Shown: positions 1-64,000 of the stretch, piece by piece
Layout of the letters: each line of letters starts with the position of its first letter
How positions within the stretch are numbered: position 1 is the first letter of the stretch
Source of the DNA: Candidatus Aminicenantes bacterium UBA2190
GTDB taxonomy: Bacteria > Acidobacteriota > Aminicenantia > UBA2199
Assembly: GCA_002335385.1 (NCBI GenBank)
Contig: DCVK01000016.1
Span: 11,224-75,223, forward strand
Reading direction: 5' to 3'
DNA length: 64,000 nucleotides
Position numbers and translations under genes: made by a program
Notes under the pieces: model-generated
The model's database searches: none
Seen by the model: only the letters and a program-made list of their open reading frames with translations
What the model was told of the DNA's origin: nothing

Positions 1-2763
1 TGGCGTACGGCGCCAGTTCTCCGCTGCCCCCTGGCGGTCGCTGATGTCCATGCAGATCCCGAGCATCTGCACGGGCTGGCCTTGTTCATTATAGACGCCG
101 GCGCCCACGGCGTTGATCCAGCGGACCCGCCCGTCCGGCAGCACGACGCGGTAGTTGCTGTCCAGGAATGAATGTGCTTTCAGCGCCCGCTCGATGCGCA
201 GTCCGGCCTCTTCCCGGTCCTCAGGGTGCAGCACCGCCCGCCAAGCCGCAAATGAGGCGGTGCTGGTCTTGGCATCGAGTCCGAGCAGCTCGAACATCTG
301 CGCCGACCAGACGATCCGGCCGCTGGCGACGTCCCAGTCCCACGTACCCGCCTTGCCGGCATGCAGCGCCATTTCCAGGCGTCTGGACGTGGTCTGCAGC
401 TCCTTCTTCTTGCTGATGAGTTCGCTGATGTCGTCGAAGATGGCGAACACCTGGTAGGGGACGGTCTCTCCAGGCAGGAACTGCGGTATGGCGCTGACCT
501 TGAGCCAGCGGATCGCTTCGCACTTGGGATCGTAAATGCCAATGATAACGTCATTCACCTCCTGCCCGGTGCGCTGGGCGACCGGGATCGGGTGCTCCGG
601 GCCGGGGAAATCGGAGCCGTCTTCGCGGACGGCTTTCCAGCGGGGGTCCAGCGATGTCAGTCCCAGCATCTGATCCAGCGTCAGGCCCACGATCCTTTCG
701 GCGGCGGGATTGGCGCTAATGATCTTCCCGTCGGCTCCCTGGTACACCACCCCCAGGGGCATGGATTCGAACAGGGTGCGGAATTTCAATTCGCTCTCCA
801 GCAGAGCCGTTTCGGCCAGATGCTGCTTCATTTCCCGGTCCAGGGCATCCAGCGCGAAGCCGAGGTCGTTGACCACCTCTTCCAGCAGGCCCACCTGGGC
901 GCGATCGAAGTAATCCTTCTCCCCGGCATACATCATCAGGGCGCCGATGCATTCGCCCTGGAAACGCAGGGGCAGGGCGGCCGAGGAGCGGTAGATGCGC
1001 CGGGTGGCGTCCCCGCGCCAGGGGGCCATTCTTTCGTCGCTGCCGATGTCGTTGCAAACGACCAGCCGGTTCTCGCGGATGGCCGTCCCGGTCGGGCCCC
1101 GGCCCGTGGGCACATCATCGATCGAGATGGAAATGTGGTTCAGGTATCCGGCGACCTGGCCGGACTGGCAGGCGGGACGCACGGTCCGGCTCGGCTTGTC
1201 GACCAGCCCGATCCAGGCCATGCGCATGTCCCCGGCGGCGACAGTCGCTTCGCAGACGTCCTGGAACAGCCGGCGGCGGTCCCTGGCCCTGATGATGGCC
1301 TGGTTGACCTGGCTGCGCACGGCGAGCAGCCGGTTGGCGTTCCGGAGCCGGATCTCGGCCGCCTTGCGTTCGCCGATATCACGGATGATGTTCTGGAAAT
1401 ATCTCTTGTCCTCGATCACGATCGCCCGGGCGCTGACCTCGACCGGGAATACCGAGCCGTCCTTCCGCTGCTGCCGGGTCTCGAAGAACATCCCGCCGCC
1501 CTCCTGCATCTGCTGCATCCGCGCCGCCAGCCTGTCCCGTTCAGCGGGAATGACCAGGTCACCCAGCGTCATTTTCAGCAGCGTCTCCCGGTCCAGGTCG
1601 TAGGCGACCTGGGCGCTGTCGCTGGCCTCCAGAATGTTCCCCTGGTCGTCGCAGAGCAGGATGATGTCATTGGCATAGCGGGTCAGGTAGTCGAACTGCT
1701 TTCCCAGGGCCTGCTTCTGCCTTTCCGTTTCGAGCTGCTGCCGGCGGAAGATGGCGTCCCGGCGCTGCCACAGGAAAAGGACGAGCAAGGCGCTGGCCAG
1801 GATCAGGGCCAGGATGGCCGCCAGAACCCCCAGAGCGGTACGGCGGACCGGCTCTTCGACCTCGTTACGGTCGACCTTGACCACGAAGAACCATGGCATT
1901 CCGGGGACGGGCCGGCTCACCGACCAGACGGGGACGCCGCGATAGTCGTGGCCGGCGAAAGCTCCGAAGTTGCCGCGAACGGCCTGGGCGGCGGGAAGTT
2001 GCGGCTGGATGGGCAGGCGCATCTGCATGGCCGCCCCCCGGCGGTGGCGCAATTCGTTCAGGAACAGCACGGAATCGCCCTCGCGCTTCACCAGCAGGGT
2101 CTCGGCCGTGAGGCTGGGCGTGGGCCAGGATTGGATCAGGGGGAAAAGGAAGCCGGCCGGGTCGATGCGCAGGAAGACGAACCCGCTGACGGCATCCGCC
2201 GCCAGCAGCGGCACCACCAGGTCCATGTGGATTGCGGACACGTTGCTGGAACGGTGCAGGTCGGAAATGCTCGCCGTTTTCTGCTGCCGGACCGCTTCGA
2301 TCTGCGCCCGCCCCTCGCTGCCAATCACCGGAAAGGGCCCTTCCAGCGCCAGGGCGATCTCCCCGGCGGCGTCGACCAGCAGGACGTTCTGGTAATGGTA
2401 GCCGCTGCGCAGGGCCTGCATCCAGTCGAGGACTGCCGCGCGGCGCGGCGCGGAGGAACGATCGCTCAGGAACGCCAGCAACTCCGCTCGGCAACTGGGG
2501 TTGGTCTCGATCTGCCGGGCATTCCCCATCCGCTCCCCCAGCCAGTTCTGCAATTCCCTGCCCTTCAGGTCGGCGATCGCCTGCAACTTGACGATCTCCT
2601 CACTGACTACGCCCTTCTTCAGCTGCTGATAATAGAAATTTCCCAGCCAGACGATGGCCGCGGAAACGACCAGGAAGACGGCCGGCAGTGCCCAAGGCGA
2701 ATGCCTGATCCGATCCGGAATCACGTGGCGCGTCCCGATCTCCTGGGTCATGGCCTTCTCCAT
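1..2763 (-). CDS. Multi-domain membrane sensor protein (extracytoplasmic sensor region, then PAS-GAF-PAS-PAS); 3' end lies outside the window
   Basis: Missing from the ORF track because its stop lies left of position 1. Hand translation of the minus strand from ATG 2763 (GGAG 9 nt upstream; alternative ATG at 2751) stays open for 921 codons to position 1 (MEKAMTQEIGTRHVIPDR...). Two hydrophobic spans flank a ~270-aa region. These are followed by PAS-like (DGSVFPVEVSARAIVIEDKRYFQNIIRDIGERK), GAF-like (MRMAWIGLVD...GECIGALMMYAGEKDYF) and two further PAS-like segments. The output domain is not visible. Confidence 0.8.
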   Translation of the reverse strand, partial: MEKAMTQEIGTRHVIPDRIRHSPWALPAVFLVVSAAIVWLGNFYYQQLKKGVVSEEIVKLQAIADLKGRELQNWLGERMGNARQIETNPSCRAELLAFLSDRSSAPRRAAVLDWMQALRSGYHYQNVLLVDAAGEIALALEGPFPVIGSEGRAQIEAVRQQKTASISDLHRSSNVSAIHMDLVVPLLAADAVSGFVFLRIDPAGFLFPLIQSWPTPSLTAETLLVKREGDSVLFLNELRHRRGAAMQMRLPIQPQLPAAQAVRGNFGAFAGHDYRGVPVWSVSRPVPGMPWFFVVKVDRNEVEEPVRRTALGVLAAILALILASALLVLFLWQRRDAIFRRQQLETERQKQALGKQFDYLTRYANDIILLCDDQGNILEASDSAQVAYDLDRETLLKMTLGDLVIPAERDRLAARMQQMQEGGGMFFETRQQRKDGSVFPVEVSARAIVIEDKRYFQNIIRDIGERKAAEIRLRNANRLLAVRSQVNQAIIRARDRRRLFQDVCEATVAAGDMRMAWIGLVDKPSRTVRPACQSGQVAGYLNHISISIDDVPTGRGPTGTAIRENRLVVCNDIGSDERMAPWRGDATRRIYRSSAALPLRFQGECIGALMMYAGEKDYFDRAQVGLLEEVVNDLGFALDALDREMKQHLAETALLESELKFRTLFESMPLGVVYQGADGKIISANPAAERIVGLTLDQMLGLTSLDPRWKAVREDGSDFPGPEHPIPVAQRTGQEVNDVIIGIYDPKCEAIRWLKVSAIPQFLPGETVPYQVFAIFDDISELISKKKELQTTSRRLEMALHAGKAGTWDWDVASGRIVWSAQMFELLGLDAKTSTASFAAWRAVLHPEDREEAGLRIERALKAHSFLDSNYRVVLPDGRVRWINAVGAGVYNEQGQPVQMLGICMDISDRQGAAENWRRTP

Positions 2764-2784
2764 TTTTCAGAGCTCCGTTTCGCT

Positions 2785-2813
2785 AATTTACAAAATCCGC
2801 CCTTCGTTGTCAA
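2785..2813 (-). promoter_or_regulatory. Sigma70-like promoter for the sensor gene
   Basis: Minus strand reads TTGACA, 17 nt spacer, TAAATT, preceded by an A/T-rich stretch. The -10 element ends about 22 nt upstream of ATG 2763. Confidence 0.45.
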
Positions 2814-2982
2814 TAAAAAAATATTTCTGCCTGTTTCCGTCCTGCGCACGCCTCAAGCCGGCCGATCTGTTTTCCCAAGGTCCGCGCAAGGCCAAGTGCC
2901 TGATCACGTTCCCAGGGCAGAGACGGCAGGGGGAGGCGCGTTTCGTTCCGGAGCGCCGGCGGTCACGCCCGGGCCAGCAAGG

Positions 2983-3675
2983 CTAGGCCATGCGCCCGTC
3001 GAGCAGGGTGATGGTGCGCCGGGCCCGGGCGGCCATGCGCGGGTTGTGCGTCACCAGCAGAACCGTCATGCCCTCCTTCTCGTTCAGGGTCTTGAAAATG
3101 TCACCGATCTCCTCGCCGTGGCGGGAGTCCAGGTTTCCCGTCGGTTCGTCGGCCAGCAGGATCTCCGGCTTGTTGACCAGGGCGCGGGCGATGGCCACCC
3201 GCTGCATCTCGCCCCCGGACAGTTCGCCCGGCCGGTGGCGGAGGCGTTTCTCCAGCCCCAGGAAGCGGATGATGGGCATGGGATCGGCGGCGGCGCCCGG
3301 CTTGCGGAAGAAGGCGAAAGGCATGACGATGTTCTCGTACAGGGTCAGGGTGGGAACCAGATAAAAACGCTGGAAGACGTAGCCGAAGACGCGGCGCCGG
3401 ATCCGGGTCAGCGCCGCCTCCGACAATCCCCGGCCGCCGCGCAGGACCTCTTCGCCGCCGACGCGCAGGCTGCCGGAGGTGGCGTTGTCCAGGCAGCCCA
3501 GCAGGTTGATCAGCGTGCTCTTGCCCGAACCCGAGGGCCCGATGAAGGAAATGAATTCACCCCTGGCCACGCGCAGCGAGATGCCGTCGACGGCCACGAT
3601 CTCTTCGCTGCCGCGGCGGTACACCTTGCGCAGGTCCCGGGCTTCGAGGGCCGGTGTGTCTTCGACCATGGTCAA
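2983..3675 (-). CDS. ABC transporter ATP-binding protein (MacB/LolD/FtsE-type)
   Basis: Walker A GPSGSGKST, signature LSGGEMQRVAIARAL, Walker B ILLADEPTGNLD. The TTG start overlaps the stop of the upstream permease (TTGA); an in-frame ATG at 3669 is an alternative start. Confidence 0.93.
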   Translation of the reverse strand: MTMVEDTPALEARDLRKVYRRGSEEIVAVDGISLRVARGEFISFIGPSGSGKSTLINLLGCLDNATSGSLRVGGEEVLRGGRGLSEAALTRIRRRVFGYVFQRFYLVPTLTLYENIVMPFAFFRKPGAAADPMPIIRFLGLEKRLRHRPGELSGGEMQRVAIARALVNKPEILLADEPTGNLDSRHGEEIGDIFKTLNEKEGMTVLLVTHNPRMAARARRTITLLDGRMA

Positions 3676-4868
3676 TCCCCCTCGCTGCGGATCGATTCCA
3701 GCGGCCGCACCCGCGCCGCCCGCCAGGCCGGATACATGCCGCTGACCAGGCCGATGCCGAGCACGACGGCGAACGTCGTCACCATCAGCGGCACGTCGAT
3801 CAGGATCAGCCTGCCGGTCGGGGTATAGGGCAGGAGGCGGCGGATGAGCAGGTCGGTGACCTGCGCCAGGCCGAAAGCCAGGGCCAGCCCCAGCGCGCCT
3901 CCCAGCAGGCAGAGGATGATGGTCTCGGTCCAGATCATGCGGAACACGTCCTTGGGCATCGCCCCCATGCTTTTCATGATGCCGATCTCCTGGAAGCGCT
4001 CGAAGACCGACATCAGGATGGTGTTGATCACCCCCACCATGGCGATGAGGATGGCGATGACCGCGATGGAAAGCACCATCACCTTGGCCGTCGCCACCAG
4101 GCTCATGATGGTGTTCTTCACCTGGGCCATGGAGACCACCTGGACGTCCGGCAGGTCGTACAGCCGGTTTTCCAGGGCGGCGGTGTCCGCCTTGCGGTCC
4201 ACCTTGATGCCCACCGCGGTCAGTTTGCCCTGCTGGCCGAACTCTTTCTGCAGCATGCGGATGGGGACGAAGATCGTGCCGTCGTCCTGGGTGCCCGAGC
4301 GTTCCAGGATGCCCACGACCGTCAGTTCGATGTTCTTGTCGGGGATGAGCATCTTGTCGCCCACCTCCCGCTGCTCGAGCTCGGCCGCCTCGTAGCCCAG
4401 CACGGCCACGCGCGCCGCCGGGTCCGTGAACCAGCCGCCCTGCTTGAACTTCAGGAACGACTTCATGCCCGGGAAAGTGGCCGGGTCGATGCCGAGGTAG
4501 GCGTCGATGGCGCCGCTGTCGCCGCGGTCGGGGTCGAATACGGCCTGCATGAGCATCGGCGTCACGCTGTCGACTTCGCGCTGCAAAAGGATGTCGTCGA
4601 TGACGCTCTCGCTCATGTAGCGCAACCCCGTGCCGCCCTTGAGCATCAGCGTCGCCGCTTCGTAGGGGCAGCCCTTGGCCGTGAGCAGCACCTGAAATCC
4701 CATGTTGTCGATGTCTTTTTTCAGCGCCGCGTCATAGCCGCGGTTGAAGCCGAGCAGGCTGGCCAGGACCCAGGCCGACAGCCCGATGCCGACGACCGTC
4801 AGGACGCTGCGCGTGCGCTTGCGCAGCAGGTTTTTCGCGGCGATCTGGTAAAGCGAAAGCTTTTTCAT
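3672..4868 (-). CDS. MacB/FtsX-type ABC permease with a large periplasmic domain
   Basis: N-terminus MKKLSLYQIAAKNLLRKRTRSVLTVVGIGLS is typical of the MacB_PCD/FtsX family. A ~220-aa extracytoplasmic insert is followed by three C-terminal TM helices (FtsX domain). ATGA overlap with the upstream gene. Confidence 0.9.
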   Translation of the reverse strand: MKKLSLYQIAAKNLLRKRTRSVLTVVGIGLSAWVLASLLGFNRGYDAALKKDIDNMGFQVLLTAKGCPYEAATLMLKGGTGLRYMSESVIDDILLQREVDSVTPMLMQAVFDPDRGDSGAIDAYLGIDPATFPGMKSFLKFKQGGWFTDPAARVAVLGYEAAELEQREVGDKMLIPDKNIELTVVGILERSGTQDDGTIFVPIRMLQKEFGQQGKLTAVGIKVDRKADTAALENRLYDLPDVQVVSMAQVKNTIMSLVATAKVMVLSIAVIAILIAMVGVINTILMSVFERFQEIGIMKSMGAMPKDVFRMIWTETIILCLLGGALGLALAFGLAQVTDLLIRRLLPYTPTGRLILIDVPLMVTTFAVVLGIGLVSGMYPAWRAARVRPLESIRSEGD

Positions 4869-5506
4869 GCGCCCGGCTCCTTGGCCAGGAAGCGGTTGCC
4901 CAGAAGGAACTCGTCGCAGAGGATCAGGTTCTTCTTGACTGCGCGCAGGGTGGCGCGGAAATCGTCCTCGGCCTTGGGTGACGGGTTCCGGATGGCGGCG
5001 ATCGGGCTGCCCGGGCCGGCCCGCCCGGACGCCACGTCGTAACCGTCAAAATCGCGCAGGTTCAACCCGATGAACTGCCGTCCGAATTCCGGCGCGCGCA
5101 GCAGGCGCGCCTGGTTGTTGGTGAGCTTCTGGAAGTAGAAGGCCAGGATGCGTCCCTCGCTGTCGAGCGCCAGGATGGGCTGGATGCCGCCGTAACGGCC
5201 CTTCTGGTTGACGCCGTGGATGTAGCCAATTGTCTCCTGGCCCCTGAAAATGCGGTACAGCGTGTAGGGCACGTCGGCGGTCTCGAAAAGGCCCTTGAAC
5301 GAGTCGCCCAGCCGGCGCTCCACCTGCTGCAGCAGCGCGGCGCCTCCCCGGCCGAGGATGGAGGCGTAGATCGTCCGATAGCCGGTGGACTGAGGAAAAA
5401 GGCGCTTCACGTCGCGGTCGGGGTCATTGAGCTCGCAGCCGACCGCCGCCAGCAGCGGCAGGACGCACAGGAGGAAGACGCCCGCCGCGGCCGCCCATTT
5501 TTTCAT
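4865..5506 (-). CDS. Lipoprotein with an FMN_bind-like domain (flavinylation motif degenerate)
   Basis: Signal peptide with lipobox LLAAVGC. Core GRYGGIQPILALDSEGRILAFYF...FGRQFIGL...YDVASGRAGPGSPIAAI resembles the RnfG/NqrC/NosR FMN_bind pattern, but carries SGRA where SGAT is expected. Confidence 0.55.
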   Translation of the reverse strand: MKKWAAAAGVFLLCVLPLLAAVGCELNDPDRDVKRLFPQSTGYRTIYASILGRGGAALLQQVERRLGDSFKGLFETADVPYTLYRIFRGQETIGYIHGVNQKGRYGGIQPILALDSEGRILAFYFQKLTNNQARLLRAPEFGRQFIGLNLRDFDGYDVASGRAGPGSPIAAIRNPSPKAEDDFRATLRAVKKNLILCDEFLLGNRFLAKEPGA

Positions 5507-5543
5507 CGGTCGTCCCTGCTCATGACGGGTTTCTCCTTGGCCG

Positions 5544-6569
5544 TCAAATGGCGAGCCCCTTGTAAAAATAGATCTGGAAAACGAGCTGTGAATCGCGGAA
5601 GCGCCGGTCGTACAGGTACATCGCCCGCAGCGTCCAATCCGCGTTGGCCAGGAAGGTCAACCCGGCGGAGAAGTTGAGGTTGCGCCGCCCCTTGTCGACG
5701 AGCAGGGCGGGTTGGACCTCCAGCTTGAGCCGGTTCTCGCGCAGCAGGTTCAGGCCGACGCGCCACAGAACGGCCGCCACCGGGCCGAGAATCCTGTCCC
5801 CCAGTGCGATCTCGAGACGGTTCTCCCAGTTGTCGTACAGCCAGGTCATGTCCAGCTCCGCCATGCGGATGGGCACCAGCGTATCGGAAAGCAGGTAATT
5901 GCCCATGACGTCCAGCACCTTGCCGAAGCCGAAGGAAAGGCCGATATTGAAGTTGTCTCTCTCCAGAATGCCCTCGGCCAGGCGGGCGGCGAGCAGCCAG
6001 TTCCGGCGCAACCGCAGCGACATCCCCGACCCGCTGGTCAGCGAGATGCCGAAATCGCCGCTGGCGGTATCGCGCTCGAGGCCGACGCCCCAGTCGCGGT
6101 CGAAACTGAACCCGCTCATCACCAGCGGCTGCAGCAGGTGGGCATGCTGGTCGAATTGCGAGGCCAGGCCGAAATGCGGGCGATTGTGGCCGATCCAAGC
6201 GTCGAACGGCCGGAACTTGAATTTCAGGAAGGCATTGTAGATCTGGAGGACCGGGGCGGTCTTTTTCGCGACGCCATAGGTCAGCCGCGACTGTTCGGAG
6301 AGGATGTCGAGGGCCAGCCGCGCCTGGACGGAGAGGACGGCTACATCCCGCTTGGCGATGGAAAACCGCTGCACATAGTCAAAGCCCAGGCTGGACTTCT
6401 GCATGGTCTCCAGCTCATTCTGAGAATGGAATATGCCCTCCCCCAGCCGGAAGGAGTAGCCGCCGATTCCCTGCGCCTCGAAGAACAGCAGAAAGTCGGC
6501 GGCGGCCAAAGGGGCCAGGCTGCAGGCGACCAGCCACAACGCGAGGAACAGCCTGCGTTTACACATCAA
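5544..6569 (-). CDS. Putative outer-membrane beta-barrel (porin-like) protein
   Basis: Signal peptide MMCKRRLFLALWLVACSLAPLAAA. Alternating hydrophobic/polar beta-strand pattern throughout, with an aromatic-rich C-terminal strand (LVFQIYFYKGLAI). No specific family recognised. Confidence 0.5.
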   Translation of the reverse strand: MMCKRRLFLALWLVACSLAPLAAADFLLFFEAQGIGGYSFRLGEGIFHSQNELETMQKSSLGFDYVQRFSIAKRDVAVLSVQARLALDILSEQSRLTYGVAKKTAPVLQIYNAFLKFKFRPFDAWIGHNRPHFGLASQFDQHAHLLQPLVMSGFSFDRDWGVGLERDTASGDFGISLTSGSGMSLRLRRNWLLAARLAEGILERDNFNIGLSFGFGKVLDVMGNYLLSDTLVPIRMAELDMTWLYDNWENRLEIALGDRILGPVAAVLWRVGLNLLRENRLKLEVQPALLVDKGRRNLNFSAGLTFLANADWTLRAMYLYDRRFRDSQLVFQIYFYKGLAI

Positions 6570-6981
6570 AAAGGATGCGGGCGCGCAGGACGATCCGCTC
6601 GCCGTCGCGGAAGGTGAGCTGGATCTCCCAATCGCCGGGCATGACCACGTTGACGGGCAGCAGGTAGTTCCGCGACTTGTTCAGCTTGAGGGGAACGTCT
6701 CCGGAATCGTGATGCCCCGCCATCGAGGGCATGTCGGAGCGGCCGCTGATCGTCAAAGGCGAGATTTTTTCGCCTTTGTCGTCGAACAGCTGGATCTTCA
6801 GGATGACCATGCCGATCTGCGGCCTCTGGGTGAATTCCCACGTGCCGTGGATCCCGGCGCCGACTTCAAAACGCTTGCCGGGCTCCAGGACGCGCATCTC
6901 CTCGGCTGGTTCCTGAGGCCAGACGCTCGCGGACAGCAGAAAAAGAGTAACGGCCATCAGGCTCGCAGTCAATTTACTCAT
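6559..6981 (-). CDS. Exported YtkA/FixH-like beta-sandwich protein with a Met/His cluster
   Basis: Start chosen at the internal ATG (MSKLTASLMAVTLFLLSASVW) preceded by AGGAGGAAGC. Pattern ILKIQLFDDKGEKISP...DMPSMAGHHDSGD...NYLLPVNVVMPGDWEIQLTF matches the YtkA-like/FixH fold signature as I know it. Confidence 0.6.
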   Translation of the reverse strand: MSKLTASLMAVTLFLLSASVWPQEPAEEMRVLEPGKRFEVGAGIHGTWEFTQRPQIGMVILKIQLFDDKGEKISPLTISGRSDMPSMAGHHDSGDVPLKLNKSRNYLLPVNVVMPGDWEIQLTFRDGERIVLRARILFDV

Positions 6982-7040
6982 GCTTCCTCCTTGAACAGAT
7001 TCGCCACAACCAGAGGCCAGTCTTGCGACCGCCTCCCTGC

Positions 7041-9335
7041 TCATAACCGGTAGATCACCGTCGCGATGAAGCGCCGGCCGGGCTCATAGACCCGCGCCCC
7101 GGTGCGGAACGGGTCACGGGCGTTGGCCAAGTGTTCAGTATACAGCCGGTCGAAGACGTTGTCCAATGCCGCCTGGATGCGAAAGCCGCCGAGGGTCGCA
7201 CCCAGCCTCAGGTTGAGGATCTGCCAGCCCGGCGTGGCCCCTTCCAGCAGGTCGGTATCCACCCGGTTCTGGGCCCCGGTGATGACGCCTTCGCCTTCGG
7301 CAAAGAAGCGGCCCGAATCGTAGCGGACCAGCAGCCGCGAACTCAGGGGCGGGACCTCGCCCAGGGTTGCCGAGTGGATGTGGCGAGCCGGATCCGTGTC
7401 CTTTTCTCCCCGCAGCCAGGACAGGCTGCCGGCGACGAATAACCGTCGGAGCGGGGCATAGCTGAATTCGACCTCGGTCCCCCACAGGCGCGCGTCGGTA
7501 TTGGCATAGGACCGCGCCATGGTGTTCATCACCCCGGGTTGGGCAGTGACGCGGGGCTGGTTGATCAGGGCGATCCAGTCGACGAGCGACTGGTGGAAGA
7601 CGGAAGCGCCGATCGATCCCCTCCGGAGCTGCCAGGTCGCTTTCACGTCGGCTCCCGTGTTCCTCGTCGGCAGCAGCTCGGGATTGCCGACCCAGTCGCT
7701 GCCCGCGCGCTTGAGGGCGAAATAGCGCTCTGCCGGGTCGGGCGGGCGCACGGTCCGCCCGCCGCCGGCGGAAATTTCGATGTGCGTCGACGGCTTCCAG
7801 GCCAGGCGGACGGTGGCGGAGGGCATGGTGTCCGTGCGCGAGGTCGAGCGGGTCGATTGGTAGGCGAAGTAGAGATTCGTATTGGCCAGGCCCGGGTCGG
7901 CGACGGTGCGCATCCGGTCGATGCGCGCGCCTGTGCTGAGTCTCAGGCCGGAGCCGAGCCGCCATTCGCGCGAGATGAAGGCTCCGAGCAGGCTTGTATC
8001 CACGTCGGGAATGGATGCCTGGGCGGCATAATTCATCTTGGCCATCATGGTACGGGTGTCCCAGTTGCGGCGGACGCCCTCGATCCCGAGCCGCAGGCCC
8101 TGCACCGTCGCCTCGGCCTTGAGTCCCAAGACCTGGGTCTCAGCCTCGGTACCCATGCTGTAGCCCCGCGGAGTCCCCTGTCCGGAGATCCTCTGCTCGT
8201 CGGTCATCCAGTGCCTGACCTCGCTGGCATAGGCGCGGATGCGGAAATCCCCGATGAAACCGGGCAGGCCCAGCCGGGTCCAGCTGATGCCCAGGCGATC
8301 GGCGTTGTCCCAGGGGGAGTCCATCAGCAGGCCGGGATAGAAGATCAGGTCAGCTTCCTGGCGGGTATAGGCGATCTCGATGCTTTCACCGACATGCGGA
8401 GTGAGGTAGAATTTGCCCCAGGCGGTGCCGACATTGAAGGCCCGGGAATCGAGCCGGCCGGGGAGGTAATTGGCGGTCTCGGTAAACAGCCTGCCCGCCC
8501 CGTCGCGATAGGGATCGGACCTGCGCATGGAGAACCCGAGCGATCCCGAGACGAGATCGCCGCCGTACGAGAGGCTGAGCGAAGGATTGAGATAGGCGGA
8601 GGATCCTCCGACCAGGGTGGCGGCCAGGTGGAACCCGGATTGGGGCCTGAGGGTCACGATATTGACCCTGCCCCCGAGACTGCCCTGGTTCTCGATGTCG
8701 AAGGGGCCCTTGGTCACTTCGACGTGTTCGATCTCGGAAAAATCGACATGAAAGGCGGGGGAGTCCATGCGGTTGGGGCAGGCGCCGTATATCCGGCAGC
8801 CGTCCACCAGGACGTTGACATTGTCACGCTGCAGGCCGCGCAGCACGATATCGTTGGCAATGGCCCCCTTGCGGACCTTGGCCAGGCCGGGCATGCGCAT
8901 CATGGCCTCGCCCAGATCGATCGCGGGGCTCTCCCTGATCTCGGGAATCGACAGGGAAGCGCCCGTTCCCTGCACCGTAATCGCTTCTGTCAGCCGTTGA
9001 AAATTCACCAGCAGCGTTGCTCTCGCCGTACTGCCGGATCGTACCACGAGCGGAACGCCCTCCGATGTCATGATCCCGTCGAGCGCTGCCGACACCTCGT
9101 AGTCGCCGGGATCCAGCTCGGAAAAGCTGAACTCGCCGCCGTAGCCGGTGATCGTATGCCGCGGCGCCGATCCCATCCTGGATATCGTGACCGTGATACC
9201 GGGAAGGCCTTCATGGGTGGGTCCCAGGGCAATGCCGAAGACCCTGCCCCATGGCTCCGGTGTCGCTGGACCCAGCGCGGACAGCAGGATCAGACTCGAT
9301 AGCACAAAATAGATCAACCGTTTGCCTTGGTTCAT
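7041..9335 (-). CDS. TonB-dependent receptor with an N-terminal carboxypeptidase-regulatory-like domain
   Basis: Start at MNQGKRLIYFVLSSLILLSALG (GGAGG RBS), so the ORF-track extension to 9494 is rejected. CarboxypepD_reg-like segment PGITVTISRMG...GEFSFSELDPGDYEVSA. Plug region DIVLRGLQRDNVNVLVDGCRIYGACPNRMDSP...VEVTKGP. Long barrel follows. Confidence 0.9.
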   Translation of the reverse strand: MNQGKRLIYFVLSSLILLSALGPATPEPWGRVFGIALGPTHEGLPGITVTISRMGSAPRHTITGYGGEFSFSELDPGDYEVSAALDGIMTSEGVPLVVRSGSTARATLLVNFQRLTEAITVQGTGASLSIPEIRESPAIDLGEAMMRMPGLAKVRKGAIANDIVLRGLQRDNVNVLVDGCRIYGACPNRMDSPAFHVDFSEIEHVEVTKGPFDIENQGSLGGRVNIVTLRPQSGFHLAATLVGGSSAYLNPSLSLSYGGDLVSGSLGFSMRRSDPYRDGAGRLFTETANYLPGRLDSRAFNVGTAWGKFYLTPHVGESIEIAYTRQEADLIFYPGLLMDSPWDNADRLGISWTRLGLPGFIGDFRIRAYASEVRHWMTDEQRISGQGTPRGYSMGTEAETQVLGLKAEATVQGLRLGIEGVRRNWDTRTMMAKMNYAAQASIPDVDTSLLGAFISREWRLGSGLRLSTGARIDRMRTVADPGLANTNLYFAYQSTRSTSRTDTMPSATVRLAWKPSTHIEISAGGGRTVRPPDPAERYFALKRAGSDWVGNPELLPTRNTGADVKATWQLRRGSIGASVFHQSLVDWIALINQPRVTAQPGVMNTMARSYANTDARLWGTEVEFSYAPLRRLFVAGSLSWLRGEKDTDPARHIHSATLGEVPPLSSRLLVRYDSGRFFAEGEGVITGAQNRVDTDLLEGATPGWQILNLRLGATLGGFRIQAALDNVFDRLYTEHLANARDPFRTGARVYEPGRRFIATVIYRL

Positions 9336-9493
9336 ACTCGCCTCCTTTCTTCCACAGCGCGCATCCTGTCGGCGAATGGCGCGCCGTTCTCCTTCATCTA
9401 TATCCATCCCGCGATTCCCGGTCCTGCCTGAACTTTTTCCCGGGCGGCACATTGTTTTTGACCGGCAGTCTGATGCCCGCAAGAAACATGCCA

Positions 9494-9516
9494 ATTTGTT
9501 CGCTGGGTGAACAAAT
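9494..9516. promoter_or_regulatory. Perfect 8+8 bp inverted repeat (candidate operator) upstream of the TonB-receptor operon
   Basis: ATTTGTTC-GCTGGGT-GAACAAAT, about 160 nt upstream of ATG 9335 and directly abutting the only AT-rich stretch of this intergenic region (9517-9565). Confidence 0.4.
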
Positions 9517-9601
9517 GAGTAATATTTATTGAAATGACGAATTTTGACCCTATTTCCATATGTGCAGCAGAGTTCCTGTCCTGAAAAACAGGACGAGGAT
9601 C

Positions 9602-9630
9602 AAAAAAAAAGACGGCTTACCCCCGCGCCG
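9602..9630 (-). terminator. Weak candidate intrinsic terminator downstream of mnmG
   Basis: Minus strand has a short GC stem (CGGC...GCCG) followed 2 nt later by T9. The stem is only 4 bp, so support is weak. Confidence 0.25.
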
Positions 9631-9777
9631 GGAGAGACCGGAAAGCTTACCCTGGCTTTTGTTAGCAAAGATCCAAAAATGGCGGTACGTTCAGGGGAAT
9701 CCATGGCTCATGAAGAAAGCGGATGACAAGGCAGCCAGGAAAGCGGCCGGCAAAAAGAATCTCGCCGAGTGAGAGGA

Positions 9778-11592
9778 TCACTGTCTGCATTTCAGGACCA
9801 GGTGGATGCTGACGGCATTGAGCGCCGCCGGCGTCACCCCCGGGATGCGCGCCGCTTCCGCCAGCGTGAGCGGACGTGCCTTGGCCAGTTTTTCCCTGAT
9901 CTCGGTGGAGAGCCCCTCGACCTTGGCGAAATCAAGATCCTCGGGGATGACCGCTTTCTGCAGCTTGCGCATCCTGGCCACCTCCTTGTGCTGGATGGCG
10001 ACATAGCCCTCGTACTTGACGCAGGCCTCGATATAGGAGGCGTCGCTGCAGGTCGCTTTTTTCATCAGCTCCCGGCCGTGCAGCTCCTGCAGGCCGGCCA
10101 GGGTCATTCCCGGCCGCTTCAGGATCCGGAACAGCGTCTCGGTCCTGCCGCCGTAGCGCGCCCGGGTGGCGGCCAGTCTCCGGATCACACGGCGGCGCTT
10201 TTCCAACTGGCGCATCTGGCGGTCATGGTCGGTGCGGGAGACCAGTCCCAGGCGCAGGGCGTGACCGCCCAGGCGTTCGAAGGCATTGTCTTCGCGCAGC
10301 TGCAAACGGTATTCGGCACGGGCGGTGAACAGGCGGTAGGGCTCATCGACGCCGCGCTGGACGATGTCGTCGACCATGACCCCGATGTAGGCCTCCTGCC
10401 GCTCCAGGACGAAGGGTGCCTCGCCCTTGATCTTGAGAACGGCATTGATGCCGGCCATCAGTCCCTGGCCGGCGGCCTCCTCGTAGCCCGATGTTCCGTT
10501 CACCTGGCCGGCGAAGAACAGGTTGGCGACAAGGCGGCTTTCCAGGCTGGCTTGCAGCTGCGTGGGCTGGATGGCATCGTACTCGATGGCGTAGGCCGGG
10601 CGCATCATGCGCGCCCTGTCCAGGCCGGGAATGGCCGCCAGGATCAGTCTCTGCACTTCGATCGGCAGGCTGGAGGAAAGGCCGTTGACGTAGATCTCCT
10701 TGTTGCGCAGCCCCTCGGGTTCCAGGTAGAAGTGGTGCTGCTGGCGTTCGGGGAACTTGACGATCTTGTCCTCGATGGAAGGGCAATAGCGCGGTCCGAT
10801 GCCCTGGATCGTCCCCGAGTAGAGCGGTGACAGGTGCAGGTGATCGCGCACGATGCGGCCGACCTCGGCCGGGGTGCGCCCCAGGAAGCATTGCACGCGG
10901 TTGCGCAGCGGGCGGCGCGTGTGCATGGAGAAGCGGGGCGGCGGCTCGTCGCCGGGCTGGGGAGCGAACCTCGACCAGTCGATGCTGTCGGCGTGCAGCC
11001 GCATCGGCGTGCCGGTCTTCAGGCGCAGCGCCTCGAAACCCAGGCCACGGATCTCCTTTGCCAGCTGACGGGAGGGAGGCTCGTTGGCCCGGCCGGCGGC
11101 GTAGGAGGCGCTGCCGATGAAGATGCGCCCGCCCAGGAAGGTCCCGGAACAGACGATCACCGCGTCGGCGTCCAGGGTCTCGCCTTCCTCCAGGCGCACG
11201 CCGCAGGCGCGGCCGTTGCGGACCGCGATGCCGGCGGCCAGGCCCTGGTAAAGGGAGAGGCGCGGGAGGTTCTCCAGGAAATCCTTCATGAACAGGCGGT
11301 AGGCGGCCTTGTCGTTTTGGGAGCGCGTGGCGCGCACCGCCGGCCCCTTGCTGCGGTTCAGCACCTTGAAATGGATGCCGGTGGCGTCGGCGGCCCGGGC
11401 CATGACCCCGCCCAGCGCGTCGATCTCGCGGACCAGGTGCCCCTTGGCGATGCCGCCGATCGAGGGGTTGCACGACATCTGGGCGACGGTCTCCAGGTGC
11501 ATGGTCAGCAGGATCGCGTCGGCTCCCATCCGGGCCGCGGCGCAGGCGGCTTCAATGCCGGCGTGGCCGCCGCCGACGACGATGACCTTCAT
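9778..11592 (-). CDS. mnmG: tRNA uridine 5-carboxymethylaminomethyl modification enzyme MnmG (GidA)
   Basis: True start at MKVIVVGGGHAGIEAACAAARMG (FAD-binding fingerprint), which overlaps the mnmE stop as ATGA. The Arg/Pro-rich extension to 11922 in the ORF track overlaps mnmE and is rejected. MnmG-like along its full length. Confidence 0.95.
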   Translation of the reverse strand: MKVIVVGGGHAGIEAACAAARMGADAILLTMHLETVAQMSCNPSIGGIAKGHLVREIDALGGVMARAADATGIHFKVLNRSKGPAVRATRSQNDKAAYRLFMKDFLENLPRLSLYQGLAAGIAVRNGRACGVRLEEGETLDADAVIVCSGTFLGGRIFIGSASYAAGRANEPPSRQLAKEIRGLGFEALRLKTGTPMRLHADSIDWSRFAPQPGDEPPPRFSMHTRRPLRNRVQCFLGRTPAEVGRIVRDHLHLSPLYSGTIQGIGPRYCPSIEDKIVKFPERQQHHFYLEPEGLRNKEIYVNGLSSSLPIEVQRLILAAIPGLDRARMMRPAYAIEYDAIQPTQLQASLESRLVANLFFAGQVNGTSGYEEAAGQGLMAGINAVLKIKGEAPFVLERQEAYIGVMVDDIVQRGVDEPYRLFTARAEYRLQLREDNAFERLGGHALRLGLVSRTDHDRQMRQLEKRRRVIRRLAATRARYGGRTETLFRILKRPGMTLAGLQELHGRELMKKATCSDASYIEACVKYEGYVAIQHKEVARMRKLQKAVIPEDLDFAKVEGLSTEIREKLAKARPLTLAEAARIPGVTPAALNAVSIHLVLKCRQ

Positions 11593-12947
11593 TTGCCGAT
11601 GCAGAACCCGGCGAACACGCCGCGCAGGATATCGTCGACGCCGATCGCGCCGGTCAGCTCCCCGACGAGATGCAGCCCCTGGCGGATCTCCTCGGCGACC
11701 AGCTCGCCGGGCGCCGGCTCCTGCGCCTGCAGGCGCAGGATGCGGCCGATCGTTGCCCGCAGCTTTTGCAGCAGGTCTTTCTGTCTCAGGTTGACGGCAA
11801 CGGCGTCGGCGGGCGCTGCGAGTTCTCCCGGCAGGGAGGCTAGAAAAGCGGTCGCCGCCTCGAGGTTGTCGCCGTACTTGGCCGAGATCAGGTTTAAATC
11901 CTCGCCCGGAAAGGCCGCGCAAATGGCGGCGATGACATCTTCCCGGCCGCGATCGCTCTTGTTGGCCAGCAGGATGTGCTTCCTGCCGCCCAGCAGGCGG
12001 TGGATCTCCAGGTCGCTCTCCTGCAGCGGCTGCGAGGCGTCGACCATGAACAGCACGGCGTCGGCGGCGGCGATGCGCTCCAGGCTGCGCTGCATGCCCT
12101 GGTTCTCGACGTCGTCGCCGCCGGCGGCGCGGATGCCGGCCGCGTCGCTGACGCGGAAGGTAAAGCCGTCGAGAACCAGCGTCTCCTCGATGTAGTCGCG
12201 GGTGGTGCCGGGCAGCGCGGAGACGATCGAGCGCTCCCGCAGCAGCAGGGCGTTGAACAGCGAGGATTTGCCCACATTGACCCGGCCGGCGATGACCACC
12301 TGAAAGCCCCGGCTCACGACCTCGCTGAAGCGGCTGCAGGCCAGGATCTTCTCCAGGAGCACGGCGGCGGCGGCCAGTCCGCCCTGATCCCTGCCGGCTT
12401 CAATGTGCTGGTCCTCGGCGAACTCGATGCCGGTCTCGACCTCGATCGCGGCCTGCAGCAGGGCGTCGCGCACTTCGGCGACGGATGCGGAAAGACGCCC
12501 CTCCAGGTTGTCGAACTCCAACCGTGAACCGGCGCGGGAATTCGCCCGGATCAGCTCATTGACCGCCTCGGCCTGCAGCAGGTCCAATTTGCCGTTGCGG
12601 AAGGCGCGGTAGGTGAACTCGCCCGGCAGCGCCGTGCGGGCGCCGTGGCGGCAGGCCAGCGCCAGCGCTTCTTCGACCAGGAACAGGTTGGAGTGCAGCG
12701 AGATCTCGGCCATCGCTTCGCCGCTGTAGGAACGGGGGGCGCGGAAAAAGACCGCCAGGCCCTCGTCGATGCGCCGGCCGGCGTCGTGAATGAATCCGTG
12801 GTAGCTGTGGCGGTCCCGGACCCTGGCAGGCAGCGGCTGGAAGACCTTGCGGACGATGTCCTCGCTCAAGGCTCCCGACAGGCGGATGACGGCGATCCCC
12901 CCCCGCCCCGGCGGCGTGGCCAGGGCGACGATCGTCTCCTCATCCAT
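11589..12947 (-). CDS. mnmE: tRNA modification GTPase MnmE (TrmE)
   Basis: N-terminus TIVALATPPGRGGIAVIRLSG, G1 motif GRVNVGKSSLFNAL, canonical C-terminus FCIGK. Confidence 0.95.
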   Translation of the reverse strand: MDEETIVALATPPGRGGIAVIRLSGALSEDIVRKVFQPLPARVRDRHSYHGFIHDAGRRIDEGLAVFFRAPRSYSGEAMAEISLHSNLFLVEEALALACRHGARTALPGEFTYRAFRNGKLDLLQAEAVNELIRANSRAGSRLEFDNLEGRLSASVAEVRDALLQAAIEVETGIEFAEDQHIEAGRDQGGLAAAAVLLEKILACSRFSEVVSRGFQVVIAGRVNVGKSSLFNALLLRERSIVSALPGTTRDYIEETLVLDGFTFRVSDAAGIRAAGGDDVENQGMQRSLERIAAADAVLFMVDASQPLQESDLEIHRLLGGRKHILLANKSDRGREDVIAAICAAFPGEDLNLISAKYGDNLEAATAFLASLPGELAAPADAVAVNLRQKDLLQKLRATIGRILRLQAQEPAPGELVAEEIRQGLHLVGELTGAIGVDDILRGVFAGFCIGK

Positions 12948-13560
12948 TCGCTTTTTTGCGGATGGTGATGACCTTCAGGAAATTGTCGCCGTCGCTCTTG
13001 GACTCCAGGTCGGAGTACTTGTTGATGGTCATGTGGATGATGCGCCGCTCGAAGGGGTTCAGCTCGGGCAGCTCGACGGCCTGGCCACTGCGCCGCACCT
13101 GGCGGGCGAAGCGGTGGGCCTGGGCGCTCAGTTCGACTTCCTTTTTCTTGCGGTAGTTCTCGCACTCGCAGTAGATCTTCTTGCCGACGGCATCGGCGAA
13201 CAGGCGGTTGATCAGGTACTGCACGGCGTTGAGCAGGCTGCCGTTCTGGTAGAGCATCAGCTTGTAGTCCTCGCCGAAGAAGTTGACGCGCAGGAAATCG
13301 CTCTTGGCCTCCAGCTCGAACTTCAGGTTCAGCTTCATCTCCTCCAGCAGCAGGCGGACGAATGCCTCCAGTCCCTGCTGCTCGCCGCCGTCGGAGCGCC
13401 AGGCCTCGATGAAGATCTCGCGCTGCTTATGGCCGAAATATTTGGTTTTTTCCGTGATGATGCGGTACTTCAGCTGTTCTTCCTGGACGCCGAATTCCTC
13501 CGCGGCCCTCTGGATGGCATCCTTCAGAGAATTCGCGACGAATTCCTTTTTTTCCGTCAT
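12940..13560 (-). CDS. jag: Jag/KhpB RNA-binding protein (Jag_N, KH, R3H)
   Basis: The position after yidC is conserved for this gene. R3H-like C-terminus LNPFERRIIHMTINKYSDLESKSDGD. Confidence 0.85.
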   Translation of the reverse strand: MTEKKEFVANSLKDAIQRAAEEFGVQEEQLKYRIITEKTKYFGHKQREIFIEAWRSDGGEQQGLEAFVRLLLEEMKLNLKFELEAKSDFLRVNFFGEDYKLMLYQNGSLLNAVQYLINRLFADAVGKKIYCECENYRKKKEVELSAQAHRFARQVRRSGQAVELPELNPFERRIIHMTINKYSDLESKSDGDNFLKVITIRKKANG

Positions 13561-15326
13561 TTCTCTTTGGCTCCTTTCTTTCTTTTCAGCGCCTTGAACT
13601 CCCGCTCCTCATCCTTCTTCTGCTGGTAGATCTTCTGGTTGACGATGTATTGCTGGCCGATCTGCAGCACGTTGGAGAAGCACCAGTACAGGTTCAGCCC
13701 GCTGGGAAAGGAGGCGAACATGATGACCATGACGAACGGCAGGATATACATCAGCTTCTTCTGGGTCGGGTCGCCGCTCGAGGGGGTCATGCGCTGCTGG
13801 ATCAGCTGCGTCACCCCCATGAGGATGGGCAGGACGTAATAGGGGTCCTTCTTCGACAGGTCGGTGATCCACAGCATCCACGGCTCGTGGCGCACGTTGA
13901 TCGAGACCGACAGCAGCCGGAAGAATCCCCACAGCAGCGGCAGCTGCAGCAGCAGCGGCAGGCAGCCGCCGGCGGGGTTGACCTTCTCCTGCTTGTAGAG
14001 CGCCATCATCTCCGCGTTCATCAGCTTGCGCTGCTCCATGTCCTTGTTGTTCTTGTACTTCTTCTGGATCGCCTTCAGCTTGGGCTGCAGGGCCTGCATC
14101 TTGGCCATGGAGACGCTGGAGGAATAGGTCAGGGGGAAGAGGACCAGCTTGAGGAACAGGGTGAACAGGATGATGGCCCAGCCGTAGTTGGGCAGGAAGC
14201 CGTGGATGAACGTGATGCCCTTCAGCATGACCTTGGCGATGGAGCCGAACCAGCCGTACTCGATGATCTTGTTCAGATCGGGGAATTCACTTTCCACCGC
14301 GGCCAGGACCTTTTCGTCCTTGGGGCCGATGAAGGCCGCGACCGGGTCGGTGACGATCATGTAGGAATACAGCTTGCCCTTGTCCTCTCCCTGGAGCGGA
14401 CGGATCGACTGCCAGGAGAGCTGCGAGCGGTTTCCGGGCGCCGACTTGAAAACGGCGGCGAAATAGGTGGTCTCGTAGGCCGACCAGAAGAAGCCCGTCC
14501 CCATCCCGCCCGCCGCCTTTTCGAACGCCTGGCTGGCCTGGGGCAGGGTCTTCTGCTTGGCGAAATCGAGCGACTGCAACTTTTCGTTGGCGTAGGCGGC
14601 GATCTTCAGGTTCATCATCATGGCGCGGTCGCGGCTGTCGTTGTTCTCCAGATCGGGGCCGAAGACGACCGGCAGGTCGGCCACCAGGCGCCCCTCCTTG
14701 ATCACCTCGAATTTCAAGCCGATCACGTAACTGGAAGGGCTGAAAATGAATCTTTTGACGGCCAGCAGGTTTTCGGCCGCATCGGCGTATTCAAAGACGA
14801 TCTCCGTCTCCCGGCCATGGGAGACGTCGACGGTCGTTGCGCCCTGGTAGCGGAACATGGCCTTGTTCAGGGTGTCCAGGGTCTTGGTGTTGTTCAGGAA
14901 ATAGAACGGGTAGAACCCCGAGGCTACGGCGTTGCCCGAAACCAGGTCCATGGGCTGGCCGGCATCGTCCTTGTAATTCTTCAGGACCAGGGAGACCAGG
15001 CCGGCGCCGCGGTTGGTGAAACGGGCGGTGAACAAGGGTCCTTCCACGGTAATGGGCTGCTCGACCGGGGACGAGAGGTCCTCGGGCACGGCCGGGAGGA
15101 CGGCTTCTTTTTCCTCGGCTGCCGGCTCGCCCTGGCCCAGGATCGAACCGATGTCCGTTGCGGCCGATTCGGGAGCGGCGTCGGTCGGGGGCGCGGCGTC
15201 CCGGGGCTGAGTGGCCCCGGCCGGGATGGCGGCCGGCGGCGTGGGCTTGGGCATGAAGAAATACTGGTAGGCGAGCAGGACCACCACCGACAGGATGGTG
15301 GCCAGGATCAGCTTTTTTGTGTCCAT
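13557..15326 (-). CDS. yidC: Membrane protein insertase YidC
   Basis: N-terminal TM helix, a large periplasmic domain, and the conserved 60-kDa insertase core ([19 protein letters not shown]...[16 protein letters not shown]...[16 protein letters not shown]). Confidence 0.95.
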
Positions 15327-15556
15327 GTTGATTTCACCTCAAAGAGTTCAGGGACGGGATCGTGTCCGCCGGCGTGGAAGGGGTGGCACTTGAGCAGGCG
15401 GCGCAGGCCGAGCCACAGCCCCCGGGCGGCGCCGAAGCGCTCGATCGCCTCATAGGTGTAGCGCGAGCAAGTGGGCAGAAAACGGCAGTGGCGGCCGAGC
15501 AGGGGCGACAGCGTCAGCTGGTAGCCACGGATCAGCAGCAGCAGGGGGTTTTTCAT
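15308..15556 (-). CDS. yidD: Membrane protein insertion efficiency factor YidD
   Basis: Signature [49 protein letters not shown]. Confidence 0.92.
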
Positions 15557-15557
15557 T

Positions 15558-15900
15558 TCAGCGGTGGCGGATGCGTGACAGGGCGTCGAGAAACAGGTTC
15601 TCGACCTCGGCGGCGCGGCCGCGGTCGAAGGGCTTTTTCATGGAGATCCAGATGTCATGAGGCGGCTGGAGCAGGAGGCTGTTCAAGCGGAACCACTCTT
15701 TCATTTTCCTCTTGATGTAATTGCGCTGGACCGAGTTGCCGATCTTGCGGTTAACGGAGACGGCGAAGCGGCTGGCCGCCCGGCCATTCTTCAAAAAGTA
15801 CAAAAAAAAAATCATTCCGTATCTTCGGGGCGGTTTTCAGCAGGCGGACGAACTCGGTCTCCTTCTTGATCCGCTGGGATTCCCCGAAAGTGAAGGCCAT
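15558..15900 (-). CDS. rnpA: RNase P protein component RnpA, interrupted by a 1-nt frameshift in a T10 run (A10 on plus strand, 15802-15811)
   Basis: The ORF track gives only 15558-15815 ([41 protein letters not shown]...). An upstream frame from ATG 15900 encodes [33 protein letters not shown] and then runs out of frame. Joined, the two parts reproduce the RnpA family pattern (compare B. subtilis RLKKNEDFQKVF...FVLY...LSVSKKIGNAVMRNRIKR). Confidence 0.85.
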
Positions 15901-15903
15901 GGG

Positions 15904-16038
15904 TCAGGCGGTCAGCTTCTTCCTGCCCTTTCTTCTTCTGCTGTTGATGACCGCCCGGCCGCCCTTGGTCTCCATGCGCGCCCGGAAGCCGTGCGTCTTC
16001 TTTCTTTTCAGGTTGTTGGGCTGAAACGTTCTTTTCAC
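15904..16038 (-). CDS. rpmH: 50S ribosomal protein L34
   Basis: Not in the ORF track (44 aa, GTG start). Hand translation gives [54 protein letters not shown] lies 6 nt upstream. Confidence 0.95.
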
Positions 16039-16073
16039 CGAAACACCTCTTTCTATCTTGGAGTTAAGGAATA

Positions 16074-16102
16074 ACTATATAGAAAAAATGGGCGCTTGTC
16101 AA
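16074..16102 (-). promoter_or_regulatory. Sigma70-like promoter of rpmH
   Basis: Minus strand reads TTGACA, 17 nt spacer, TATAGT, ending about 35 nt upstream of the GTG start at 16038. Confidence 0.55.
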
Positions 16103-16159
16103 GAAAGGCGGCGGTTCCCTTTTCCCCGGCCATCGTTTATAATGGCCCCGGAGGTCCCC

Positions 16160-17395
16160 ATGAAATACCCCGATATCCTGGAGCGTTTCCTCAGCTATGT
16201 GCGCATCGACACCCAGTCCAGCGACACGTCCGAGTCCTTCCCCTCGACCGCCAAGCAGAGGGACCTGGCCGCCAAGCTGAAGCCCGAGCTCGAGGCCCTG
16301 GGCCTGAGCGATGTCCAGATCACCCCCTGGAGCTATGTCCTGGCCACGCTGCCGACCAACCAGCCTCGCAAAGTGCCGACCATCGCCCTGCTCGCCCACC
16401 TGGACACCTCGCCCGACGTCTCGGGAGCTGGCGTCGAGCCCAAGTTGCACGAGAACTACCAAGGGCAGGACCTGGTGATCTCGGAAAGCGACAACGTGGT
16501 CCTGAAGGTGAGCGAGAACCCCTACCTCAAGGAGCAGGCCGGCAAGACGATCATCACCGCCTCGGGCAAGACCCTGCTGGGCGCCGACAACAAGGCCGGC
16601 ATCGCCGAGATCATGGACGCGCTGACCTACCTGGTCGAGCATCCGCAGGCGCCGCGGCCGAACATCCGCGTCGTTTTCACTCCCGACGAGGAGACGGGAC
16701 GGGGAGTGGAGCACATCACGGCCGCCGAGATCGGCGCCGACTGCGGCTACACGGTCGACGGCGAGAAGCCGGGCGAGATCGAGGACGAGACGTTCTGCGC
16801 CGACTCGCTGGAGCTCACGGTCACCGGGATCAACGTCCACCCGGGCATGGCCAAGGGCAAGCTGGTCAACGCCGTCAAGGTCGCGGCGCGCATCATCGAC
16901 AAGCTGCCCAAGGCGGCGCTGTCCCCCGAGACCACCGCCGACCGCGAGGGCTACGTTCACCCGCACCAGGTCACGGGCAACGTCGAGACCGCCACGATCA
17001 AGTTCCTCATCCGCGATTTCACCGTCAAGGGGCTGAAGCGCTGCGAAAAGAAGATCGCCGGGATCGCCCGGCGCGTGACCGCGCAGTTCCCCGGCGCCCG
17101 CAGCGAAGTCAAGGTGATCGAGTCGTACCGCAACATGAAAGTGGTCCTGGACAAGCACCCCGAAGTGCTGGCCAAGGCCGAGAAAGCGATCGCCATGGCC
17201 GGATACACGCCCCAGCGCGCCAGCATCCGCGGCGGCACCGACGGGGCGCGCCTCAGCTTCATGGGCCTGCCCACCCCCAACCTCTTCACCGGCGGCTTCA
17301 ACTTCCACTCCAAGCAGGAGTGGATCGCGCTGGAGGACATGAAGAAGGCTTCCGAGGTCATTGTCCACCTGATGAGGCTCTGGGCCACGGAATGA
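16160..17395 (+). CDS. pepT: Peptidase T (tripeptide aminopeptidase, M20B)
   Basis: Start at MKYPDILERFLSYVRIDTQS (GGAGG RBS). Motifs HLDTSPD, GADNKAGIAEIM, FTPDEETGRG, IRGGTDGARLSFMGLPTPNLFTGG. Confidence 0.92.
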   Translation: MKYPDILERFLSYVRIDTQSSDTSESFPSTAKQRDLAAKLKPELEALGLSDVQITPWSYVLATLPTNQPRKVPTIALLAHLDTSPDVSGAGVEPKLHENYQGQDLVISESDNVVLKVSENPYLKEQAGKTIITASGKTLLGADNKAGIAEIMDALTYLVEHPQAPRPNIRVVFTPDEETGRGVEHITAAEIGADCGYTVDGEKPGEIEDETFCADSLELTVTGINVHPGMAKGKLVNAVKVAARIIDKLPKAALSPETTADREGYVHPHQVTGNVETATIKFLIRDFTVKGLKRCEKKIAGIARRVTAQFPGARSEVKVIESYRNMKVVLDKHPEVLAKAEKAIAMAGYTPQRASIRGGTDGARLSFMGLPTPNLFTGGFNFHSKQEWIALEDMKKASEVIVHLMRLWATE

Positions 17396-17465
17396 CCCTC
17401 GGGTGACGATCCCGGCCTCCCCGGGTGTTGCAGGGGAGGTACGAAAGACCCAAGGAGGATCACCC

Positions 17466-17969
17466 ATGGGAAAGCGCTATATCGCCCTGCTGCTGGCGGC
17501 CATTTGCACGGCCGTCGGCTTGGCTGCGCAAGCGATCGATCCAGCGCCGGAAAAGACCCCATTCTGCCTCTGGGGAGGGATGCAGCTGGGCGGATACGGT
17601 GACGAGATGGCCGCCATCGAACTCAGCCTCTCCACGCAATTCAGCCGCGCGGGTTATGCCTCGGCCTACTGCCTCTGGGGCAGCGTCCCGTTCAGCGCCG
17701 GCGACTCCCTGAGCGAATACGGCTTCATGATCGGCCGCTGCGTACGCAGCCGCGGCGCGTTCGCGGGCGCGGCCGCCGGCCTCTGCATTGTGAGCGGCTG
17801 GATGGGCCCCCGCTACAGCCGGCAGGCCGGCGTCGGCATCCCGCTCAAGCTGGAGGGCTCCCTCATCATCGGCGGCTTCATGGCCCTGAACCTGCAGCTG
17901 CGCGCCATGGCCTGGAAGCATACCCATGCCGGGATCTCGCTCGGGATCCAGCTGGGAAAAATGCGCTGA
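17466..17969 (+). CDS. Hypothetical exported protein, possibly a small beta-barrel
   Basis: Start at MGKRYIALLLAAICTAVGLAAQA (AAGGAGG RBS). Gly/aromatic-rich alternating pattern. No family recognised. Confidence 0.45.
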   Translation: MGKRYIALLLAAICTAVGLAAQAIDPAPEKTPFCLWGGMQLGGYGDEMAAIELSLSTQFSRAGYASAYCLWGSVPFSAGDSLSEYGFMIGRCVRSRGAFAGAAAGLCIVSGWMGPRYSRQAGVGIPLKLEGSLIIGGFMALNLQLRAMAWKHTHAGISLGIQLGKMR

Positions 17970-18052
17970 GGACTCTGGGAGCGGGGAGGCGCGCTGTTTT
18001 TTTTCGGACATCTGCGCTACAATGGCGGCATCGGCCCCGTGGAGGTGCCACC

Positions 18053-21000
18053 ATGAAGAACGCGCGTCTTTCCCTCTTCCTCATTTTCGCCGCCTGCGCG
18101 GCCCTGGCTTGGGCCGCTGAGCAGCCGGCCGAGCCCCGGTTCATGACCCATCCCGACATCCACGGCGGCCAGGTCGTCTTCGTCTACGAGGGCAACCTGT
18201 GGCTGGTCCCTGATGCCGGCGGCACCGCACGGCGGCTGACCAGCTTCCCCGGCAGCGCCGTCGCCCCCAAGTTCTCCCCCGACGGGCGCTGGATCGCCTT
18301 CAGCGCCGACTACGACGGGCCGCAGTCGGTCTACCTGATCCCCGCCGCCGGCGGCGAGCCGCGGCGCCTGACCTGGCAGCCGGGCAGCCTGCAGGCCGTG
18401 GCCTGGACCCCCGACGGCCGGCGCGTGGTGTTCCGCGCCGATACCGAGCAGTTCATCCACCGCGACCCCAACCTCTATTGGGTGGCGCTGGACGGCACCG
18501 TGCCCGAGCGCCTGCCCGTCGACCGCGGCACCCTGTGCAGCTTCTCCGCCGACGGCAGCGAGATGTTCTTCACGCGCAAGGGCAACGAGGAGTACCAGTG
18601 GAAGCGCTACCAGGGCGGCCAGCACACCGACATCTGGCACTTCGACTTCAAGAACCGCCGCTTCACCCCGGTATCCGCCTACACCGGCAAGAACGCCTAC
18701 CCGATGTGGATCGGCGACGCCCTGTATTTCGTCTCCGACCGCGAGGGCGGCATCGCCAACCTCTACCGGCGCGACAACGCCTCCAAGGCGGTGACGCGGG
18801 TGACGGCCCACGAAAAATACGACGTGATGATGCCGGAAACCGACGGCGGGAGCATTGTCTACGTCCAGGACGGCTTCCTCCATGTCCTCGATGTCCGCGC
18901 CGGGAGTTCGCGCAAGCTCGCCATCGACCTGCCCACGGACCGCTGGCGGCGGCGCGACCGCTGGGTCGACGCCCGCGGCACCATCCACGGCATGGACGTG
19001 GGCAGCGACGGTAAAGCCGTCCTGCTCGAAGCCCGCGGCGACATTTTCCTGCTGCCCACCGGCAAGGGTGGTGCGGTGCGGAACCTGACGCAGACCCCCG
19101 GGTCGCGCGAGATCCACCCGCGCCTCTCGCCCGACGGCCAATGGCTGGCCTTTTTCTCGGACCGTAGCGGCGAGTACCAGCTCTACATGCGCCGGGTCGC
19201 GGGCGGCGACTGGGTCCAGCTCACCCAGACCCTGGACCGCGCCGTTTACCGGCTGGCCTGGTCCCCCGACGGCAAAAAAATCCTCTTCGGCAACAAGGAC
19301 CTGGCCGTCTTCCTCTGTGACATCGAGAAAAAGCAGCTGACCAAGATCGACGAGGTGAACCAGCTGAAGAACGACGAGTTCACCTGGGAGATTGACGACT
19401 ACTCCTGGTCCCCCGACAGCCGCTGGGTGTGCTACAGCATGGTGGCCCGCAACCGCAACAGCCAGGTTTACCTGTATCACCTGGAGGAAAAGAAAAAAGT
19501 CACCCTGACCGACGATTTTTACAACAATCTCAATCCCTGCTTCGATGCCAACGGCGATTATCTCTATTACCTGTCCAGCCGCAACTTCGAGGTGGGCATG
19601 GACTTTTACGAGGACAACCACGTCATCGCCCGGCCGTTCCAGGTGATGGCCGTGCAGTTGCAATCCGGCCGGAAGCCGCCCTTCGCCGAAGACGGCGGGG
19701 ACGCGGAAGCTGCCACGGCGGCCCCGGCGCTGCCCATGCGCGTCGACCTGGAGGGCCTGGCCGCGCGCACTTTCCCCCTCCCTGTTCCGGCGGGGAATCA
19801 CTTCTTCCTTCGCGCCGGCAGAGGCAAGGTGGCCTGGTGCTCGGTGCCCGAGTTCGGCGATGACGAGTACGAGGAGATCTTCAAGCCCCGGGGCGACGTC
19901 AAGTGGACGCTGCACCTCTTCGACATGAAGGAGAAGAAGGCGGTCGCCGTCGAGGAGAAGATCGGCGACTACGCGCTTTCGGTCAACGGCGAGCACGTCC
20001 TCATCGCCCGGGGCACGGATTATTTCGTCTCGAACCTGGGCAAGCTGTTCGTTGAGAAAAAGACGGCGGGCAAGCTCTCCCTGGACGGCATGGCCTGCTA
20101 CGTCGACACCCTGGCCGAGTGGAGCCAGATCTTCAACGATGCCTGGCGCTGGTATCGCGATTTCTTCTACGACGCCGGCATGCACGGGCAGGATTGGCGG
20201 GAGGTCGGCGCGCGCTACCGCGCCTTGATCCCGCAGCTGTCGTCGCGTTCCGGCCTCAACTGGCTGCTGTCGCAGATGGTCGGCGAACTGTGCGTCGGCC
20301 ACGCCTACATCCGCGGCGGCGACATGGGCGGCGTCAAGCTGCCCGATAGTCCCGTCTTCACCGGCCGCCTGGGCGCCGACCTGGCGTATGACCCGGCCGC
20401 CGGTCTTTTCCGCTTCGAGCGCATCTACGGCCCCAGTTCGCACAACCTCGACCTGGTGGCGCCACTGGCCCGACCCGACATCGCGGTCAAGGAGGGGGAT
20501 TACCTGATCGCCATCAACGGCCAGGCGCTGCAGAAAAACGAGGATTACCACCGCCGGCTGCAGGTGGCCAAGGGGCAACAGGTGTCCCTGACGGTGAATT
20601 CGCGCCCCGCGCTGCAGGGCGCCCGCACCTACGAGGTCGAGCCGCTGGCCTTCGACCGCCACCTGCGCTACGACCGCTGGCTGACCGGCAACATCGAGAA
20701 AGTGCGCCGGGCCACGGGCGGCCGGGTGGGCTACATGCACATCAACGCCATGGGCGTGCGCAATATCGGCGAGTTCGACAAGTTCTGGCGCGCCTTCCGC
20801 ACCAAGGAGGGCATCATCATCGACGTGCGCCGCAACTCGGGCGGCTGGACCGAGTACTTCATGATCGACAAGCTGGAACGGCAGCAGGTGGCGTTCAACG
20901 TGCTGCGCGGCATGGAACCGTTCGTCTATCCCGGCAGCGTCGGCCCGCAGAACTACGTGGCCGTCTCCAACGAGTACAACGGCTCCGACGGCGAGGCCTT

Positions 21001-21325
21001 CATCCAGCACTTCCAGGCGCGCCGCCTGGGGCCGGTCGTCGGCACCCCCTCCTGGGGCGGCCTGGTCGGCATCGTCAACGGCCAGCGCACGATCGACAAC
21101 GGCATGGTGCAGCAGCCCAACAACGCCTTCTACGGCAAGGAAGGGGAATGGTGGGTGGAGAACCGCGGCGCCATCCCCGACATCGAAGTGGAGAACGACC
21201 CCAACCTGGTCATGGCCGGCCGCGACCCGCAGCTGGAAAAGGCCATCGAGGTCGTCCTGGCGCAGATCGAAAAGAACAAGGAGAACCGGCTGCCGCCCGT
21301 CCCCGCCTACCCCGACAAGCGCTAG
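18053..21325 (+). CDS. Tricorn protease homolog (S41 family: beta-propellers, PDZ, peptidase), with a signal peptide
   Basis: Repeated PD40-type motifs FSPDGRWIAFSADYDG / LSPDGQWLAFFSDRSGEYQLY / WSPDGKKILF, and the S41 core IIIDVRRNSGGWTEYFMIDKL. N-terminus MKNARLSLFLIFAACAALAWA. Confidence 0.9.
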   Translation: MKNARLSLFLIFAACAALAWAAEQPAEPRFMTHPDIHGGQVVFVYEGNLWLVPDAGGTARRLTSFPGSAVAPKFSPDGRWIAFSADYDGPQSVYLIPAAGGEPRRLTWQPGSLQAVAWTPDGRRVVFRADTEQFIHRDPNLYWVALDGTVPERLPVDRGTLCSFSADGSEMFFTRKGNEEYQWKRYQGGQHTDIWHFDFKNRRFTPVSAYTGKNAYPMWIGDALYFVSDREGGIANLYRRDNASKAVTRVTAHEKYDVMMPETDGGSIVYVQDGFLHVLDVRAGSSRKLAIDLPTDRWRRRDRWVDARGTIHGMDVGSDGKAVLLEARGDIFLLPTGKGGAVRNLTQTPGSREIHPRLSPDGQWLAFFSDRSGEYQLYMRRVAGGDWVQLTQTLDRAVYRLAWSPDGKKILFGNKDLAVFLCDIEKKQLTKIDEVNQLKNDEFTWEIDDYSWSPDSRWVCYSMVARNRNSQVYLYHLEEKKKVTLTDDFYNNLNPCFDANGDYLYYLSSRNFEVGMDFYEDNHVIARPFQVMAVQLQSGRKPPFAEDGGDAEAATAAPALPMRVDLEGLAARTFPLPVPAGNHFFLRAGRGKVAWCSVPEFGDDEYEEIFKPRGDVKWTLHLFDMKEKKAVAVEEKIGDYALSVNGEHVLIARGTDYFVSNLGKLFVEKKTAGKLSLDGMACYVDTLAEWSQIFNDAWRWYRDFFYDAGMHGQDWREVGARYRALIPQLSSRSGLNWLLSQMVGELCVGHAYIRGGDMGGVKLPDSPVFTGRLGADLAYDPAAGLFRFERIYGPSSHNLDLVAPLARPDIAVKEGDYLIAINGQALQKNEDYHRRLQVAKGQQVSLTVNSRPALQGARTYEVEPLAFDRHLRYDRWLTGNIEKVRRATGGRVGYMHINAMGVRNIGEFDKFWRAFRTKEGIIIDVRRNSGGWTEYFMIDKLERQQVAFNVLRGMEPFVYPGSVGPQNYVAVSNEYNGSDGEAFIQHFQARRLGPVVGTPSWGGLVGIVNGQRTIDNGMVQQPNNAFYGKEGEWWVENRGAIPDIEVENDPNLVMAGRDPQLEKAIEVVLAQIEKNKENRLPPVPAYPDKR

Positions 21326-21373
21326 CCGTATCTGCAGCGGAGTGGCACGACGCGCCGTGCCCCTGCGCGCGAC

Positions 21374-22267
21374 TCACCCGTACCGGACATCGATGCGGCA
21401 GGCAAGGCTATCCAAGCCCGAGCTTGAGGCAAGGCGAAATATTTTTTCTATCATTTCAGGATGTTCAGGAAGTTTTTCCTCCAGGCCGGCTTTTAAATGC
21501 TGTAAAAGGGTTTCGTCTCTTGGATAGGATGGTTTCATTACATAACAATCCATCGCTTGCTTTCGCCAGAGGCTGTCTTCTGAAATCTCAAGGAAGGAAG
21601 CCAGCTTGTCAAGGAAAGCAGGATGAAATTCATTTTGAAGAAATGAAAGGAATCGCCGGGGATATTTGGACTCGAGATCAAGAAACCATGCGATTTCGGA
21701 AAGTATTGCGTTCAGCACTGTTGTGAGGGAGTACTCACTGATCGTCTTGAAGAGCTTATGATGCTTCGTTTTCATGTTTGAAATGGCAGTATCAAGAGGA
21801 TCTCTGATGGGCAGGAGGAATTTTATTTTTGGATTCAGCAAAAATATTTTTTCGAAATCAGCATGATTCTCTTTCAGCACATTCGCCATGCGCAGGGATT
21901 CCTTCCAGAAAAAGCATGTGATTTCCTTTTTCATGAGGGAGGTGCCGAATCTGGCAGCATAGGCATCGCGCAGAAGAACGCTATCAAAGGCATGGGAAAA
22001 TGTGATGGAGCCCCCATGATCACCCCGCTCTCCGGAATCCGAGATGGAAAGAGCATAGGATATGAAATCATGGAAAGCTTTCTCAGAGCAGGTGGAAATG
22101 AAATTTCTTGACTCATCGGCAAAAACCCTATCCATTGCGTGATTTAAAACCTGGCATTCCGGATGCAAGAAAGCAATGCTTGCGGTCAGGGTTGTCAGAT
22201 TCCTGTACGGACCCAGCATGATACATACGGTTTTAAGGGTGTTGGGGAGAAAAGGAACGCCATTCAT
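21374..22267 (-). CDS. Sulfotransferase-family protein (tentative), encoded in a low-GC island
   Basis: N-terminal loop IMLGPYRNLTTLTAS resembles the 5'-PSB loop. LPIRDPLDTAISNMK resembles the 3'-PB motif RDPxDxxxS. GC of sampled lines is 37-40%, against 65% in the flanks. Confidence 0.5.
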   Translation of the reverse strand: MNGVPFLPNTLKTVCIMLGPYRNLTTLTASIAFLHPECQVLNHAMDRVFADESRNFISTCSEKAFHDFISYALSISDSGERGDHGGSITFSHAFDSVLLRDAYAARFGTSLMKKEITCFFWKESLRMANVLKENHADFEKIFLLNPKIKFLLPIRDPLDTAISNMKTKHHKLFKTISEYSLTTVLNAILSEIAWFLDLESKYPRRFLSFLQNEFHPAFLDKLASFLEISEDSLWRKQAMDCYVMKPSYPRDETLLQHLKAGLEEKLPEHPEMIEKIFRLASSSGLDSLACRIDVRYG

Positions 22268-22520
22268 GTTTTTTTGTCCTTTTGCGTCGGTTTTTCAGTG
22301 TTTCTGGGGAAATAATTTTTCTTGCAAAAACATATGTGATGCCAAGAACATTTGCCAGTTTTTTGTCATCACAACATTCTTGGCGTTTATCCAGAAAATA
22401 CGGGATAAGATAGTTTGACAGATGAATCTTTTTGAGAAGGCTCAGCGCAGTGTCAATTGAAGGTCTTCTGCCGTCGGTCATATCGCTTGAACAACGGACA
22501 GGAAAATCCATTTCCCGCAT
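22233..22520 (-). CDS. Hypothetical 95-aa ORF in the low-GC island (a separate gene, or an N-terminal piece of the downstream gene)
   Basis: Same AT-rich composition as the neighbouring gene. Overlaps the sulfotransferase-like ORF by 35 nt in a different frame, across an A7 run. No family recognised. Confidence 0.3.
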   Translation of the reverse strand: MREMDFPVRCSSDMTDGRRPSIDTALSLLKKIHLSNYLIPYFLDKRQECCDDKKLANVLGITYVFARKIISPETLKNRRKRTKKHEWRSFSPQHP

Positions 22521-22606
22521 GAGGGGATTCTAAGAGGAATTTGATGAAACTGCAACCGCGGAGTGCGGATCCCTTCCCCAGGCCATGAAATCACCCGGCA
22601 CTGCCG

Positions 22607-24259
22607 TCAGAACAGGCCGCTGATGTTGCCGTCGGCATCGATGTCAATGCTCTCGGCCGCCGGCTCCCTGGGCAGGCCGGGCATGAGCATGATCTCGCCG
22701 CAGACCGCCACCACGAAACCGGCGCCGGCGGAGAGGAAGAGGCGGTCGACGTCGACGTCGAAATCGCGGGGCCGGCCCAGGGCCTTCGGATCGTCGGAGA
22801 GCGAGTTGGGGGTCTTGGCGATGATCACGTGCAGCTTGTCGTACCCCAGGTCGGTCAGCAGCTCGATGTCCTTGCGCGCCTGGCGGGTGTAGTTGATGCG
22901 GGCGGCGCCGTACATGCGGGTGGCGATGGCCTCGATCTTCTTCACAATGCCCCATTCCGGTTCATAGATGGGCTTGACCCGGGCCCCGGAGCGCGTGGCC
23001 GCTTCGACCGCCCCGGCCAGGTCCAGGCAGCCCTCGCCGCCCTTGTTGAACGGGTCGCTGACAAAGGCTTTGACCTTGCGGGCGGCGGCATGACGGACGG
23101 TGAGCTGGAGTTCCTCGGCGTCGTTGTCGGGGAAATAATTGATGGCCACCACCAGGGGGACGCCGAAGGTCTGCATGTTCTCGATGTGCTTGTCCAGATT
23201 GTCGAAACCCTTGACCAGGGCCTCAAGATTCTTCTCGGCCAGGTTTTCCTTCCCGGCGCCGCCGTGGTACTTCAGCGCGCGCAGGGTGGTGACCAGCACC
23301 ACCGCGTCCACGTTGAATTTTCCCGTGCGGCTGACGAAATTCATGAACTTCTCCCCGCCCAGTTCCGAGGCAAAGCCGGCTTCGGTGACCGTGACCTGGG
23401 AAAGGGCCTGGGCCAGGCGGATGGCCTGGATGGAATTGGTGCCATGGGCGATATTGGCGAATGGACCGCCGTGGATGATGGCCGGGGTACCCTCCAGGGT
23501 TTGCACCAGGTTGGGCTTGATGGCGTCCTTGAGCAGCAGTGCCATGGACCCGACGGCCTTGAGGTCGGCGGCGGTGACGGGCTTGTTCTTCGAGGTATAG
23601 CCGACGACCATGCGCGCCAGGCGGTCCTTCAGGTCCTGGAAATCCTCGGCCAGGCAGAGCACGGCCATGACCTCCGATGCCACCGAGATGTTGAAGGCGT
23701 CCTCGCGGGCGAAGCCGTTCTGGCGGCCGCCCAGGCCGATGACGATCTCGCGCAGGGCGCGGTCGTTCATGTCGATGACCCGGCGCCAGGCGATGCGCCG
23801 CGTGTCGATGCCCAGGCGGTTGCCATGCTGGATATGGTTGTCGATCATCGCCGCCAGCAGGTTGTTGGCGGTGGTGACGGCGTGGATGTCGCCGGTGAAA
23901 TGCAGGTCGATCTCGTCGGCGGGCAGCACCTGCGAGGCGCCGCCGCCGGTGGCGCCGCCCTTCATGCCGAACACCGGGCCCAGCGAGGGCTCGCGCAGGG
24001 TGACGATCGAGCGGACGCCGATGCGGTTCAGGGCCATCGACAGGCCGATGGCCATGGTGGTCTTGCCCTCGCCGGCGGGGGTGGGCGTGGTGGCGGTGAC
24101 CAGCACCTGGCGGCCGCAGCTTTCGCAGCGGGCCAGGCGCCGGGCCAGCGACGGCTCCAGTTTGGCTTTATAAGGCCCGTAATAATACAACTCCGCCTCA
24201 GCGATGCCGAAACGGGCGGCCATCTCCTTGATCGGAAGCATTTTTTCGGCCATGTTCAT
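22607..24259 (-). CDS. fhs: Formate--tetrahydrofolate ligase
   Basis: Motifs VTATTPTPAGEGKTT, EPSLGPVFGMKGGATGGG, IHGGPFANIAHG. The 550-aa length is typical. Confidence 0.95.
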   Translation of the reverse strand: MNMAEKMLPIKEMAARFGIAEAELYYYGPYKAKLEPSLARRLARCESCGRQVLVTATTPTPAGEGKTTMAIGLSMALNRIGVRSIVTLREPSLGPVFGMKGGATGGGASQVLPADEIDLHFTGDIHAVTTANNLLAAMIDNHIQHGNRLGIDTRRIAWRRVIDMNDRALREIVIGLGGRQNGFAREDAFNISVASEVMAVLCLAEDFQDLKDRLARMVVGYTSKNKPVTAADLKAVGSMALLLKDAIKPNLVQTLEGTPAIIHGGPFANIAHGTNSIQAIRLAQALSQVTVTEAGFASELGGEKFMNFVSRTGKFNVDAVVLVTTLRALKYHGGAGKENLAEKNLEALVKGFDNLDKHIENMQTFGVPLVVAINYFPDNDAEELQLTVRHAAARKVKAFVSDPFNKGGEGCLDLAGAVEAATRSGARVKPIYEPEWGIVKKIEAIATRMYGAARINYTRQARKDIELLTDLGYDKLHVIIAKTPNSLSDDPKALGRPRDFDVDVDRLFLSAGAGFVVAVCGEIMLMPGLPREPAAESIDIDADGNISGLF

Positions 24260-24314
24260 CCCCTCCTAGTTTCCTGTTCCCGGGCCGCCGGCGGCGCGGA
24301 CGGCCGCCGGATCA

Positions 24315-26489
24315 TCAGGCCGGCAGCTCGATGGTGAAGCGCGCCCCATGCGGCGGGTTGTCGCTGATCGAGATCATGCCGTTGTGCTCCTCGATGATGT
24401 TGTGGGCGATGGCCAGCCCCAGCCCGGTGCCGCCCTGGCTTTTCTTGGAGAAATAGGGCTGGAACACCTTCTGCTTGTCCTCGTCGCTGATGCCCGGGCC
24501 GTTGTCGGCGATCTCGACGGTGAGGAACCTGCTCTCGGCGTTGTAGCGCGTGACGATCCCGATCTCGCCCTGGTTGCCCATGACCTGCAGGGCGTTGTCC
24601 AGGATGTTGACGAAGACCCGCTTGATCTGCTCTACGTCCAGCTTGACCAGCGCCGGCAGGTCCACGTCGAAGGCGACCTTGAACTGGACGTTCTGGTAGA
24701 CCGAGGTGTAGGTGGCCACCAGCTTCTCCAGGATGTCGTTGACGTCGCCCTGGGTGAACTTGATCTCGGGCAGGCGGGCGAAGTTGGCGAACTCCTCGGC
24801 CAGGTTCTTGATCGAGTCCAGCTCCTGGGAGATGATGTTCAGGCTGTCCTCGACGATGGCGCGGAACTTCTCCGGCGGCTGGTCCAGGCTGCGCATGATG
24901 CGCTGCGAGGAGATCTGGATGGGCGTGAGCGGGTTCTTGATCTCGTGGGCGATGCGCTTGGCCACTTCGCGCCAGACCAGCATGCGCTGGGCCTTGATCA
25001 GCTCGGTCAGGTCGGTCAGCACCACCAGCAGCCCGGCGAAGCGGCTGTTGATCGGGTTGCGCAGCTGGGTGATCTTGACGGCCAGGTTGATGTACTGGCC
25101 CTGCAGCTTGACGTCGACCTCCTTTTCGATGAGCTTGAAGCGCGCGGCGAAGGCCTTCTTGACCAGGGCATGGATGTCGCCGTAGAGCGACTCGGAGATC
25201 ACCTCGGCGTAGTTCTTGCGCACCGCCGTCTCCGGGTCCAGCGACAGCATGCGCGCCGCCTCGTTGTTGATGACCATGATGTCGCCGCGCAGGTTCAGGG
25301 CCATGACGCCGGTGGTGATGTTCTTGAGGATGGTCTCGATGATGCTGCGGCGGTGGCGCAGCTCGATGGTGCGCCGGTTCAGCTTGTCGCGGTTGTCCTT
25401 CAGGTCGATGGCCATGCGGTTGAACTCATTGATCAGGGTGTTGAACTCGTCCTTGGTCTCGTAGTCGATGCGCACGTCCAGGTTGCCCTTGGCGATCTCG
25501 GAGGTGGCCGTGACCAGCTTCTCGATGGGCACGGTGATGCCCTTGGCCAGGTAGAAGCCCAGCCAGGAGGCGGAGAAGATGATCAGGATGGTGATGAACA
25601 AAAAGAGCAGGATGTAGGTGTTCTTGACCGGGTCGCGCAGGACGCGCATCTGGTTGTGCTTGCTGACCATGCCGGCCAGGGAGTTCAGGCTGCGCGTGTA
25701 GCTGTCCGGGAAGTATTTCCCGGTGATGATCAGCATCTTGTCGCCCTGCCCGATGTCGAAGGCCACGCCGTTGCGGATCAGCTCGGCCGATTTCAGCGTG
25801 TCGATGGTGGTGAAGCCGGCGCCGCCCAGGCCGCGGTAGACGACGTTCAGCGGCAGGTCCCGGTATTCCTGCATGGGGATGCGCGGGTGACAGATGGTGT
25901 AGACGTCCTTGCTGTTGCGGTAGAGGGTGACCACGTCGAGCTTGTATTCCAGCATCTTCTCCTTGAGCTTGTTCATCAGGAAGACCTTGTTCTCTTCGGC
26001 GTACATGCGCTTCTGCTGGATCATGGCGGCGATCAGGTTCGAGTAGTGCCGCAGGTCCTCGTTGATGTTGCCGTAGTAGTTGGTCTTGACCTCCTCGACG
26101 TTCTGCATGATGTTCTCGATGGGGGCCTTGAACCACTGCTCGATGCTCTGCGAGATGACGTCGGTGGCGAAGAAGAAGAGCAGCAGGGTGGGGACGATGG
26201 AGAAGGCGATGAAGAAGAAGACCAGCCGGTTCTTGAAGCTGTGGCCGGCGCCGCCCTGGTTGCGATCCAGGTACATCTTCAGGATGTTGCGCGCCAGGAT
26301 GAAAAGGAAAGTCAGGCCGAAGAGGATGATGATGATCCACAGGCCGAAGATCACGGTGTTGCTCTTCAGGGCCGGCGGCGAGAAGTTCTTGCTCTCCTCG
26401 AAATAGAGGCGCAGGATGACGAAAACGATGAAAGACATCACGAAAGCCGCCACGATCAGGCGCGTGCCCTTGACCTTCTTGCTCTTCAT
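24315..26489 (-). CDS. NtrY-like sensor histidine kinase (4 TM, HAMP, PAS, HisKA, HATPase_c)
   Basis: Start at MKSKKVKGTRLIVAAFVMSF. H-box AHEIKNPLTPIQISSQRI. ATPase boxes NILDNALQ, DNGPGI, GGTGLGLAI. No adjacent response regulator. Confidence 0.88.
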   Translation of the reverse strand: MKSKKVKGTRLIVAAFVMSFIVFVILRLYFEESKNFSPPALKSNTVIFGLWIIIILFGLTFLFILARNILKMYLDRNQGGAGHSFKNRLVFFFIAFSIVPTLLLFFFATDVISQSIEQWFKAPIENIMQNVEEVKTNYYGNINEDLRHYSNLIAAMIQQKRMYAEENKVFLMNKLKEKMLEYKLDVVTLYRNSKDVYTICHPRIPMQEYRDLPLNVVYRGLGGAGFTTIDTLKSAELIRNGVAFDIGQGDKMLIITGKYFPDSYTRSLNSLAGMVSKHNQMRVLRDPVKNTYILLFLFITILIIFSASWLGFYLAKGITVPIEKLVTATSEIAKGNLDVRIDYETKDEFNTLINEFNRMAIDLKDNRDKLNRRTIELRHRRSIIETILKNITTGVMALNLRGDIMVINNEAARMLSLDPETAVRKNYAEVISESLYGDIHALVKKAFAARFKLIEKEVDVKLQGQYINLAVKITQLRNPINSRFAGLLVVLTDLTELIKAQRMLVWREVAKRIAHEIKNPLTPIQISSQRIMRSLDQPPEKFRAIVEDSLNIISQELDSIKNLAEEFANFARLPEIKFTQGDVNDILEKLVATYTSVYQNVQFKVAFDVDLPALVKLDVEQIKRVFVNILDNALQVMGNQGEIGIVTRYNAESRFLTVEIADNGPGISDEDKQKVFQPYFSKKSQGGTGLGLAIAHNIIEEHNGMISISDNPPHGARFTIELPA

Positions 26490-26581
26490 TCCTCCACGTT
26501 CCTCGCCGCCGCGCGCCGTGAGCGGCCTGGGGACGGCGCATCCTGTCCAGCCAATGTAGCATGATTGGCCGCGCAGGTCAA

Positions 26582-26610
26582 TTGACAGGAACGGCAAAAA
26601 ATGATATGGG
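26582..26610 (+). promoter_or_regulatory. Candidate promoter for tRNA-Arg
   Basis: TTGACA, 17 nt spacer, TATGGG, ending 9 nt before the tRNA 5' end. The -10 element is weak. Confidence 0.3.
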
Positions 26611-26619
26611 TGTATCCTT

Positions 26620-26692
26620 GCGCCTGTAGCTCAAAGGATAGAGCATGGGATTCCTAATCCCAGGGTTGGATGTTCGAGTCATCTCAGGCGCA
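26620..26692 (+). tRNA. tRNA-Arg (anticodon CCT)
   Basis: Hand-folded cloverleaf: acceptor GCGCCTG/CAGGCGC, D arm GCTC..GAGC, anticodon arm TGGGA-TTCCTAA-TCCCA, T arm GGATG-TTCGAGT-CATCT, discriminator A. CCA is not encoded. Confidence 0.9.
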
Positions 26693-26707
26693 ATGGTGAG
26701 GTCAACC

Positions 26708-27379
26708 ATGAAGAAGAAGGAAAAGGAACACCTGAAGACCGACCCGTTCATCCGTTTTTTTGAAACGGCGTTCGCCTTCATCAAGAGCCATCGCCGCTGG
26801 ATCGTCATGGGCGCCGCCGCCGTCGCCCTGGTCGTCCTCGCCCTGATGCTGCTGCTCCTGTTCCGCAACCTGAGTTCCTCCGGCGAGAACACCCTGTACG
26901 CCGAGGCCTTCCGCGTGCGCAACGACGGCAAGATGACCCTGGACCAGAAGATCGCCGCCCTGCAAAAGATGAAATTCAAGCGGGGGATCTCGGCCTCCGG
27001 CCGGCTGTTCCTCGCCGCCCTGCACTACGAAAAGGGAGAGCTGGCCAAGGCCGAGGCCTTGCTGACCGCGATGCCCGCCAGCCGCCTGCGGCTGCTGAAC
27101 GACGAGAAGCACGCCCTGTATGCCCAGGTGCTGGCCGCCGGCGGCAAGAGCGCCGAGGCCGAGGCCGTGCTCAACCGCCTGCTGGCGGAGAAGAAGACCG
27201 TCCTGTCCCGGGAACTCATCCTGATCCAGCTGGCCAAGCTGCAGCGGAAGGACAGGCGCTACGCCGAGGCGGCCGCGACGCTCCAACGCGTCATCGCCGA
27301 GCATCCCGACACCCCGGGCGCCATGGAAGCGCAGAGCCTGCTGTCCACGATCGCGAACCCGGCTCCGACAGCCCCCTAG
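26708..27379 (+). CDS. Membrane-anchored TPR-like protein (YfgM-like)
   Basis: Start at MKKKEKEHLKTDPF (GGTGAGG RBS); the ORF-track start at 26645 lies inside the tRNA and is rejected. Single TM helix (WIVMGAAAVALVVLALMLLLLF), then helical repeats. Confidence 0.6.
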   Translation: MKKKEKEHLKTDPFIRFFETAFAFIKSHRRWIVMGAAAVALVVLALMLLLLFRNLSSSGENTLYAEAFRVRNDGKMTLDQKIAALQKMKFKRGISASGRLFLAALHYEKGELAKAEALLTAMPASRLRLLNDEKHALYAQVLAAGGKSAEAEAVLNRLLAEKKTVLSRELILIQLAKLQRKDRRYAEAAATLQRVIAEHPDTPGAMEAQSLLSTIANPAPTAP

Positions 27380-27395
27380 CCCCCGTCTTCTTCTA

Positions 27396-27424
27396 TTTAC
27401 AGCCCCGGCGAAGCGTGGCATAAT
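27396..27424 (+). promoter_or_regulatory. Sigma70-like promoter directly abutting the pyrK start codon
   Basis: TTTACA, 17 nt spacer, CATAAT. The -10 element ends 6 nt before ATG 27431, and no Shine-Dalgarno sequence lies between them. Confidence 0.4.
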
Positions 27425-27430
27425 CCGATC

Positions 27431-28201
27431 ATGCAAGACGAACGCGGCCTCATCGAGGAATCCCGCGACCTCGGCAACGGCTACCATCTGCTGAAGGTCG
27501 CCGCCCCGCGCACCGCCGAAGCGGCCAAGCCGGGCCACTTCGTCATGGTGCGCATCCTGCCGGCGCTCGACCCGCTGCTGCGCCGTCCGCTGGGGATCCT
27601 GGACGCGCGGCCGCCCTACATCTGGCTTTATTACCAGGTGCTGGGAAGCGGCACGCGGCTGCTGGCCGGCCAGCGCCCGGGTGACAGCCTGGACATCCTC
27701 GGCCCTTTGGGCAACACATTCCCGGAGCTGCCGGGCCAGCGCGTCCTGCTCATTGCCGGCGGTCGCGGCATCGTCCCTTTGTTCCACTACGCCCGGACCT
27801 ACGGCGAGCGCCGGCCGCTGCTGCTGTTGTACGGCGGCCGCGGCAAGGCCGACCTGCCGCTGCTGGACCGCGTCCGCTCCCTGCGCCTGGAACGGCTGTT
27901 CGTCTTCAGCGAGGACGGCGCGCTCGGCCAGCAGGGGCGGCTCAGCGACGGCCTGGAGAAGATCGTGCGCGACGAGCGGCCGGACGTCACCATGTCGTGC
28001 GGCCCCGAAGCCATGCTGGCCGCGCTGGCCACGCTGCTGAAGCCGTTCCCCACCCGCGACCTGGTCTTACTGGAGGCCCGCATGGGCTGCGGTTTCGGCG
28101 CCTGCCAGGGCTGCGCGGTCCGCGCCGCGGACGGCTCCTATCGCCGCGTCTGTGACGAGGGGCCGGTCTTCCCCATGGAGGAGATCCAATGGCCGACCTG
28201 A
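27431..28201 (+). CDS. pyrK: Dihydroorotate dehydrogenase electron-transfer subunit
   Basis: FAD/NAD-binding fold (GHFVMVRI, LLIAGGRGIVP) and a C-terminal 2Fe-2S motif MSCGP...CGFGACQGCAV. Confidence 0.9.
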   Translation: MQDERGLIEESRDLGNGYHLLKVAAPRTAEAAKPGHFVMVRILPALDPLLRRPLGILDARPPYIWLYYQVLGSGTRLLAGQRPGDSLDILGPLGNTFPELPGQRVLLIAGGRGIVPLFHYARTYGERRPLLLLYGGRGKADLPLLDRVRSLRLERLFVFSEDGALGQQGRLSDGLEKIVRDERPDVTMSCGPEAMLAALATLLKPFPTRDLVLLEARMGCGFGACQGCAVRAADGSYRRVCDEGPVFPMEEIQWPT

Positions 28202-29100
28202 GCGCCGACCTGGGCTTCTGCACGCTGAAGAACCCGGTGATCACGGCATCGGGCACCTTCGGCTACGGCGAGGAATTCCTGCCGTTCTACGACCTGGACA
28301 GCCTCGGCGCCATCGTCATGAAGGGCATCTTCCGCGAGGCGCGGCCGGGCAATCCCCCGCCGCGACTGCACGAGTCCCCGGCCGGGCTGCTCAATTCGAT
28401 CGGCCTGGCCGGCCCGGGAAGCGCCGCGCTCCAGGAGGCCATCCGCCGCCTCCATGCCCGTACCCCGGTGCCGATCATCGTCAACGTCTGCGGCGGGGAC
28501 GACGACGAGTTCGCCGAGGTGGCCGCGATCTTCTCCGCCATGGATGAAGTGTCCCTGCTGGAGCTGAACATCTCCTGCCCCAACGTCAACAAGGGGGGCG
28601 CCTGCCCGGCCCAGGACGCCGGCCATACGGCCCGCCTGGTCCAGCGCGTCAAAAAGGGAATCCACAAGCCGCTGATCGTCAAACTCTCCCCCAACGCCGC
28701 CGACATCGTCGGCGTGGCCCAGGCGGCCCAGGACGCCGGCGCCGACGCCCTTTCCCTGGTCAACACCTTTTTGGGGCTGGCCGTGGACCTGGAGGCGCGC
28801 CGGCCGGTGTTCGCCAACGTCTATGCCGGCCTCTCGGGACCGGCCGTCAAACCGCTGGCCCTGCGCCTGGTCCGCGAGGTCTGCCTCAAGGCCTATGTGC
28901 CGGTCATCGGCATCGGCGGCATCGCCAGCGGCCGCGACGCGCTGGACTACATCCTGGTCGGCGCCTCGGCCGTCCAGGTCGGCACGGTCAACTTTTACGA
29001 TCCGGCCGGGGCCGCGCGCATCGTGGCCGAGATCGAGGCGGAGATGGTGAGGCTGAAGATCAAGAGTCTCTCAGAGATTCGGGGCAAGCTGCAGGCATGA
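28189..29100 (+). CDS. pyrD: Dihydroorotate dehydrogenase (class 1B) catalytic subunit
   Basis: Motifs NPVITASGTFGYG, ELNISCPNV, GLSGPAVKPLALRLV, IGIGGI. Overlaps pyrK by 13 nt. Confidence 0.93.
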   Translation: MADLSADLGFCTLKNPVITASGTFGYGEEFLPFYDLDSLGAIVMKGIFREARPGNPPPRLHESPAGLLNSIGLAGPGSAALQEAIRRLHARTPVPIIVNVCGGDDDEFAEVAAIFSAMDEVSLLELNISCPNVNKGGACPAQDAGHTARLVQRVKKGIHKPLIVKLSPNAADIVGVAQAAQDAGADALSLVNTFLGLAVDLEARRPVFANVYAGLSGPAVKPLALRLVREVCLKAYVPVIGIGGIASGRDALDYILVGASAVQVGTVNFYDPAGAARIVAEIEAEMVRLKIKSLSEIRGKLQA

Positions 29101-29140
29101 ACCGGCGCGGCGGACTTCTCCAGGACGGGATCGGGCGCCG

Positions 29141-30178
29141 TTGATCCCCCTGAAGCCGGGACGAATCGCCAGGAGCTTCGTGGCCCCGGTCCTCGTCCTG
29201 GCCGTCATCATCGCCGTCTTCTTCCGCGACCTGACCCCCGCGGACATCCTGAGCAACTTCCTGCGGATCCCGCCGGCTTTTCTGGCCGCCTTTGCCCTGC
29301 TCTCGCTGCTGGGGACCCTGCTGCGCACCTGGCAATACAGCGTCCTGCTGTCCGGCGAGCTGCGTTTCGGGGGCCTTTTCCTGATCACTCTGGTGCGCAA
29401 CTTCTCGGTCGACCTGTTGCCGGGGCGCACCGCCTCGCTGGCATTCTATTCCTGGCTGACGAGAAAAAGGGGGATCGCCCTCGAGAAGGGCGCCGCCAGC
29501 TTCGTCCTGTCGGTCTTTTACGATTCCATCGCCCTCACCCTGATGCTGGGCATCCTGCTTATCTCCTTTTCGACCGGCATGAGCCGCTGGCCGATCTTGG
29601 CGGCCATGGCCGTCCTGTTCGCCGCCTCGGCGCTGGTCCTGTTCTTTTCGCGCCCCCTGCTGCAGTTCCTCCTGAAGAACGGCAGGCTGAGCCGTTTGCG
29701 CCTGGCCCGCATCGAGGGGACGGTCCGCCTCGTCCACGAATACCTGGCGGCGCACGAGGGGATGCCCGAAAGGCTGAAGCTCCTGGGGATCAGTTTCGCC
29801 AGCCGCCTCTGCAAGTACGTGTACAACTACATCCTGTTCGAGGGGGTGCTGCATTTGGGCATCAGCCTGAAACATTTTTCCCTGTTCTGCTTCGGCCTGG
29901 CCGCGACCGAGGCCTCGGCGCTGCTTCCCATTCATGGACCGGCCGGCTTCGGCACCTGGGAACTGGCCTTCGCTTTCGTTTTCTCGGCCCTGCGCGTGCC
30001 CGCGGCCAACATCCAGGAGGCGGGCTTCGTCATCCACATCACCAGCCAGGCCTGGGAATACGCCATCGGCCTGCTGGCCCTGGCCTACCTGGCGTTCGGC
30101 TCCGGGGAAAAATCCCCGCCGCTCAGGGGGATGGCGGCGGCCCCACCCACAGGTCCGGGTCCCAGCCGCAGCCGATGA
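29141..30178 (+). CDS. Flippase-like / UPF0104 (LPG-synthase TM-type) integral membrane protein
   Basis: About 8 TM segments. Motif VRNFSVDLLPGRTASLAFY is typical of the lysylphosphatidylglycerol-synthase-TM-like family. Non-ATG start. Confidence 0.6.
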   Translation: MIPLKPGRIARSFVAPVLVLAVIIAVFFRDLTPADILSNFLRIPPAFLAAFALLSLLGTLLRTWQYSVLLSGELRFGGLFLITLVRNFSVDLLPGRTASLAFYSWLTRKRGIALEKGAASFVLSVFYDSIALTLMLGILLISFSTGMSRWPILAAMAVLFAASALVLFFSRPLLQFLLKNGRLSRLRLARIEGTVRLVHEYLAAHEGMPERLKLLGISFASRLCKYVYNYILFEGVLHLGISLKHFSLFCFGLAATEASALLPIHGPAGFGTWELAFAFVFSALRVPAANIQEAGFVIHITSQAWEYAIGLLALAYLAFGSGEKSPPLRGMAAAPPTGPGPSRSR

Positions 30179-31082
30179 ACAGCGCGGCACCCGTATCGAC
30201 ATTGCGCACGTGCATGCGCGTGTTGCCCTTGTGGCCGAACATGTGGACGGCGAATTGCGGCAGGTTGGACCAGTTCAAGCGGTAGATCTCCTCCCCGGGG
30301 GGCGCCGGGAGGTCCTTGAGGAAACGGCCGTCCGCGGCATGAACGATGCGGTAACGGTCGTGCGGCCAGGGCAGCCATGCCGCCCGGTCGTCGACGGCGG
30401 CGCAGGGCCGGCAGCCCTGGCCCTGGGAAACGCGCCGCCCCGGCTCCCTGCCCCCGAAGGGAGCGGTGCGGATCTGCCGGCCGTCATAATAGACGACGAA
30501 GCGGCCGCTGCCGGTGATCTCGCAGTGTTTCTTGACATCGCCGGCGCCATGGGCCGTGCGCATGGCGGCGGGATCGGACACGCTGACCAGGATGACGTCC
30601 CCTTGGTGCGAGGGCCCCGCCAGCCAGTCGCTTCCCCGATGACGATGCCAGCTCCAGCGCGTTTCGTCGGAGCAGTCCATGCGGGGGTTGAAGACAGTGT
30701 GCTTGCGCCCCTTGGGGTCGCAGACATGGATCCTGTCGTTGAAGCGGTAGGCGAAGCGCATGCCGTCGGGAGCCCAGGATGGGCGTGGCGATCCGCCGCG
30801 CAGCCTGCGGCCCGGGGCTCCGGCGACCTCCACCCCGGGGACCTCTTTCTCGACGCCGGAAGCCAGGTCAAGGCAGAACATCCTGGGCGGGCGGGCGAAG
30901 ACCACTCTGCCCGGGAGCCCTCCCGAGAACGCCGCCCAGCGCCGCGCCAGGACCGCCGCCGATCCCGCGTCACAGGCTTCAGCGCGCTCGCCGGGCGCGG
31001 CGCTGCCCGCCCCGACGATCCAGACGACGGCGAGCAACTGCGCCGCCGGGAGTGCCCAGCACGCCCGGCGCCTCCCGCTCAA
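30123..31082 (-). CDS. Hypothetical exported protein with one PD40-like motif
   Basis: Start reassigned to TTG 31082, which overlaps the upstream stop as TTGA. This gives MSGRRRACWALPAAQLLAVVWIVGAGSAA, a signal peptide. WAPDGMRFAY is PD40-like. The ORF-track extension to 31703 runs out of frame through the upstream gene. Confidence 0.5.
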   Translation of the reverse strand: MSGRRRACWALPAAQLLAVVWIVGAGSAAPGERAEACDAGSAAVLARRWAAFSGGLPGRVVFARPPRMFCLDLASGVEKEVPGVEVAGAPGRRLRGGSPRPSWAPDGMRFAYRFNDRIHVCDPKGRKHTVFNPRMDCSDETRWSWHRHRGSDWLAGPSHQGDVILVSVSDPAAMRTAHGAGDVKKHCEITGSGRFVVYYDGRQIRTAPFGGREPGRRVSQGQGCRPCAAVDDRAAWLPWPHDRYRIVHAADGRFLKDLPAPPGEEIYRLNWSNLPQFAVHMFGHKGNTRMHVRNVDTGAALFIGCGWDPDLWVGPPPSP

Positions 31083-31867
31083 TGCTCTCTCCCACCGGCC
31101 AGCATGTCGCGCAGCGTGACCTCCGGATGGTGGTAGCGCTCGTAGCCCGGGGTCTTCTTGCCGAACTGAATCGCCTCGCGCGGACACCACTGGATGCAGG
31201 CCAGGCACTGCTCGCAGCGGTGCTGCCAGGCCGGCCGGCCTTCCTTCAGCTCGATGTTCCCCGCCGGACAGACGCGGGCGCAGACGCCGCAGCCGTCGCA
31301 GCGGTCGTCGCACCAGAAGTCCTTGTCCATCTTGTGCACCTGGCCGAAGCTCAGCCTGTACATGGCCGTGAAAACGACGCGCTGCCACAAGGGGCCCATT
31401 TCCACCGGCCCCGCCTCGCGGGCGGCGATCCGGTCGGCGGCCGCGGCGATCTTGAAGCGGGCGGCGGCGATGCGGGCCTGGCGCCGCTCGAGCGGACCGG
31501 GACCGCCCCAGGGGATGTAGTTGCTGGGCAGGACGATGTCGAAGCCGGCGGCGAGCGTCAGGCCGCGCCGGGCGAGCATCTCCCGCAGCTGGACCAGGGT
31601 GCGCGCGACCTGGCCGGCGTTGACCGCCAGGGCGAACAGGTAGGCGTCGGGTCGCAGGGAAAGCTTTTCGATGAACGCCGCGACCGGGCCGGGCACGCCC
31701 CACATGTGGACCGGGAAGACGAAGCCCACCGCTTCGGCGTCGCCGGCGGCCAGGGCGTCGGCCCCCTTCATGGGCCTGACGCTTGCCCCGGCCAGGTGTT
31801 CAGCCAGAAGCCGCGCCGACCACAGCGAATTGCCCGTCCCGCTGTAATAAAAAATAATGGTTCTCAT
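31079..31867 (-). CDS. EFR1-family flavodoxin-like / 4Fe-4S ferredoxin fusion protein
   Basis: N-terminus MRTIIFYYSGTGNSLW is flavodoxin-like. C-terminal motifs CDGCGVCARVCP and CEQCLACIQWCP are ferredoxin-like. Confidence 0.8.
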   Translation of the reverse strand: MRTIIFYYSGTGNSLWSARLLAEHLAGASVRPMKGADALAAGDAEAVGFVFPVHMWGVPGPVAAFIEKLSLRPDAYLFALAVNAGQVARTLVQLREMLARRGLTLAAGFDIVLPSNYIPWGGPGPLERRQARIAAARFKIAAAADRIAAREAGPVEMGPLWQRVVFTAMYRLSFGQVHKMDKDFWCDDRCDGCGVCARVCPAGNIELKEGRPAWQHRCEQCLACIQWCPREAIQFGKKTPGYERYHHPEVTLRDMLAGGREH

Positions 31868-31959
31868 GCTGTCCCTCTGCAGAAGAACATTCTAGGGAAT
31901 TCACCAACGAAATTCAACCGGGCAACGGAATGTAAACGCCCCGGTGGCGCCTCGAGCCG

Positions 31960-32766
31960 CTATTTCTTTTCCAGAACGGCCTTTTTCAGCTTCTCGTTGA
32001 CCGTCACGCCGTTGGCCTCGGCTTCCTCCAGCAGTTTTAGGGCACCGGCCGGATCGCCGCCGGCGAAGTGGATGCTGACCAGGTTGTTCCAGGCGTTGCC
32101 GTGGCGCGGGTCGGCCTTGACCGCCGCCTGGTACTGATCGCGCGCCTCGCCGAAGCGCTTCAGCTTGAACAGGATATTGCCGTGGATATAGTGGAACTCG
32201 GCCGGGACCTCGAGGGTCTGCGGGATGGGCTCATGCAATTTGCGGTCGATCTCGGCGATATCCTGCCGGGCTTTGCTGATCGCGGCCTGGGCGGGATTGC
32301 GCCCGGCGGAAGAGCTCTTGTCCGATGCCCCGGCAGACATGTCCTGGACATACTTCTCCATCTCGTCGCGCTGATCGCGCAGGCGGGCGAGATGCTCCTG
32401 GTAGGAAAAGGCGTAGAGATCCTTGACCGTGACGAAATCGCTCTTGGCGGTCTCGATCTCCTTCAGCGCCTCCTCATACTGCCCGCGCTGGTAGCCCAGC
32501 TCGGCCCTGAGCAGGCGGGCATCGGCGTACTGCGGCAGGATCGCCAGGCTGGTATCAGCTTCCTTCTGGGCCTTGTCCAGCTTCCCTTTTTTCAGGTACT
32601 CCCCGCCCTTGAGGAAATGGGTCCGGGCCTGCTTGTACTTGGCCAGCATCTCCTTTTCCGACTGGTTGAAATCCTTCTGCGCGGCCAATGGCAGCGCCAG
32701 CAGCAGGCCGACGGCGACCAGGGCCGGCGCGGCCATCCGCAACGTGTTCTTGCCGATCACTTTCAT
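31960..32766 (-). CDS. Secreted TPR-repeat protein
   Basis: Start at MKVIGKNTLRMAAPALVAVGLLLALPLAAQ (GGAGGAAAAA RBS). TPR-like repeats (AILPQYADARLLRAELGY, GNILFKLKRFGEARDQYQAAVKADPRHGNAWNNL). Confidence 0.75.
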   Translation of the reverse strand: MKVIGKNTLRMAAPALVAVGLLLALPLAAQKDFNQSEKEMLAKYKQARTHFLKGGEYLKKGKLDKAQKEADTSLAILPQYADARLLRAELGYQRGQYEEALKEIETAKSDFVTVKDLYAFSYQEHLARLRDQRDEMEKYVQDMSAGASDKSSSAGRNPAQAAISKARQDIAEIDRKLHEPIPQTLEVPAEFHYIHGNILFKLKRFGEARDQYQAAVKADPRHGNAWNNLVSIHFAGGDPAGALKLLEEAEANGVTVNEKLKKAVLEKK

Positions 32767-33003
32767 TTTTTCCTCCTGCAATTCATTCCTGAAACTGCGC
32801 CAGGGCAGCCGAATTCCCGGCGGCAAAGCCATGCTGGCGATTATAGGCCGATGCCATAAGGAAGTCTAACTCCTGGAAGTAGCCAAGCAATTCCATTGCC
32901 AACAAAACAACCTGATGGTGTCCTTTTTCATGGACAATCCACTTCATGCCACTGAAAAACCAGGACAGGGGCTGAACCGGTGACCAGGCCATCGGGAGGA
33001 AGA

Positions 33004-33831
33004 TCAGTCCTTTTCCAGCTCGGCGAGCCACGTCGAGGCGAAGGTGCGGGCCGCGACGGTCGCCTCCTTGCCGGCGCGGAAGCAGAGTTTCCATTCGGGC
33101 GGCTTCTGTTCATAGTCCTCGCGCACAAAGACCATCTTGTCGCCGCGCGGCATCAGCCGGGCGGCGAAATCGACCCCGGCGCTGACGGCCAGGAACTCCC
33201 TGATGCGTCTTTGGATCAGTTCCCCGGGATCGGCGGGATAGCGCTGTTGCCATTCCCCGAGCGCCTCTTCATGGCTTTTCCTGTCCTCGGCCGAGGACAT
33301 TTCGCTCATCTGCCGCATGAGGTCGCGCTGCTCCGGGTCCTTCTCCATGCGCTCCAACTGGGCGCGCATCTCCTGGATGAAACCCTCCATGGCCTTGCGC
33401 GTCTCGGCGTCCATACCGGCCATGTTCTTCTTCATCTCGGCGATGCTTTTCTCCGTCTCGTTCTTCATCTTCTTCAGTTCATCGTCGGCGGAAGGGCGCG
33501 AGGCCGGCGCTTCAGGCTTCTCGCTCTCGCGGAGCTTCTGGTAGGCCGCCTTGAACTCGGCGCCTGCCGCGTAGGACTTGATCCAGCCGAGGCCGGCGGT
33601 GACGACCGCCGCCCTCGAGGCGGCGGGAAGCGCCCTGAAGGCCCGATAGGCGGCGTCGTTGTAGGCGGTGCCTCCGGTCAGGGCGTCGAGGATCCCCTCC
33701 TGCGCCGCCTGCGGGGTCAGGCCAAGCCGCTTCAGGATGTCGTCGCCGGATGAGGCGGTCAGCACGAGGGCGAGCGACAGGAGCGAAGCCAGCATGAAGG
33801 GATGCAGGGAAGAACCGTTCTTGTTTTTCAT
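33004..33831 (-). CDS. Hypothetical secreted protein with a Met-rich helical segment
   Basis: Start at MKNKNGSSLHPFMLASLLSLALVLTASSG. Residues ~118-180 contain 10 Met (KKMKNETEKSIAEMKKNMAGMDAETRKAMEGFIQEMRAQLERMEKDPEQRDLMRQMSEM). No family recognised. Confidence 0.55.
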   Translation of the reverse strand: MKNKNGSSLHPFMLASLLSLALVLTASSGDDILKRLGLTPQAAQEGILDALTGGTAYNDAAYRAFRALPAASRAAVVTAGLGWIKSYAAGAEFKAAYQKLRESEKPEAPASRPSADDELKKMKNETEKSIAEMKKNMAGMDAETRKAMEGFIQEMRAQLERMEKDPEQRDLMRQMSEMSSAEDRKSHEEALGEWQQRYPADPGELIQRRIREFLAVSAGVDFAARLMPRGDKMVFVREDYEQKPPEWKLCFRAGKEATVAARTFASTWLAELEKD

Positions 33832-33991
33832 GCCCTGATTGTGAAGCGAATGACCGGGCAAGTCAAGTGCGGCTGGCGACAATTCGGGCCCTGAAGTGCC
33901 GGGGCATAAGTTCAAATGCATGTTCCATCCACACCTCCGGTTGCCCGCGGCCGCCTTTTGCGCTACAATGATTTCCCCGCGAGGTGGCACC

Positions 33992-35383
<1,392 letters not shown>

Positions 35384-35398
35384 CAAAAAGGAGCAACC

Positions 35399-36682
35399 AT
35401 GAAAAAAGTCATCCTTATGCTGATTTGTCTTTCACTGGCCATGTCCGCTGCGCCTCTGTTCGGCGGCGGCAAGAACAAGGCCAAATACGAAAAACGCTAC
35501 AGCGACCCGGTGCTGAAGGCCATGGAGGAAGCGCGGGAGAAACAGCAGGCCGTGCAGGACGAGGAGACGGCCCGGATCCGCAAAAGACAGGCCGAGGAAA
35601 AGAAAAAGGACCGCGAGCAGGCGCGGAGCCTGCTGTCCGACATGACCGGGGTCTTTCCCCCGTCGTCGCCGGCCGCCTTTCAGGCCATGTTCCACTTTCC
35701 GCCCGTGGCGCAGTACAACACCAACATCTGCTGGAGCTTCGCCGCCACCTCGTTTTACGAATCGGAGATCCACCGTCTCAGCGGCAAAAAGATCAAGCTC
35801 TCCGAGGTGTGGACGGTCTACCACGAGTACCTGGCCAAGGTCGGGCGCTGGGTGCGCGAGCGCGGCGCCTCGCTGGTCGCCGAGGGCGGCGAGAGCAACG
35901 CCATCAACCGCATCTGGAAGGAGCACGGCGTCGTGCCGGCCGCGGCCTATCCCGGCCGCCGCGTCGACGGCGACAAGCTGGACCACGAGCGGCTGATCGA
36001 GGAGGTCAGGGCCTACCTCGATTACGTGAAGGCCAACAGCCTGTGGAACGAGGAGGATGTGCTCCGCCACGTCGTCCTCATCCTGGACAAACACCTGGGG
36101 GCGCCGCCGAAGACCTTCACCTACCAGGGCCGGGAGATGACGCCGCTGGAGTTTCTGAAGAACGAGACGCCCCTGGACATGGATGACTACGTCGACGTCA
36201 TGTCGACGACCTTCTATCCCTTCTATACCTTCCAGGAGTTCGCCGTCCCCGACAACTGGTGGCACAGCCGGGAGTACCTGAACGTGCCGCTCGCCGACTG
36301 GTATGGCCTGATCCTCAAGGCGGTCAAGGCCGGCTGCACGGTGAACATCGGCGGCGACGTCTCCGAGCCGGGCAAACTCGGCTTCCAGGACGTCTGCTTC
36401 ATCCCCAGCTTCGACATCCCCGCCGCCTATATCGACCAGGACAGCCGCGAATTCCGCATCGCCAACCGCACCACCGAGGACGACCACGGCATCCACATCG
36501 TCGGCTACACGCGGCTGCAGGGCCACGACTGGTTCCTGGTCAAGGACTCCAGCCGCTCGGCGCGCTGGGGCAAGCATGAAGGCTATTTCTTCTTCCGCGG
36601 CGACTACGTCAAGCTGAAGATGCTTACCTTCACCGTGCACAAGGACATGGCCAAATCCCTGCTGGCCAAGGTGAAAGAATAG
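35399..36682 (+). CDS. Secreted C1-family cysteine peptidase (aminopeptidase C/bleomycin-hydrolase-like)
   Basis: Signal peptide present. Catalytic Cys context QYNTNICWSFAATSF and His context DDHGIHIVGY. Confidence 0.75.
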   Translation: MKKVILMLICLSLAMSAAPLFGGGKNKAKYEKRYSDPVLKAMEEAREKQQAVQDEETARIRKRQAEEKKKDREQARSLLSDMTGVFPPSSPAAFQAMFHFPPVAQYNTNICWSFAATSFYESEIHRLSGKKIKLSEVWTVYHEYLAKVGRWVRERGASLVAEGGESNAINRIWKEHGVVPAAAYPGRRVDGDKLDHERLIEEVRAYLDYVKANSLWNEEDVLRHVVLILDKHLGAPPKTFTYQGREMTPLEFLKNETPLDMDDYVDVMSTTFYPFYTFQEFAVPDNWWHSREYLNVPLADWYGLILKAVKAGCTVNIGGDVSEPGKLGFQDVCFIPSFDIPAAYIDQDSREFRIANRTTEDDHGIHIVGYTRLQGHDWFLVKDSSRSARWGKHEGYFFFRGDYVKLKMLTFTVHKDMAKSLLAKVKE

Positions 36683-36693
36683 GGAGAACGGTC

Positions 36694-36999
36694 GTGGGCC
36701 AAGTCGTCGCCGAGGTAACGGTGGTGCCGCTGGGCACGGGCTCGGCCTCGCTGAGCGCCTGGGTCGCAGACGTGGAGAAGGTCCTGAAGGGCTTCCCCCG
36801 CCTCAAATCCCTTCTGACCCCCATGTCGACCATCCTGGAGGGCGACTTGGACGAGGTCATCGAGGCGGTCAAGGCCATGCACGAGGCTCCCTTCCGCCTG
36901 GGCGCCCTGCGCGTGTCCACGACGCTGCGCATCGACGACCGCCGCGACAGGCCGCTGACCATGGCGGGCAAGCTGGAAGCGGTGAACGAAAAACTATAA
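36694..36999 (+). CDS. MTH1187/YkoF-family (UPF0045) small protein
   Basis: Signature VAEVTVVPLGTGSASLSAWVADV...TPMSTILEGDLDEVIEAVKAMHE. The 101-aa length fits the family. GTG start. Confidence 0.7.
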   Translation: MGQVVAEVTVVPLGTGSASLSAWVADVEKVLKGFPRLKSLLTPMSTILEGDLDEVIEAVKAMHEAPFRLGALRVSTTLRIDDRRDRPLTMAGKLEAVNEKL

Positions 37000-37088
37000 C
37001 GGCGTCGCCGACAGGATGCCGGCCGGCCACTCGCGCAGGACGCCGGCGGCGGATCGACTCCATCAATGTCCCCCTCCGCCGGCTCCGC

Positions 37089-37517
37089 TCAGGCGCCGTT
37101 GTACACCCGGATGCGGCCGTACATGGAGACGACGACGCGGCAAACCCGGCCGCGCCGCTCCAGGGTGATGGTGCACAACGGGGAGACGCCGCCCAGCGGC
37201 GAGAACACCGGCCGGGTGTTGGCGTGCACCGCAACCTTGTTCCCCAGGTCGAAGCCGCGGAACTCCCGCCAGCCCTGGCCGTCGTCGCGGCTGAGCGACA
37301 GGCGGCCGCCGGCGATCTCGGCCCGCACCGACCGATTGTCGCGGACGGCCTGGCAGCGCGCCGTGCTCAAGCCCGCGGTGACGCAGCGCAGGGCGGCGTG
37401 GAACTCCATTCGTGTAAAGAAGGCGCTCAAGCCCGGGGCGGTCAGCAGCAGCAGGATCCAGAAAACGCCGATCGTCACCAGCAGCTCCAGTACCGTCAGC
37501 CCCTTGTCATTCTTCAT
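37089..37517 (-). CDS. GspH/FimT-like pseudopilin
   Basis: Prepilin-type N-terminal motif MKNDKG-LTVLELLVTIGVFWILLLL. Confidence 0.75.
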   Translation of the reverse strand: MKNDKGLTVLELLVTIGVFWILLLLTAPGLSAFFTRMEFHAALRCVTAGLSTARCQAVRDNRSVRAEIAGGRLSLSRDDGQGWREFRGFDLGNKVAVHANTRPVFSPLGGVSPLCTITLERRGRVCRVVVSMYGRIRVYNGA

Positions 37518-38847
37518 GGCCCCGCTCCTCGATGTAATGAACGCGGAAATTGCGCAGCAGCTTGAAGCCGTTCAGACGGACCCGGCGGTCGAGGACGAAA
37601 TCCCCCCTGGCCCCGTTGACCAGCACATGCCCCTGGTTCGCGATGTCGGCAGCGAACAGGCCCCCGCTGATCTTCACCTTGCCCTCGCCATTGACCAGGC
37701 TGCCGGCGGCGATCACCTGAGCCTGGACGGTCGCTTCGCCGGCGGCGGTGATGACGATATCGGCTTCGATTTTCTCATTGCTGAAGAAATCGCCGGCACA
37801 GGTCATGAGCAGCAACTTCGGAAAGCGCTCCCTGCCCGGCGCCAGGTTCTCGCCCTCGAGCCCCGAGGCGACGACCAGGCGGCCGCCGACCAGCAGCTCG
37901 ACGCGCGCCGCGTCCAGGAACGCCGCCACGCTCCTTTGGGTGACCGACCAGACGCTGCCGTGGACGACGATCTTTTCGCCGAAGCGCGCGCCGGCGACAT
38001 CGCCGGCGCCGCTCCAAGCCAGCGAATCCTCGCCGGGCCGGTAGCGCAGATCAAAGGACCGGCCGCCTTGCCTGAATACGATCGCCTGCCATCCGCCGCC
38101 GGCGCTGAATTCGAGCCCCTGCAGGTCGCCCTCGACGAACACGGCGCCGACCCCGTTGTCGCCGCGCGCCAGGTAGATACCGGCCGGAATGGGCGCGGCG
38201 CCCGGCTCCAGCCCGAATGCTGCGCGGATGCGCCCCCAGTCCGGGACCTCGACTGGCAGGCCCAGCGCCGCGGCCAAGAGGCTTCCGGCATCGATCCCGG
38301 GCGCCACCCCCTGGACTAGGGGCAGCTGCGTGCCCGAATAATCCACCCCGTGCTCCGCCAGAAAGACGGCGGCATTTGCTGCGCCCGGTTTTGTGATCAG
38401 CAGCCCGGCCTCGCCGACGGGTATATCGCCCTCGACCATCTCCACCCCGGCGCGCCCGGCATACTCGATGCCGCCGCCGCCACGCCGCATGCGGATGACA
38501 TCGTCGATGCGCACGACGCGGAAGCCGTTCTCGCTGCGCAGCTCGCTGCCATTGAATTCGTGGCTGCCCATGACCCCATTATCATTCCAGGCGGGGAAGA
38601 CATCCGTGTTGAAAAATCCGGCCGACGGCTCCGGCCAGGCGTTCATGTCGCTGGCGGCCAGCTTCTCGCGGTAGCGATGCAGCCCCAGCAGCAGCGCCTG
38701 CTCCAGGGCCGCCGCCTCCAGCCGTCTGTCCCTGCGGGCGGCGATGATCGTGTTGTGGTAGCCGGTATGGGTCAGCAGGGCCGCTCCCGAGGCGGCCAGC
38801 AGCAGTGCGAACAGGAGCGTCAGGACGATGTTGCCGCGGCATTTCAA
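37507..38847 (-). CDS. Large pilus-associated protein in the GspK/PilX position, with a repetitive beta-strand C-terminal half
   Basis: N-terminal hydrophobic anchor MKCRGNIVLTLLFALLLAASGAALL, lacking Glu5. Sits inside the pseudopilin operon. C-terminal region has repeated G-x-hydrophobic strands (DIVITAAGEATVQAQVIAAGSLVNGEGKVKISGGLFAADIANQGHVLVNG). Confidence 0.55.
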   Translation of the reverse strand: MKCRGNIVLTLLFALLLAASGAALLTHTGYHNTIIAARRDRRLEAAALEQALLLGLHRYREKLAASDMNAWPEPSAGFFNTDVFPAWNDNGVMGSHEFNGSELRSENGFRVVRIDDVIRMRRGGGGIEYAGRAGVEMVEGDIPVGEAGLLITKPGAANAAVFLAEHGVDYSGTQLPLVQGVAPGIDAGSLLAAALGLPVEVPDWGRIRAAFGLEPGAAPIPAGIYLARGDNGVGAVFVEGDLQGLEFSAGGGWQAIVFRQGGRSFDLRYRPGEDSLAWSGAGDVAGARFGEKIVVHGSVWSVTQRSVAAFLDAARVELLVGGRLVVASGLEGENLAPGRERFPKLLLMTCAGDFFSNEKIEADIVITAAGEATVQAQVIAAGSLVNGEGKVKISGGLFAADIANQGHVLVNGARGDFVLDRRVRLNGFKLLRNFRVHYIEERGHEE

Positions 38848-38849
38848 GG

Positions 38850-39143
38850 TTACACCGTATTGAGCAGGAAAATGTAGCCGCGCACCTGCTCCTTGCGGTC
38901 GATCTCGATGCGGTAGAGGACCGAGTTGGCGTCGGGAAAGAAGGTCACGTAGAAATCACTGACCTCCTCCAGCAGCGGCTGGAAGGTGCCGTTGTCGCTG
39001 CGCCGCTTCAGTGCGCGCTGGGCCGGGAAATACTTGTACTCGACCTTCTTCAGAGCCACCAGCGTGCTGTTGCGGGGAAAGTCGCTCCGCAGCGGGCGTT
39101 TCATGACCAGGGCGCCGTCGAGGCGGTACTGGACCTCGTTCAC
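38850..39143 (-). CDS. Pseudopilin C-terminal-domain-like ORF without a leader (separate coupled gene, or 3' part of a split GspJ/PilW-like gene)
   Basis: GTG start overlaps the upstream stop as GTGA. Sequence NEVQYRLDGALVMKR resembles the conserved strand of GspJ/PilW-type minor pilins. No signal or prepilin segment. Confidence 0.45.
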   Translation of the reverse strand: MNEVQYRLDGALVMKRPLRSDFPRNSTLVALKKVEYKYFPAQRALKRRSDNGTFQPLLEEVSDFYVTFFPDANSVLYRIEIDRKEQVRGYIFLLNTV

Positions 39144-39538
39144 TCCCAGGCCGGTTGCGCCGGGTCATAGATCAGCACCGCCTTGTCCTTCTTGAAGCAC
39201 TCGCCGGCGGCGACCCGCAGCGCCTGCTGCCCGCGCAGGGCCCCCTCCAGGAGCGGCTCGTCGGCGATGCCGTAGGTGCTGGAGAAGAAGCCCGGGGTCG
39301 AGGCGAAGGGAGCGATGTCGCTGAACGGCCGGACATCCTGCAGGCGCATGCCGCACTTGTTCAGATCGGCCTTGATGGCGTCCACGGCGTGGAAGATCGC
39401 CTCCAGCCGCTCCTGGCTGCCGCCGACCTTTTTCTCCACCCGCGCCGCCTCGGTCGAATGGGCGATGATCACGGTCAGGATGCCCAATCCCAGGGAGAGG
39501 GCGATCAGCATCTCCAGCAAGCCGAAGCCCCTGATCAT
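39140..39538 (-). CDS. GspJ/PilW-like pseudopilin (N-terminal part if the gene is split)
   Basis: Prepilin-type motif MIRG-FGLLEMLIALSLGLGILTVII. Confidence 0.65.
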   Translation of the reverse strand: MIRGFGLLEMLIALSLGLGILTVIIAHSTEAARVEKKVGGSQERLEAIFHAVDAIKADLNKCGMRLQDVRPFSDIAPFASTPGFFSSTYGIADEPLLEGALRGQQALRVAAGECFKKDKAVLIYDPAQPAWE

Positions 39539-39894
39539 GGCCGCACCGCCAGGATGAAGCGCGAGCGGTGCAGGACCAGCGCCAGGGCGTAATGCCGCGC
39601 CTGCGCCAGCAGGCGCACCCGCTTCAGCGCGGCGCCGGCGTCTTCCACCCGCCAGTCGACGCGCAATTCGCCCTCCTGCCGGCTGTGGGATCCCGCGGCC
39701 AGCTCAGCGGCGTCCATGGGTCGCGATCCCAGATAGTTCTTGTAATAATCCAGCTGCTGCAGCACGCGGAAGCGCATGGCCGCCCCGCGCGTCTGCCCCA
39801 GCGCCGCGACCAGGATGCGTGTCCCGGACAGGACGGCCAGCAGCAGCACGGACAAAGAGACCAGCGTCTCGATCAAGGTGAAGCCTTTGTTCAT
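39535..39894 (-). CDS. GspI/PilV-like pseudopilin
   Basis: Start at MNKG-FTLIETLVSLSVLLLAVL, a canonical prepilin cleavage/methylation motif. GGAGGAAAAC RBS. Confidence 0.8.
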   Translation of the reverse strand: MNKGFTLIETLVSLSVLLLAVLSGTRILVAALGQTRGAAMRFRVLQQLDYYKNYLGSRPMDAAELAAGSHSRQEGELRVDWRVEDAGAALKRVRLLAQARHYALALVLHRSRFILAVRP

Positions 39895-40171
39895 GTTTTC
39901 CTCCTGCAGGGAGGGATTCAATTCACGTGCCAAGGCGACTCCCGAATCGGCAAGCGCTCCAGGAAAGGGTTTTCAGATCCAGGCTCGTTCCTGGCCCGTA
40001 CAGGTTGCTTTACCGGATCGAATTGCCGGGTAAAGATCGATTTACATCCCGGCAAACGGCCTGACGGGAACGGATCAAGTCTTTTCCTTCTGATATAGGT
40101 ATTTCCCGCCTATTGATCCGCCGCCGACGCAAGATGGCACCGGGCATGAATGGTACGCGGCAGGAGGACAC

Positions 40172-40471
40172 ATGACAAAAACCAAACAAATTCTCACCCT
40201 GCTGGTCATCCTGGCGATGGCCGCTGTTTCTGCCGTTTCCCTCGACGCCGCCGAAATAGCGGCGGGCGCCGGCGGCGACAAGCTGATCAACATCAACACC
40301 GCCGATGCCGTTCAGCTGGCCAGGCTGCCCCAGGTCGGGCCCAAGATGGCGCAGCGCATCCTGGATTACCGCAAGAGCAGCGGCGGCTTCAAGCGCGTCC
40401 AGGACCTGCTGAAGGTCAAGGGCATCGGCGAGAAGGTCTTCGCCAAGCTGCAGCCGCTGATCACCATCTGA
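40172..40471 (+). CDS. comEA: ComEA-type helix-hairpin-helix DNA receptor
   Basis: Signal/anchor region, then ININTADAVQLARLPQVGPKMAQRILDYRKSSGGFKRVQDLLKVKGIGEKVFAKL. Confidence 0.88.
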   Translation: MTKTKQILTLLVILAMAAVSAVSLDAAEIAAGAGGDKLININTADAVQLARLPQVGPKMAQRILDYRKSSGGFKRVQDLLKVKGIGEKVFAKLQPLITI

Positions 40472-40515
40472 AGAAAGGAGGGGGCCGCAAGGCCCCCCAA
40501 CCAAAGGAGAACGCC

Positions 40516-40755
40516 ATGGAAGAAAAACTCAAGGAACTCAATCTGCTCCTGCTCTACCTGACCGGCTGGGAGGAGGACTCGCGCAAGAACCCGGGCGAGA
40601 AAGTCTTTTGCACCTGGAACGGCTACAGCTTCAAATCCCTGAGCCAGCTGGCCGACGACAAGTTGATCGTTCAGTTCAAGGACAAGAAACTGGTGATCGT
40701 GACCGAATCAGGCAAGCAAACGGCCGAGAAACTCAAAGCCAAGTACCTGAACTGA
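40516..40755 (+). CDS. Small cytoplasmic protein, DUF6429-like (tentative)
   Basis: ATG preceded by AAAGGAGAA. LLLLYLTGWEE...CTWNGYSFKSLSQLADDKLIV...KLVIVTESGKQTAEKL resembles that family pattern from memory. The overlapping 201-aa ORF-track frame (40150) is rejected upstream of this ATG. Confidence 0.45.
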   Translation: MEEKLKELNLLLLYLTGWEEDSRKNPGEKVFCTWNGYSFKSLSQLADDKLIVQFKDKKLVIVTESGKQTAEKLKAKYLN

Positions 40756-40781
40756 TCCATTCCCCGCTATCCCCGTTCCCG

Positions 40782-40809
40782 GAGGCGCGCCCCGTCGCGC
40801 CTCTTTTTT
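40782..40809 (+). terminator. Rho-independent terminator
   Basis: GAGGCGCG-ccccgt-CGCGCCTC followed by T6, 27 nt after the stop at 40755. Confidence 0.75.
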
Positions 40810-40878
40810 ATATGACAAGTAGGGATGAATGCACGGATCAGGGCGAACACAAGGTTCGCCGCTGCGGATTCTTTGTGG

Positions 40879-43245
40879 TTACCGTTCCCGGTTAAGCACG
40901 CGGAAGCGGCGCTCGAGGCGATGGCCGTCCTCGTCGATGAGCACCAGGCGGTGCTCGCCGGCAACGGGCCGCGCCGCGACCTGGTGGAAGCGGCGGGTGG
41001 CGGTGAGGAACTCCCCGTCCAGGTGCCAGTAGATCGCCGTTTCCGGGCGGCGGTGGACGGCCTCGAAGACCACCTCGCCGGAACGGCCGTCGAGATCGAC
41101 GGGGATATAGACCGCCGTGTTCACGTCGGGATAGACCAGGCTGATCTCCCGGCGGCCCGATCCGGCCTGGAAACTGCCGGCGCAATCCCGGCGAAAAGGA
41201 GGCAGGGAGCGATACTCTGGGTGATAGCGCCGGTAATAGTATTCCTGCACCGGCGGCAGGACGAACCACGGCCGGTGGAGCATGCGACCGGGCGACTCGC
41301 AGCCCGAGTCGACGCGGAAGCGGCCGCCGGCGTCCAGGTGCACCAGCTGGTGATACGGACACGACTGCTGGAAGTGGCTCTCCCTAGGCACGGCAACGGC
41401 GACGGCCGGGCAGAGTTCGCCGGCCAGAAAGCCCGAGTCGCGGCAGACCTGCACTTCCTTCAGCCAGAGGCGTGGCGGCGTGACCCGGCCCCCGGTGTCC
41501 AGTACGTTCAACACGTCGAAAAGGACCGGCGCCGCCGTCGACAGGCCGGTCAAGAGAGGGTTGCCCTCGCCGTCGGCGTTGCCGGCCCAGATGCCGACCG
41601 TGTAGGCGGGGGTCACGCCCACCGCCCAGGCGTCGCGCAGGCCGAAGCTGGTGCCGGTCTTCCAGGCCACCCAGCGCGAGGAGGAGAATTCCTTCCAGTA
41701 CCCCTCGTCGTCGGGACGGCTGACCTCGGTCAGGGCCTCGAGGGTCAGGTAGGCGGCGCCGGGCCCCAGGTCGCTCATGCGCGACCGGAGCGGCGGCTCG
41801 TCGCGCAGGAGACGCACCTCGCTGCGGCGCCCGCCGTCGTCCAGCGCCAGTTGCGCCAACCCGGCGTACAGGGCGGTCACTTCGTAGAGGGTCGTCTCGG
41901 CGCCGCCGAGGATCAGGGTCAACCCGTAGCCGCCGGGCGGGCGGCTGAGGGTGGTCAGGCCCCACTTCTTCAGCAGGTTATAGAAACGCGGGATGCCGTA
42001 CTGTTGCAGCATGCGGATGGCGGGGATGTTCAGCGACCAAGCCAGCGCCGCGCGCGCCGGAACGGCGCCGCGGAAGCGGCGGTCGAAATTCTCCGGAACA
42101 TAGCCGGCGAAATGGGCGGGCGTGTCGGCGACCAGGGTCGTCGGCGCCAAGCCGCCTTCCTGCAGCATGGCGGCGTAGAGGAACGGCTTGAGGATACTGC
42201 CGCTGCTGCGCGGCCGGTGCAGGAGATCGAGGTCCTGGCCATGGGCGGCAGCGGACTCGCGGGCGACATTGCCCACGTAAGCCGCCACCGTCCCCCGGCG
42301 GTTGTCGACGATCAGCGCGGCGAGGTTGCGGACGCTTCCCGCCAGCAGGCGCTGGCCGTTGGCCTGGACGATGCGCGCCAGGGAGGATTGCAGCCCGGGA
42401 TCGATGAACGTATAGAACGGCCGCCGGCTGCCGTGCCGCGCCGCCAGCGTGTCGAGCAGGTGCGGCGCCGGGCGCGGCAGCGTCCGCATGCCGGCGGGCA
42501 TGGGCTCGGCCAGAGCCAGCGAGAGATCCAGGGCGGAGATGAGCCGGCGCCGCTCCAGCAGGCGCAACAGCCGGTCGCGCTTGCGCTGCAGCAGGCGGCG
42601 GTTGGCCGCTCCGGCGATGAGTTTGGGATCGTTGGGCAGGACGGCCAGGAAGGCCGCCTCGGCCCAGCTCAGCGCCTCGGGACCGCGGTCGAAATAGAAC
42701 CAGGAAGCGGCGTCGATGCCCACGATGTTGCCGCCGAAGGGAGCATTGGCGGCATGCAGGTCGAGGATGCCGCGCTTGGATATGGACAGCTCGAGACGCA
42801 GGGCCAGTGCCATCTCGCGCACTTTCTCCAGGTAGGTCCGCGGCGGGTTCTTGCGGCTGATGCGCACCACCTGCATGGTCAGGGTGCTGCCGCCGCTGAC
42901 CACCCCCCGCTTGCGGACATTGGTCCACAGGGCGCGGGCGATCGCCCGCAGATCGACGCCGCGGTGGCGGAAGAAGCGGCGGTCCTCGTACTCCACCAGC
43001 GCCCGGAAGAAACGCTCGGGCACCGCCCGGGTCCTGGGAAAGCGCCACTGCTCGTCAGCGGCCAGGCGCGCCCCCAGCAGCCGGTCATCGGCGGAAAACA
43101 GCACCGGCGAGAGTGGATCCCGGAAAAGCCGGCGCGGCGCCGCCCACCAGGCGAGCAGGGCCAGGCCGCCGGCAAGCGCGCCCAGCAGCAGCAGCGCCCG
43201 GCGATGCCTGCGCAGGAAGGGGATCAGCGCCGGATCTCCATCCAC
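40879..43245 (-). CDS. pbpC: Penicillin-binding protein 1C (transglycosylase/transpeptidase)
   Basis: GT51 motifs EYEDRRFFRHRGVD and GGSTLTMQ. Transpeptidase SxxK motif (GSILKPFLY). C-terminal PBP1C-specific domain. Overlaps the upstream alpha-2-macroglobulin gene by 22 nt. Confidence 0.9.
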   Translation of the reverse strand: MDGDPALIPFLRRHRRALLLLGALAGGLALLAWWAAPRRLFRDPLSPVLFSADDRLLGARLAADEQWRFPRTRAVPERFFRALVEYEDRRFFRHRGVDLRAIARALWTNVRKRGVVSGGSTLTMQVVRISRKNPPRTYLEKVREMALALRLELSISKRGILDLHAANAPFGGNIVGIDAASWFYFDRGPEALSWAEAAFLAVLPNDPKLIAGAANRRLLQRKRDRLLRLLERRRLISALDLSLALAEPMPAGMRTLPRPAPHLLDTLAARHGSRRPFYTFIDPGLQSSLARIVQANGQRLLAGSVRNLAALIVDNRRGTVAAYVGNVARESAAAHGQDLDLLHRPRSSGSILKPFLYAAMLQEGGLAPTTLVADTPAHFAGYVPENFDRRFRGAVPARAALAWSLNIPAIRMLQQYGIPRFYNLLKKWGLTTLSRPPGGYGLTLILGGAETTLYEVTALYAGLAQLALDDGGRRSEVRLLRDEPPLRSRMSDLGPGAAYLTLEALTEVSRPDDEGYWKEFSSSRWVAWKTGTSFGLRDAWAVGVTPAYTVGIWAGNADGEGNPLLTGLSTAAPVLFDVLNVLDTGGRVTPPRLWLKEVQVCRDSGFLAGELCPAVAVAVPRESHFQQSCPYHQLVHLDAGGRFRVDSGCESPGRMLHRPWFVLPPVQEYYYRRYHPEYRSLPPFRRDCAGSFQAGSGRREISLVYPDVNTAVYIPVDLDGRSGEVVFEAVHRRPETAIYWHLDGEFLTATRRFHQVAARPVAGEHRLVLIDEDGHRLERRFRVLNRER

Positions 43246-46200
43246 TGCCCCGTCGTGTTGGCGTGGAAGGCCGCGTCGTACATCGCCTCCACGCTGATCC
43301 CGGGCTGGTAGAACCGCCCGCCGTAGGAGGCGTTGAGCATCGCCGTGAACGTCTTCTTGGCGCCGGCCTTCAGGCTGAAGTAGGTGAGGATGCGGTCGTC
43401 ACGGACATCCTGGTAATCGAAGTATCCGCTTCCGGGCTCGTCGCTGAACAGGCGCGGGTTGGCGATCTGGCAGCCGGCGGGGACGATATGGGTCAGGGCC
43501 AGGTTGTTCAGCGTCTGCCGACTGAGGTTGGTGACGTGGATCTCCACCTTCACGTCGCGGCCCTGGGCGAGGCGCGCCGGGTCGATGGCATTCTCGTCCG
43601 CGTCCCGGAAGACCACTTCCAGGCGCAAATTGCTCTCGTGCGCCGTTTCGCCGCCGGCGGGCGGGATGCCGGCGATGGTGGCGGTCACGTACAGGCGGCC
43701 TGCCCCCGGGTTACTGATCTTCATCGTCCGCTCCGCGGCGGTGAACGGGGAGAATTCCTGCTGGAAGAAGGGCACAGCGGCTTCGACCTCCTTCAGCGGC
43801 TCTCCCTGCCAGCCGGCCTGGAAGCGGAATGGCTTGGCCGGCGAACCGCCGTAGTAGGTGGCGATGGCCATCAGGGCGTAGGCGGTCTCCTGGGTGGAAT
43901 ACCAGGTATCGCTCGACATGGCCGAGATGATCTCGTCGAGGAATTTCTTTGCGCGGCCCTCCTGGCCCATGTGCACCAGGGTGCGCACCATGACCGCCTT
44001 GTCGCGGAGATCGGAGCCGAAGGTGCGGTTGTCGTCGCGGTATTTGGCCACCTGCCACGAACATTTGCCCAAGAGGTCATCGGCGGCTTCGCGCTGGCCG
44101 CCGGCCTGGAAGGCGCCGGCCAGCAGCACGGCGGCGGGGCCGTCCAGCCCCGCGGTCTCGCGCAGCCGGTTCATGGCCCCCAGGTCGGGCGACCCGGCCA
44201 GGGCCAGCGTATACAGGCGGAAAGCCTGGACAATACGGCCGTGCTCCGGCCCCGCGGTCCAGGAGTTGGCCAGCGCCCGCTGGTGCTTTTTCCATCCCTC
44301 GAGCATGGCGGCCGGCACGCGATAGCCCGCGCGCTGGGCCTCGAGCAGGAAATAGCCGGCATACGACGAGGTCCAGTGGTGGGCCTCGTACTCGCCGGGC
44401 CAGTAGGCAAAGCCGCCGCCGGGCGCCTGGAACGTGCGCATCTTTTCAATGGCGCCGGTGACGTTCGCCTCCACTTTCTTCCGCTGCCCGTCATCGAGCT
44501 TGATCAGGTTCTTCAGATAGAGCTGCGGGAAGGCGGTGGAAAGGGTCTGCTCGAGGCAGCCGTGGGGATAGCGGATCAGGAACTGCAGCCGCTTCTGCAG
44601 GTTGAAGGGGGGCAGCATGGAGTATTCCAGGGTCACGTCATTGGTCCCACTGATCCCGAACGCCCGGATCGCGATCTGCCGGGTCTCGCCCGGCGCCACT
44701 TCGGCATGCAGTGTCTCGAGGATCCTCGGGTTGGCGGCCAGGATGGGTATGGCGGTCCGGCTCTCGGCCTTGCGCGCGCCGCTGGTCGCCTGGATGCGGA
44801 CGCTGCCCTGGCCGATCCCGGCGCTGACGGTCACCGGGAAGAAGACCATCTCGTCGCCCGGCTTGCTGAACTCGACGGTCCTGATCTTCGGCCCGTCGAC
44901 CAGGAAGCGGTCGCCGGCGTCGATCTGCACCTGCACCTTGCGGATGTCGGCGCGGCTGACGAACACCGAGACGGGGAGGTCGAAGGTCTCCCCCGGCCGC
45001 ACGACGCGCGGCAGCGTGGGCAGGATCATCAGGTCCTGGCGCACCGGTACCGATCTTTCCGCGACGCCGAAGGCATTATCGCGGCCCGCCACCGCCATGA
45101 TCCGCACCGCTCCCACGTACTGCGGCATGGTGAACGTGTGCTCGGCCGTCTTGCCGGCCTCCAGGGCGAAGGGGCCGGCGAAGAGGACGACGGGCGGGAA
45201 GCGCCGTTGCTTTTTCTCGCCTCCGCCATCGCCCCCCTCCTCGTCGCCGCCCAGGGCCAACAGGCGCGAAAGGTCGGCGCCGTACGCCTCGGCCACGTCG
45301 TCAAAGAGGTCCCAGGTGCGGACGCCCAGCGCCTCGCGGTTGTAGAACCTCTTGCGCAGGTCGGGGGCGGCGTAGCGCGTCAGACCCAGCAAGCCCTCGT
45401 CGACGACGGCCAGGGTATAGGTCATCGGACGGCCGGACTTTTCCTCGATCTTGACCTTGAAATCCGCCATGGGCTTCAATTCATCGGCCACCTTGAGCAG
45501 CGGCACCAGTTTCGTGCGCGGGTCATCCACCAGCACCGGGATGACGCCGTAGAGGCGGATGGGCGTGTCGCTCTTCTTGCCCGAGTGCGGCTGCAGCAGG
45601 GTGACGTGGACATGGATGTTGGGGGTCATGCTCTCGTCGAGATCGATCTCGAAGCGGTTCTCGCCGCTCTGCGTGCTGACCCACATCTGCTTCAGGACGC
45701 GCGAGTTGTTCTCCAGCGAGACCAGCGCCCGCCCCTGCGGGGCGTCGGGCAGGAAGATGGTCGCCTTCTCCCCTACCTGGTAGTTCGGCTTGTCGGCGCT
45801 GAAATTGAGACGCGTGGCGCCGCTGCCCTTCTCCTCGCGGGCGCGGCCGGCCCAGCCCGGCCAGTCGATGTAGACGGCCCGCCCGGCGGCATGCCCCCCC
45901 TGTGGGTCGACGACGCGTACCAGGTAGCGGCCCCACTGCGGGTACTTGACCTGGAACTTCCAGGCGCCCACGCCGTCGCGCGTCGCCACCTCACCCTTCA
46001 GGACGGGGACATGGCTGGTATTGGCCACGTACTGGGCCAGCGAGTCGCCGCTCTTGTCCCACCACCACTTCCATTCGACCTTGTAGAGGCTGACCTCCAG
46101 CTTGTCGCGGGAGACGGGATTGCCCTCGGCATCGACGGTGACGATCTGCAGCACATGGTCCTGGTCGGTGAGCAGCATGCCGCGCGTCTCGTCGCCCTTG

Positions 46201-48746
46201 GGCAGGCGGATGCCGACGAAATTCTGGTAGGGATAGAAGGGGATGGTCACGGCATCGGTGGAGAAATCACCGCTTTCCTCGAAGACGCGCACGGTGAACA
46301 GGGCGTCCATCATCCCCGGCGCCGCCTTTTCCATTTCCAGGGCGATGGGGAAGCGGGCGTCGCCGTTGGCGTCCAGGCGCCCCTCGGCCAGTGCCTGCTC
46401 GGAAGCGCCGACCTCACGGGCCGGATCGTCGAACACGTAGTCGGCCCAGCGGGGAAAGCGGGTGGGGCGCGGCGCCAGGCGCACCTGGGCATCGAACTTC
46501 AGGTCGGCCGCCACCGCTCCGTGCAGCCACTGGCTGCGCAGGACGGCGGTTGCCGGCCGGCCCTTGACCAGCTTTTCCGCGCCCGGCTGGAAATCAATCT
46601 TCAGGCGGTTGGGGGCCACCGTCTCGATCTTCAGGTTCTGCTCGAAAACCAGGCCGCCGACCAGCACCCGCGCCTTCCAGTTGCCGGTGGGAGCCGATTC
46701 GCCGGTGCGCAGGCGGAAGGAGTGGAAGGCGTCGAGGGAACGCGCCGGCAGGGCGGTCTGGATCAGCTGTCCCTTGGGATTGTAGAGCTCGAGAAGCAGC
46801 GGGTGGCCGGCCGGCAACTTGCGCTCGCGGTCGAAAAGGACAAACGTCAGGTAGAGGTCGTCCCCGGGGCGCCAGACGCCGCGCTCGCCGTACAGGACCC
46901 CCTTGATCCCTTTCTGCACTTTCTCGCCGCCCACGTCGAAATGGCTGGTCGCCAGCGCCCCCTCGCCGCTCAGGCGCAGGTAGCCCCGATCCTTGCCGTG
47001 CTGGGCCTCGATGAAGAACGGCTGGCTCTGCAGGCTCAGGGTCAAAAAGCCCGAGCCGTCGCTGCTGCCCTCGCCGAGCAGCTGGTTCTGGAAATTGAAG
47101 GCGCGCACGCGCACGGCGGCGAGCGGCTCGGCGCTGCGGATATCGGTCGTGACCACGTGCAGGTCGAAGTTGTCGCCGCGCTTGGCCACCAGGCCGATGT
47201 TCGAGGCCAGGAAGTTGCGCGCCTGGATCGCGTTCTCGTTGAAGCGCGGGTTGTAATAGGCGTCCTTGCAGGGGTCGCTGCGCTCGGCCCAGCCGTCGCT
47301 TCCATCCTGGTAATAATAGGAATATGAATAGTCCCAGTTGGAAAAGTCGCGCCAGGAGGCGTCGTCTTGGTTCTGCAGCTCGGGCTCCGGCACCGGCTTG
47401 CCCTGGTTGGCGCAGGGGAAAACGGCGTTGCCGCGGTGGAAGGAGAGGATGATGCGGAACAGGCTGCCCGGGTTCTCACCCAGGAGCCGGGTCACGTCCA
47501 GGCTGTAGCGCCGCCAGACCGATGCCTCCTCGGGCTTGTCGGAAAGGGGCACGGTCTTGCGCCACAGGAAGCGGCCGACCTGCGAGAGGTTCTCCTTGCC
47601 ATCCAGGTTGTTCTGCTGGAAGAACTGCGCCATGTTGTTGGCATAGACCTGGAACGCGGTCACCTGGACCGCGCGCAGGCTCACCGCCTCGAAGGGAACG
47701 GTCAGCCGGTCCTTGTCGGGGAGGATGATACCCTGGCCGACGAAGCGCACCTGCGGCGCCAGGCGCTGGAAAGTCACCGTGCGCGTTATTCGCTTTTCCA
47801 GCCTGCGGTCGTTGAAGTTGCGCACGCCGGGATGGATGGTCACATCGACGGCGGCGTCGAAGCTTTTGGCGGAATAGGCGCGGATCACGTTGTTGTCGAC
47901 CTCGAACGTGGGCTCGTGGCCCGGCACGGTGACCAGGCCGCGCAGGTTCTGGTTTTTCTTCAGGGGATCGGAAAAGCGCAGCAGGATGCTGGTGGCCGGT
48001 TCGAGGACGGCCTCGGCCTCCAGCAGGTCGAACTGGCCCAGCGAGGGAACGTCGATCCGCCGCGAGCCTTTCTGCTCGGCGCCGAGCGCCGATCCGTCCC
48101 AGTCGATATCGACATGGCTGGGGGTTTCCTGGCGCCGGATGGCGCGGATGACGAAGGAGTGGCTGCGCCCCTGGTTCTCGTGCGCCCAGTCAACGGCCAG
48201 CGCCTTGCCCTCCTGCCGCGCCGCAAGGACCTTCTGGACGACAGCGCCTTCCTGCACGTCGCGGGTGGTCAGCAGGCCGCGCAGCAGGAACTGGTTGGGC
48301 GAGACCTCATCCAGCGGCGCCAGCCCCTGCAGGTCGATGGCGATCGACTCGCGGATGACGGAGAAGGCGAATTCGAAGCGCGCGTACTCGCGCGGCAGGC
48401 TCATGAACTTCTTCAGGTTCAGGACGGCGCGGTAGGCCGCTCCAGGCTGCAGCTGCCGGTCGGGAGTGAAGACCAGCTCGCGGGGCGAGCTCCATTGCGC
48501 CTTGCCGGCGATGGCGGGGATGAATTCCAGGTAGTCCTGAAGCTCGGAGGCGCCCTGACCTTCCGTGCCGACGTTGTTGACGAACAGCACGCGGATCGGC
48601 GCCCGGCGCGAGATGTCGCCCGAGGTAAAGGCGCTGATGTAGCGGTACCACTCCTGCGCCTGCGGCGGCTTGGCCTTCTTGCAGGAGAACTGGAAAGACG
48701 AAAGCAGCAGCAGCACCCATACCAGGACCGGTCCTGTTTTTTTCAT
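43224..48746 (-). CDS. Bacterial alpha-2-macroglobulin family protein (YfhM-like), thioester motif intact
   Basis: Start at MKKTGPVLVWVLLLLSSFQFSCKK (AAGGAGGG RBS). About 1840 aa. Thioester motif GCLEQ at 44547-44561 (YPHGCLEQTLSTAFP). Classic pairing with pbpC. Confidence 0.92.
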   Translation of the reverse strand: MKKTGPVLVWVLLLLSSFQFSCKKAKPPQAQEWYRYISAFTSGDISRRAPIRVLFVNNVGTEGQGASELQDYLEFIPAIAGKAQWSSPRELVFTPDRQLQPGAAYRAVLNLKKFMSLPREYARFEFAFSVIRESIAIDLQGLAPLDEVSPNQFLLRGLLTTRDVQEGAVVQKVLAARQEGKALAVDWAHENQGRSHSFVIRAIRRQETPSHVDIDWDGSALGAEQKGSRRIDVPSLGQFDLLEAEAVLEPATSILLRFSDPLKKNQNLRGLVTVPGHEPTFEVDNNVIRAYSAKSFDAAVDVTIHPGVRNFNDRRLEKRITRTVTFQRLAPQVRFVGQGIILPDKDRLTVPFEAVSLRAVQVTAFQVYANNMAQFFQQNNLDGKENLSQVGRFLWRKTVPLSDKPEEASVWRRYSLDVTRLLGENPGSLFRIILSFHRGNAVFPCANQGKPVPEPELQNQDDASWRDFSNWDYSYSYYYQDGSDGWAERSDPCKDAYYNPRFNENAIQARNFLASNIGLVAKRGDNFDLHVVTTDIRSAEPLAAVRVRAFNFQNQLLGEGSSDGSGFLTLSLQSQPFFIEAQHGKDRGYLRLSGEGALATSHFDVGGEKVQKGIKGVLYGERGVWRPGDDLYLTFVLFDRERKLPAGHPLLLELYNPKGQLIQTALPARSLDAFHSFRLRTGESAPTGNWKARVLVGGLVFEQNLKIETVAPNRLKIDFQPGAEKLVKGRPATAVLRSQWLHGAVAADLKFDAQVRLAPRPTRFPRWADYVFDDPAREVGASEQALAEGRLDANGDARFPIALEMEKAAPGMMDALFTVRVFEESGDFSTDAVTIPFYPYQNFVGIRLPKGDETRGMLLTDQDHVLQIVTVDAEGNPVSRDKLEVSLYKVEWKWWWDKSGDSLAQYVANTSHVPVLKGEVATRDGVGAWKFQVKYPQWGRYLVRVVDPQGGHAAGRAVYIDWPGWAGRAREEKGSGATRLNFSADKPNYQVGEKATIFLPDAPQGRALVSLENNSRVLKQMWVSTQSGENRFEIDLDESMTPNIHVHVTLLQPHSGKKSDTPIRLYGVIPVLVDDPRTKLVPLLKVADELKPMADFKVKIEEKSGRPMTYTLAVVDEGLLGLTRYAAPDLRKRFYNREALGVRTWDLFDDVAEAYGADLSRLLALGGDEEGGDGGGEKKQRRFPPVVLFAGPFALEAGKTAEHTFTMPQYVGAVRIMAVAGRDNAFGVAERSVPVRQDLMILPTLPRVVRPGETFDLPVSVFVSRADIRKVQVQIDAGDRFLVDGPKIRTVEFSKPGDEMVFFPVTVSAGIGQGSVRIQATSGARKAESRTAIPILAANPRILETLHAEVAPGETRQIAIRAFGISGTNDVTLEYSMLPPFNLQKRLQFLIRYPHGCLEQTLSTAFPQLYLKNLIKLDDGQRKKVEANVTGAIEKMRTFQAPGGGFAYWPGEYEAHHWTSSYAGYFLLEAQRAGYRVPAAMLEGWKKHQRALANSWTAGPEHGRIVQAFRLYTLALAGSPDLGAMNRLRETAGLDGPAAVLLAGAFQAGGQREAADDLLGKCSWQVAKYRDDNRTFGSDLRDKAVMVRTLVHMGQEGRAKKFLDEIISAMSSDTWYSTQETAYALMAIATYYGGSPAKPFRFQAGWQGEPLKEVEAAVPFFQQEFSPFTAAERTMKISNPGAGRLYVTATIAGIPPAGGETAHESNLRLEVVFRDADENAIDPARLAQGRDVKVEIHVTNLSRQTLNNLALTHIVPAGCQIANPRLFSDEPGSGYFDYQDVRDDRILTYFSLKAGAKKTFTAMLNASYGGRFYQPGISVEAMYDAAFHANTTGQWMEIRR

Positions 48747-48842
48747 GCGCCCCCTCCTTGAGAATCTTGGCAAAAGGCAAATATAGCACAACAGGGGAAT
48801 AAAATCATGGGCCCGGCCGGCGCCGGGAAGAGCGGGCTGCGT

Positions 48843-49148
48843 CTAGAAACAGTCCTTGCCGTTGACGGTGACCTGCTTGGCGATCACGTTGCCCGCGTCG
48901 TCGCGGACCAGGGTGACGCTGCCGACATACTGCGCGTTGTCGCAGATGGCCTTGAACTCGAAGTAGATCAGCTTGCCGTTCCCGTCCAGCTTGGGATTCG
49001 ACAGGCTATAGGCCACGCAGTTGGGCATCACGAGCTCGTCGCCGTCGAAATAGACCTTGTCGCAAGGGTCGGTGGAAAAAGCCTTGCAGCCCGCCGCGGA
49101 CAGCAGCGCCACCAGGATGACCGTCAGCAAGCCCAGCCGGATCTTCAT
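48843..49148 (-). CDS. Small lipoprotein, hypothetical
   Basis: Start at MKIRLGLLTVILVALLSAAGC (lipobox SAAGC). The mature part has 5 further Cys. Same strand as the alpha-2-macroglobulin gene and directly upstream of it. Confidence 0.6.
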   Translation of the reverse strand: MKIRLGLLTVILVALLSAAGCKAFSTDPCDKVYFDGDELVMPNCVAYSLSNPKLDGNGKLIYFEFKAICDNAQYVGSVTLVRDDAGNVIAKQVTVNGKDCF

Positions 49149-49205
49149 GTCGCCTCCAGGAAAGAACACATCATAAGCATTTCGCCACGGTTTGTCAACG
49201 GCGGC

Positions 49206-50471
49206 TCAGGGCGCCGTCGTTGCCGTTCCGCCCGGCTTGGCATTCCAGAGTTCCAGCAGATAGGGCTTGCGGATCTCGAAGATGCGCGCCTGCTCCTCGA
49301 CCACGGCCTCGGCCTCGGCATTGGTGCGGTCGCCGACGCGGCGGATGAAGGAGGCCACGCGGGCGAAATAGAGCGGCGAGAGAACCTCGATGATCTGCTT
49401 CTTGGCCGCCGGCCGCTGGTGGTAAGCGGCGGCGAACTCGAAGAGGATGCGCGCCCAGAGGTCGGTACCGATCTGGAAGACGCCGCGGCCGGCATCAACG
49501 CAGGCCTCGAGCTCGGCGTACGTCTCGGGCTTCAGCGTCGATTCCCAGGCGCCGCGCAGCGTTTGCCAGGAGAAGTAAAAATGCTCCACCAGGCGCTGGA
49601 AATCGATGGGGAACGCCTCCGGCTCCTCATCGCCGGGAACGCCCCAGGCAGCGACGGCCTCGCTCCTGCCGGCGCGGGTCCAGTAGCCATCGGTCTCTTC
49701 CATGAGCGCGAAGAGGGTGCCGACCACCTGGCGGAACATCGGTTCCAGGCTCGCGGCAGGGTCCTTGGCGTCATGAACCTTGACCCCCAGGTGGGTCTGG
49801 CACATCGGCACTTCGCGGATCAGGGCGTTGACCGTCAGCCAGATATCGATGCCGAAGCGCGCCACGTCGGTATCCCAGATGGGCAGCGCCTCGAGCTCCC
49901 CGACCAGGCGCCCGGAAAAAGCGAACTCGCCGCCGATCGGCTGGCGCACGCGCTTGCCGTACAAACAGCGCAGCATGTTGTAGGTGACGTTGTTGGTGAT
50001 GGTGCCGTCGAACTTGTAGCGGCGGTAGAGCGGGGCGACGAACTCATAGCCGTCCTTGACCACCGGGCCCAGGAGACGCTCGACCCACAGCGGCGTCACC
50101 GAACGCAGGTCGGAGTCAAGCAGGGCCACCGCTTTGGCTTCCAGTTCGCCGGCGGCGGCAAAGATCATGCGCACCGCCGAGCCCTTGCCCGGCAGGCCGC
50201 GATAGATGCCGACCACGCCGGGGACCCCCTGCGCCTTCATCTCGGCCAGGGCCAGTTCGCGGGTGTCGTCCAGAGTGGAGCCGCCGTCGGCGATGATGAT
50301 CGCGCTCTTGCTGCCGGGGAAATGCTCGCGCAATCCTCTGGCGGCCGCGGCCACGACGTGGGCGACGGTGGCGGCGTTGTTGAAGCAGGGTATGCCGACC
50401 AGCAGGTCGGCCTTGCCGATGCGGCCGATCAGTTCCCGGGTGATGGAGCGCAGTGGCTTCACGTCGTTCAT
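49206..50471 (-). CDS. GT-A fold glycosyltransferase (family 2 / GpgS-MpgS-like)
   Basis: Motifs LLVGIPCFNNAATVAHVV, IIIADGGSTLDDT, LLDSDL (DxD). Confidence 0.7.
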   Translation of the reverse strand: MNDVKPLRSITRELIGRIGKADLLVGIPCFNNAATVAHVVAAAARGLREHFPGSKSAIIIADGGSTLDDTRELALAEMKAQGVPGVVGIYRGLPGKGSAVRMIFAAAGELEAKAVALLDSDLRSVTPLWVERLLGPVVKDGYEFVAPLYRRYKFDGTITNNVTYNMLRCLYGKRVRQPIGGEFAFSGRLVGELEALPIWDTDVARFGIDIWLTVNALIREVPMCQTHLGVKVHDAKDPAASLEPMFRQVVGTLFALMEETDGYWTRAGRSEAVAAWGVPGDEEPEAFPIDFQRLVEHFYFSWQTLRGAWESTLKPETYAELEACVDAGRGVFQIGTDLWARILFEFAAAYHQRPAAKKQIIEVLSPLYFARVASFIRRVGDRTNAEAEAVVEEQARIFEIRKPYLLELWNAKPGGTATTAP

Positions 50472-50578
50472 CGCCGGACCTCCTGGCAGGGGATCATGAA
50501 ACGATCATATCACGACGAAGCGCTGATTGCCAAGCGCCGGTCGCGGCCGGAGAAAAAATCCTGCGCGGGCCTTGACAC

Positions 50579-50607
50579 TTGATTTTCTTCGGGAATTTGG
50601 TTATAGT
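50579..50607 (+). promoter_or_regulatory. Sigma70-like promoter of the HU gene
   Basis: TTGATT, 17 nt spacer, TATAGT. An overlapping TTGACA lies 7 nt further upstream. Confidence 0.45.
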
Positions 50608-50672
50608 TCCAGCAATGATCGTGGGCCAGGCATGCCGGCCACGACAAAATTCAATTAAAAGGAGATGAACGA

Positions 50673-50954
50673 ATGCCGAAAGCAATGACCAAGAGCCAGA
50701 TCGTGGCCGGAGTCGCGGAGAAGGTCGGGATCAACAAGAAGCAGGCCGGGGAAGCCATCGAAACGCTGGCGACCATGGCCTACAAGAACGCCAAGAACGG
50801 CTTCACCGTTCCCGGCCTGGGCAAGCTTGTGCTGGTCAACCGCAAGGCGCGCATGGGCCGCAACCCGGCCACCGGCGCCGCCATCAAGATCCCGGCCAAG
50901 CGCGTCGTGAAATTCCGCGTCGCCAAGGCCTGCAAGGACGCCATCCTCGGCTAA
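50673..50954 (+). CDS. hup: HU-family DNA-binding protein
   Basis: Sequence MTKSQIVAGVAEKVGINKKQAGEAIETL...GRNPATGAAIKIPAKRVVKFRVAK. Confidence 0.92.
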   Translation: MPKAMTKSQIVAGVAEKVGINKKQAGEAIETLATMAYKNAKNGFTVPGLGKLVLVNRKARMGRNPATGAAIKIPAKRVVKFRVAKACKDAILG

Positions 50955-50988
50955 GCCCGGATCGTTTCCCGATCGACTCGGCAACCAG

Positions 50989-51020
50989 GGCCGCGGCCGG
51001 ATGGCTGCGGCCTTTTTTTT
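50989..51020 (+). terminator. Rho-independent terminator after the HU gene
   Basis: GGCCGCGGCC-ggat-GGCTGCGGCC (one G-U pair) followed by T8. Confidence 0.8.
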
Positions 51021-51090
51021 CTGCCGTTTCATGTCCGCTTGTTGCTTGGTCTCCGGTCTTAACCCGCTCAGTTAGGAGTACGCGATCCCC

Positions 51091-52440
51091 ATGGGCTTGA
51101 ACGTCGTTCTTCTCGGCCTCGGCCAGGTCGGCTCGCACCTGGCCAAAATACTGTCGCGCGAAAACCATGACATCGTCGCCATCGACAGCGATCCCGCCCG
51201 CTCCCGCGAGGCCGACGAGACGCTGGACATCAAGGCCCTTCACGGTCAGGGCAGCGATCCCCGCCTGCTCGAAGAGGCCGGCATCGAGCGGGCTGACATG
51301 CTGATCGCCGTCACCGGCAACGATGAAGTGAACGTCGTGGCCTGCAGCATGGCCGCGCGCTACGGCGTGAAGCAGAAGATCGCCCGCATCCGCAACCCCG
51401 AATTCTTCGACCATCCGCCGCGCTTTGCATTCACCGACTGGGGCGTGGACCTGGCCATTCATCCCGAGCTGGAAACGGCCCGGGAAATCGTGCTCCTGAT
51501 CAAGCGCAGCGCAGCCACCGATGTTCTGGAATTCGCCGACAATCGCGTGCAACTCATCGGCATGCGTATCGACGCCACCTGCCCTCTCCTGCACAAGACC
51601 CTGGTGGAGGTCAACCAGAAGTTCCCCGAAAAGGTGTTCCGCGTGGTGGCCATCCTGCGCGGGCTCGAGACCATCATCCCCGGCGGCAACGACATCCTGC
51701 TCAACCGCGACCAGTTGTTCATCGTCGCCGCCAGCGCCGACATCCCCGCCATCATCGCCCTGATGGGCAAGTCCGAGGAGAAGCTGCAGCAGATCATGAT
51801 CCTCGGCGGCGGCCGGGTCGGCCGGGCCACCGCCCGGCTCCTGGACCAGGAAAAGGACCTGGCCATCAAGCTTATCGATCCGGATGCCGACCGGGCGCTG
51901 ACCTTGGCCGATGAAATGAAGAACACGCTGGTCATTCACGGCGACGGCCGCGATTTCAACCTTTTGTCCACCGAGGGCATCCTGGAGACCGACGCCCTCA
52001 TCAGCGTCACCGAAGACGAGGAGACCAACATCCTGACCAGCCTGCTGGCCAAGCACTTCGGCGTGACCAAGACCATCGCCCTGGTCAACCGCCGCGAATA
52101 CATGTCGCTGATGGCGCCCATCGGCGTCAACGCCGCCGTCAACACGAACCTGGTCACGTCGAACGCCATCCTGCGCCTCATCCGCCGCAAGGACGTCGTT
52201 TCCCTGGCCACCCTCCCGGGACTGGACGCCCAGGCCGTCGAGTACGTCGCCCACGCCGACTCGCGCATCACCCGCAAGCCGCTGACCAAGGTCGATTTCC
52301 CCCGCGGCGTCATCGTCGGCGCCATCACCCGCGGCGACCAGGTCATCATTCCCGTCGGCGACACGCGCATTAAGGCCGACGACCACGTGATCGTCTTCTC
52401 CCTGCCCCAGGCGCTCCCCGATGTCGACAAGCTCTTTTAG
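51091..52440 (+). CDS. trkA: Trk potassium uptake system NAD-binding protein TrkA
   Basis: Two Rossmann/RCK modules (VVLLGLGQVGSHLAKIL; IMILGGGRVGRATARLL). Confidence 0.92.
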   Translation: MGLNVVLLGLGQVGSHLAKILSRENHDIVAIDSDPARSREADETLDIKALHGQGSDPRLLEEAGIERADMLIAVTGNDEVNVVACSMAARYGVKQKIARIRNPEFFDHPPRFAFTDWGVDLAIHPELETAREIVLLIKRSAATDVLEFADNRVQLIGMRIDATCPLLHKTLVEVNQKFPEKVFRVVAILRGLETIIPGGNDILLNRDQLFIVAASADIPAIIALMGKSEEKLQQIMILGGGRVGRATARLLDQEKDLAIKLIDPDADRALTLADEMKNTLVIHGDGRDFNLLSTEGILETDALISVTEDEETNILTSLLAKHFGVTKTIALVNRREYMSLMAPIGVNAAVNTNLVTSNAILRLIRRKDVVSLATLPGLDAQAVEYVAHADSRITRKPLTKVDFPRGVIVGAITRGDQVIIPVGDTRIKADDHVIVFSLPQALPDVDKLF

Positions 52441-52454
52441 CAGGTGAGCCTGCC

Positions 52455-53894
52455 GTGAACAGTGGAATCGTCGGCCGCGTCTTGGGTTTCATCCTGCTGT
52501 TCGTCGGCATGTTCATGGCCCTTCCGGCGCTGTTCGCCTGGTATTACCGGGGCGGCGACCTGGCGTCCATCCTCATCTCATCGGCACTGACCATGGCCCT
52601 CGGCGGTTCGCTGATCCTGATTTTCCGCGCCCGGGGTGAGCTCATGCTGCGCGACAGCTTCGCGGTCGTGACGTTGGGCTGGCTGATCATATCGGCTCTC
52701 GGCGCCCTGCCGTTCTTTATCTCGGGCTATATTCCCTCCTTCACCGACGCCTTTTTCGAGAGCATATCGGGTTTCACGACCACCGGCGCCTCCATCCTGG
52801 CTCGCGTCGAGGATCTGCCGCGCGGCCTGCTGTTCTGGCGCAGCTTGACCCACTGGCTCGGCGGCATGGGCATCATCGTCCTCTCCCTGGCCATCCTGCC
52901 CATGACCGGCATCGGCGGCACCCAGTTGTACAAGGCCGAGATTCCCGGACCCACTCCGGACAAGATCACGCCGCGCATCCGCCAGACGGCCAAAACGCTT
53001 TGGAAAGTGTACCTGCTGCTCACGCTCCTGGAAACCCTGCTGCTGATCATCGGCGGCCTTGACCTCCACGAGGCTCTCTGTCAATCCTTCGGGACCATGG
53101 CCACCGGCGGCTTCTCGACCCGGACCGCTTCCATCGCCGGATTCAGCAGCATCTTCGTCGAGGCGGTCGTGCTCATCTTCATGTTCCTGGCGGGGATGAA
53201 TTTCACCCTCCATTACCATTTTCTGAAGGGGAAAAAGACGGCCTTCTGGCATAGCGAGGAATTCCGCTTCTACCTGGGGATCATCGCCGTCTTCACCCTG
53301 CTCCTGACAGCCGACAATCTCCTGGCCGGGACCCTGCGGGCGGGAGGAGCGGTGCGCCATTCCATTTTCCAGGTCGTCTCCATCACCACCACCACGGGAT
53401 TCGCAACTTCTGATTTCGGCATCTGGCCAGCCACGGCGCGGTTCGTCCTGCTGTTCCTGATGTTCGTCGGCGGCTGCGCCGGCTCGACCGGGGGCAGCAT
53501 CAAGGTCATCCGCGTCCTGATCATCCTCAAACAGGGGTTGGCCGAGCTGAGGAAGCTGCTCCACCCGCGAGCCGTCATCCCGGTCCGGGTGGACGAGCGC
53601 ACGGTTCATCCGGACGTGGTGGTCAACATCCTCGGCTTTCTGTTCCTCTATATCGGGCTGCTGTTCCTGTCCACCCTGGCCATGACCCTGATGGGGCTCG
53701 ACATCCTTACCGCGTTTTCATCGGTTGCAGCCTCGATCGGGAACATCGGACCGGGCCTGGGCGCCGTGGGGCCGGCGGCCAACTACCAGCACATCCCGCT
53801 GGCGGGCAAGTGGCTGCTCTCCTTCTGCATGCTGGCCGGCCGCCTCGAGATCTACACCGTGTTCGTGCTCTTCACCCGCGATTTCTGGGAATAG
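52455..53894 (+). CDS. trkH: Trk-type potassium transporter membrane subunit TrkH
   Basis: Polytopic TrkH/KtrB family protein (SGFTTTGASIL, TTTGFATSDF, GGCAGSTGGSIKVIR). GTG start 14 nt after trkA. Confidence 0.92.
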   Translation: MNSGIVGRVLGFILLFVGMFMALPALFAWYYRGGDLASILISSALTMALGGSLILIFRARGELMLRDSFAVVTLGWLIISALGALPFFISGYIPSFTDAFFESISGFTTTGASILARVEDLPRGLLFWRSLTHWLGGMGIIVLSLAILPMTGIGGTQLYKAEIPGPTPDKITPRIRQTAKTLWKVYLLLTLLETLLLIIGGLDLHEALCQSFGTMATGGFSTRTASIAGFSSIFVEAVVLIFMFLAGMNFTLHYHFLKGKKTAFWHSEEFRFYLGIIAVFTLLLTADNLLAGTLRAGGAVRHSIFQVVSITTTTGFATSDFGIWPATARFVLLFLMFVGGCAGSTGGSIKVIRVLIILKQGLAELRKLLHPRAVIPVRVDERTVHPDVVVNILGFLFLYIGLLFLSTLAMTLMGLDILTAFSSVAASIGNIGPGLGAVGPAANYQHIPLAGKWLLSFCMLAGRLEIYTVFVLFTRDFWE

Positions 53895-53927
53895 GGCGGG
53901 AACAGGACTTTCCCCAGCGTTCCCGCC
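53895..53927. terminator. 9-bp GC-rich hairpin between convergent genes (no U-tract)
   Basis: GGCGGGAAC-15 nt-GTTCCCGCC, immediately after the trkH stop. There is no T-run on either strand, so terminator function is uncertain. Confidence 0.3.
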
Positions 53928-53956
53928 TCCTGGCCAAAGCCCTCAACAAGGCCGGC

Positions 53957-54454
53957 TCATTTCGCTTTCATTTTCAGGTTGATGAAAAGAGAATGCTCGC
54001 CCTGCCGCCATTTCACGATGATCCGCGCGTCCTGGGTCTCGGCGCTGTATTCATCGTGGGGGGCGGTGGACTGGGGCGGGAAATCCCTGAGGTCCCGCAC
54101 CAGCCATTCGCTCGTCGACCGCTTCAAGGCCTCAAGCTTCTCCAGGTAGGGCTGGCCGGCATCCCGCATCAGGGTATAGTCCAGTTCGCAGCCGACCAGG
54201 GTGCCGGCATGGAAAGTAAGATCGAAGGCGGCCGTGCCCTCGGCGACGGTCGCCATCCAGCGGCATGAGCGCTCAGCGCAGCTCGCCGGGCCGTAATCCA
54301 CGATCGCTTTCTTCACGGCGTCCATCTCCATGAACCACTGCAGGCCGAAGGGAAGGTAGAGCGCTTCCGAAGTGGCGGCAGGCCAGGGAAGCGGCCTGGC
54401 ATTGACCTGGATCACGCAAGCCGTCAGGATCATCATGATGACGCATTTTTTCAT
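53957..54454 (-). CDS. Hypothetical secreted protein
   Basis: Signal peptide MKKCVIMMILTACVIQVNA. No family recognised. Lower-GC neighbourhood. Confidence 0.5.
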   Translation of the reverse strand: MKKCVIMMILTACVIQVNARPLPWPAATSEALYLPFGLQWFMEMDAVKKAIVDYGPASCAERSCRWMATVAEGTAAFDLTFHAGTLVGCELDYTLMRDAGQPYLEKLEALKRSTSEWLVRDLRDFPPQSTAPHDEYSAETQDARIIVKWRQGEHSLFINLKMKAK

Positions 54455-54665
54455 CTTCCCTCCTTGGGCTCGAAAGAAATCGATCCGCCCCGGCCGTGAT
54501 TTTATTGCCGCGCCGGAAAAAAGTCAAACCCGCAAAGACAAGCTTTGCCCGGGAGGACAACGGCGCAAAGCAAACGGATCGTTGACCATGGCCGGCTTGA
54601 CTTTGCAGTCGGCCACAAATAAACTTACCATACCGTTTGCGAATACGGCGCCTCAAGGAGGGGAA

Positions 54666-55637
54666 ATGAAAGCGCGCGCCTTGGATACCCAATCCGCTGT
54701 CCGGCTACTGCCGGTGTTTTGTCTTGTCGCCTCCTTCCTTTCTCCCTGGTTGCCCGCTCAGGCGGTCCTGAACCATTCGGATGCCCTCACGGCCCTGATC
54801 CAGCAGGCCGACCGGACCTATGCCCGGGCCGCGAACACCTCCATCCAGCATTTTTTCAACAACATCCCGGTGAACGCGGCCATCATCCTGGGGCTGGCCA
54901 TGCACGGCCAGAAGCGCATTGCCGATCCAAACCCGCAATATCTTAAGCACTACGAGGCCCTGCGCCGGGAAGCCCATGAGTTTCTCGAAGGACTGGCCAA
55001 GGCTCATCATTTCAGGAACCCCGTCGACGGCCAGCCGATGAACCGGCAGTCCCTGGCCGCGATCTTTGACAGCAACGCGTCGGGAGAACAAAACCAATGG
55101 GCGGTCCAGAACCGGTTGCCCAACCCGGCGGCCGTCCGCCAGCCCTTGATCCTGGATCGGGTCACGCCGCAATCGCTGGCCAAGCTCCACCTGAAGGACG
55201 ATTCCAACTCTATCCGGTTGCTGGACCAGACCGCTCCCCCGGTGATCCAAGATGACCCCCGCCTCCGGCAAAACCCAGCGCCGCCACCCGGCTGCCCGGC
55301 CAGTTACGTGGTCGGCACTTGGTGGCTGCAAAAATCTTTCACCAAAACGATTCATCGATATGATATAACCCAGACCGGTGACTGCACCTTCGTCATGCGA
55401 TCCCCAGAAACGGCAGATCATCTCGAATTCCGTTATAGTGGAGAATGGTCCCGAGGTTTTCAGCATGATAGTGGAATATGGATCCCTTCAGCACCTCGTT
55501 TCATCCTGACCCGCATCCGGAGCCAAAGTGGATGGGTCCAAAAGAATGAGGCAATTCATATCTACCGAAAACCGGGGGGCGATGAGATGCTTATTCTGTT
55601 GATTGATTTTAAGCTTTTTCGCAACAAGCCCAGGTGA
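54666..55637 (+). CDS. Hypothetical secreted protein (helical N-domain, Pro-rich linker, Cys-bracketed beta C-domain)
   Basis: Start at MKARALDTQSAVRLLPVFCLVASFLSPWLPAQA (AAGGAGGGGAA RBS). Linker NPAPPPGCPASY. C-domain GTWWLQKSF...GDCTFVMR... Confidence 0.5.
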   Translation: MKARALDTQSAVRLLPVFCLVASFLSPWLPAQAVLNHSDALTALIQQADRTYARAANTSIQHFFNNIPVNAAIILGLAMHGQKRIADPNPQYLKHYEALRREAHEFLEGLAKAHHFRNPVDGQPMNRQSLAAIFDSNASGEQNQWAVQNRLPNPAAVRQPLILDRVTPQSLAKLHLKDDSNSIRLLDQTAPPVIQDDPRLRQNPAPPPGCPASYVVGTWWLQKSFTKTIHRYDITQTGDCTFVMRSPETADHLEFRYSGEWSRGFQHDSGIWIPSAPRFILTRIRSQSGWVQKNEAIHIYRKPGGDEMLILLIDFKLFRNKPR

Positions 55638-55693
55638 TGAAGCGGACGACGTGCCAGCCGATAGTCCATAATCATTTAAAACTGAGGGAGGAA

Positions 55694-56905
55694 ATGCGGA
55701 TGATGTTTTTTAGCAGAAACCATGTTCTCGCGGGCTTGACCTTGGTTCTGGCAATCTTACTCCCGGCCGCCCATGCCTGGGCGCAAAAACGGGATGCCCA
55801 GGACCGGATCGACGCCATCGAAGTCCGCAGCGACCAGGCCGCCAAGCAGCGGCGGCAGGTGCGCGAGGAGCTCAACCAGGCCGATCGCCTGGCCGGAATC
55901 GCGGCAGACTGGTTCCAGAAGAAGAGCCAGGTCGACACGGAGATCCGGCGCCTCGAGGAACAGAAAAGAAGCGGCGGCTTCAACATCTACGACACCCGGC
56001 AGCTGGACGACCAGCTGCAGGCCTTGCGCAGAAAGCTCGACGGCATCATGCGGCTGGATGGCGGACTGGCGATCGACGGCGTCCCGTTCAGCTCGCTTTT
56101 TCAACTACAGGAGGAGGTCAAGCGGAAAAACAGCGAGGCGCTGCAACTGAACGACGAATACATCCGGCTGACGCAGGAGCTGAGGGCCCTGGACCAGGAG
56201 CGGGACGCACTGCTCCCGCAAGCGCTGGACCAGGCAAAAACTCAACTTCGCTCCGACAAATCCACGCTCAGCTACCTGCGGGAGGACCTGGAGATGCTGC
56301 AGGAGCTGGTGGGCAACAACGGGCTCTGGATACTGCAGGGCGCGATAAAATTGGGCGCCATGGCCCCGCACATGTCCCGCGAGAGGGCCATCACCATGCT
56401 CACCAACGAATACATTCTCTCGGTCCAGTCCACTCCCGGGAAAAAGGTCGACCACCGGGAACTTGCCGAAAAGATCAAGAAATACCAGGCGGAATCGGAG
56501 GCGATCAAGCGCGAAGTGCGCGAGCGGATCATTCCGGAAAAGATCCGCGAGATCGAGGAACTGCAGCGCCGGGTCAGCCTGCTGGAGGGCGGCCCCCGCG
56601 AGATCAAGGGCTGTTGGGTCATCGTGGTGGGCAGCGGGAATTACCCGGTCGTCGAGATCGCCGGCAACGCCCAGGGGGATTACGAGGCGATCCTGATCCA
56701 TGTCGGGCAGCTCGACTTTTTCAGGCGCGGCAACCGGCTGTTCTCGGTCAGCCGGGTCAACGACGACACCTACGACGGCACCGAGCACTCCTTCACCGCC
56801 GATGGCCGCCCCGTGAAAGTCGCGCTGCGGCTCGTCATGAGCCGGGACGGAAAATCCATCAGCTATCGTGCCGACTCCATCCTGACGCTGCGCCGCTGCG
56901 ATTGA
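55694..56905 (+). CDS. Hypothetical secreted coiled-coil protein with a Cys-bracketed beta C-domain
   Basis: Start at MRMMFFSRNHVLAGLTLVLAILLPAAHAWA (GAGGGAGGAA RBS). Long heptad-like E/K/Q/L-rich region. C-domain KGCWVIVVGSGNYPVVEIAG...LTLRRCD. Confidence 0.5.
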   Translation: MRMMFFSRNHVLAGLTLVLAILLPAAHAWAQKRDAQDRIDAIEVRSDQAAKQRRQVREELNQADRLAGIAADWFQKKSQVDTEIRRLEEQKRSGGFNIYDTRQLDDQLQALRRKLDGIMRLDGGLAIDGVPFSSLFQLQEEVKRKNSEALQLNDEYIRLTQELRALDQERDALLPQALDQAKTQLRSDKSTLSYLREDLEMLQELVGNNGLWILQGAIKLGAMAPHMSRERAITMLTNEYILSVQSTPGKKVDHRELAEKIKKYQAESEAIKREVRERIIPEKIREIEELQRRVSLLEGGPREIKGCWVIVVGSGNYPVVEIAGNAQGDYEAILIHVGQLDFFRRGNRLFSVSRVNDDTYDGTEHSFTADGRPVKVALRLVMSRDGKSISYRADSILTLRRCD

Positions 56906-56951
56906 AGCGCCGGCCTTTTCTCAACCCGCAAACCTTGACCCCGCCAACAGT

Positions 56952-57054
56952 ACTTTCGAACAGGAAAAGCATGGCCACGCCAAGCCATGCGACCAGCGTG
57001 CCGCTGATCGCCCGGGACGTGATCCTATCCCTGAACAGGAAATGGGAGACCGGC
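56952..57054 (-). pseudogene. Remnant of the 3' end of an EamA/DMT transporter gene
   Basis: Encodes PVSHFLFRDRITSRAISGTLVAWLGVAMLFLFES, against PVSHFLFRERITSRAIIGTLVALFGVVMLFLS* at the end of the intact gene (57650-57748). No upstream coding continuation. Confidence 0.75.
56961..57054. repeat. Direct repeat copy A (94 bp; 85% identical to copy B at 57656-57749)
   Basis: Hand alignment gives 14 mismatches in 94 nt, with a 27-nt perfect core TCCCTGAACAGGAAATGGGAGACCGGC (57028-57054 and 57723-57749). Confidence 0.8.
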
Positions 57055-57070
57055 GGCGAAAGGGTGAAGG

Positions 57071-57532
57071 TCAGTCTTGGGCGGCCTGCCAGGTGCCGCT
57101 GCCGCGGCAGGGATCGGTGCTGCCGATCTCTTCCCAGGTGCCCTTGATCTGCCATTTGCCGAGCCGCTGGCATATGGTGCCCTTGAAATTGACCGTGTTG
57201 CCGCCGGGAGTGACGATGCTGCCCTCGAGCAGGCAGCAGCGACGCAGCCCCCGGCGCAGGGAGCCGGTCCAGTGGTTCAACGTCCCGGAGGAATCGACGA
57301 TCGTTCCCCTTATGGACGCCGAGCACGGCTTCATCTGATGAATGACCATGGTGAACTTTTCCTTTACCGGGGCCGGGCAGTTCGGCTTGGCATAATTAAC
57401 CTGGAACCCCTTGTACTCGCCGGCAATGCAGCATAGTTCCAGGGATTGCGCCGGCAGGGAAATCGCTGACAACCAGCCAATGACGATCAATGCAAGAGCG
57501 ACCGGGAATGCGCCATGATTTTTTTTGCTCAC
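57071..57532 (-). CDS. Small secreted Cys-rich protein (8 Cys in the mature part)
   Basis: GTG start at 57532 with AGGAGG 5 nt upstream. Signal peptide VSKKNHGAFPVALALIVIGWLSAISLPAQS. The stop codon abuts the EamA remnant. Confidence 0.55.
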   Translation of the reverse strand: MSKKNHGAFPVALALIVIGWLSAISLPAQSLELCCIAGEYKGFQVNYAKPNCPAPVKEKFTMVIHQMKPCSASIRGTIVDSSGTLNHWTGSLRRGLRRCCLLEGSIVTPGGNTVNFKGTICQRLGKWQIKGTWEEIGSTDPCRGSGTWQAAQD

Positions 57533-57649
57533 AATTTCCTCCTGATTTTCTATCCTTAAATAGAAAATACCCGGGAAAATCTCGTGAACAGTTTTCTTTC
57601 CTGCCCCGATTCGCATCCGGCGGCAGCCTTTTCCGGCGCCAGGGAAACG

Positions 57650-58558
57650 TCAGCTCAGGAAGAGCATGACCACCCCGAACAGCGCGACCAGGGTGCCAAT
57701 AATCGCCCGCGAGGTGATCCTTTCCCTGAACAGGAAATGGGAGACCGGCAGCAGCATCACCGGGGTGAGCGACATCAGCGTCGAGGCGACGCCGATATGG
57801 GCGTGGGCAATGGCCACCAGCGAGAGGGTAACGCCCAGGACCGGGCCGGTCAGCGAGCCGGCGGTGATCTGCAGCAGCGCCCTGCCGTCCTTCATCGCGG
57901 CCAGGTGGCCGCGCAGCTTCCCCTGGAAGAGGTTGAGGAGCGCCAGCAGCAGTCCGGCGACGCCGACGCGGACCAGGGTGGCGGAGATGGCCGAATAATC
58001 GCCGGCCAGCCCCAGCCGCGAAAACAGCAATCCCAGCGCCTGCCCAGCCGCGCCGCCTACTGCCAGCCATATGCCCAGGAATTTTTCCCGCGGCAACGCA
58101 GAGCCGGGATCACCCTCCGGCGCCGACCGTTCCGCCACCACCCAGGCGACGCCGCCGAGGGTCACCACGATGCTGGCGATCTCCAGGATTCGCAGCGTCT
58201 CGCCCAGGAACGCCCAGGCCAGGAAGGCGCCGAAGACCGGTACCAGCAGCGCCAGCAGCATGGCCCGGCGCGGGCCGATGAGCAGGAAGGACTCGAACAG
58301 CATGGCGTCGCCGATGACGAAGCCGATCACGCCGGAGAGCCCCAGGTAAAACAATCTCTTGAGCTCGATATCCACGGGCAACGGCGTGCCGAACAGCGCC
58401 CCGTGCAGCAGCAGCAGGGCCGGGAAGGCGATCCACAGGCGAACGGAGTTGACGGCGGACGAGCCCACCCGCTTCCCGGCCAGGGTAAAGATCACCGAGT
58501 TGAACGACCAGCAGGCCGCCGTGAGCAACGCCGCGATCTCGCCAATTATTTGGGACAT
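57650..58558 (-). CDS. EamA/DMT-family transporter (10 TM)
   Basis: Two EamA-like halves, polytopic; starts MSQIIGEIAALLTAACWSFNSVIFT. Confidence 0.85.
   Translation of the reverse strand: MSQIIGEIAALLTAACWSFNSVIFTLAGKRVGSSAVNSVRLWIAFPALLLLHGALFGTPLPVDIELKRLFYLGLSGVIGFVIGDAMLFESFLLIGPRRAMLLALLVPVFGAFLAWAFLGETLRILEIASIVVTLGGVAWVVAERSAPEGDPGSALPREKFLGIWLAVGGAAGQALGLLFSRLGLAGDYSAISATLVRVGVAGLLLALLNLFQGKLRGHLAAMKDGRALLQITAGSLTGPVLGVTLSLVAIAHAHIGVASTLMSLTPVMLLPVSHFLFRERITSRAIIGTLVALFGVVMLFLS
57656..57749. repeat. Direct repeat copy B (3' end of the intact EamA gene)
   Basis: See copy A. The two copies are offset by 695 bp. Confidence 0.8.
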
Positions 58559-58759
58559 ATGAATTCCCCTCGGGGATCATTCAGGAAGCCGCATTATATC
58601 AGGAATCACGGTCATACATAAGAAGGCGGATCGCCCTGGGCACTCCCTCCCGGATCATGCGCCGAGTCCTCTGGGCAAAAAACGTCACGCGGCAGAGAGG
58701 AAATATCGCCGCAGGGAAAAAGTTTTTAAAGGGCCTGGTTGCGGCTGTATGCGCCCGGC

Positions 58760-60910
58760 TTACTGCAGGGCGAAGGGAGCATCGCTGGCATCGACGATCT
58801 CGGTACCGATCTCGCGGACGCGAATAAGATAGCCGGTCCCGGCCGGGGCGATGCCGCCCTGGGTTGAACCGGCCGTCCAGTCGAGGACACCGAGAAGCGG
58901 GTCCACTTTATCGGCGATGACCCCCACTTGCGCCCCCCCCCGCCACAGGGTGATCCGCAGCAGGCCCAATCCGCCGGCGCGCCAGGAAATGGGCGCAGTA
59001 CTGCCGATGCCCGGGTTCTCGCCGCCATTGGGAGACAGCACCCGCAACTTGACCAGGGAAAAAGGGGCATCGCAGGCATCGTTCGTGATGCCGGGCGCCT
59101 TGATCTTGATCCTGTAGCCGTCATCCACGAGCGCCGAACCGCCGATATAATCGCCGACCCGCCACGTGTAGGCCCCGGAAAGGGGATCGAGGTTTTCGGC
59201 GATGGTGCCGATCAGGACCCCGTCCCGCCACAGGAACATCTGCAAGGGCTTCGAAATCCCGGTCGTTTCCCAGGAAATCCGACGGAATGTTTTCTTGTTC
59301 AGCCTTTCGCCGCCATTGGGGCTGACGACGGCGATGGCGGGTTCGCTTTTGACCAATTCGATGCCGCTCCCGGTGCCGAGGTTCCGCGAATACTGCCGAT
59401 CGACGGCATTGTTCCAGTGTTCGTGGACCCCCAGGTTCTGCAGGGGGGTGCCGTCTCCCTCCGGATCGTACACCGATCCCGAGGGTGGGCTGCCGGCCTG
59501 GGCCGCCTCATGCAGGTAATTGCAGGTGTTGGCGGTCATGGCCGCGACCTGCATGGCGGGCTCGTTGCGCAGGAAATCCAGGCCGACGGAGTCGATGGCC
59601 ACCGGATCCAGGGACACCAGCAGGCTGGAGAAGTAGCCGTTGTCAAGGGACTGCCAGCGGCTGATGGTCTTGGAGCCCTGGTGAACGGCCGTGTACAAGC
59701 CGTCCATTACGTAAAGAACGGTCTTGCCGCCCAGCTGCCCGTGCCCGGTCAAGACCGGGTGGCAATGGGGATCGCCGAGCTCATTGACGGGATTCCTGAC
59801 GGTGCCGAAGCCGTGCAGCAGGCTGGGGGAAAAAGCCGTGCCGTTAAAGACCGATCCAAAATTGTTTTTGCCGGCCAGGGTGACGCCGAAGAGCTCGTGG
59901 GCACGGAGCAGCGACAGGTTGATGATGTAGCCGGCCTCGGTGAAGCAGGTAGGCGGGTAGTGATCCGGTATGTCGGCGGCGGCAGAATCGGGCTTGACGA
60001 ACTGGATGGCATGGGCGTAATCGGGGCTGGCCGCCGATCGGCCGTTCTTGCTCAAATCGGGCCTGACCACAAAGTTCACCGCCTGGAAATGGGGGTCGGG
60101 ATTGCCGCGGATCTTGTCGTAGATCGGATCCCCGATGTAGCGCGAGGCATCGGCGATGGTGATGTCGGCGCCGGCCACGCCGGCCGTCCCGATCAGCTGG
60201 CTGACCAGGGCATAGACCAGATGCGGGCTTTGAAATCCGCCGTTGTCCCAAGTGCCGCTGAAATCCTGGTTGCCGTTGATCTTGATGACGATCTTTTCCC
60301 CGGCCTGGTAGCCGCGGTCACCGCGGCCCCTGGACACGTTGGAGAAACGGAACAGGGCTTGCCAGGCAACGGAGTTCGTGGACGCGCCGCTGATCAGCTG
60401 CAGCGAGCGCGAGAGCATGCTGCTGACGGCGAACTGGCTGGTGTTGCCGTCGCTCCACCAGAAACCGCTGGCCCCGTCCCACGGCGTGGCATTGGTGTCG
60501 CGTACCCAGACGACGCGGCCCGGGAAAATTCCCTTGGCCGTGCCGACCGGCTGATTGGGGGCATCGCCGGGCACAAAGCCCTGAACGGCGATCTCCGCTT
60601 GCGCCTCGGGCGCCAGATAAGGCGCCGCCACCGCCATCAAGGCGATGCCCGACAGGGCGATGATCGGCAGGCGCAAGCGGACGGCATGCCGGTTCAGCCG
60701 CTGCAGTAAAACGGCCGGGACGAGCATGGCCAGGAGGTAAGTGAGAAACCCGCCTCCCAGTCCGGCGGCCACCCGCTGGCAGGGGTAAGCCGCCCGCGAG
60801 GGTTTGGGGACGACCCGGATGAGGAACCAGATGAGGGCCAGCAGGCCCACCAGCGGGAAAAGAGGCACCGCTGCCTTGCGCGCCATTATTTGCATGGTTT
60901 TCTTGTTCAT
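58760..60910 (-). CDS. Membrane-anchored DUF362-domain protein with two tandem C-terminal beta-sandwich repeats
   Basis: Start at MNKKTMQIMARKAAVPLFPLVGLLALIWF. DUF362-like motifs GEKIVIKINGNQ and SLDPVAIDSVGLDFL. Two repeats of ~95 aa start VVSPNGGERL... and VLSPNGGENP... Confidence 0.65.
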   Translation of the reverse strand: MNKKTMQIMARKAAVPLFPLVGLLALIWFLIRVVPKPSRAAYPCQRVAAGLGGGFLTYLLAMLVPAVLLQRLNRHAVRLRLPIIALSGIALMAVAAPYLAPEAQAEIAVQGFVPGDAPNQPVGTAKGIFPGRVVWVRDTNATPWDGASGFWWSDGNTSQFAVSSMLSRSLQLISGASTNSVAWQALFRFSNVSRGRGDRGYQAGEKIVIKINGNQDFSGTWDNGGFQSPHLVYALVSQLIGTAGVAGADITIADASRYIGDPIYDKIRGNPDPHFQAVNFVVRPDLSKNGRSAASPDYAHAIQFVKPDSAAADIPDHYPPTCFTEAGYIINLSLLRAHELFGVTLAGKNNFGSVFNGTAFSPSLLHGFGTVRNPVNELGDPHCHPVLTGHGQLGGKTVLYVMDGLYTAVHQGSKTISRWQSLDNGYFSSLLVSLDPVAIDSVGLDFLRNEPAMQVAAMTANTCNYLHEAAQAGSPPSGSVYDPEGDGTPLQNLGVHEHWNNAVDRQYSRNLGTGSGIELVKSEPAIAVVSPNGGERLNKKTFRRISWETTGISKPLQMFLWRDGVLIGTIAENLDPLSGAYTWRVGDYIGGSALVDDGYRIKIKAPGITNDACDAPFSLVKLRVLSPNGGENPGIGSTAPISWRAGGLGLLRITLWRGGAQVGVIADKVDPLLGVLDWTAGSTQGGIAPAGTGYLIRVREIGTEIVDASDAPFALQ

Positions 60911-61046
60911 ACTATTCCCCCTGCCTGATTTATAACCTTGGCAGTTATATATATAGCACAATTCCAGGTATTTGCAACATATCTCTGCAATGGCTGCGAA
61001 AAGTAATTAAATGGCCGCTCGGGCGGCCAGGGCCAGGCCTTGCGCT

Positions 61047-61589
61047 TCAAACTCCAGGCGGAAGCTTGGCGCGCATCAGCTCCCGGTGGCTGAATTTCCT
61101 GCCGTCGGCGATGAAGGTCCCGTCGCCGACGGCATGGAACATCCGCCGCTCCCGGCGCTTCGGGTCGATCCAGGCGCGCACGGCGTCCAGGACGAAGATG
61201 TCGTGCTTCCTGATATGGTCGACGACGCGGCACTCGATGTTGGCCAGGCACTCGGCGACCAGCGGCGCCTTGACCGCCTTGGCCCGGAGCGGGGTCAGCC
61301 TGAACTTTTTGAACTTGTCGGTATCGGTGCCGCTGCAGGCGCCTATGGCCACGACCTTGCGCGCCAGGTCGACTCCGGGCACGGCGATTACGCACTCGCG
61401 CTCACGGACCAGCGCCTTGTAGGAGTGGTTCCACGACCCGGTAACGAAGGCGATGCGCGGCGTGAAGTCCACGACCATGTGCCAGGAGAGGGTCATGACG
61501 TTTTTCTTCTTCGCCGTTGCCGTGGTCAGCAGGACCACCGGTCCCGGCTCCAGCAACATGAACGCCTTGGCCAGGGGCAGTTCTTCCAT
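61047..61589 (-). CDS. Flavin reductase-like (FMN-binding split-barrel) protein
   Basis: Sequence PGPVVLLTTATAKKKNVMTLSWHMVV...GSWNHSYKALVRERECVIAVP. Confidence 0.8.
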   Translation of the reverse strand: MEELPLAKAFMLLEPGPVVLLTTATAKKKNVMTLSWHMVVDFTPRIAFVTGSWNHSYKALVRERECVIAVPGVDLARKVVAIGACSGTDTDKFKKFRLTPLRAKAVKAPLVAECLANIECRVVDHIRKHDIFVLDAVRAWIDPKRRERRMFHAVGDGTFIADGRKFSHRELMRAKLPPGV

Positions 61590-61613
61590 CGCCGTGCCGC
61601 CCGCGAACCGCCG

Positions 61614-64000
<2,387 letters not shown>

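Follow-up and report, generated by a model that had tools for sequence, protein, structure and literature searches.

Identification of the Cluster and Its Genes

What task could a TonB-dependent receptor and four further envelope components perform together with an ABC ATPase when no membrane-fusion protein accompanies them? The question is raised by a cluster that runs on the minus strand from 9335 to 2983 of the window, which is the whole 64-kb stretch of DNA analyzed here. An earlier note had described six same-strand genes with minimal gaps, and these were confirmed as six real, tightly packed open reading frames. The gene content that it had assigned was borne out by Pfam searches, structure prediction, and Foldseek. 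The genes are the following:

2983–3675, minus strand: LolD/MacB-NBD-type ABC ATPase, 230 aa counted from TTG 3675
3672–4868, minus strand: MacB-type permease (FtsX/MacB_PCD), 398 aa
4865–5506, minus strand: lipoprotein candidate with a predicted NqrC/RnfG (FMN_bind) fold, 213 aa
5544–6566, minus strand: porin-like barrel, 340 aa (341 aa, extending to 6569, if the start is TTG)
6559–6981, minus strand: YtkA/FixH-like exported protein, 140 aa (long form 6559–7044)
7041–9335, minus strand: TonB-dependent receptor, assigned by sequence to the OprC/NosA copper type, 764 aa

The receptor ATG at 9335 is preceded by the ribosome-binding site GAAAGGAGG. The most likely start of the YtkA-like gene is ATG 6981, which lies behind AAGGAGGA and 59 nt past the receptor stop; homologues are 140 aa long, the same as the form from this codon. 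The YtkA-like stop TAA occupies 6559–6561, and the overlap with the barrel gene is 11 nt from TTG 6569 or 8 nt from ATG 6566. The ATG fits because a database protein of 100% identity is 340 aa in length. The lipoprotein stop and the permease start have ATGA (4865–4868) in common. The permease stop TGA is found at 3672–3674, and for the ATPase the start ATG 3669, with the ribosome-binding site GAGGGGGA, is more likely than TTG 3675. The coupled junctions reported previously (an 11-nt overlap, ATGA, and TTGA) are present as described and are refined by the alternative starts ATG 6566 and ATG 3669.

Predicted Properties of the Six Proteins

The receptor consists of a signal peptide, an N-terminal CarboxypepD_reg domain (Pfam, E 2e-8), a plug (Plug, 2e-14), and a barrel (TonB_dep_Rec, 3e-25). 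The best NCBIfam match is TIGR01778 (TonB-copper) at 1e-50, with 173 bits versus a cutoff of 472. A full-length match to OprC (PDB 6FOK) was obtained using phmmer, with an E of 1.7e-28 across residues 136–760. The receptor segment GACPNRMD is identical in OprC, and RHWM is aligned to DHIM of OprC, which contains H323 and M325. All four OprC copper ligands, as defined in PMC8610252, have an equivalent in place, as CxxxM in the plug and HxM in the barrel:

8778–8780, minus strand: C186, copper-ligand equivalent by alignment to OprC
8766–8768, minus strand: M190, copper-ligand equivalent by alignment to OprC
8211–8213, minus strand: H375, copper-ligand equivalent by alignment to OprC
8205–8207, minus strand: M377, copper-ligand equivalent by alignment to OprC

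Judged from this alignment, the protein is an OprC/NosA-type TonB-dependent copper receptor with the ligand set kept, rather than the generic TonB-dependent receptor of the earlier note. OprC-type receptors are copper importers and are repressed by copper (PMC7169445).

The YtkA model PF13115 matches the window protein with an E of about 6e-4 to 9e-4, which is under the Pfam cutoff, and matches 29 of 32 relatives (best E 1.8e-9); the YtkA-like assignment thus holds at the level of the family. One source labels a YtkA-like relative "FixH family protein". The residue cluster named for this protein in the earlier note is present as DMPSMAGHHDSGD at residues 83–95 of the 140-aa form (6697–6735, minus strand). 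Invariant residues of the family are M84, M87, and H91 within it and M114 and W118 farther on. The sole match of the family profile in the PDB is 9LL2, a "Copper resistance protein" (E 0.007), in which MPSMxGxHD is aligned with MPEMPGMPAM and MPGDW with MNGTW. CtaK and the YcnJ YtkA domain take part in CuA assembly and copper trafficking, and proteins of the YtkA family in copper delivery to oxidases (PMC13344008). The YtkA-like protein is a candidate periplasmic Cu(I) carrier.

The barrel protein carries a signal peptide and belongs to no significant Pfam family. Its AlphaFold2 model (pLDDT 85.4) contains 16 long strands, and Foldseek matches in the PDB include OmpU, OmpT, chitoporin, PorB, and OmpF (E 2e-11 to 5e-8, TM ~0.6), so the porin-like nature claimed for the 341-aa form is supported. 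The consensus C-terminus of the family is ...YFYKGIRF. An internal conserved segment, GHNRP...H...M, contains the invariant residues H128, H142, and M151; M56 and M183 are also invariant.

The lipoprotein has an AAVGC lipobox with Cys24 and an acidic residue at position +2, followed by the near-invariant N-terminal motif C-x-L-N-D-P-D-R-D-V-K-R-L-F-P. Its relatives number 2609 as 90% clusters or 320 as 50% clusters, and a relative is encoded in 375 species-representative genomes. Some relatives are fused to DUF3179, a family with selenocysteine UxxC forms. In a Foldseek search of the PDB with the AlphaFold2 model (pLDDT 85.6), the top 18 matches are all NqrC/RnfG (E 4e-6 to 3e-4), and a profile search against PDB sequences returned NqrC alone (E 0.79). 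A Pfam search with the lipoprotein gave nothing significant, PF04205 is matched by 0 of 21 diverse relatives even at E ≤ 1, and the [S/T]GA[S/T] flavin-attachment motif is carried by 0 of 270 relatives. The FMN_bind-like designation therefore stands for the fold, at the level of the predicted structure only, and fails for the family match and the attachment motif.

The absence of PF04205 matches and of the attachment motif leaves the reductive flavin step without support. The earlier note had suggested a TonB-dependent, possibly reductive, module for acquisition of copper or iron. In such a module the lipoprotein would bear a flavin with redox activity, comparable to RnfG, NqrC, PplA, or the FMN-binding protein found in P19 clusters of Gram-positive bacteria. 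The predicted fold agrees with this idea, as do the DUF3179 fusions and a CxxCH-barrel gene inside the cassette of two Ca. Electronema loci; in addition, P19 clusters contain an FMN-binding protein or a thioredoxin together with permeases of the FtsX type (PMC6083913, PMC8238504). However, flavin binding by FMN-binding domains that are not flavinylated is weak (PMC8238504), a component for electron input is absent from the cassette, no redox path is known for MacB-type permeases, and neither Ftr1 nor P19 is present by Pfam. Reductive acquisition is accordingly regarded as very unlikely. Our guess is that the lipoprotein serves as a membrane-anchored partner of the permease.

The permease matches MacB_PCD (2e-20) and FtsX (7e-19) in Pfam, and four transmembrane helices and a periplasmic domain of roughly 215 aa are predicted. 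Its PDB matches are MacB 5GKO (E 5e-22), YtrF (2.5e-20), and LolC (6e-10). Across 68 loci, 165 of the 398 positions are conserved at ≥95%, including the periplasmic residues C67, M75, and M107. The ATPase matches ABC_tran (Pfam, 1e-29), LolD TIGR02211 (1e-61), and the MacB NBD (2e-61), the latter two under their equivalog cutoffs. From these sequence matches the two proteins are a MacB-type (type VII ABC) pair. A membrane-fusion protein, TolC, a solute-binding protein, and an importer permease were found neither in the window cluster nor among the recurring neighbor families of 80 related loci, in agreement with the earlier description.

A non-metal role for this pair would be Lol-like or Aat-like sorting, or a peptide/antimicrobial export and immunity module. 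In the sorting version, the lipoprotein encoded by the cassette would be extracted from the inner membrane by the pair, handed to the small periplasmic protein, and delivered to the barrel, which would display it in the outer membrane or on the surface. The nearest families of the ATPase and permease are LolD/MacB and LolC/MacB, the permease is LolC-sized, one lipoprotein and one barrel are always in the cassette, and the near-invariant stretch that follows the lipobox Cys might act as a signal for sorting. The permease, however, scores 60 bits against the LolCE model TIGR02212, for which the cutoff is 362. Sorting also leaves unexplained the invariant Met/His/Cys residues on three components (the YtkA-like protein, the barrel, and the periplasmic domain of the permease), the OprC-type receptor, and the linkage to CsoR, YHS, and P-type ATPase genes described below. 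This explanation is considered improbable, though less so than flavin-based reduction.

Conservation of the Cassette and Its CsoR-Linked Sister

The order YtkA-like > barrel > lipoprotein > FtsX > ABC is kept in ~80 of 80 loci examined, and the receptor gene adjoins this cassette in just two of them. Co-conservation of all six genes, as expected from the earlier note, is thus narrowed by the gene-neighborhood check to five. The second cassette-linked receptor (locus L022) likewise contains CPNHM and RHWM. Hosts include Aminicenantes, Ca. Electronema and other Desulfobacterota, MAGs labeled Spirochaetota, Cloacimonadota, and Elusimicrobia, and others; a number of these labels, many in all, come from MAG titles that are not reliable. 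The five genes are thus kept together in many anaerobic bacteria with two membranes. In the two Ca. Electronema loci the CxxCH-barrel gene is an insertion into the cassette. Across the 80 loci no neighbor recurs beyond the five genes, no copper-enzyme gene is linked, and no metallophore biosynthesis genes were found nearby by the recurring-neighbor analysis. The 10 other large open reading frames scanned in the window include no other copper gene or copper enzyme.

Two sequence elements are located upstream of the receptor gene:

9479–9493, minus strand: sigma-54-like −24/−12 element TGGCATgtttcTTGC, ~145 nt upstream of the receptor ATG
9494–9516, minus strand: perfect palindrome ATTTGTTC-N7-GAACAAAT with 8-bp arms and a 7-nt spacer, identified using an inverted-repeat script

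The palindrome is a candidate operator. The sigma-54-like element is the one match to TGGCAYN5TTGC in the 64-kb window, but of 100 shuffled versions of the window 21 also have at least one match. Such an element occurs upstream in 1 of 70 cassettes and is therefore not conserved at other cassettes; it is a weak candidate for a promoter.

In a sister branch of the cassette, the permease is 51% identical to that of the window and has the KGCPYEAATLMLKGG loop in common with it. The loop K65-G-C67-P-Y-E-A-A-T-L-M75-L-K-G-G79 (4632–4676) is identical in both branches. The gene search at sister loci covered cassette, CsoR-like, YHS-like, and DUF4920-like genes. In 17 of the 38 sister loci with enough upstream sequence, the immediate upstream neighbor of the cassette, in the same orientation, is a CsoR-family repressor gene (PF02583, E 1e-25), and the repressors have the C-H-C ligand pattern. 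Exported YHS-domain proteins flank the sister cassette in ~15 loci, and a YHS-bearing P-type ATPase is found beside it in one. The sister operator, for example ATATACCCCTAGGGGGTATATA, is flanked by the TTGACA and TATAAT hexamers in a promoter-like site and agrees with the published CsoR consensus ATATACCCCTNAGGGGTATAT (PMC3902906). About half of the operators of CsoR-linked sister loci match the CsoR type-2 consensus. In the other half or so, the operator is a single G6-tract site (TAGGGGGGTA) and resembles those of Ni/Co-sensing RcnR-type relatives. Copper efflux systems are under the control of CsoR repressors (PMC3902906), and the repressor and operator suggest a copper-induced, protective role for the sister cassette. 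In 70 loci of the window type, neither a CsoR gene nor a CsoR-like operator was found.

The G6-tract operators bear on whether the machine instead acts on a different soft or borderline metal (Ag, Ni/Co, Cd, or Zn) or on a complex of metal and chelator, of the kind proposed for the pyochelin-cobalt exporter PA4063–PA4066. The cargo of MacB-type pumps is usually bulky and periplasmic (PMC11481552), and Met/His/Cys sites are not restricted to copper. Against this, both linked receptors have the OprC ligand set, the sister repressors are C-H-C and not H-C-H-H, the remaining operators fit the type-2 consensus, YHS domains and the YtkA family are both copper-associated, and metallophore genes are absent nearby. 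A different cargo is rather unlikely, somewhat less so than lipoprotein sorting.

Proposed Function and Comparison with Known Systems

The copper link suggested previously was borne out by the OprC-type receptor, the YtkA family, and the CsoR-linked sister cassette; iron as a substrate has no specific support. The reading that we favor, with a probability of roughly 40%, combines a copper-importing receptor with a cassette for adaptor-less type VII ABC copper handling in the periplasm and net removal outward. That the window-type cassette acts on copper, what each of its proteins does, and which way transport runs are inferred. Ionic copper would cross the outer membrane through the CxxxM-HxM site of the receptor, and Cu(I) would be carried by the small YtkA-like protein (Met3-His plus Trp). 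Using cytoplasmic ATP, the ATPase and permease would shift the periplasmic domain of the permease by mechanotransmission, with nothing crossing the inner membrane. The NqrC-fold lipoprotein, which has no flavin site, may be the membrane-anchored partner of that domain. The dedicated 16-strand barrel with its invariant His/Met lining would provide passage through the outer membrane, so that Cu(I) would move from the periplasm to the outside. In this genome the cassette would buffer the copper brought in by the receptor.

The copper clues conflict, since OprC-type receptors import copper and are copper-repressed whereas CsoR control means induction by copper excess. A physical route for efflux is not evident, because a porin-like barrel cannot extend to a pump in the inner membrane and a fusion protein is absent. 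The missing CsoR gene and operator in the window type and the rarity of receptor adjacency also count against the favored reading, as do the G6-tract operators of the sister loci, the sub-cutoff YtkA match of the window protein, and the lack of a further copper gene among the 10 window frames scanned.

Copper acquisition and delivery is a possible but less probable explanation. Copper would be admitted by the receptor, or elsewhere by the His/Met-lined barrel, and picked up by the YtkA-like protein; the ABC pair and lipoprotein would spend ATP on passing it to copper enzymes in the periplasm or membrane, much as NosDFY-NosL loads N2O reductase and CtaK/Sco loads CuA. The window operon does begin with an OprC/NosA-type importer, NosA is proposed to supply copper to NosZ (PMC8610252), the YtkA family aids oxidases, and the P19/Ftr1 cluster and ZrgABCDE, both MacB-type without a fusion protein, come from uptake contexts (PMC6083913, PMC11481552). 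The sister repressor and operator with YHS proteins or a P-type ATPase follow a copper-excess logic, however, and no copper-enzyme gene is linked in the loci or window frames scanned. Strict anaerobes, to which most of the hosts belong, have few copper enzymes. Efflux is the more likely direction for the cassette.

No description of the five-gene cassette was found in the literature searchable here, and the statement that no named uptake or efflux system fits is upheld. A MacB-type ABC system without a fusion protein stands beside periplasmic metal-binding proteins in the P19/Ftr1 cluster (PMC6083913, PMC8238504) and in PA4063–PA4066/ZrgABCDE (PMC11481552). The architecture is therefore a variant and not unprecedented. 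The job proposed for the cassette is similar to that of Cus, with parts that are unrelated.

The gene cluster and its conserved five-gene core

Six genes are encoded in the order TonB-dependent receptor, YtkA-like protein, 341-aa barrel, 213-aa lipoprotein, MacB-type permease, and ABC ATPase. The window is from an uncultured Candidatus Aminicenantes bacterium, the name borne by the top database relatives of three of the products. The cluster and its flanking genes are located as follows.

9335 to 2983, minus strand: six open reading frames of the cluster, obtained by ORF calling
1-2763, minus strand: membrane-anchored PAS/GAF/PAS sensor of more than 921 aa, start near 2763, 220 nt downstream of the ABC gene and running off the window, with its output domain beyond the edge
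2813-2785, minus strand: sigma-70-like promoter site of the sensor gene, TTGACA-17-TAAATT, by sequence match
9778-15326, minus strand: mnmG, mnmE, jag, and yidC in a row, upstream of the cluster, obtained by ORF calling

The ATG of the receptor gene at 9335 has a ribosome-binding site, GAAAGGAGG, just ahead of it, as read from the sequence. The YtkA-like gene probably starts at ATG 6981, preceded by AAGGAGGA, and is separated from the receptor stop codon by 59 nt. Its own stop codon overlaps the barrel gene by 8 nt if the latter starts at ATG 6566, or by 11 nt if it starts at TTG 6569. A gap of 37 nt lies between the barrel gene and the lipoprotein gene, and an ATGA is common to the lipoprotein stop and the permease start. 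The ATPase gene likely starts at ATG 3669, 2 nt past the permease stop; an alternative TTG at 3675 overlaps that stop.

The mnmG, mnmE, jag, and yidC genes are the usual gene set near a replication origin, and the cluster is therefore placed near the origin region. The mnmG ORF as called carries an Arg-rich N-terminal extension of about 100 aa, probably from an upstream false start. No further copper genes were found among the ten large ORFs of the window that were scanned (peptidases, FTHFS, an NtrY-like kinase, a PBP, and similar), and no nos genes were found among the window ORFs scanned. An Rfam scan of positions 2500-10000 gave no riboswitch or known RNA and no family match for the leader; two sub-threshold sRNA matches both fall within coding sequence.

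When one genome was scanned for each species, a relative of the lipoprotein turned up in 375 genomes. Nearly all of the 80 best loci have the order YtkA-like, barrel, lipoprotein, FtsX permease, ABC ATPase; these loci come from Aminicenantes, Ca. Electronema, other Desulfobacterota, metagenome-assembled genomes (MAGs) labeled Spirochaetota, Cloacimonadota, Elusimicrobia, and others; some of the MAG labels are unreliable. The cassette is widespread among bacteria of anaerobic sediments and the subsurface, the cable bacteria included. When the 632 ORFs flanking the cassette in the 80 genome loci were clustered, no neighbor family recurred apart from generic sigma-54 response regulators, which flank the cassette in 20 loci at variable positions. 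An OprC-type receptor gene adjoins the cassette in only two of the 80 loci, the near-identical L005 of the near-twin MAG UBA6072 and L022, where it is divergent. Since no other neighbor recurs, the conserved unit is taken to be the five genes without the receptor (the window-type cassette), the receptor being a lineage-specific addition. Of the six genes that form the operon of the earlier note, five are thus conserved together.

Several loci depart from the common arrangement. In L056 (10753-12135) and L068 (8115-9500), two loci of Ca. Electronema/Desulfobulbaceae, a 460-aa gene lies between the lipoprotein and ftsX genes. Its product has a signal peptide, one CxxCH heme-binding motif, and a long beta-rich, outer-membrane-protein-like region ending in ...YAFAWLSF, matches no Pfam family, and may be a heme-bearing barrel of cable bacteria. 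L082, from a Chitinivibrionia MAG, has the lipoprotein and FtsX permease fused in frame as one ORF of 608 aa (8080-9906; lipoprotein at residues 14-212, permease at 218-607), with the ytkA-like gene shifted to the end of the cassette. This fusion was rejected as evidence of interaction; its topology is inconsistent, and it may reflect an assembly artifact. Directly upstream of the cassette, L066 (7770-8315) carries a gene for an exported histidine-rich protein with no Pfam match, and the Spirochaetota-labeled L046 (7914-8357) and L047 (7889-8332) carry one for a cysteine-rich repeat protein.

The receptor and the cassette proteins

CarboxypepD_reg, Plug, and TonB-dependent barrel domains are assigned to the receptor by Pfam. 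Its top NCBIfam model is TonB-copper (TIGR01778, 1e-50), and the score of 173 bits falls below the equivalog cutoff of 472 bits, so the receptor is regarded as a distant member of the family and not as an equivalog. Among solved structures, the only strong matches are six sequence variants of OprC from P. aeruginosa, covering the plug and barrel (top E 1.7e-28). With phmmer, residues 136-760 align with residues 93-719 of OprC (6FOK) at 102 bits. The GACPNRMD segment (C186, M190) is identical in OprC, and RHWM (H375, M377) aligns with DHIM. When alignment positions are counted, C186, M190, H375, and M377 correspond to C143, M147, H323, and M325, the residues of the defined CxxxM-HxM copper site of OprC (PMC8610252). 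The L022 receptor likewise carries CPNHM and RHWM. On the basis of the OprC alignment and the retained ligands, the window protein is assigned to the OprC/NosA family of copper receptors as a new and distant member; it would bind and import ionic copper and may have a surface methionine track. The range of the OprC copper site would be widened far beyond the Proteobacteria. The plug and 22-strand barrel align with OprC/NosA along their full length, and the copper site is kept; overall similarity is low, however, and the window receptor has the additional N-terminal CarboxypepD_reg domain. The operon partner of OprC/NosA is a PepSY_TM/FoxB-like reductase such as PA3789, whereas here it is the five-gene ABC cassette.

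The YtkA-like protein of the window scores 20.3-20.8 bits against PF13115 (E 6e-4 to 9e-4), below the cutoff of 25.9 bits. The profile is matched by 29 of 32 family members at E ≤ 1e-3 (best 1.8e-9), many of them with precomputed PF13115 matches, and one relative is annotated as "FixH family protein" in one source. From these sequence matches, membership in the YtkA-like/FixH domain (PF13115/PF05751), as the earlier note had proposed, is accepted at the level of the family; the window protein by itself falls short of the cutoff. Residues M84, M87, H91, M114, and W118 are invariant in the family. The sole match of the family profile to a solved structure is a weak one, to 9LL2, "Copper resistance protein" (E 0.007), and spans the Met-rich and MxGxW motifs. 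The YtkA family has ties to copper trafficking through CtaK and through the YcnJ C-terminal domain (PMC13344008).

The 341-aa protein was modeled with a pLDDT of 85.4 and 16 long strands. Foldseek matches include OmpU, OmpF, PorB, and chitoporin, with E values down to 2e-11 and TM scores of about 0.6. The protein is thus predicted to be a 16-strand porin-like barrel. It resembles the general porins in fold only, since no porin family or other Pfam family matches it. The family consensus ends in the aromatic residue F, and the invariant residues H128, H142, and M151 sit in the most conserved segment.

The lipoprotein carries the lipobox AAVGC followed by a near-invariant acidic N-terminal motif. 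Its model (pLDDT 85.6) gave NqrC and RnfG as the sole significant PDB matches in Foldseek; the top 18 are all one or the other, with E values from 4e-6 to 3e-4, probability 1.0, and TM scores of 0.40-0.53. An NqrC/RnfG three-dimensional fold is therefore predicted. The PF04205 (FMN_bind) profile matches neither the window protein nor 21 diverse relatives at E ≤ 1, and the RnfG model TIGR01947 gives only E 0.068. The [S/T]GA[S/T] motif for ApbE-dependent covalent attachment of FMN (PMC8238504) is absent from the window protein and from all relatives searched (0 of 120 close and 0 of 150 representative relatives, 0/270 together). FMN-binding domains that are not flavinylated hold flavin weakly (PMC8238504). 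The lipoprotein is thus best described, from its model, as a predicted flavin-carrier fold without the known covalent attachment site. The FMN_bind-like identification in the earlier note survives as a predicted fold and fails at the profile and the motif. The same two results count against a rival explanation of the cassette, the flavin-based reduction put forward in that note, for which the predicted NqrC/RnfG fold would speak.

The permease matches PF12704 (2e-20, residues 21-236) and PF02687 (7e-19, residues 267-387), which give a large MacB periplasmic core domain, placed between TM1 and TM2, and a four-helix FtsX domain. Its solved relatives are MacB (best, E 5e-22), YtrF, and LolC. At least 95% identity across 68 loci is found at 165 of the 398 positions, including the periplasmic loop KGCPYEAATLMLKGG with C67 and M75. 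The ATPase gene adjoins that of the permease and is coupled to it; its product matches the NCBIfam models for LolD (1e-61), the MacB nucleotide-binding domain (2e-61), and FtsE (2e-53). By these matches, the two proteins are assigned to a predicted MacB-type (type VII) ABC transporter. A lipoprotein-sorting role is a rival explanation to which the LolC and LolD matches would lend themselves. The permease scores 59.8 bits against TIGR02212 (LolCE) versus a cutoff of 362, and 35-39 bits against the LolC/LolE exception models versus 439-540; with scores far under all LolC/E equivalog cutoffs, it is not assigned to the LolCDE lipoprotein-release system. MacA/HlyD-type adaptors and TolC are absent from the window cluster and from the recurrent neighbors of the 80 genome loci, in agreement with the earlier description of a MacB-type permease without a membrane-fusion partner. 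A TolC encoded elsewhere may serve the pump.

The sister cassette and candidate regulation

Distant relatives of the lipoprotein (P0280-P0343), mainly from marine metagenomes, include fusions of the NqrC fold with DUF3179 (PF11376) that have two extra invariant cysteines. DUF3179 has selenocysteine (UxxC/T) forms (PMC9312934). Genes for DUF4920-like proteins adjoin the fusion genes in loci L085-L094. A metagenome scan seeded with the fusions (alignment A6) returned mostly a different gene set, referred to here as the sister cassette; no loci were obtained when the scan was seeded with a single fusion protein. The order in the sister cassette is barrel, NqrC-fold protein, small DUF4920-like exported protein, FtsX permease, ABC ATPase, sometimes with a second ATPase. 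Two consecutive ATPase genes follow a single permease gene in sister loci such as L097, L098, L115, L122, L126, L131, and L158, and in L115, L126, and L131 the ABC genes lie ahead of the barrel and lipoprotein genes.

The sister permease is 51% identical to the window permease and has the same Cys/Met loop. Homology between the DUF4920-like and YtkA-like proteins was rejected (hhalign probability 3%), and the two are therefore considered non-homologous replacements, the small periplasmic component being interchangeable. The DUF4920-like profile has no solved relative.

In 17 of the 38 sister loci with enough upstream sequence, a CsoR-family (PF02583) gene immediately precedes the cassette and has the same orientation. 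The repressors match PF02583 with E values of 1e-25 and 2e-26 and share YC...H...C, the C-H-C ligand pattern. In 15 of the 17 CsoR-linked loci, the -35 and -10 hexamers enclose an ACCCC-N-GGGGT or TAG6TA sequence. Operator-like sequences such as TTGACATACCCCTAGGGGGTATGTTATTCT and ATATACCCCTAGGGGGTATATA are found between the hexamers and fit the published CsoR consensus, ATATACCCCTNAGGGGTATAT (PMC3902906); ATACCCC-N-GGGGGTAT is a candidate site for the CsoR-family protein. The remaining CsoR-linked loci have a single G6 tract, TAGGGGGGTA. CsoR repressors govern copper efflux systems (PMC3902906). About 15 sister cassettes are flanked by exported YHS-domain proteins, and a YHS-bearing P-type ATPase follows the ABC gene in L148. 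Judged from gene order and upstream sequence, the sister cassette is predicted to be under a CsoR-type repressor and operator, a second, independent link to copper.

For the window-type cassette, three candidate elements were recognized in the window.

9494-9516, minus strand: perfect palindrome ATTTGTTC-N7-GAACAAAT, abutting the sigma-54-like element upstream of the receptor gene
9479-9493, minus strand: sigma-54-like element TGGCATgtttcTTGC (TGGCAT-N5-TTGC), the single such element in the window
7137-7165, minus strand: promoter-like TGGACA-17-TATACT, 10 of 12 matches, within the 3' end of the receptor gene and about 155 nt ahead of the ytkA-like start

The first two together (9479-9516) lie about 145-180 nt upstream of the receptor start. 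Sigma-54 control was rejected as a conserved feature of the cassette, as the element was found in just 1 of 70 other loci. The third coincides with LDNVFDRLYTEH, a conserved motif of the receptor coding sequence, and is probably a chance match, although it may serve the five-gene cassette as an internal promoter. Upstream of window-type loci, the only shared sequences are promoter-like AT-rich words and lineage-specific palindromes. A CsoR-type operator was found upstream of 0 of 70 window-type cassettes and nowhere in the window. In L004, L008, L010, L015, L014, L016, L030, and L069, lineage-specific AT-rich palindromes lie about 60-90 nt upstream of the ytkA-like gene, for example TATACTATT-N11-AATAGTATA, TTTACA-N13-TGTAAA, and AAATCCTAT-N7-ATAGGATTT. 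They overlap the -10 element of a TTGACA/TATACT promoter and look like candidate operators of a repressor of the window-type cassette.

Proposed function and comparison with known systems

Invariant Met, His, and Cys residues are spread over the chaperone-like protein, the periplasmic domain of the permease, and the barrel. Taken together with the OprC-type receptor of the window and with the association of the sister cassette with CsoR, YHS proteins, and a P-type ATPase, they point to a putative copper-handling module. MacB-type transporters perform mechanical work in the periplasm and do not carry substrates across the inner membrane (PMC11481552); such work is also the subject of a review (PMC5985334). 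The best reading of the cassette is an ATP-driven removal of Cu(I) from the periplasm. The dedicated barrel would be the way out, with the YtkA-like protein carrying Cu(I) and the lipoprotein, anchored in the membrane, acting as the partner of the permease.

Three points weigh against Cu(I) removal. An importer beside a putative exporter is awkward, and copper represses OprC in other bacteria (PMC7169445). CsoR control is absent from the window-type cassette, and no adaptor bridges the periplasm. The main rival, suggested by analogy, is that imported copper would be delivered to periplasmic targets in the manner of NosDFY-NosL, an ABC module with a lipoprotein that performs periplasmic copper work for N2O reductase and does not move the metal across the inner membrane. 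The likeness consists of an ABC module plus a lipoprotein serving periplasmic copper, and the importer gene next to the cassette would suit it. NosDFY-NosL differs in its ABC-2 type transporter, NosFY, in the NosD beta-helix, and in NosL, which has no relation to the NqrC fold of the cassette lipoprotein.

In the boldest reading, to which a probability of a little over one in three is given, the five-gene cassette and its CsoR-controlled sister would be an unrecognized class of copper-resistance or -trafficking machine. Its adaptor-less and TolC-less MacB-type motor would move Cu(I) out of the periplasm in concert with three parts: a lipoprotein of NqrC fold that has no flavin, a small periplasmic metallochaperone that can be exchanged (YtkA-like or DUF4920-like), and a dedicated porin-like barrel lined with His and Met. 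Periplasmic copper handling in two-membrane bacteria is known mainly from the Cus, Pco/Cop, and CueO systems of aerobes and facultative anaerobes. For strict anaerobes such as the Aminicenantes, Desulfobacterota, and cable bacteria, copper handling is, to our knowledge, largely a gap. The NqrC/RnfG fold would gain a non-redox context as a repurposed fold. The CsoR operator of the sister branch offers a built-in regulatory handle with which the cassette is readily testable, and it opens the role of adaptor-less MacB modules to tests in a defined setting.

Full-text literature searches gave no account of this kind of gene cluster. The window permease shares the MacB periplasmic core and four-helix FtsX domain with MacAB-TolC, and the ATPase resembles the MacB nucleotide-binding domain. 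The cassette differs in that the ATPase is a separate polypeptide and the periplasmic domain of the permease has a conserved Cys/Met loop. In place of the fusion protein and TolC, neither of which was found among the recurrent neighbors of the 80 genome loci, it has the porin-like barrel, the lipoprotein with the NqrC fold, and the small periplasmic protein. CusCFBA is a Cu(I)/Ag(I) efflux system with an RND antiporter motor, the CusB adaptor, a TolC-like exit, and the CusF chaperone with a Met/His site and a Trp. The proposed logic of the cassette is alike, with a small Met/His and Trp chaperone, Met sites on the periplasmic part of the pump, and an outer-membrane exit. No component is homologous, however; the motor of the cassette is an ABC ATPase, a CusB-like adaptor is missing, and the barrel is porin-like.

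The lipoprotein shares its predicted fold with NqrC/RnfG, but it has no sequence-profile match or Ser/Thr attachment motif, a lipobox replaces the transmembrane anchor, and its gene lies outside any Nqr or Rnf operon. The sister cassette resembles CsoR-controlled copZA-type operons in its CsoR-family repressor and in the GC-tract pseudopalindrome between the -35 and -10 elements. It encodes a barrel, NqrC-fold, DUF4920-like, FtsX, and ABC proteins instead of CopZ/CopA, and the window-type cassette is without CsoR control.

The P19/Ftr1 cluster of C. jejuni (cj1658-1665) likewise lacks a fusion protein and combines a periplasmic beta-sandwich metal binder with an ATPase and one or more FtsX-type permeases, and in Gram-positives, spirochaetes, and Synergistetes it includes an FMN-binding-domain protein (PMC6083913, PMC8238504). 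In contrast, the window cluster has no cj1660-type membrane protein; no match to the Ftr1 permease (PF03239) or P19 (PF10634) was found in the six products, and none among the recurrent neighbors. The NqrC-fold protein of the window lacks the flavinylation motif, an outer-membrane barrel is added, and the clues are to copper and not to iron. PA4063-PA4066 of P. aeruginosa and ZrgABCDE of Vibrio are also split MacB-type ABC modules without a fusion protein and with two periplasmic accessory proteins. One of these is a low-affinity metal chaperone, the genes are Zur-regulated, and the metals are Zn/Co (PMC11481552). A different metal or a metal chelate as cargo is a rival for the cassette as well, against which stand the copper clues from the receptor, the CsoR link, and the YHS and YtkA families. 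The PA4063-PA4066/ZrgABCDE sets differ further in having no outer-membrane barrel gene, in the regulator Zur, and in accessory proteins that are unrelated, as judged by the Pfam families of the six window proteins. All three are MacB-type modules without a fusion protein beside periplasmic metal-binding proteins, and the cassette, which is widespread, highly conserved, and unnamed, shares no accessory protein with the other two. If the copper assignment is true, the cassette would be a third family of metal-acting MacB-type ABC modules without a fusion protein, after the P19 and Zrg clusters.
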